A stretch of DNA of 20,000 bases from Dehalococcoidia bacterium. GTDB taxonomy: Bacteria > Chloroflexota > Dehalococcoidia > DSTF01 > RBG-16-68-14. The stretch spans positions 60,348 through 80,347 of the forward strand of contig JBBEBM010000056.1 in the NCBI GenBank assembly GCA_040882355.1, written 5' to 3'. Made by a program: the position numbers and the translations under genes. Every line of letters starts with the position of its first letter. Position 1 is the first letter of the stretch. The notes under the pieces are model-generated. The model did no database searches. It was not told the origin of the DNA and worked only from the letters and a program-made list of their open reading frames with translations. This document shows, in pieces, positions 1 through 20,000 of this stretch.

Positions 1-1
1 C

Positions 2-1624
2 TACGCCCACACATGCGCCGTGAGCGCCACAGCCGGCGTCTGGTGTTGGGGCAGTAACGGTGTTGGCGAGCTCGGCATCGGCACGACCTCGTACACGCCG
101 GGGGCGGTCCGCGTTTACGGCATTGATGGCGCTGCCGTCTCGGCGGGCGCTCACCATACCTGCATGGTCACGACAGTGGGTAGCGTCAAGTGTTGGGGTC
201 GCAACGACGAAGGCCAGCTCGGCGACGGCTCCACGTCGCTCAGCCGCCTCGACCCTGTCGATGTCTGGCTGCTGAACCAGGGCGTCGTCGGCATCGCGGA
301 GGGCGGCGACCACACCTGCGCCCTGAAAGAGAACGGCACGGTGCTCTGTTGGGGCGACAACGAGTACGGCCAGCTCGGCGACGGCACGACGACGAACCGG
401 CTGGTACCAACCCAAGTCGTCGGCCTCAGCGACGTCTCGGCGATCACTGCCGGTTACTACCATACTTGTGCCCTCACGACTTCGGGCGCCGCCAAGTGCT
501 GGGGCGAGAATGAAGACGGGCAGCTAGGTATCGGCGCGATCGACTACCAGCCACATCCCAGCCCCGCCGACGTGGTCGGCCTACAGGCAGACGTGGCTGC
601 GATCGCGACAGGCTCGTTCGCCAATCACACCTGCGCGCTCACCTCGGCAGGCGGCGCGACGTGCTGGGGCGAGAACTCGTTCGGCCAGTTAGGGAACGGT
701 GATCGTGGCGAGGGCATCGCCGTGCCGGGGCACGTCTCAGGCCTGACCGCGGGCGTTACGGCTCTCGCAGCGAACGGACGGCACTCGTGCGCGCTCCTCG
801 ACACGTCGGGCGTGAAATGCTGGGGCGACAACAGCTACAGCCAGCTTGGCAACGGTATACGTTTCGGCAGCCTCAGGACCAGGCCGGTCGATGTCTGCAA
901 CGTGTACAACGCTGCCGTTCAGCAGTGCACCGAGACGCTTTCGGGCGTGGGCGCGATAGCGGCTGCCGGGTTCCACACGTGCGCGGTTCCCGCCACCGGT
1001 GGCGCCGAGTGCTGGGGGACGTGCGTCGTCAACCAGTTGGGCTCCGTGCCGTGCCAAGAGGCCGAGACGCCGGCTAGCGTCGCGTTTGACGGCAAGGACT
1101 TCACCGGCCTGCACGACCGCGACACGGACGGCCTGTACGACACCTATGAGCAGAGCAAGCCATGCCTGGACTGGACGGTCGTCGACGCCGCGCTCGATCC
1201 CGACGCCGACGGCCTCAGCAATCTCGGCGAGCTGAACGCTCGTTCAGAGCCGTGTATTGCGGACACCGATCGGGACGGCTGCGTTGACGGCCGCGAGGTT
1301 GGAACGGACCGCAGTCTTGGCGGGCGGCGCAGCCCGCTGAACTTCTGGGACTTCATGGACGTGCCGACCGGCGCCGCGCGGACGCGGGACCGCGTGATCT
1401 CGACCGCCGACATCGCCGCCGAAGCGGCCCGCTTCGGCGCTACCGATGCAGGTCCTGGCCCCTTCGTCCGGACGAGCGACCCGCTCTCAACGCCGAGCGC
1501 CACCGTCCAGCCGTCAGGCGCCAGAGCGAACTACCACCCGGCCTACGACCGCAGCCTCGACGGCGCGATCACGATCGACGACATCGCGCTCGTTGTGCAG
1601 CAGTTCGGGGATAGCTGCGCGTAA
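2..1624 (+). CDS. RCC1/BLIP-II repeat surface protein with C-terminal Ca-binding/dockerin-like ('flexitail'-like) tail; 5'-truncated by window edge
   Basis: About 7 HTC...CWG.N..GQLG repeats. The frame is open upstream of the GTG at 20 (YAHTCAV). Tail DTDRDGCVDGRE...GGRRSPLNFWDFMDVP...YHPAYDRS.DGAITIDDIALVVQQFGDSCA. Confidence 0.85.
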   Translation, partial: YAHTCAVSATAGVWCWGSNGVGELGIGTTSYTPGAVRVYGIDGAAVSAGAHHTCMVTTVGSVKCWGRNDEGQLGDGSTSLSRLDPVDVWLLNQGVVGIAEGGDHTCALKENGTVLCWGDNEYGQLGDGTTTNRLVPTQVVGLSDVSAITAGYYHTCALTTSGAAKCWGENEDGQLGIGAIDYQPHPSPADVVGLQADVAAIATGSFANHTCALTSAGGATCWGENSFGQLGNGDRGEGIAVPGHVSGLTAGVTALAANGRHSCALLDTSGVKCWGDNSYSQLGNGIRFGSLRTRPVDVCNVYNAAVQQCTETLSGVGAIAAAGFHTCAVPATGGAECWGTCVVNQLGSVPCQEAETPASVAFDGKDFTGLHDRDTDGLYDTYEQSKPCLDWTVVDAALDPDADGLSNLGELNARSEPCIADTDRDGCVDGREVGTDRSLGGRRSPLNFWDFMDVPTGAARTRDRVISTADIAAEAARFGATDAGPGPFVRTSDPLSTPSATVQPSGARANYHPAYDRSLDGAITIDDIALVVQQFGDSCA

Positions 1625-1650
1625 CCGCGTCGCGCCTCGTGGGCTGATGC

Positions 1651-1672
1651 TGGTGCCGGGAGAGGACTCGAA
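1651..1672 (-). repeat. Degenerate copy of the tRNA-Leu 3' end (T-loop to CCA)
   Basis: Minus strand TTCGAGTCCTCTCCCGGCACCA versus tRNA TTCGAGTCCCTCCCCCGGCACCA, offset 73 bp. Confidence 0.7.
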
Positions 1673-1723
1673 GCCACGTCCGGCGGCCAGGCCCACAAGG
1701 CCGCTGCCCCTCGCGGACGTGTC

Positions 1724-1809
1724 TGGTGCCGGGGGAGGGACTCGAACCCTCAAGGCCCGAAGGCCGGCGGATTTTAAGTCCGCTGCGTATGCCGTTTCGC
1801 CACCCCGGC
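1724..1809 (-). tRNA. tRNA-Leu(TAA), intact, CCA encoded
   Basis: Acceptor GCCGGGG/CCCCGGC, anticodon arm GCGGA-CTTAAAA-TCCGC, long variable arm GGCC-TTCG-GGCC, T arm GAGGG-TTCGAGT-CCCTC, 3' ACCA. Confidence 0.97.
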
Positions 1810-1848
1810 CCTGCGTCCAAGTTCAGTGTGCCGCATCGACATCAGGCA

Positions 1849-1909
1849 TGGCCAGCCGTCGATCACGCCCACTGGCCAGCCGTCGATCACGCCCACTGGC
1901 CAGCCGTCG
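1849..1909. repeat. 24-bp tandem repeat, about 2.5 copies
   Basis: TGGCCAGCCGTCGATCACGCCCAC at 1849-1872 and 1873-1896, partial copy at 1897-1909. Confidence 0.95.
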
Positions 1910-2123
1910 GCGCCGCTGGAGAGCGCGACGCGCGCTCCTCCGCCCGCGGGTCCAGCAACAGGCCCAACCGCACGAGACACGCGCCGAGCGTCGCGCGCCA
2001 GCCGTTCGGCCTGTGCCCACGAAGCGCTTCCGCTCGCGCGCGCAGCCGCTCAGGATCGAGCGCAAGCGCCGCTTCGATCAGCTTCGCTTCCACCAGCAGC
2101 TCTTCTAGCGGATTCAGGTTCAT
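1887..2123 (-). CDS. Small hypothetical helical protein (78 aa)
   Basis: ATG with purine-rich upstream sequence, 24 bp after the SDR stop, same strand; amphipathic Leu/Ala/Glu/Arg composition. Confidence 0.6.
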   Translation of the reverse strand: MNLNPLEELLVEAKLIEAALALDPERLRARAEALRGHRPNGWRATLGACLVRLGLLLDPRAEERASRSPAAPTAGQWA

Positions 2124-2147
2124 CGCTCGCCTCGCTTCCGTGTCCGG

Positions 2148-2993
2148 TCACGCCGTGCCGATGGCTGGCGGAGGGCCGCCGGCGATCATCGCTTCGGCGC
2201 GCTTGCGGATGACGCCGTTGTGCTCCGGATGCGTCAGCACGTAGAACCGCTTCTCTACGATCGCGTCGAACACCTGCTGCGCCACCTGCGCCGGGCTCTG
2301 GCCGGCGCGCAGGAGCTGGCGCACCATGTCCTGCCCGAAGGCCTCCGGCGTGCCGGGCGCGGGCGGCGCCAGCGGCCCGCCCGGCCGGTTGCGGTCCGCG
2401 TCGATGATCTTCGTGTCGGTCGCCGCCGGGCAGAGCACCGATACGCCGATCTTCCCGCCGGAGGTCATCATCAGCTCGTAGTAGAGCGCCTCGGAAAGGC
2501 CGACGATGCCGAACTTGCTCGCGGTGTACGACGCGGCGCCGGCGCCGGGCATCAGCCCTGCCACCGACGCCGTGTTCACGATGTGGCCCTCCTCGCCGCC
2601 CTCCAGCATCACCGGCACGAACGCGCGCACGCCGTTGATCACGCCTCCGAGGTTCACGCCCAGCACCCATCGCCAGTCCTCCAGCGGCTCCTCCCACGAC
2701 AGGCCGCCGCTGCCGACGCCCGCGTTGTTGCAGACGACGTGCACGGCACCGAATGTCTCGACTGTCTTCGCCGCCAGCGCCTGCGCGTCTTCGGCCTTCG
2801 AGACGTCGGTGCGGACGGCGAGCACCGTTGCGCCGGCCTCCCGCATCTCGCATTCGGCGACGTGCAGCGCGGGCTCCTCGACGTCCGCAAGCACAACGCG
2901 CATGCCTTCGGCGGCGAACCGCTCCGCCAGGCCCCGGCCGATGCCGCTCGCAGCGCCGGTCACCACAGCTACCTTGTCCTTGAAGTCTTGCAT
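2148..2993 (-). CDS. SDR family NAD(P)-dependent oxidoreductase
   Basis: TGAASGIG, NNAG, catalytic S...YTASK motifs; GGAGG RBS. Confidence 0.96.
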   Translation of the reverse strand: MQDFKDKVAVVTGAASGIGRGLAERFAAEGMRVVLADVEEPALHVAECEMREAGATVLAVRTDVSKAEDAQALAAKTVETFGAVHVVCNNAGVGSGGLSWEEPLEDWRWVLGVNLGGVINGVRAFVPVMLEGGEEGHIVNTASVAGLMPGAGAASYTASKFGIVGLSEALYYELMMTSGGKIGVSVLCPAATDTKIIDADRNRPGGPLAPPAPGTPEAFGQDMVRQLLRAGQSPAQVAQQVFDAIVEKRFYVLTHPEHNGVIRKRAEAMIAGGPPPAIGTA

Positions 2994-3011
2994 CGTCGCG
3001 CCTCCTCTGGG

Positions 3012-3641
3012 TTAGTTCTGCTTCCTCGTCGCATGCTCGAAGAGCGTTGCGAGCTCGACCGCGTACTCGTCGACGTCGAGGTCCGGGTAGGCGTGGAGCC
3101 GCGGACCGAGCGCATCGATGGCCTGCCGGATCGCGACCGCCATGACGGCCGTCGAGAACGCCCGGAACTCGCCGGTCTCCTGGCCCCGGCGCAGGATGTG
3201 CTGCTCCAGGTCCGAGATCGACTGTTCCAGCCCCTTCACGTCGAACCGCGGTTGCCCTTCCGCCGTCCGGGCGCTGGAGATGATCTCGATCACCGCCTGC
3301 ACGTCGCTGCGGTGGCCGCCGATGAACTCCACGTTGGAAGTGATGAAGGCGCGCAACGCGCCCGAGGCCGTCGTCTCGGCCTGTATCCGCGGCAGCATGA
3401 ACAGAGCGGCCGCCGTGTATACGTCCGTCACTACCTGATCCATCAGCTCGTCCTTGCCCGCGAAGTAGTAGGAGATGACGCTCTTGCTCACGCCCGCCCG
3501 CTTGGCGATCTCGGCCAGCGACGCTCGCTCGTATCCGAGCTCGGCGATCGCCTCAATCGCGCACCCGACGATCTGGGCGCGCCGAGCCGCCTCGATGAAG
3601 GTGGGTTCATCTCGGACGACCGGCTTATCTTTAGGCCGCAT
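3012..3641 (-). CDS. TetR/AcrR family transcriptional regulator
   Basis: HTH GYERASLAEIAKRAGVSKSVISYYFAGKDEL; C-terminal RRGQETGEFR. Confidence 0.95.
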   Translation of the reverse strand: MRPKDKPVVRDEPTFIEAARRAQIVGCAIEAIAELGYERASLAEIAKRAGVSKSVISYYFAGKDELMDQVVTDVYTAAALFMLPRIQAETTASGALRAFITSNVEFIGGHRSDVQAVIEIISSARTAEGQPRFDVKGLEQSISDLEQHILRRGQETGEFRAFSTAVMAVAIRQAIDALGPRLHAYPDLDVDEYAVELATLFEHATRKQN

Positions 3642-3677
3642 GGCCTACTTATAGGCCCTGCGGTCTGCTCCTGTCAA
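3632..3677 (-). promoter_or_regulatory. Putative leaderless sigma70 promoter and TetR operator
   Basis: Minus strand TTGACA-N18-TATAAG-N6-ATG. Overlapping palindromes TAGGCC-gcat-GGCCTA-ctta-TAGGCC (3632-3657). Confidence 0.55.
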
Positions 3678-3733
3678 GAGCGGCCTCCGGCGAACGCCCC
3701 CCAACCCGGCGGGCACGCCGGTCACGAAGGCGG

Positions 3734-3793
3734 GGCGACCCCTCCGGCGGAAGGGGTCGCCTCATCGACCCTGAAGACACGCGGCGGGGTCGA
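3734..3793. terminator. Two adjacent GC-rich hairpins downstream of the ArsR operon (no U-tract)
   Basis: GGCGACCCCT/AGGGGTCGCC (3734-3761) and TCGACCC/GGGTCGA (3765-3793). Confidence 0.5.
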
Positions 3794-3810
3794 GTTCGAC
3801 CGCGGAAGCC

Positions 3811-3933
3811 TCACATGTGCGTCAGGTGCTCCGCCAGGCGATCGAGCGCCCGGTTCGCGCCCTCGATGGCGCTGTACGCCTCCATCGTCCTGTCGCGTTC
3901 TTCTACCGACCGACGCATGGTGAGCGCCCTGCC
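3811..3933 (-). pseudogene. C-terminal remnant of an SRPBCC gene
   Basis: Manual translation GRALTMRRSVEERDRTMEAYSAIEGANRALDRLAEHLTHM* aligns with the end of the 4375-4860 protein (SAEDRDGMLQSGAEQGANESMDRLAEHLAEM). Confidence 0.75.
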
Positions 3934-3946
3934 CGACGCCACAGCC

Positions 3947-4378
3947 TCAACGTCTCGTGCGGCCACGCTTCGCCTCCGTCGGCTTTCGCTGCGACGCCAT
4001 GCGCCGCGGGCGACGTTGCGCGTCAGCCGCCTCGTTTTCCGCGATCCGCGCCTTCACCAGCTTCTTCACGAGCGCGGCCGGGAGCGGCTTGCCAACCGGG
4101 AAGTGGACGGTCCCTTTGGCAGTGTCGTAGGCACTGAGCTCGTCCTTGTGCGCGTCCATCACCAGCGGGCTCATGACGAAGAAGCTGCAGTGGTCCTTGA
4201 ACGCCGCGAAACCCACGAGCCCGCCGTGGTGCTTGAAGGTCGGCACCCGGTAGCTGATCACCTCGACGGCATGGGGCGCGGCCGCCCTGATCCGCCGGCG
4301 AAGCGTCTCCAGCGTGACCCGCGCGTCTTCCGGCAGCGCCGTGAGATAGGCGTCTACGTCGTTCGCCGGTGCGCTCAC
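3947..4378 (-). CDS. DUF1801 / YdhG-like protein
   Basis: DVDAYL...LRRRIRAAAP.AVEVISYRVPTF...FAAFKDHCSFF...KGTVHFP...LP..LVKKLVKARI; GTGA overlap with upstream gene. Confidence 0.9.
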   Translation of the reverse strand: MSAPANDVDAYLTALPEDARVTLETLRRRIRAAAPHAVEVISYRVPTFKHHGGLVGFAAFKDHCSFFVMSPLVMDAHKDELSAYDTAKGTVHFPVGKPLPAALVKKLVKARIAENEAADAQRRPRRMASQRKPTEAKRGRTRR

Positions 4379-4860
4379 CGCTTCATCTCCGCCAGGTGCT
4401 CGGCGAGTCGGTCCATCGATTCGTTGGCGCCTTGCTCCGCCCCCGACTGGAGCATGCCATCGCGGTCCTCGGCGGATTCGAAGACCGACGTGCTTGTGAG
4501 GACCGTCCTGCCGTCCCCCTCCACGAACGTCAGCGTCTCAAGCGATACGTGGCCCGGCATGCCCTCGAACTCGAACGTCTGGACGATCCGGGCCGGCGGG
4601 ACGATCTCGCGGTACTCGCCCCTGAACCCAGACTCCTCACCGTCGCTCTGGCGCTCGACGAAGCGCCAGGCGCCGCCAGGACGGAAGTCCATCTCGCACA
4701 CGGGCAGAGTCGAGCCAAGCCGGCCCCACCAGCGCCGTATGTGCTCTGGCTTGCTGTGCGCCTCGAAGACCAGCTCGCGCGGCGCGTCAAAGACGCGCGT
4801 CATTACGATCTCCAGGTCAGACGGCAGCGTCACCCTGATCGCGTTCTGCTGTTCAACCAT
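4375..4860 (-). CDS. SRPBCC (AHSA1/START-like) family protein
   Basis: EIVMTRVFDAPRELVFEAH..PE..RRWWG, DFRPGGAWRF, GEYREIVPP motifs; AGGAGG RBS. Confidence 0.93.
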   Translation of the reverse strand: MVEQQNAIRVTLPSDLEIVMTRVFDAPRELVFEAHSKPEHIRRWWGRLGSTLPVCEMDFRPGGAWRFVERQSDGEESGFRGEYREIVPPARIVQTFEFEGMPGHVSLETLTFVEGDGRTVLTSTSVFESAEDRDGMLQSGAEQGANESMDRLAEHLAEMKR

Positions 4861-4890
4861 ACTTGTCCTCCTGCAGCGCGGCCCCGCCCG

Positions 4891-5376
4891 CTATGCTCCG
4901 CGGTGCGCCCGCTTCAGCGCCTCGATGTCGATCTTGCTCATGCCGAGCATGGCCTCCATGACCCGTCCCGCCTTCTCGGGGTCCGGGTCCTGCATCAGCT
5001 CGATGAGGACGGCCGGCACGATCTGCCAGGACAGGCCGAACTTGTCTTTCAGCCAGGCGCACTGCGAGGGTTCGCCGCCGTCGGCGGTGAGCTTCTCCCA
5101 TAGTTCATCGACTTCGTCCTGCGACCCGCAGTCCACCACCAACGAGACGGCCTCCGTGAACTTGAATTGCGGGCCGCCGTTCAACGCCATGAACTCCTGC
5201 CCCTCAAGCTGAAACCTCCCCGTGATGACTGTCCCGCTCGGCCCGGGGCCCGCATCGCCGAACCGTGTGAGATCGAGAACCTTCGAGTTCTTGAAGATCG
5301 ACACGTAGAAGTTGATCGCGTCTTCAGCGTTGTTGTCGAACCAGAGGCACGGAGTGATCTTCTGCTTACCAGGCAT
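4891..5376 (-). CDS. VOC family protein (PhnB / 3-dmu-9_3-mt-like)
   Basis: KITPCLWFD..AEDAINFY, FMALNGGPQFKFTEAVS, WLKDKFGLSWQI, MSKIDI. Confidence 0.93.
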   Translation of the reverse strand: MPGKQKITPCLWFDNNAEDAINFYVSIFKNSKVLDLTRFGDAGPGPSGTVITGRFQLEGQEFMALNGGPQFKFTEAVSLVVDCGSQDEVDELWEKLTADGGEPSQCAWLKDKFGLSWQIVPAVLIELMQDPDPEKAGRVMEAMLGMSKIDIEALKRAHRGA

Positions 5377-5469
5377 CGTTGTTCCTCCTGTTGGGATTAC
5401 GCCTTCGATTGTTCTCGTTCGTCCAGACGGTCGCGGCCCCTCGTTTCAGTCCGCTTCGTCCCGCTCAAG

Positions 5470-6015
5470 CTAGGCCGTGCGTGAAGCCGGCTGATACGTA
5501 AGCACGACAATGCCCGTGCTGAAGGTCGTCGTGTGCAGGAGCTTCAGTTGGGTGGTGTCGAACCCATCGAAGAGGCGCTGACCGCGCCCGACGAAGACCG
5601 GGAACAGCCAGAGATGATACTCGTCGACGAGCTCGTGCTCCAGCAGCGTACGGTCGAACTCGCCGGTGCCGAACTTCAGGATGTCCTGGCCGGCCTGCTC
5701 TTTCAGCTTCGCTACTTCGGCAGCGACGTCACCGCTGATCACGGTCGCGTTCCACTTCGCCTCCCGCAGCGTGGTCGACGCGACGTACTTGGGGAGGCCA
5801 TTTATCCTGTCGGCGTATTCGTCGCCACTCCTCGATGGCCAGGCCTCGGCGAATCCCTGGTACGTGGCGCGCCCCAGGAGCAGGGCGTCCGCGGCGAACA
5901 GCAGCTTGCGAGCGTAGTTGGCGTGCTCGTTGTTCCAATACGGCGCCCCCCACGCCGCCGGATCGCCGATCACCCCGTCCAGCGTCACGAAGGTGGATTC
6001 CACCAGCTTTCTCAT
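5470..6015 (-). CDS. Dihydrofolate reductase-like (RibD C-terminal) family protein
   Basis: MRKLV...TLDGV, LLLGRATY, KYVASTTL, LVDEYHL..FPV..GRG. Start moved to ATG 6015, which has an AGGAG RBS. Confidence 0.92.
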   Translation of the reverse strand: MRKLVESTFVTLDGVIGDPAAWGAPYWNNEHANYARKLLFAADALLLGRATYQGFAEAWPSRSGDEYADRINGLPKYVASTTLREAKWNATVISGDVAAEVAKLKEQAGQDILKFGTGEFDRTLLEHELVDEYHLWLFPVFVGRGQRLFDGFDTTQLKLLHTTTFSTGIVVLTYQPASRTA

Positions 6016-6116
6016 GTCGGGTCTCCTGTTCCCTGTTGGACCATGTGCTTCCCCTTTCCCGGGTCTCACGACGCGGTCAGCGAGACGCCGCGTGCTTTCT
6101 CGAATCGGTAGTGGCG

Positions 6117-6626
6117 TTACGCCGCCGCCAACACCGCAGCGAGCTTGTCCAAGAACTCGCTCCAGCCCTGGCCGGCGCCATCGCGGTGCTCGCCGGCAGG
6201 CATCCCGGCGTGGCGCAGCGTGAGCTTCGTTTTACCGTCCTGCTCCTCGAACGTCACGGTGACGAGCATCTCCAGGGGAACGTCCCCCTCCATGCCGTAG
6301 TGGCTCGCCGGGACCACGTTGCCGTTCTCGTCCGCGAAGCTGTCGGTGCAGACGATCCGCTCCATCGGCACGATCTCGCGGTAGACGCCGGTACTCCAAA
6401 AGTCCCTGTCGAACTCACTGCCGGCCGGTCCTCGCATGCAGTTGAGATACTTGCCGCCGACGCGGAGGTCGTTCTCGCAGAAGGGGGCCGTGAAGCCCTT
6501 CGGCGCATGCCACTGCTTGATCAGTTCGGGGTCGGTCCACGCCTTCCAGACCAAGTCCCGCGGCGCGTCGAATACACGCTCGATAACGAGCTCCTGCTGC
6601 ATCGCGCTGCGTCTCGCTTCAGCCAT
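6117..6626 (-). CDS. SRPBCC (AHSA1-like) family protein
   Basis: LVIERVFDAPRDLVWKAWTDPE, DLRVGGKY, GKTKLTLRH, GW..FLDKL. Confidence 0.93.
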   Translation of the reverse strand: MAEARRSAMQQELVIERVFDAPRDLVWKAWTDPELIKQWHAPKGFTAPFCENDLRVGGKYLNCMRGPAGSEFDRDFWSTGVYREIVPMERIVCTDSFADENGNVVPASHYGMEGDVPLEMLVTVTFEEQDGKTKLTLRHAGMPAGEHRDGAGQGWSEFLDKLAAVLAAA

Positions 6627-6640
6627 GGTCCTCCTCCTTG

Positions 6641-7009
6641 CTAGTGGGCAGGCTCGAAGAGCTCTACAGCATTGCCCGACGGATCGTCGAGCAGGATCTG
6701 CGAGCCTCCCGGTCCGGTGATGATCTCGTTTCGGAATTGCAGGCCGGCCTCCTTGAGCCTGGCGACTTCGGACTCGAGGTCAGACACCTGCAGTTGGATT
6801 CGATTCCAGCCTCCCGGCACGGGCAGGCTGCCGTCAGGCATCGATCTCCGCCCGGAGCTGGCCTTTCCGCTCAGCAGGAGCCGCACGCCATCGCGGCTCA
6901 CGCTGGCGAAAGCCGGGGAAGCGTCCTGCTCCAACGCGAACCCGAGGTGAGTGGTATAGAAGGCGATCGCGGCAGGCACGTCGTCGATCATGTAGCGTAC
7001 GCTGATCAC
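6641..7009 (-). CDS. VOC / glyoxalase-bleomycin resistance family protein
   Basis: VRYMIDDV.AAIAFYT, GPGGSQILLDDPSGNAVELFEP; GTGA overlap with ArsR. Confidence 0.92.
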   Translation of the reverse strand: MISVRYMIDDVPAAIAFYTTHLGFALEQDASPAFASVSRDGVRLLLSGKASSGRRSMPDGSLPVPGGWNRIQLQVSDLESEVARLKEAGLQFRNEIITGPGGSQILLDDPSGNAVELFEPAH

Positions 7010-7395
7010 TGTTCCTTATCTCCTTTCCGGTCCTTCGCTCCCACAACTTCATCGAGCTTTGCGCCGGCGTCCTTCGCCTGCAGCTCCTGCAGGTACGCGT
7101 CCAGACGATCGAGCCGCTGTTCCCAGATTTGGCGGTAGTGCTCAACCCACTCCGCGACGTCCTTGAGCGGGCCCGCCTCCAGCCTACAGGGCCGCCACTG
7201 CGCCCTCCGGCTGCGCGCGATGAGGCCCGCCCGCTCCAGCACCTTCAGGTGCTTGGAGACGGCAGGCAGGCTGATCTCGAAAGGCCGCGCCAGCTCCGTG
7301 ACCGACGCCTCACCCACGCTCAGACGGGCGAGGATCTCGCGCCGTGTGGGGTCGGCGAGGGCGGAGAGGGTCGTGCTCAGTGGGTCGGTTGGCAT
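7006..7395 (-). CDS. ArsR/SmtB family transcriptional regulator
   Basis: ALADPTRREIL...SVTELARPF.ISLPAVSKHLKVLERAGLI...AQWRPC...WEQRLDRLDAYL. Confidence 0.95.
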   Translation of the reverse strand: MPTDPLSTTLSALADPTRREILARLSVGEASVTELARPFEISLPAVSKHLKVLERAGLIARSRRAQWRPCRLEAGPLKDVAEWVEHYRQIWEQRLDRLDAYLQELQAKDAGAKLDEVVGAKDRKGDKEQ

Positions 7396-7398
7396 CGT

Positions 7399-7459
7399 AA
7401 TTAACCTTCTAGTTAATTAACTTTCTGGTAAATTATCACGCTGGCAGGCCGGCTGTCAA
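7399..7459 (-). promoter_or_regulatory. sigma70 promoter with tandem palindromic ArsR operators
   Basis: TTGACA (7459-7454)-N16-GATAAT (7437-7432). Tandem 16-mers AATTAACCTTCTAGTT and AATTAACTTTCTGGTA, forming imperfect TTAACC-N4-GGTTAA palindromes in an AT-rich patch. Confidence 0.75.
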
Positions 7460-7760
7460 CCCCTGGCTTGCTTTCTTTCCGCCTATTCGTGCCTCGACCC
7501 ATAAAGGGAGAAGGGCGTCCAACCCGTACTTCACGCCCAAGGGGCTCCCAGATTCCTAGGTGCTATTGGGGAGTCACGCGCCCATGCTCCCGGCGGCCGC
7601 CTCGCACAATCGCACCTGCCTGCCAGTGAGGTGTCCGACGAGATGCAGAGATGAGCCGTGCGTGCCTCAGGCTGGCCGACACTCACCACCCACGAACGTC
7701 TCTCGCCCTAGCCCCCCGGGGCGCACCGACCGCCGGCTCGGGCGCAGTCTGCGCCGTCGA

Positions 7761-8522
7761 TCAGAGCCTGGTTTTCGAGTAGACGATCGCGCTTCCTCTG
7801 CGGCCAACCTGCTCGATGAGTCCGCACGTCCTCAGACAGTAGGCCACCTTCTGAGCGATGTCCCGCGGCCGTCCGAGCGCTTGCGCGATGTCCGACGTAA
7901 GGAACTCCTCGGGCAAGTCGTGCGGGATGAAGGCCATGTAGTCGGCGCCGCTCCGAAGCGAAACGATCTCGCTGATCTCGAGAAGCCTCCGTTCGATGGT
8001 CGCCCAACCCCGTCGTCGCCAGCGCTTTCGCCCATCGAAGACTCGCAGCTCCTCCTCCTGAGTCAGAACGACATCCAACTGGAAGTTCTGGTGCGTGATC
8101 AGCTCCGGAAAGCTCACCAGCTCCTCGAAGACGTCGACCACCTTCCTGCGCCGGGGGGACTTGCGGCGTGAAGCCACGCCGCCCTTCTTCTCGGGCAGCT
8201 TCACGATCCAGAGGTCGAGCGGGATCGGGTACACGAGGCGCACCGGCTGCGTCGAGACAAGGCAGCGCATCTTGGTCGCGATGGCTGAGAAGTTCGCCGT
8301 TTGCACTTCAATGATCAAGTCGCCGCGGAGGATGTCGACGACGTAGCCGCCGACCTTCACCTCAACCCTGTCCCCGGGCTCGATGTACCGTTCCTTGAGG
8401 GACGAGTGGAGGTGGCCTTCGTTGAGTGTGCCGATGGAGGTTCCGATGCCGGCTACTCCTGCCCGCGCAGGTCGACCCTTCGCGCAGCTGCGCCCGGTCA
8501 ATGCGACGTTAGTCGCACTCAT
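7761..8522 (-). CDS. Hypothetical protein, putative PD-(D/E)xK-like nuclease with C-terminal winged helix; start uncertain
   Basis: E..LH..LK...E...VDI.....IEVQ motif; C-terminal FLTSDIAQALGRPRDIAQKVAYCLRTCGLIEQVGRRG. Confidence 0.7.
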   Translation of the reverse strand: MSATNVALTGRSCAKGRPARAGVAGIGTSIGTLNEGHLHSSLKERYIEPGDRVEVKVGGYVVDILRGDLIIEVQTANFSAIATKMRCLVSTQPVRLVYPIPLDLWIVKLPEKKGGVASRRKSPRRRKVVDVFEELVSFPELITHQNFQLDVVLTQEEELRVFDGRKRWRRRGWATIERRLLEISEIVSLRSGADYMAFIPHDLPEEFLTSDIAQALGRPRDIAQKVAYCLRTCGLIEQVGRRGSAIVYSKTRL

Positions 8523-8696
8523 GCTAGCTGGGCGCCGCCGTTTGCGGCCAGGTGGCACTGATTCGAGACAGCGTGGCCGAAGGTCGAAGCCGGGTCGCGC
8601 ACCGGGACCTGCCCGGCAGCGCGGAAGCCGGCCTTGCGCGGAGCGCCGTACAACCCGCATGGCTGAGCCCCTAGCCTCGATAGGTTGTTCGACTGG

Positions 8697-9020
8697 CTAC
8701 TCGGGACTCGCGCCATTGGCGTCCGGCACGAACTGCCGCCAGCCGTGAGCATCGTAGTCCATGCCGTAGACCCGCTTCAGGTCCGCGATCGCCTCCAGCT
8801 CCCGCTGGCTGTGCGGGCTTGCCGCCATCTCGCCCTCCTCGCCGGGGACCGGCTCGAATGAGTGCAGCACGATGTTCTCGAGGAGATCGCCCAGCGTGAC
8901 GCCGTCGAACTCGGCCAGTCCCTTGAGGACCTTCACCATGCGCTTCTCCATCCGAACACCGAGCTGCACGCGCTCCACACTCACCTGGTCTGCTGTTTCT
9001 GCCCGCTGCTTCCGCATCAT
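8697..9020 (-). CDS. Small hypothetical protein, RHH-like N-terminus
   Basis: GAGGAG RBS before ATG 9020; RVQLGVRMEKRMVKVLKGLAEFDGVTLGDLLENIV strand-helix-helix pattern. The ORF-track extension to 9215 runs through non-coding DNA. Confidence 0.8.
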   Translation of the reverse strand: MMRKQRAETADQVSVERVQLGVRMEKRMVKVLKGLAEFDGVTLGDLLENIVLHSFEPVPGEEGEMAASPHSQRELEAIADLKRVYGMDYDAHGWRQFVPDANGASPE

Positions 9021-9037
9021 CTGTTCGCTCCTCTCTG

Positions 9038-9098
9038 GTATGGTAGCTGTGTCCCGTGGGACGTAGCTACCATACACCAAACACGCGACCGCCGTCAA
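9038..9098 (-). promoter_or_regulatory. Promoter overlapped by a 38-bp inverted repeat
   Basis: GTATGGTAGCT-gt-GTCCC-gt-GGGAC-gt-AGCTACCATAC (9038-9075); minus strand TTGACG-N18-TATGGT. Confidence 0.6.
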
Positions 9099-9116
9099 GC
9101 CCCCACCGGGAGATCG

Positions 9117-9145
9117 CGAAAGCCGCCCGGATCGAGCGGCTTTCG
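9117..9145 (-). terminator. Terminator-like hairpin just downstream of the tRNA-Cys 3' end
   Basis: 10-bp stem CGAAAGCCGC/GCGGCTTTCG, 11 bp from the CCA. Confidence 0.65.
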
Positions 9146-9156
9146 TATTCGAAGCT

Positions 9157-9204
9157 TGGAGGCGACGACCGGATTCGAACCGGTGATCGGGGTTTTGCAG
9201 ACCC
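9157..9204 (-). mobile_element. 3' half of tRNA-Cys(GCA), att-like site
   Basis: Minus strand GGGT-CTGCAAA-ACCCC-GATC-ACCGG-TTCGAAT-CCGGT-CGTCGCC-TCCA. No D arm or 5' acceptor strand (GGCGACG) upstream. Confidence 0.88.
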
Positions 9205-9481
9205 TTCGGTCCCATGACAACGCATGATAGCCCGTCCAGTGATCTGAATCTACGTCGTATCTGGCGTGCCGACCGCCATCACGATCTCATGACGGTTGGT
9301 GCTAACCGATTATGGGCGGTTCGTTTGCAATTGCGTTTGCAGGACGGTGCGGTACTGATCGGCGTGATCTGAGACAGCGAGCCCAGACTGGGGCCGGGTG
9401 TTTATCGTCTTGTCGACGAGACTCGGAGGCGCGCGAGGGCCGGAACTGCCCGAAGTCATCTAGTCAACAGCCGGAATACGC

Positions 9482-9941
9482 ACGTCCACACGAATAGCAG
9501 AAGCCAGGGCACCAGCCGAAGAAACGCTCGCCAAGCTGGAACTCGGAGAGGGCCAGTCTCACTCCGATTGTCCTGCGCTGCCTTCGCTTGGCGCGGCTGA
9601 TCGGCGAGGGGAGGGCCGAGGCGTGGTTTCAATGTGAGCTGCGTGGATTCGGCAGTCATGTCGTGGCCGACAAGGACTGGCCTGAGTATGCGGAATGGAG
9701 CGGGCGCTACAACGGGCAGGACCGCCCGGACGGCTATCGGTTGTACTGGGTGGACGCCATCGAACAGATAGAGGGCCGCCTGAAGGTGGCACGGGTCGAG
9801 TTGCATCAGATTCGCACACCGGACGAGCCTATACGCGAATCCGCCGCCGCCTGGCGCGTGCTCGTCCTAGTTCTCATCGCGATTACAGCCGCCGCGTGGA
9901 CCTTCATTCTGTTGACCGAGACGGTGCTATCGGCGCCGTAG
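9482..9941 (+). pseudogene. Frameshifted AbiTii-like protein with C-terminal hydrophobic helix
   Basis: Removing one G at about 9551 joins IAEARAPAEETLAKLELGE to ASLTPIVLRCLRLARLIGEGRAEAWFQCELRGF...WPEY. C-terminus WRVLVLVLIAITAAAWTFILL. Confidence 0.55.
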
Positions 9942-10123
9942 GCGCATGGCCGTCTCCCTGCTCCGGGCCACCTGTTGCGCCTGCGGCAACGAGCAGGCGG
10001 TTAGGATTGGCCGCGACGACGACGCCATCGTGCCCGTTCACTGGGCGGCTGCGGCAGCCCGCTCCGTGTAGTTACTGACCGGAAGTTTGGCCTGCTCATG
10101 GGCACAGACGGTCGTCGAACCGA

Positions 10124-10324
10124 GGGCTTCCCCAGTCATCTGCTTTCACGATCTCCGGCACACGGCCGCCACGCTCCTGCTCGGCGAGGGCGTTCGCCCG
10201 AAAGTCGTAGCGGAGATGCTCGGCCACAGCCGGATCAGCACGACGATCGACTTGTACAGCCACGTCACCCCCGACGATGCAGCGTGAGGCCGTGGAGGCG
10301 TTGGATGCAGTGTTGACCCTGTAA
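10124..10324 (+). pseudogene. Tyrosine integrase C-terminal remnant
   Basis: FHDLRHTAATLLL...VAEMLGHSRISTTIDLYSHV (HxxR, LGH, catalytic Y). Removing one C of the run at 10268-10272 gives the tail TPTMQREAVEALDAVLTL*. N-terminal part absent. Confidence 0.9.
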
Positions 10325-10618
10325 TGAGAAAGGTGCTTAGGCATGTTGACACTAAGCTGTCCAAGTGGCATCCTAGGGACGACAGCACGGGATGCTTGCA
10401 GGAGCCGGAAATCTCAGCGATGCGTGCTTGAAGCTTGGAGCCCGCCGCCAGGCTTATGAAGAGAACCCCCCAGCGATAGAGCGAAGTCACGCATGTGGCC
10501 GTCCGTGTGTCTCCCCTTGGTTCGGCGCATCCGATATATTGGGTAGCGCCGTCTTCGGCCGCACCTGGCCTCGGGCCTTCAGCATTCGATACTATCTCCT
10601 AGCCAGCATGGAGGATTC

Positions 10619-11938
10619 ATGCGAGTTCTGCTGATCGGCGGCGGAGCCAGGGAGCATGCGATAGGCGAAGCCTTGGTGCGTGCGGGTGCCGAGTTATTTG
10701 TCGTTGCTCACAACGAGAACCCAGGCCTGGCTGAAATCGCCAAGGGGTTCCTTGACGAGGACGAAAAGAATGTAGCGCCAATCGTTGCGTGGGCTGCGGG
10801 ACAGCGAATTGGGATGGCGGTGATAGGCCTAGAAGATCCGCTGAAGGTCGGGCTCCCCGATGATCTGGCTGAGGCTGGCATACCAACCGTTGGGCCAACC
10901 ATGGCAGCCGCCCGCCTCGAAACGTCCAAACTCTTCGCCAGGGAGTTGATGCGTCGCCATGGAATCGGAGGCCAGGTCGACTACCACTACTTCACTGACG
11001 CCGACGAGCTGAGAGGGTTTCTGGCTACCACGGATAGACGCTTCGCACTGAAGCCAGTCGGTTTGACGGCCGGCAAAGGTGTGAGGGTGATGGGCATTCA
11101 GCTGCACTCGGCGGAGGAAGCCATCGAGTATGGCGAGAAGGTGATCAAGGAGCGCATCGGTGACGCTGCAGGTGTTGTTGTCGAAGAAGCGATCGAAGGT
11201 GAAGAATTCACTCTGCAAGCCTTTGTCGACGGCGAAGCAGTCATTCCAATGCCGCTGGTACGTGACTACAAGCGTGCCTACGAGGGTGACCTCGGTCCCA
11301 ACACGGGGAGCATGGGTTCCTACTCACAGGTTGACGGACTACTGCCATTCGTTACGGGGCGGGAGCGGGATGAGGCGTTAGCGATCCTGCGTGGCGTAGT
11401 TGCAGCGCTGAGAGACGAAGGGACTGTCTATCGCGGCATTCTCTATGGCCAATTCATGATGACTCAGGCTGGCGTAAAGGTCATAGAATTTAATGCACGG
11501 TTTGGAGACCCAGAGGCGCTGAATGTACTACCTCTGCTCGAGAATAACTTCCTGGAAGTCTGTGAAGGGATAATCAGCGGTGGTCTGAGTCAATACGAGA
11601 TGCGCTTCTCGCCGAAGGCAACGGTCTGCAAGTACATAACGCCTCCGAATTACCCTGACAATCCAGAGATAGTGCCGATTCGACTGGACCGCGCCGGTAT
11701 CGAGGCTGAGGGGGTGAAGCTGTACTTTGCGAAGGTCCAGGAGAAGGGCGAGCAACTGCTGACAACACCTTCGCGCTTTGCGGCTCTGGTGGGAGTGGCG
11801 GATAGCATCCCTGAAGCTGAGGAGGCAGTGGAGAGAGCCCTTAAGCACGTAGAGGGCCGCTACCACGTCCGGCACGACATCGGGACAGCAGCACTCCTAG
11901 GGGCCCGGCCAAGCACTGGCGCTGTCTCAGTGAATTAG
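10619..11938 (+). CDS. purD: Phosphoribosylamine--glycine ligase (GAR synthetase), archaeal-type sequence features
   Basis: GGGAREHAI, AARLETSKLFAR, KPVGLTAGKGV, DYKRAYEGDLGPNTGSMGSYS, EFNARFGDPE, RHDIG; GGAGG RBS. Confidence 0.93.
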   Translation: MRVLLIGGGAREHAIGEALVRAGAELFVVAHNENPGLAEIAKGFLDEDEKNVAPIVAWAAGQRIGMAVIGLEDPLKVGLPDDLAEAGIPTVGPTMAAARLETSKLFARELMRRHGIGGQVDYHYFTDADELRGFLATTDRRFALKPVGLTAGKGVRVMGIQLHSAEEAIEYGEKVIKERIGDAAGVVVEEAIEGEEFTLQAFVDGEAVIPMPLVRDYKRAYEGDLGPNTGSMGSYSQVDGLLPFVTGRERDEALAILRGVVAALRDEGTVYRGILYGQFMMTQAGVKVIEFNARFGDPEALNVLPLLENNFLEVCEGIISGGLSQYEMRFSPKATVCKYITPPNYPDNPEIVPIRLDRAGIEAEGVKLYFAKVQEKGEQLLTTPSRFAALVGVADSIPEAEEAVERALKHVEGRYHVRHDIGTAALLGARPSTGAVSVN

Positions 11939-11939
11939 C

Positions 11940-12437
11940 CTAGCGCGCCTGTCGCTGCGCAGCGCGCAGCAGCTGATTCATCATCCGCAACCAAGCGTCT
12001 TCGCCGCTGGGATGACGAAGGACGGCGAAGCCGGCGCTTGCCAACCTTGCTTCATCTGGCTCGCCAGCAAGCACCGCGACCAGGGTTCCAGGTGAGGTCT
12101 GGCGGAAACTCGCCACCGCCTCCTCGTTCAGCGCCAGGGTGTCGGCATCGATTAGCAGTAGCCCCCAGTTCATCGACGCTGGACCTGTTGCCTCGCTGAG
12201 TTCGTCGCCTGTGGCCAGAGGACGCGACCAGCGTATCTGGTCTGGTTGAAGGAACTTCTGGATCCTGGTCTCGTAGAGACCTCTGAGGCCGGCGTTGCGC
12301 AAGAGGATCAAGGCGTCGACCCTGCCTCGCTGCTCCTCGCCGTTGGGGCCAGCAGCCTGTCCGCCTGGGGAAGCGTAGCAAACGGAACAGAAGACTTGGC
12401 CCCGGGGCAGTTCAGTACGACACTCTGGGCATTTCAT
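11940..12437 (-). CDS. Zinc-ribbon protein with degenerate receiver-like domain
   Basis: CPEC-x10-CSVC; WGLLLIDAD...TLVAVLAG...AGFAVLRHP resembles REC b3-b5. Convergent with purD, 1 bp gap. Confidence 0.6.
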   Translation of the reverse strand: MKCPECRTELPRGQVFCSVCYASPGGQAAGPNGEEQRGRVDALILLRNAGLRGLYETRIQKFLQPDQIRWSRPLATGDELSEATGPASMNWGLLLIDADTLALNEEAVASFRQTSPGTLVAVLAGEPDEARLASAGFAVLRHPSGEDAWLRMMNQLLRAAQRQAR

Positions 12438-12442
12438 GGCGG

Positions 12443-12670
12443 GTTGCTGTCAGGCCGCCGTCGGCGGGCTGCTCGGCGGACAGGATAGACCGATTTCGAA
12501 TCTGCTTTGTGGCGCGCTCGGAGGGATTCGAACCCCGACCCTCGGTTCCGAAGTTCGCTTCCACAATATCACGGTTGACCTCGGTCGGCCACGTTCGAAT
12601 CTGCTCCCCGACAAGGTGGCCGCGCGGTTTGACCACCGCCGGTTGCTGTCATTCACGCCCGTTGCTGTCA
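12443..12670 (+). repeat. GTTGCTGTCA direct repeats (putative integrase arm-binding sites)
   Basis: Exact 10-mers at 12443-12452, 12642-12651 and 12661-12670; degenerate GTTGCTTTCG at 12771-12780. Confidence 0.65.
12510..12553 (-). mobile_element. 3' half of tRNA-Arg(TCG), att-like site
   Basis: Minus strand CTTCGGA-ACCGA-GGGTC-GGGG-TTCGAAT-CCCTC-CGAGCGC-GCCA. Similarity stops at the anticodon loop; the T stem seems one base short. Confidence 0.85.
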
Positions 12671-12814
12671 GCCGACTTACGCCAGCAGCCCGTCCTCGTC
12701 CTCGACTCGGAAGCGGCGGATCGTCTAGCCAAGCGCATAGGTGGGAAGCAAGCCGCGGTCTTACGCTACGGTTGCTTTCGCTGTCTTAGCTGCTACGTTC
12801 GCTTTCAGGGCCTT

Positions 12815-15586
12815 CTACTCCAGCCGCACCGAGTCGCTCACGCCCACGTCCTCGAGGATCTGTCGCAGATCGGCCTCGAGCTGGTCGGCGAGCTTGGCGT
12901 CCACGACGACGGACAGCTCCACGCCAACGCGCAGCTCAACGGCTGATCGCAGCTTCGGCAGGATCTTCGTTCCGAAGCGGTTCCACACCTCCGGGCTGAT
13001 GTTCCCGACGAGGCGGATGGTCCGCGTACCTTCCGCTGCGGCAGGCTCCTGCTCGCCAGCTACCGGGCTAGCTTCCTCCATGGTTGTCTCGCCCGGTGCA
13101 GGCGCGAGAGGGAGCGCTGGAGGCGCACCCCCCTGCCCCTTCAGCGCGACCGCCTTCGCTTTCGTCAGCAAGAAGACGCCGGCCTCGAACGCCACCTCAT
13201 CGGTCGCGATGGCCTGTTCGAACCAGACGCGGTCATACGTCCCGTCGGAGTGCTGACTCGACGCGAGACCGAATTCGCCGCGCTCGACGAACTCCGCGAC
13301 CTTCGTTCGCAGGACGGCGTCCGGGTCGAGCAGCCGCGTGAAGCTCCCATTCAGGAACGCCTGCCGGAGGCTGGAGAGGGGCCACGCTCCCGAATCGACA
13401 AGAGCGGGGGGCCAGTTCCGGTCAATGTAGCCGGCGCCAACCGACTCGTTTAGGAGACCTCCCGACTTGAGCGCCGTGACCATCCGACCGCACAGGGTCT
13501 CCGAGGCACTCGCGTGCCCGGCGCCAAGATCGATGACCTTCAGGCCGTCCGCTTCATTCTTGTCCAGCAGCACGACATACCGATACCCCGCCCAGACTTC
13601 GTCCTTCGCCGCTTCTTCGGCGTCCCTGACTTTCGCCTGAATCTCCGTGAGCTCGGACCTCTCGAACTCCGAGCCGAGCGTTCCCTCCTGCACCTCGCGC
13701 TGGACGCGTCGCCAGGCCAGCAGCAGCTCCACCTTGTCGCGCAGATCGCGGCCCGTCCTTCGCACGCACCAGACGAGCGCCGCCGGGTAAAGACGGTCCG
13801 AATTGCCGCGCTGGCGCGTCCACTCCGCGATGCGTTCGCGCAGAGCGCTTGCTCCGTTCCACTCCCAGTCAGGTTCGGCGACAACGATCGTCAGGCGCGG
13901 CGAGTCCTGGATCTCCGAGCTGTCTTTCGGGAAGGTCACCAGCGACAGCGTGGCGCCGCGGTCGAACTCCTTCTCGATGATGCGCCGCATCTCCGGGCGG
14001 ACATCTGCCTCCTCGTCCAGTGAGGCGCGGCGGTCGCTCACGACCTTGCTCAACTTTGGCTTGTAGCCGATGCGGTAGCCGTCGGAGCCAACCTTGCGAA
14101 TGAAGAAGGAACGCGAATCGAGTGCGCCGGCCGCAGTGTCGATGCTCGTCGTGTCGATCCCAGGCTCACCGAGGGCGAAGCGCAGCTCCGGGAGGTGAGC
14201 GGTCTTGTCCGCCTGCCCGCCTGACGACTCGAACAAAATCGACGTGGCCACGCGCCGATGAATGTCGCGCAGCGGACCCCTGGGCGTATCGGCGTCCAGA
14301 GCGCGAGAGTGAGCCGTCTCGCCTGCGATGTCAGCGTCGATGGCAGCGACGAGGCGGGACTCGCCCAACTGCCCCAGCACGATCCCCCTGAACTCAGGAG
14401 CCTCAAGGGGCGCCGAGCCGAGGGTGAGCAGCGGTTCGGCCCGTACCGATGTGAAGCCGTCTTTGTACGCCCGGGCCACCCACTGCGCAAGCATGGCGAG
14501 CGTGCCGCGCGTCTGCTGGTACTGCGGCAGGGCTTGCCATTTGCGCTGGAAGACGGAGAGCGTGGCCGGGTGGAACGGGTAGCACCGCTCGAAGCGATCA
14601 CGCAGGAACTCTCGCGCCTTCTTCTCCGTAGCCGATGAATCAATCGCCGTCCACTCCGGCGGCAACTGCGCGCGCCGTTCAAAGCACCACGACGCGTACT
14701 CCGCAGCCACCTTCGCGCGCACTGCGCCGTCACCGAGGCTCTCGAACAGCCGGCGACGCACAACCTCGCTGATCTCGCTCTCGTCGTTGACGATGAGGTC
14801 CTTTGCGACCCGGCGAACGATCTTCGTGATCCGCTCCTGCCACTCCATGTCCCAGTCAGCCATCTCGACCTGACTGCGTGGGAGGCTGATCACCACTGCG
14901 GTCGATGGCGTGCCGGTGGCGGCCACAGTGAGGTTCTGCAAGAAGTCGCGGAACGACTCCGCCCGGTCGCGGTAACGGCTGAGGAAGTTCAGCACCTCAT
15001 CGCAGAGGATGAGGACGCGACCTCCGGCCGCCTCGAAGAGCCGCCCGATCGCCTCGGTGCCTGGCGCAGTCGTCTTCGCGGTCTCGCCGAGCGCCTCGAC
15101 GCCAGCCGGGCCCGCAAGCTGGCGAGCAACATCGATCCACGGCGTCTCGCGGCCCTCGGCCGGGTCCCACGCGTTGCCGACGAACGCCGCGACCTTGGCC
15201 GCAGGCACGCTGTCGAGTTGGGCGCTCTCCAGTAGGCTTGCGACGCCGGGCAGCGCGTTCGCGTCAGCGCCGAGCCGCACGAGGTGGTAGAGCGTCGTGA
15301 GCGTGTGCGTCTTGCCGCCGCCGAACTGCGTAATCAATGTGAGGACCGGGGCGGTGTCCGCCGTCTCGCCCGCGAGTCGCCGAAGCGCCATCCCGGCGTG
15401 CTCCCGCAGCGCTCGCGTGAAGACGGTGCGCTCGAAGAACAGGCGCGGGTCCTTGTAGTCGTCGGGCGCCGTGCCTGCGATCACTTGCTCCAGCGCGATC
15501 GCGAACTCATCGGGGTTGAACGACCGCCCTTCGCGCACCTCCTTGCGCGGCGTGACGACCTTCCACCAGGGTTGCAGCGCAGCCAT
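12815..15586 (-). CDS. DUF499 domain AAA+ ATPase (COG1483-like, BrxC/PglY-related)
   Basis: W..VVTPR.EV, EFA..L, Y.DP..FF..T, Walker A QFGGGKTH, Walker B VLILCDE, EVVRRRLF, YPFHP, QQTRGTL; GGAGG RBS. Confidence 0.93.
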   Translation of the reverse strand: MAALQPWWKVVTPRKEVREGRSFNPDEFAIALEQVIAGTAPDDYKDPRLFFERTVFTRALREHAGMALRRLAGETADTAPVLTLITQFGGGKTHTLTTLYHLVRLGADANALPGVASLLESAQLDSVPAAKVAAFVGNAWDPAEGRETPWIDVARQLAGPAGVEALGETAKTTAPGTEAIGRLFEAAGGRVLILCDEVLNFLSRYRDRAESFRDFLQNLTVAATGTPSTAVVISLPRSQVEMADWDMEWQERITKIVRRVAKDLIVNDESEISEVVRRRLFESLGDGAVRAKVAAEYASWCFERRAQLPPEWTAIDSSATEKKAREFLRDRFERCYPFHPATLSVFQRKWQALPQYQQTRGTLAMLAQWVARAYKDGFTSVRAEPLLTLGSAPLEAPEFRGIVLGQLGESRLVAAIDADIAGETAHSRALDADTPRGPLRDIHRRVATSILFESSGGQADKTAHLPELRFALGEPGIDTTSIDTAAGALDSRSFFIRKVGSDGYRIGYKPKLSKVVSDRRASLDEEADVRPEMRRIIEKEFDRGATLSLVTFPKDSSEIQDSPRLTIVVAEPDWEWNGASALRERIAEWTRQRGNSDRLYPAALVWCVRRTGRDLRDKVELLLAWRRVQREVQEGTLGSEFERSELTEIQAKVRDAEEAAKDEVWAGYRYVVLLDKNEADGLKVIDLGAGHASASETLCGRMVTALKSGGLLNESVGAGYIDRNWPPALVDSGAWPLSSLRQAFLNGSFTRLLDPDAVLRTKVAEFVERGEFGLASSQHSDGTYDRVWFEQAIATDEVAFEAGVFLLTKAKAVALKGQGGAPPALPLAPAPGETTMEEASPVAGEQEPAAAEGTRTIRLVGNISPEVWNRFGTKILPKLRSAVELRVGVELSVVVDAKLADQLEADLRQILEDVGVSDSVRLE

Positions 15587-15606
15587 GTCTTACCCTCCGC
15601 TCGTTC

Positions 15607-18603
15607 TCACTTTGGCATCGCCAGCAGCATCGCGTCCAGCAGGCGCTTCTCTTCGGCGTTTCGTGGATAGAGCGCCGACAGCGCGTTCGCCAGGCGCAAG
15701 AAGTCCGGGCCGCGCTCCTGCTCCGTCGCCAGCAGCGTCCGGAGCGCGTTCGCGCGACCGCTCGCCTGTAGCAGCATCGCCGCGTGGACGCGGTCGAGCG
15801 TCGTCGCGTCGAGCCGATTGCCGATTGCTTCGTCAGTCGCCGTGACGACGACCTTGCGCCGCCCGCGCCTCGGCTTCGGCTCGCCCTGCATCTCCAGGAA
15901 GAGCGAGAGCTGGGCCGATGGCTCCGCCTCCAGCCGGTCGGCGACGGCCTGGGCGCCGTCCTCGCCGAAGAGGCGCTTCGCGCGCTCAGCGACGGGCAGC
16001 AGCCGCACGACGCCCTTGGTCGTCTCGATGATGCGCCCCTCCCAGTCGTCCAGGTGGATGCCCAACGGCTGGGCGAAGCGGCGCACCACGTCGTAGACCA
16101 GCGTGTAGCCCTTCGGCTTGCGCCGTCGGGCGCTGCTCTCCTCCTCCTCGGCATCCTCTTCAACGGCGCCGTCTTCGTCCGGGCCCGCGTTTGCCGCGGC
16201 GCCGTTGGCCTCCTGGCCGCCATTCGTGCTCTGGAGCGTCCAGAGGAAGAGTGAGGTCAGCCTGGCGTCCTCCTCCAGGGCACCGGCGTCGTCCTCTGAG
16301 CCGAGCACCTGGCGCAGTGCCGCCCGGCCGACGACCTCCCAGACGTAGGCCAGGTAGCCGCGCTCGTGTGGCTCGACAGCCTCCGGGTCGCCGCCGAGCG
16401 GGATCTCCCGGTCCTCGGCGTCGACGACCTTGGAGTAGCGGCTGTAGACCTCCAGCGCCGGGCCGATGCAGGCGAAGACGAGGTCCGCGCCGCGTACGCC
16501 CTCGCCCTGCAAGCGCTCCATCCAGTCCCCGACGCGCCGCGGCAGCTCCCTGAGCACATCCGCCCATTCGCCTATTGGCGCGTCCCCGGGCCGTGGGCGG
16601 CAGACGAGATGTACGGATGTGGCCAGTGCCGCTGAGGCACGTGCACGGAGTCTCGACCCCATTTCCGTGGCAATCGGCCACGATGCGGTAACAGTCCAGC
16701 CCCCAGAAACTGCGCCAGAAAGCAACGCCTCCCATCCCTCAGTTGTCTTGTGGGCGAATACAACGGCGCCTAGGCCGTCTTCCGTTAGTACGCGCCGTCC
16801 TTCTGCAAATGCCTCTGCCATGGCGTGTTCGAAAAACGCTCGATCTTTTGGTGCACCGTTGAGCTCCTTGCTCTCGTCTTGGACGATTTCTTGAAGCTTT
16901 GGTGCCAGCGAATTTGTGGCGTCGAATGGATCGCTAACGAACGTTCCCGGAGGAAAAGCCCGCCGAATCCAGACAAGGAAGAAGTCTGACAGATCAGCAT
17001 AAGGAACAGCATCATAGTAAGGGGGGTCGGTGAACCATACATCAGCTGACTCATCTGGCAGCGGAATCCGCCGGGCATCGCCTGGTTGAACGGTACCTGC
17101 CGTCGCTACTGCTGCGATCATCGAAACTGGTGCGACAGATCGACGAATTGAGCTGTCAATAGTCCCGCTGGATTCGCCAATTGGAACTGCTTCGGCGAAG
17201 TCCCACTTCATGGGAAGGGCAAAACGAGTCATCATATGCGCAGGGATCTCCGCATTGGCTGATGGTTGCCAAGTCGACAAGCTGCTATTCATGTCGACGA
17301 TCTTGCTAAACGCCAAGCTCAGGAATGCGCGGAGATCGTCGTCCTGCTCTCGAATGAGGCCGGCAATAGTCAAAAGCGCCAACTTTTGGCGGATGGTGGT
17401 CAGGTCTCCCCAATTGGTCATGCCGTAGCGTTGGACGCGAAAGCCCAGGGTACCTACCGGAGGTAGGGGTTCGTTCGGCATGTCGATCCCCTCCTTTGCG
17501 AGGTGGGGCAGGCGGGAGGCAAGTTCCTCAGCCGCGCGAAGGACGGGCACATAGTCGCCGTCCGTAGCTATCCGGTACAGGCGGCCCTTGGTGTCAGAAC
17601 GCAGAGCCGCGACGGCCATCAGGCGAGCTCCGCCCTTTCGCTTTCCGGCGTTGTCGAACACTACGTCAGCTCCCCCGTGTTGTTCTGTGAGTTGAGCGCG
17701 CACGCGGTCAGGTCCGAGTACGATTCCGCACGCTGGGCAAGTTGCCCGACCTCCGCTCACCGTTCCTCTCGGCACATCGGAAGCGCTTGTTGGTTCGAGT
17801 ATCTCGAACTCAACCTGAGGCAGGCCAGACTGTGAACGAGTCACGAAATAGCGAAACGCGCGCTTTCGGTGCGGCTTCTTTGACAACCAACAGGATCTTA
17901 CGAGTGGTATTTCCGCGCCACATCCTGGTGTCTCGCAGCTAACTGTCCTAGCCCATATGTACGCAATTGGTTGGCTTCCATCGGGATCGGGTGGGTAGAA
18001 CGATCGGAGCTCTCTCTCTGCACGATCTTTAACCTGCATGCCCGCCGAAAGGACTCTCGCTGAAATGGCGTTACCGTCGCGCGGTATCTGTGACACGACA
18101 ACTCTGAGGATCATGTTCGCGACGGGGTTCAGATCAGCGGCAAAGGCGTCACAACCAAGCCGGAGGGCCTCGAGCGGGATCGAGCCGCCGCCGGCGAACG
18201 GGTCGACGACGAGGGGCGGCTCTTCGGGATGCGCTGCGCGCACGAGCGCCCGCCCGGCTTCAAGGTAGAGTTGGTTCGCAGCAAGGTCCCAGTTGGCGAA
18301 GTCCCCGGTGAATTTCAGTAGCGCGTCGCGCAGGTCATTGTCGGAAGGTCCAATCTTCTGAATGGCGGCCAGCGCGTCGCGCGCCCCGGTCTTGAACTCC
18401 GGCGGGCAGTGCTCGTCACATGGGTCAGGGAGGAGTAATGCGAGCAAGACGGCTCGGCTCGATGCCGTGGGCCGTGCGGCTGGCCAGATGTGGATCTTCG
18501 GAATGTGGCCACGTCGGGATTCCTTCTCCGCGACTGCATGCTTGGAGACGACGGCGATGGGAAAGTCGACCTCGGCCAGGCGCTTGCACTCGCGGGGGAT
18601 CAT
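15607..18603 (-). CDS. DUF1156 domain adenine-specific DNA methyltransferase with Zn ribbon (COG1743-like)
   Basis: KRLAEVDFPI N-terminus, motif I DPFAGGGSIPLEALRLG, YIWARTVSCETPGC...CPAC, motif IV TDPPYYD, VVFAHKTTEGW. Start set at ATG 18603 to avoid overlap with the upstream gene. Confidence 0.93.
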   Translation of the reverse strand: MIPRECKRLAEVDFPIAVVSKHAVAEKESRRGHIPKIHIWPAARPTASSRAVLLALLLPDPCDEHCPPEFKTGARDALAAIQKIGPSDNDLRDALLKFTGDFANWDLAANQLYLEAGRALVRAAHPEEPPLVVDPFAGGGSIPLEALRLGCDAFAADLNPVANMILRVVVSQIPRDGNAISARVLSAGMQVKDRAERELRSFYPPDPDGSQPIAYIWARTVSCETPGCGAEIPLVRSCWLSKKPHRKRAFRYFVTRSQSGLPQVEFEILEPTSASDVPRGTVSGGRATCPACGIVLGPDRVRAQLTEQHGGADVVFDNAGKRKGGARLMAVAALRSDTKGRLYRIATDGDYVPVLRAAEELASRLPHLAKEGIDMPNEPLPPVGTLGFRVQRYGMTNWGDLTTIRQKLALLTIAGLIREQDDDLRAFLSLAFSKIVDMNSSLSTWQPSANAEIPAHMMTRFALPMKWDFAEAVPIGESSGTIDSSIRRSVAPVSMIAAVATAGTVQPGDARRIPLPDESADVWFTDPPYYDAVPYADLSDFFLVWIRRAFPPGTFVSDPFDATNSLAPKLQEIVQDESKELNGAPKDRAFFEHAMAEAFAEGRRVLTEDGLGAVVFAHKTTEGWEALLSGAVSGGWTVTASWPIATEMGSRLRARASAALATSVHLVCRPRPGDAPIGEWADVLRELPRRVGDWMERLQGEGVRGADLVFACIGPALEVYSRYSKVVDAEDREIPLGGDPEAVEPHERGYLAYVWEVVGRAALRQVLGSEDDAGALEEDARLTSLFLWTLQSTNGGQEANGAAANAGPDEDGAVEEDAEEEESSARRRKPKGYTLVYDVVRRFAQPLGIHLDDWEGRIIETTKGVVRLLPVAERAKRLFGEDGAQAVADRLEAEPSAQLSLFLEMQGEPKPRRGRRKVVVTATDEAIGNRLDATTLDRVHAAMLLQASGRANALRTLLATEQERGPDFLRLANALSALYPRNAEEKRLLDAMLLAMPK

Positions 18604-18619
18604 GGCTGGCCTCTGGTGC

Positions 18620-19435
18620 CTAGCCCCATGTGACAGGCCATTCCAGCTCATGGGGCGTACCACTCAGGTCGTCCCAGCGAGTCGTGACAGTTATCGGATG
18701 CTCACCGCGCCGACGCGCTACTTTGATTACGAGGCGCTGCGATGCGTGAAGTGTTGCTATGGGGAAGGGATTGGGGCCGACAAGTTCCGGCAGTTGCTGG
18801 TTTTCAGCTGATGTCCAAGCCCAATCTGCGTTCCGGACGTCACCTTCTCCATCGTTCTGGAAGATCAAGAAGTACTCATGGCCAGTCGATGTGCCGCTAC
18901 TCGGCCTATACTCTGTGCGAGTCTCGAAGCTAAGCCTGCCCGGCCGCGCAACCGCCAGGCCAAACTCGTGGGCGAAGCCTGGCGAGCGAGCGAAGCGTTC
19001 GCCAGCCTGGCGTCGAGACAGGTATGTGGTCGACCGAGACGACCTTGCCCACGCTGTGCCCTTGTAGAAGTGCGGGGCACGTGGACTGGGCGCCACTTCG
19101 ATCACTAGACAGCCAGCACCGGACGGCTCGATCGGAACTGGCGCCGTGACGGTTGGGTTAAGAGGCTCATCCAGGCTACGGCCAACGAGATCGACTCTCT
19201 CAGCAGCGCCGTTCAGGTCAAGAGGCAGGAGACTGGTCGCCCGGCCATCGTCTTCCACGATCCCATAGATGATAATGCCTCCGTCTGTATTCGCCATAGC
19301 TGCGAGTGCCTTTGCGAGCGAGTCGTTCTGACCGCTTGGTGGCATTTGCTGCTTGAATTCTAGGCGCGAACTCTCTTCTAGCTGTTCGTGGACGATACGC
19401 TCTATGTCTTCCCTGGTGCTTGGTGGCCAGCTCAC
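18620..19435 (-). CDS. AlbA_2/Schlafen domain protein with predicted C-terminal Ig-like domain
   Basis: EESSRLEFK, LAKALAAMANTDGGIIIYGIVED, IEVAPSPRAPH...AWARS. Beta-rich C-terminus YFLIFQNDGEGDVRN...ITVTTRWDD. GTGA overlap with upstream gene. Confidence 0.88.
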   Translation of the reverse strand: MSWPPSTREDIERIVHEQLEESSRLEFKQQMPPSGQNDSLAKALAAMANTDGGIIIYGIVEDDGRATSLLPLDLNGAAERVDLVGRSLDEPLNPTVTAPVPIEPSGAGCLVIEVAPSPRAPHFYKGTAWARSSRSTTYLSRRQAGERFARSPGFAHEFGLAVARPGRLSFETRTEYRPSSGTSTGHEYFLIFQNDGEGDVRNADWAWTSAENQQLPELVGPNPFPIATLHASQRLVIKVARRRGEHPITVTTRWDDLSGTPHELEWPVTWG

Positions 19436-20000
19436 TGAAGGTCACCTCCAGCGCCAGCGTCATAGGTGGCGCGCCGCTCGCGGACCTGGGTAGGTTGCTT
19501 CGCCGCGTCGACGGTCAGATAGTAGTGCGCCACCTTGACCACCTCATGCCAGGGCAGGCGGGCCGGGTCAGCGATCGGCTCCTCCAGGCGCGGCACGGCG
19601 TGGCAGTTGGTGACGACGTAGAGCCAGTAGCAATCGCGCCGGTCCTCGGCGACGCGGCGCTCGTTGGGGGTGAGCAGGATCGTGCCGGTGGCCGCGCCGA
19701 TCCCCTTCACCTCGATCAGCCGCAGATCGCCCGTGCTCAGGTCGAGGCTGGTGACGTCGTAGCCCAGGTTCTTCTCACTGACGTCGTAGACCTTGCGACC
19801 GAGCGCGGCCTCTCGCTCCATGACGATGCGCATCGCCGTTGCCTCCACCTCGGCGTCAGGCCGCAGGCGGCGCACCTCCGGCGCATCGGCGGCGGGGTGC
19901 GGGAGGACGAGCACGGACACGATGCGCTCGACGCCCTGGAGGGTGAGCGAGCGCTGCTGTTCGAGCTCGCGGCGGCGGCGGTCGCGGCGGGCGAGCAGGT
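19432..20000 (-). CDS. C-terminal part of a DUF3883 (PD-(D/E)xK) domain protein, probably an SNF2 helicase-DUF3883 fusion; 5' end outside window
   Basis: EVEATAM..VM..E...DVS..NLGYDVTS...IEVKG...LTPNE...YWLYVV. Frame open to the window edge (LLARRDRRRRELEQQRSL, coiled coil). The helicase part is inferred from gene context and is not visible. Confidence 0.85.
   Translation of the reverse strand, partial: LLARRDRRRRELEQQRSLTLQGVERIVSVLVLPHPAADAPEVRRLRPDAEVEATAMRIVMEREAALGRKVYDVSEKNLGYDVTSLDLSTGDLRLIEVKGIGAATGTILLTPNERRVAEDRRDCYWLYVVTNCHAVPRLEEPIADPARLPWHEVVKVAHYYLTVDAAKQPTQVRERRATYDAGAGGDLQ

Follow-up and report, generated by a model that had tools for sequence, protein, structure and literature searches.

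A small Schlafen-Ig gene in the hmaA–hmaB slot of an Hma operon as a candidate RNA-level second layer of defence

Between hmaA and hmaB of an Hma-type operon, we identified a gene (P0001, referred to here as Schlafen-Ig) whose 271-residue product joins an N-terminal Schlafen/AlbA_2 nuclease-fold domain with an intact Ex4ExK motif to a C-terminal Ig-like β-sandwich. It lies on the minus strand, as do all features described below, at positions 18620–19435 of the window, this being the whole 20,000-nucleotide stretch of DNA that was analysed. On balance, we consider it probable, though by no means assured, that Schlafen-Ig is a self-contained and sensor-gated Schlafen RNase, which serves as an independent second layer and entered the operon as horizontally acquired cargo of the hmaA–hmaB slot.

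From the list of open reading frames and their translations, the gene begins with a GTG codon (19435–19433) and ends with a TAG stop (18622–18620). Its start codon is set into the end of hmaA, the gene with the NOV_C (DUF3883) domain, in a 4-nt GTGA overlap (19435–19432) that joins the GTG to the hmaA TGA (19434–19432). Together with an upstream GGAGG (19449–19445) and a 9-nt spacer, this overlap makes up a translational coupling element at 19432–19449. On the other side, a spacer of 16 nt (18604–18619) separates the stop codon from the ATG at 18603, which starts the DUF1156 N-terminus of hmaB and is M21 of the translation ('MIPRECKRLAEVDFPI'). No promoter-like or terminator-like site was detected by the site scan at either border of the gene or within the 16-nt spacer, and our search for insertion scars yielded no direct repeats bracketing the gene, only short ones at chance level. 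A sequence-only reading of this DNA had already described a 271-aa gene that is coupled through GTGA to the DUF3883 gene, situated 16 bp from the methyltransferase start and of lower GC, all of which can be read directly from the sequence, and its hand count of 32 G+C in the 60 positions at 19261–19320 was reproduced. Taken as a whole, the gene has a GC content of 0.596 and a GC3 of 0.618, with the genome at 0.674 GC, and the GC3 values of its neighbours are 0.889 (HmaA C-terminus), 0.835 (HmaC), and 0.712 (HmaB).

The surrounding genes are those of a DNA-level defence system. Foremost, the last 188 codons of hmaA (19432–19998) encode a NOV_C (DUF3883) PD-(D/E)xK nuclease domain, with an E-value of 4.4e-22 for Pfam NOV_C and 2.1e-15 for PADLOC HmaA, the latter over positions 993–1130 of the 1176 in the profile. 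The contig stops within this gene (at 80347, which is also where the window ends), and with the helicase part absent, the HmaA assignment is that of the C-terminus alone. No other convincing piece of HmaA was found in the assembly; a weak match on contig C52 (E 2.6e-5) was considered as the missing part and rejected. Downstream of Schlafen-Ig come hmaB (15607–18603), encoding a DUF1156 N6-adenine DNA methyltransferase (PADLOC HmaB, E 8.9e-92; Pfam DUF1156, E 9.5e-11), and hmaC (12815–15586), encoding a DUF499 ATPase (PADLOC HmaC, E 5.2e-91 over residues 3–778; Pfam DUF499, E 2.7e-12). In HmaC, DUF499 is the sole Pfam match at E ≤ 0.1, with no HEPN domain among them, and the match to NCBIfam DUF499_antiphage (E 4.5e-26, 91 bits) falls below the 1200-bit cut-off of that model. 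Judged by these family matches, the operon corresponds to the known Hma system (HmaA-HmaB-HmaC), which is a Type-1 BREX-related system; here, Pfam and PADLOC agree with the restriction-like DUF499-DUF1156-DUF3883 operon that had been proposed from the sequence.

The N-terminal domain of Schlafen-Ig (residues 1–155; 18971–19435) matches Pfam SLFN_AlbA_2 (PF04326) over residues 21–137 with 50.2 bits (E 4.4e-13), where the cut-off is 25.3. This is the sole family match of the protein, as no PADLOC or NCBIfam model matches it. In the AlphaFold2 (AF2) model, for which the mean pLDDT is 93.1, this domain adopts the fold of the Schlafen catalytic lobe with a Foldseek probability of 1.00. Structural alignment with VIA-align gave 3lmm_A as the best match (Z 11.3 with 135 residues aligned and a rmsd of 3.2), followed by Schlafen catalytic lobes, including those of human SLFN11 (7zel_A; Z 9.7 and a rmsd of 3.8 with 124 residues aligned, model residues 1–159 against chain residues 191–353), SLFN12 (Z 9.2), and SLFN5 (Z 9.2). 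Moreover, a profile search of the PDB returned the C-lobe of rat Slfn13 (5yd0), SLFN5, SLFN14, and CbCash. The catalytic motif occupies codons 21–28 (19352–19375) and reads E21-SSRL-E26-F-K28, that is, Ex4ExK, aligned to 'ESASIEFK' of 5yd0. In a family alignment of 36 full-length sequences, E21 and K28 are present in all 36, and E or D occupies position 26 in 35. As judged from the profile alignment rather than from model coordinates, E61/D62 fall on the third acidic position of 5yd0 (the second D of 'FGVDD'), which we take to be the metal-site acid numbered D248 in rat Slfn13. This third position is not strict, with E61 in 30 of the 36 sequences (Q, A, or V in the other six) and D or E at position 62 likewise in 30. 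In characterised Schlafens, Ex4ExK (SLFN11) and Ex4DxK (E15/D20 in RorSlfn5) are needed for tRNA cleavage and defence, according to the available text of PMC13056530. On these sequence features, we infer that Schlafen-Ig carries a metal-dependent endoribonuclease domain, its RNase activity and RNA substrate being predicted by the same likeness.

The same fold also matches DNA-binding proteins, with VIA-align Z-scores of 8.8 for the DNA-binding domain of SAMD9 and 9.7 for the 'RecG-related' 2kyy. These matches would suit a quite different reading, one we regard as unlikely, in which Schlafen-Ig is a housekeeping or stress-response AlbA_2 protein that binds RNA or DNA (as a stress-gated RNase or a regulator), came to its place in the operon through a chance insertion, and makes no contribution to phage resistance. 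Against this, an enzyme is favoured over a mere binder because Ex4[E/D]xK is almost invariant in the family, and Pfam reveals no HTH or other regulator domain in the protein.

The C-terminal domain (residues 163–271; 18623–18949), a putative sensor, is built in the AF2 model from seven strands, all within residues 168–268. When residues 163–271 were aligned by VIA-align, the matches were TRAPPII (7u05_B, Z 8.3) and the α-adaptin ear (1w80_A, Z 7.8), and further GAE, PapD-like chaperones, the MG domain of α-2-macroglobulin (4u48_A, Z 6.5), and integrin (7usm_A, Z 5.9). Such Ig-like matches, with Z-scores of 5.8–8.3, lie in the range that this tool commonly gives for a shared arrangement and thus assign a fold class only, not kinship with the sensor of RorSlfn5. 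In the ESM Atlas, the best score for this domain was 0.81, to unnamed clusters, which is below the level at which the tool offers more than a lead. The domain assignments of the sequence-only reading, namely a Schlafen/AlbA_2 domain with an intact ExxxxExK and a roughly 105-aa β-rich, Ig-like C-terminus, are therefore borne out by the Pfam score, the family-wide conservation, and the fold comparison it had suggested, with the AF2 model and VIA-align placing a Schlafen-lobe fold at residues 1–155 and an Ig-like sandwich at 163–271. More conspicuously, the two domains differ in how fast they diverge, as the mean pairwise identity among the 36 sequences is 44.5% for the N domain and 26.9% for the C domain. 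Because it diverges rapidly, the C domain seems suited to the part of an arms-race sensor, and by analogy with RorSlfn5, we consider it likely that the fast-evolving Ig-like domain is the sensor. This divergence also speaks against a housekeeping role.

The segment between the two domains (residues 136–162, with helices at 141–150 and 154–157; 18950–19030) is the most conserved of all, with a mean pairwise identity of 55.5%, and forms the core of a predicted homodimer interface. This interface comprises residues 89–90, 121–128, and 138–162 and coincides with residues that are invariant in the family. Its ipSAE was 0.47, as compared to 0.00 for the best control, and the three runs gave 0.47, 0.44, and 0.50, with at least 61% of the contacts common to the runs and a partner pLDDT of at least 81. 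In the benchmark for this score, 20 of 30 proteins with homo-pair structures attained the mark, as did one of 23 with single-chain structures. Modelled here as a dimer alone, Schlafen-Ig probably forms a homodimer or a higher oligomer through the conserved helical segment.

At E ≤ 1e-30, the relatives of Schlafen-Ig comprise 31 cluster representatives; they are found as solo genes. No Hma gene was found at the 11 other loci with full-length members, of which four are under 1.8 kb and seven have at least 3.4 kb of sequence, and one genome (G017; 97% complete) holds a full-length member (E 6.7e-95) with no HmaB match anywhere in it. A scan of viral contigs with a 10-row alignment found no relative. 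All seven loci with usable flanks lie among housekeeping genes, the neighbours including an HflX-like GTPase, an aminotransferase, ProB- and ProA-like proteins, a CDF transporter, valS, and nuo. When PADLOC was run on 25 neighbouring ORFs, it gave three matches, all generic-looking (a mad2 methyltransferase, a desaturase, and a weak LeoBC GTPase) and none convincing. These surroundings are what a protein outside defence might have, and for 30.4% of the Schlafen genes of prokaryotes, no defence genes lie nearby, as given in the available text of PMC13056530. Yet single-gene defence systems require no defence neighbours, and the present copy is placed within a defence operon, where it occupies a slot that in other operons holds toxin-type cargo (DarTG, MNT, TIR, and Schlafen-HATPase_c_4). 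As an observation on the family itself, guilt-by-association gives no support for a defence role beyond this operon.

To place the gene among other Hma operons, we surveyed the hmaA–hmaB slot, that is, the position between the helicase and DUF1156 genes as suggested by the sequence-only reading, at the 30 HmaB loci with the highest scores in the same phylum, where HmaB occurs in 91 of 401 genomes. The cargo proved to be varied, and a Schlafen of another architecture was found in two loci. At 14 of the 30, hmaA directly adjoins hmaB with nothing between. An AlbA_2+HATPase_c_4 gene lies between HmaA and HmaB in two confirmed cases and, probably as a partial copy, in one more; the confirmed proteins, from the slots of G295 and G146, are of 547 aa (L125, with a 4-nt overlap with hmaA) and 647 aa (L126). 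Over the AlbA_2 domain, these two share 26–34% identity with Schlafen-Ig, which is low, and we therefore take them to be independent recruitments rather than signs of a conserved partnership. Other cargo among the 30 loci includes UPF0175, DarT with Macro (DarTG), MNT, a TIR-like protein, an AAA_23 ATPase, DUF1294, and unknown genes, while in two genomes of the same order the slot is occupied by a DUF3800 gene (PADLOC PDC-M04A) or by an unrelated one of 226 aa. All this is the behaviour of a cargo slot and agrees with the available text of PMC11232893, in which the hmaA–hmaB gap is a hotspot for the insertion of defence genes (Septu in Halomonas, for example) and insertions are present in about 66.5% of hma systems. 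In the supplement of that paper, AlbA_2 is listed 65 times in hmaA neighbourhoods, at any position.

Such a slot bears on two readings in which Schlafen-Ig would be tied to Hma. In one of these, the protein is a PrrC-like guard, kept latent by binding Hma proteins (e.g., the methylase) and freed when an anti-restriction factor of a phage disables Hma, with the Ig-like domain reading the state of Hma rather than a phage structural protein. Its appeal lies in the position of the gene inside the operon, coupled to hmaA and 16 nt from hmaB, in the recurrence of Schlafens of another architecture in exactly this slot, in an HmaC that shows no HEPN domain, and in the PrrC precedent, which is named in the available text of PMC13056530. 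Composition adds a further point, as the low-GC3 tract extends without a break past the gene into hmaB codons 1–660 (about 16620 to 19435), with hmaB itself low in codons 181–660, so that the two may have arrived jointly. However, the hmaB genes of G025 and G020 show an internal GC3 dip too, beside different slot genes; a co-acquisition of Schlafen-Ig and hmaB was accordingly treated as weak. With the loci and the genome that have Schlafen-Ig relatives and no Hma, the unrelated cargo that fills the slot in other operons, and the low identity of the slot Schlafens, we judge the guard to be distinctly improbable. A bolder form of the same idea, which seems to us slightly more doubtful again, is that the gap is a dedicated back-up socket and Schlafen-Ig a true Hma guard that arrived in a single cassette along with the variable two-thirds of hmaB, as the contiguous low-GC3 tract would suggest, the Ig domain monitoring either the methylase or its target-recognition module, or else a phage inhibitor of Hma. 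If true, RNA cleavage would fire only upon sabotage of DNA restriction, and the system would be a Schlafen-based, BREX-related functional analogue of PrrC-EcoprrI.

In the other reading, Schlafen-Ig works on DNA as an accessory Hma subunit, its AlbA_2 domain binding or cutting nucleic acid within the restriction complex, for instance in target recognition. Operon position and coupling would fit, as would the titles of 7cux and 6rr9, by which some Schlafen domains bind DNA, and the report that accessory parts vary, with some HmaA homologues lacking hmaB and hmaC beside them (available text of PMC11232893). Yet nearly half of the surveyed operons (the 14 above) have nothing between hmaA and hmaB, and the family occurs away from Hma, which leaves this alternative very improbable.

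For the reading that we prefer, the sequence of events would be as follows. The N-terminal Schlafen endoribonuclease, with its Ex4ExK site, would be the effector; by analogy with RorSlfn5, the Ig-like β-sandwich would bind a phage protein, and this binding would switch on the cleavage of tRNA or another RNA, leading to translation arrest and a lower phage yield. As horizontally acquired cargo, the gene would have landed in the known hmaA–hmaB slot, would be co-transcribed with the Hma operon, to which it is translationally coupled, and would thus provide a second, independent layer at the level of RNA next to the DNA-level HmaABC, whose DUF499 ATPase has no detectable HEPN RNase domain. A foreign composition favours such an origin, as GC3 in the Schlafen-Ig region is 0.57–0.72 compared to 0.88–0.93 in the hmaA C-terminus, and slot genes of four other Hma operons also have a GC3 below that of their own core genes. 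The two-layer system put forward in the sequence-only reading remains plausible in so far as it concerns a second layer, though a fail-safe or guard wired to Hma finds no support in the 11 other loci, G017, or the cargo of other slots. Its view that the combination was undescribed has been overtaken by accounts of Schlafen back-ups (PMC12839542) and of the slot hotspot (PMC11232893), each in the available text. For a Schlafen-Ig gene in the hmaA–hmaB slot itself, no description was found in the available parts of the literature on bacterial anti-phage Schlafens, DUF1156/DUF499, and HmaA.

No new category is thereby introduced, as the operon, the behaviour of the slot, Schlafen back-ups, and Schlafen-Ig tRNases are already in print. 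What is added is a small and previously uncharacterised Schlafen family among the known cargo of Hma/BREX-related operons and, along with the two Schlafen-HATPase_c_4 cases, an instance of distantly related Schlafens being independently recruited to one position of a restriction-like operon. This independent recruitment lends support to the published view of suicide effectors at the RNA level as a back-up for defence at the DNA level. Moreover, with 271 residues and a single nuclease domain, dimerisation helix, and sandwich, the protein would make a compact model for how an Ig domain gates a Schlafen nuclease.

Among known systems, the closest in architecture is RorSlfn5 (pSlfn5) from Raoultella ornithinolytica, reported in 2026 as a Schlafen-Ig fusion and phage-protein-triggered tRNase (PMC13056530, available text), as the sequence-only reading had stated of such fusions. 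In both proteins, the Schlafen nuclease comes first and bears Ex4[E/D]xK close to the N-terminus (E15/D20 in RorSlfn5; E21/E26 in Schlafen-Ig), both are single-gene units, and both are oligomeric, by prediction for Schlafen-Ig. In each, moreover, the C-terminal Ig-like sandwich diverges faster than the nuclease, and with pSlfn5, domain swaps transferred the trigger specificity (PMC13056530, available text). The sensor of RorSlfn5 resembles integrin ectodomains and an Ig-like domain of complement C5, while Schlafen-Ig matches the α-2-macroglobulin MG domain and integrin weakly. In contrast, RorSlfn5 is a 43.1-kDa protein with a measured hexamer that was tested as a stand-alone gene (same source), whereas Schlafen-Ig has 271 residues with one sandwich, is modelled as a dimer, and is encoded, in the present copy, within an Hma operon; the two are likened here by architecture.

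Schlafen RNases as back-up effectors were described in 2026, in at least 1017 taxa, for BREX loci and for BREX-related ones centred on DUF499 (PMC12839542, available text). Like Schlafen-Ig, these are encoded within or next to a DUF499/DUF1156/Snf2 core and are proposed as a suicidal back-up layer, but they carry a minimal histidine kinase (HATPase_c_4) and a wHTH module where Schlafen-Ig has an Ig-like sandwich. Theirs is the architecture that we met in the hmaA–hmaB slots of G295 and G146. With Hma and Type-1 BREX-related systems in general, the operon shares the DUF499 ATPase, the DUF1156 methylase, and the Snf2 helicase-NOV_C protein (here its NOV_C end only) on one strand, though its slot cargo, Schlafen-Ig, is not described in the available text of PMC11232893 or PMC12839542. 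A HEPN fusion, which the latter paper gives for 1370 of 2446 taxa with Type-1 systems, is not seen in the present HmaC.

At the EcoprrI type Ic locus, PrrC offers a parallel in being a latent RNase gene embedded in a restriction-modification-type operon as a fail-safe at the RNA level. It is masked by EcoprrI, released by Stp of phage T4, and dependent on its restriction-modification partner. By contrast, the Schlafen-Ig family occurs without Hma, with no conserved co-occurrence found, and the two proteins share no homology, as PrrC is not a Schlafen and SLFN_AlbA_2 is all that the family searches returned for Schlafen-Ig. Finally, HEPN-DUF499 fusions (the Ava_2192 family; PMC3710099 and PMC12839542, available text) likewise place a predicted back-up endoRNase on the same restriction-like system, but there a HEPN fold is fused to the ATPase (PMC3710099), whereas Schlafen-Ig is a separate gene with a putative sensor of its own.

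The Schlafen-Ig gene lies on the minus strand at 18620-19435 and, according to the ORF list and its translation, opens with GTG and codes for 271 aa. When read along the same strand, this GTG (19435-19433) overlaps the TGA stop of upstream hmaA (19434-19432) to form a GTGA, with a GGAGG at 19449-19445, 9 nt on its 5' side, and a 16-base gap then separates the TAG stop (18622-18620) from an ATG at 18603, which in translation begins a typical DUF1156 N-terminus. The GTG start is supported by 10 full-length relatives, as these begin at the same alignment point. The overlap with the DUF3883 gene and the 16 bp to the methyltransferase start, both proposed in a sequence-only reading, were thus confirmed, and our recount of G+C at 19261-19320 reproduced its figure of 32/60. 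Its DUF499-DUF1156 restriction-like operon was recovered as well, with Pfam placing DUF1156, DUF499, and NOV_C (= DUF3883) in the neighbors, and PADLOC naming the downstream gene HmaB (E 8.9e-92), the second downstream gene HmaC (E 5.2e-91), and the upstream fragment an HmaA C-terminus (E 2.1e-15, positions 993-1130 of the 1176 in the profile). Here, hmaA is cut to 188 codons where contig and window end together, and a search of the source assembly did not find its remainder; no HEPN domain was detected in HmaC by Pfam. The source genome (3.33 Mb, 82 contigs) is 93.9% complete with a GC of 67.4%, and the nearest named records to the Schlafen-Ig protein are from Dehalococcoidia/Chloroflexota MAGs.

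Residues 21-137 of the protein match SLFN_AlbA_2 in Pfam (50.2 bits versus a cut-off of 25.3). Among 1.84 billion cluster representatives, HMMER gave 31 matches at E<=1e-30, most near full-length (256-300 aa), along with many further proteins of ~400 aa that resemble it over residues 3-150 only. In the AF2 model, built from a 36-sequence alignment (mean pLDDT 93.1, pTM 0.70), residues 1-155 align with 3lmm_A (Z 11.3), 2kyy (Z 9.7), human SLFN11 (Z 9.7, over chain 191-353), SLFN12 and SLFN5 (Z 9.2), and the SAMD9 DNA-binding domain (Z 8.8). Residues 163-271 match the Ig-like sandwiches of TRAPPII (Z 8.3) and the alpha-adaptin ear (Z 7.8), GAE domains, PapD-like chaperones, an alpha-2-macroglobulin MG domain (Z 6.5), and an integrin ectodomain (Z 5.9), although, since middling Z values can mirror a merely common arrangement by the aligner's own warning, we assign this predicted domain only to the broad class of Ig-like beta-sandwiches. 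Foldseek agrees for both domains, and the model bears out the Schlafen fold (Z up to 11.3) and the Ig-like C-terminus (Z 5.9-8.3). Moreover, the ExxxxExK motif is intact as had been read: a PDB-sequence profile search pairs E21-x4-E26-F-K28 with 'ESASIEFK' and 'YGIVEDD' with 'FGVDDES' of 5yd0 (rat Slfn13 N-domain), and in the family alignment E21 and K28 are each kept in 36/36 sequences, E or D at 26 in 35/36, and E61 and D/E62 in 30/36 each. Mean pairwise identity is 55.5% for residues 136-162, 44.5% for the nuclease domain, and 26.9% for the beta-sandwich.

Predictions with two copies of the protein gave ipSAE values of 0.47, 0.44, and 0.50 (best control 0.00), a mark reached by 20/30 proteins solved as homo-pairs and 1/23 solved as single chains, counts that are only rough here because our own alignment was the input. 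The runs have at least 61% of contacts in common with a partner pLDDT of at least 81, and the predicted interface (residues 89-90, 121-128, and 138-162) falls on family-invariant residues. This modeling supports dimerization, with some memory effect possible, given that Schlafen complexes exist in the PDB.

Full-length members were found at 11 other loci, one (L001) in a set of 185,579 species genomes, nine (L045-L053) in metagenomes, and one (genome G017) in the phylum sample, these counts resting on pattern-based scans that may miss members. None of the 77 collection loci matched HmaA, HmaB, or HmaC with tblastn, and G017 (97% complete) has no HmaB match. The seven of these family loci with at least 3.4 kb of sequence have housekeeping neighbors, these being an HflX-like GTPase, an aminotransferase, ProB, a ProA-like dehydrogenase plus CDF transporter (common to L046 and L053), and valS plus nuo genes (G017), and PADLOC returned three hits, all generic, from 25 neighbor ORFs. 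The L053 ORF as cut has no Pfam match, yet tblastn aligned residues 3-270. The ProA-like aldehyde dehydrogenase is 3' of the solo member in metagenome contigs L046 (171-2730) and L053 (595-3133), ProB is 5' of the one in L049 (3-2761), and the G017 member is directly 5' of valS (L138:4718-8443); for a putative tRNase, such proline-biosynthesis-type or valS surroundings are an odd, non-defence neighborhood. Given the housekeeping setting of the other members, a non-defence role is kept in play as an unlikely reading. We read the Schlafen-Ig protein as a compact putative sensor-effector able to exist alone.

HmaB occurs in 91/401 sampled genomes of the phylum (PADLOC model, E<=1e-30), and we surveyed the hmaA-hmaB gap, or slot, in the 30 best-scoring loci (a non-random sample), each with 1.5 kb upstream. 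The HmaA NOV_C directly adjoins HmaB in 14 of these 30, and in two an AlbA_2+HATPase_c_4 gene, confirmed after locus extension, lies between (547 aa with a 4-nt overlap with hmaA in L125; 647 aa with an HTH in L126). In one locus an incomplete HATPase_c_4 ORF sits at the edge of a contig, and the other 13 have UPF0175, DarT+Macro, MNT (2), a TIR-like gene, an AAA_23 ATPase, DUF1294, unknown ORFs, or too little sequence. The DarT-Macro (DarTG-type) pair in L112 (4380-5763; G155) and the CAP12/Pycsar-type TIR-like gene in L120 (187-1437; G087) are both immediately 5' of hmaB. Several kinds of toxin-type cargo gather just upstream of hmaB. No Schlafen-Ig relative was found by tblastn in the 30 best-scoring loci, and identity to the two confirmed Schlafen-HATPase_c_4 proteins is only 26-34% over the AlbA_2 domain. 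In two genomes of the same order, the slot holds a 234-aa DUF3800 gene (L092:10117-10821, G025; PADLOC candidate PDC-M04A, E 9.2e-26) and a 226-aa gene that none of Pfam, PADLOC, and NCBIfam assigns to a family (L093:6008-6688, G020); both are tightly packed and alike in size, and are unrelated to each other or to the Schlafen-Ig gene. This interchangeable slot content, together with the solo occurrence of the family away from Hma, weakens a PrrC-like guard of Hma, which we regard as improbable. That the protein serves Hma as an accessory subunit at the DNA level is very unlikely.

Slot genes have a GC3 below that of core genes in 4/4 comparison operons and likewise in the source operon, where the Schlafen-Ig gene is compositionally foreign cargo in an Hma insertion slot, co-transcribed with restriction-like genes. 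Within hmaB, GC3 is 0.40-0.77 over codons 1-660 (16620-18603) and 0.85-0.97 over the last third, and an internal dip also occurs in hmaB of G025 and G020; operons may have traded the methylase's variable target-recognition part. Elsewhere in the window, purD (phosphoribosylglycinamide synthetase; GARS_N, GARS_A, GARS_C) at 10619-11938 (+) has a GC3 of 0.63, below most neighbors, and GC3 is therefore heterogeneous in this genome even among housekeeping genes. A large RCC1-repeat (RCC1-like beta-propeller) protein at 2-1624 (+; Pfam WD40_RLD, E 2.6e-63) runs past the window start, followed by long ORFs at 2220-3923, 3815-5212, 5835-6644, and 7761-8660, none with a Pfam match. A second SLFN_AlbA_2 gene (Pfam E 1.5e-09) is found ~17 kb before the window start (contig positions 43572-43958, locus L080), directly 3' of a DegT/DnrJ/EryC1 aminotransferase gene; as the listed long ORF overlaps the aminotransferase frame, the actual product probably has ~340 aa, an AlbA_2 domain at its N-terminus, and an unannotated C-terminus.

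Hma is a PADLOC-defined system attributed to Payne et al. 2021 by PMC11232893, which reports that in Halomonas HmaA alone protects against T4 via its NOV_C nickase, that ~66.5% of hma systems carry gene insertions, and that Septu sits between hmaA and hmaB in Halomonas; in its supplementary table of hmaA neighborhoods, 'AlbA_2' appears 65 times and 'DUF3800' 23, with Thermus thermophilus TTHA1019, which adjoins hmaA, among the entries. PMC12839542 renames Hma a Type-1 DUF499-centred BREX-related system (2446 taxa, 1370 with a HEPN-DUF499 fusion), and describes back-up effectors in which a Schlafen RNase is fused to a wHTH and a minimal histidine kinase, in close linkage with the core loci of BREX and BREX-related systems (at least 1017 taxa). 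The earlier view that this combination was undescribed no longer holds, since every element is already published, from the Hma operon and its hotspot to Schlafen-Ig tRNases and the Schlafen back-ups of BREX-related loci; the literature searched yielded no short Schlafen-Ig gene in the slot, and the PMC12839542 supplements may list such cases. The closest described mechanism is that of RorSlfn5 from Raoultella ornithinolytica, according to PMC13056530 a hexameric 43.1 kDa Schlafen-Ig fusion with an Ex4DxK catalytic motif (E15, D20; Ex4ExK in SLFN11) that is triggered by binding to the tail assembly chaperone of T5 and cuts tRNA in the anticodon arm, trigger specificity moving with swapped Ig domains. 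A RorSlfn5-like mechanism is the most likely one here, at slightly better than even chances, with activity, substrate, and trigger as we infer them: the variable beta-sandwich would bind a phage protein, this would turn on a dimeric or oligomeric nuclease, and the activated nuclease would cut RNA, probably tRNA, much as RorSlfn5 does.
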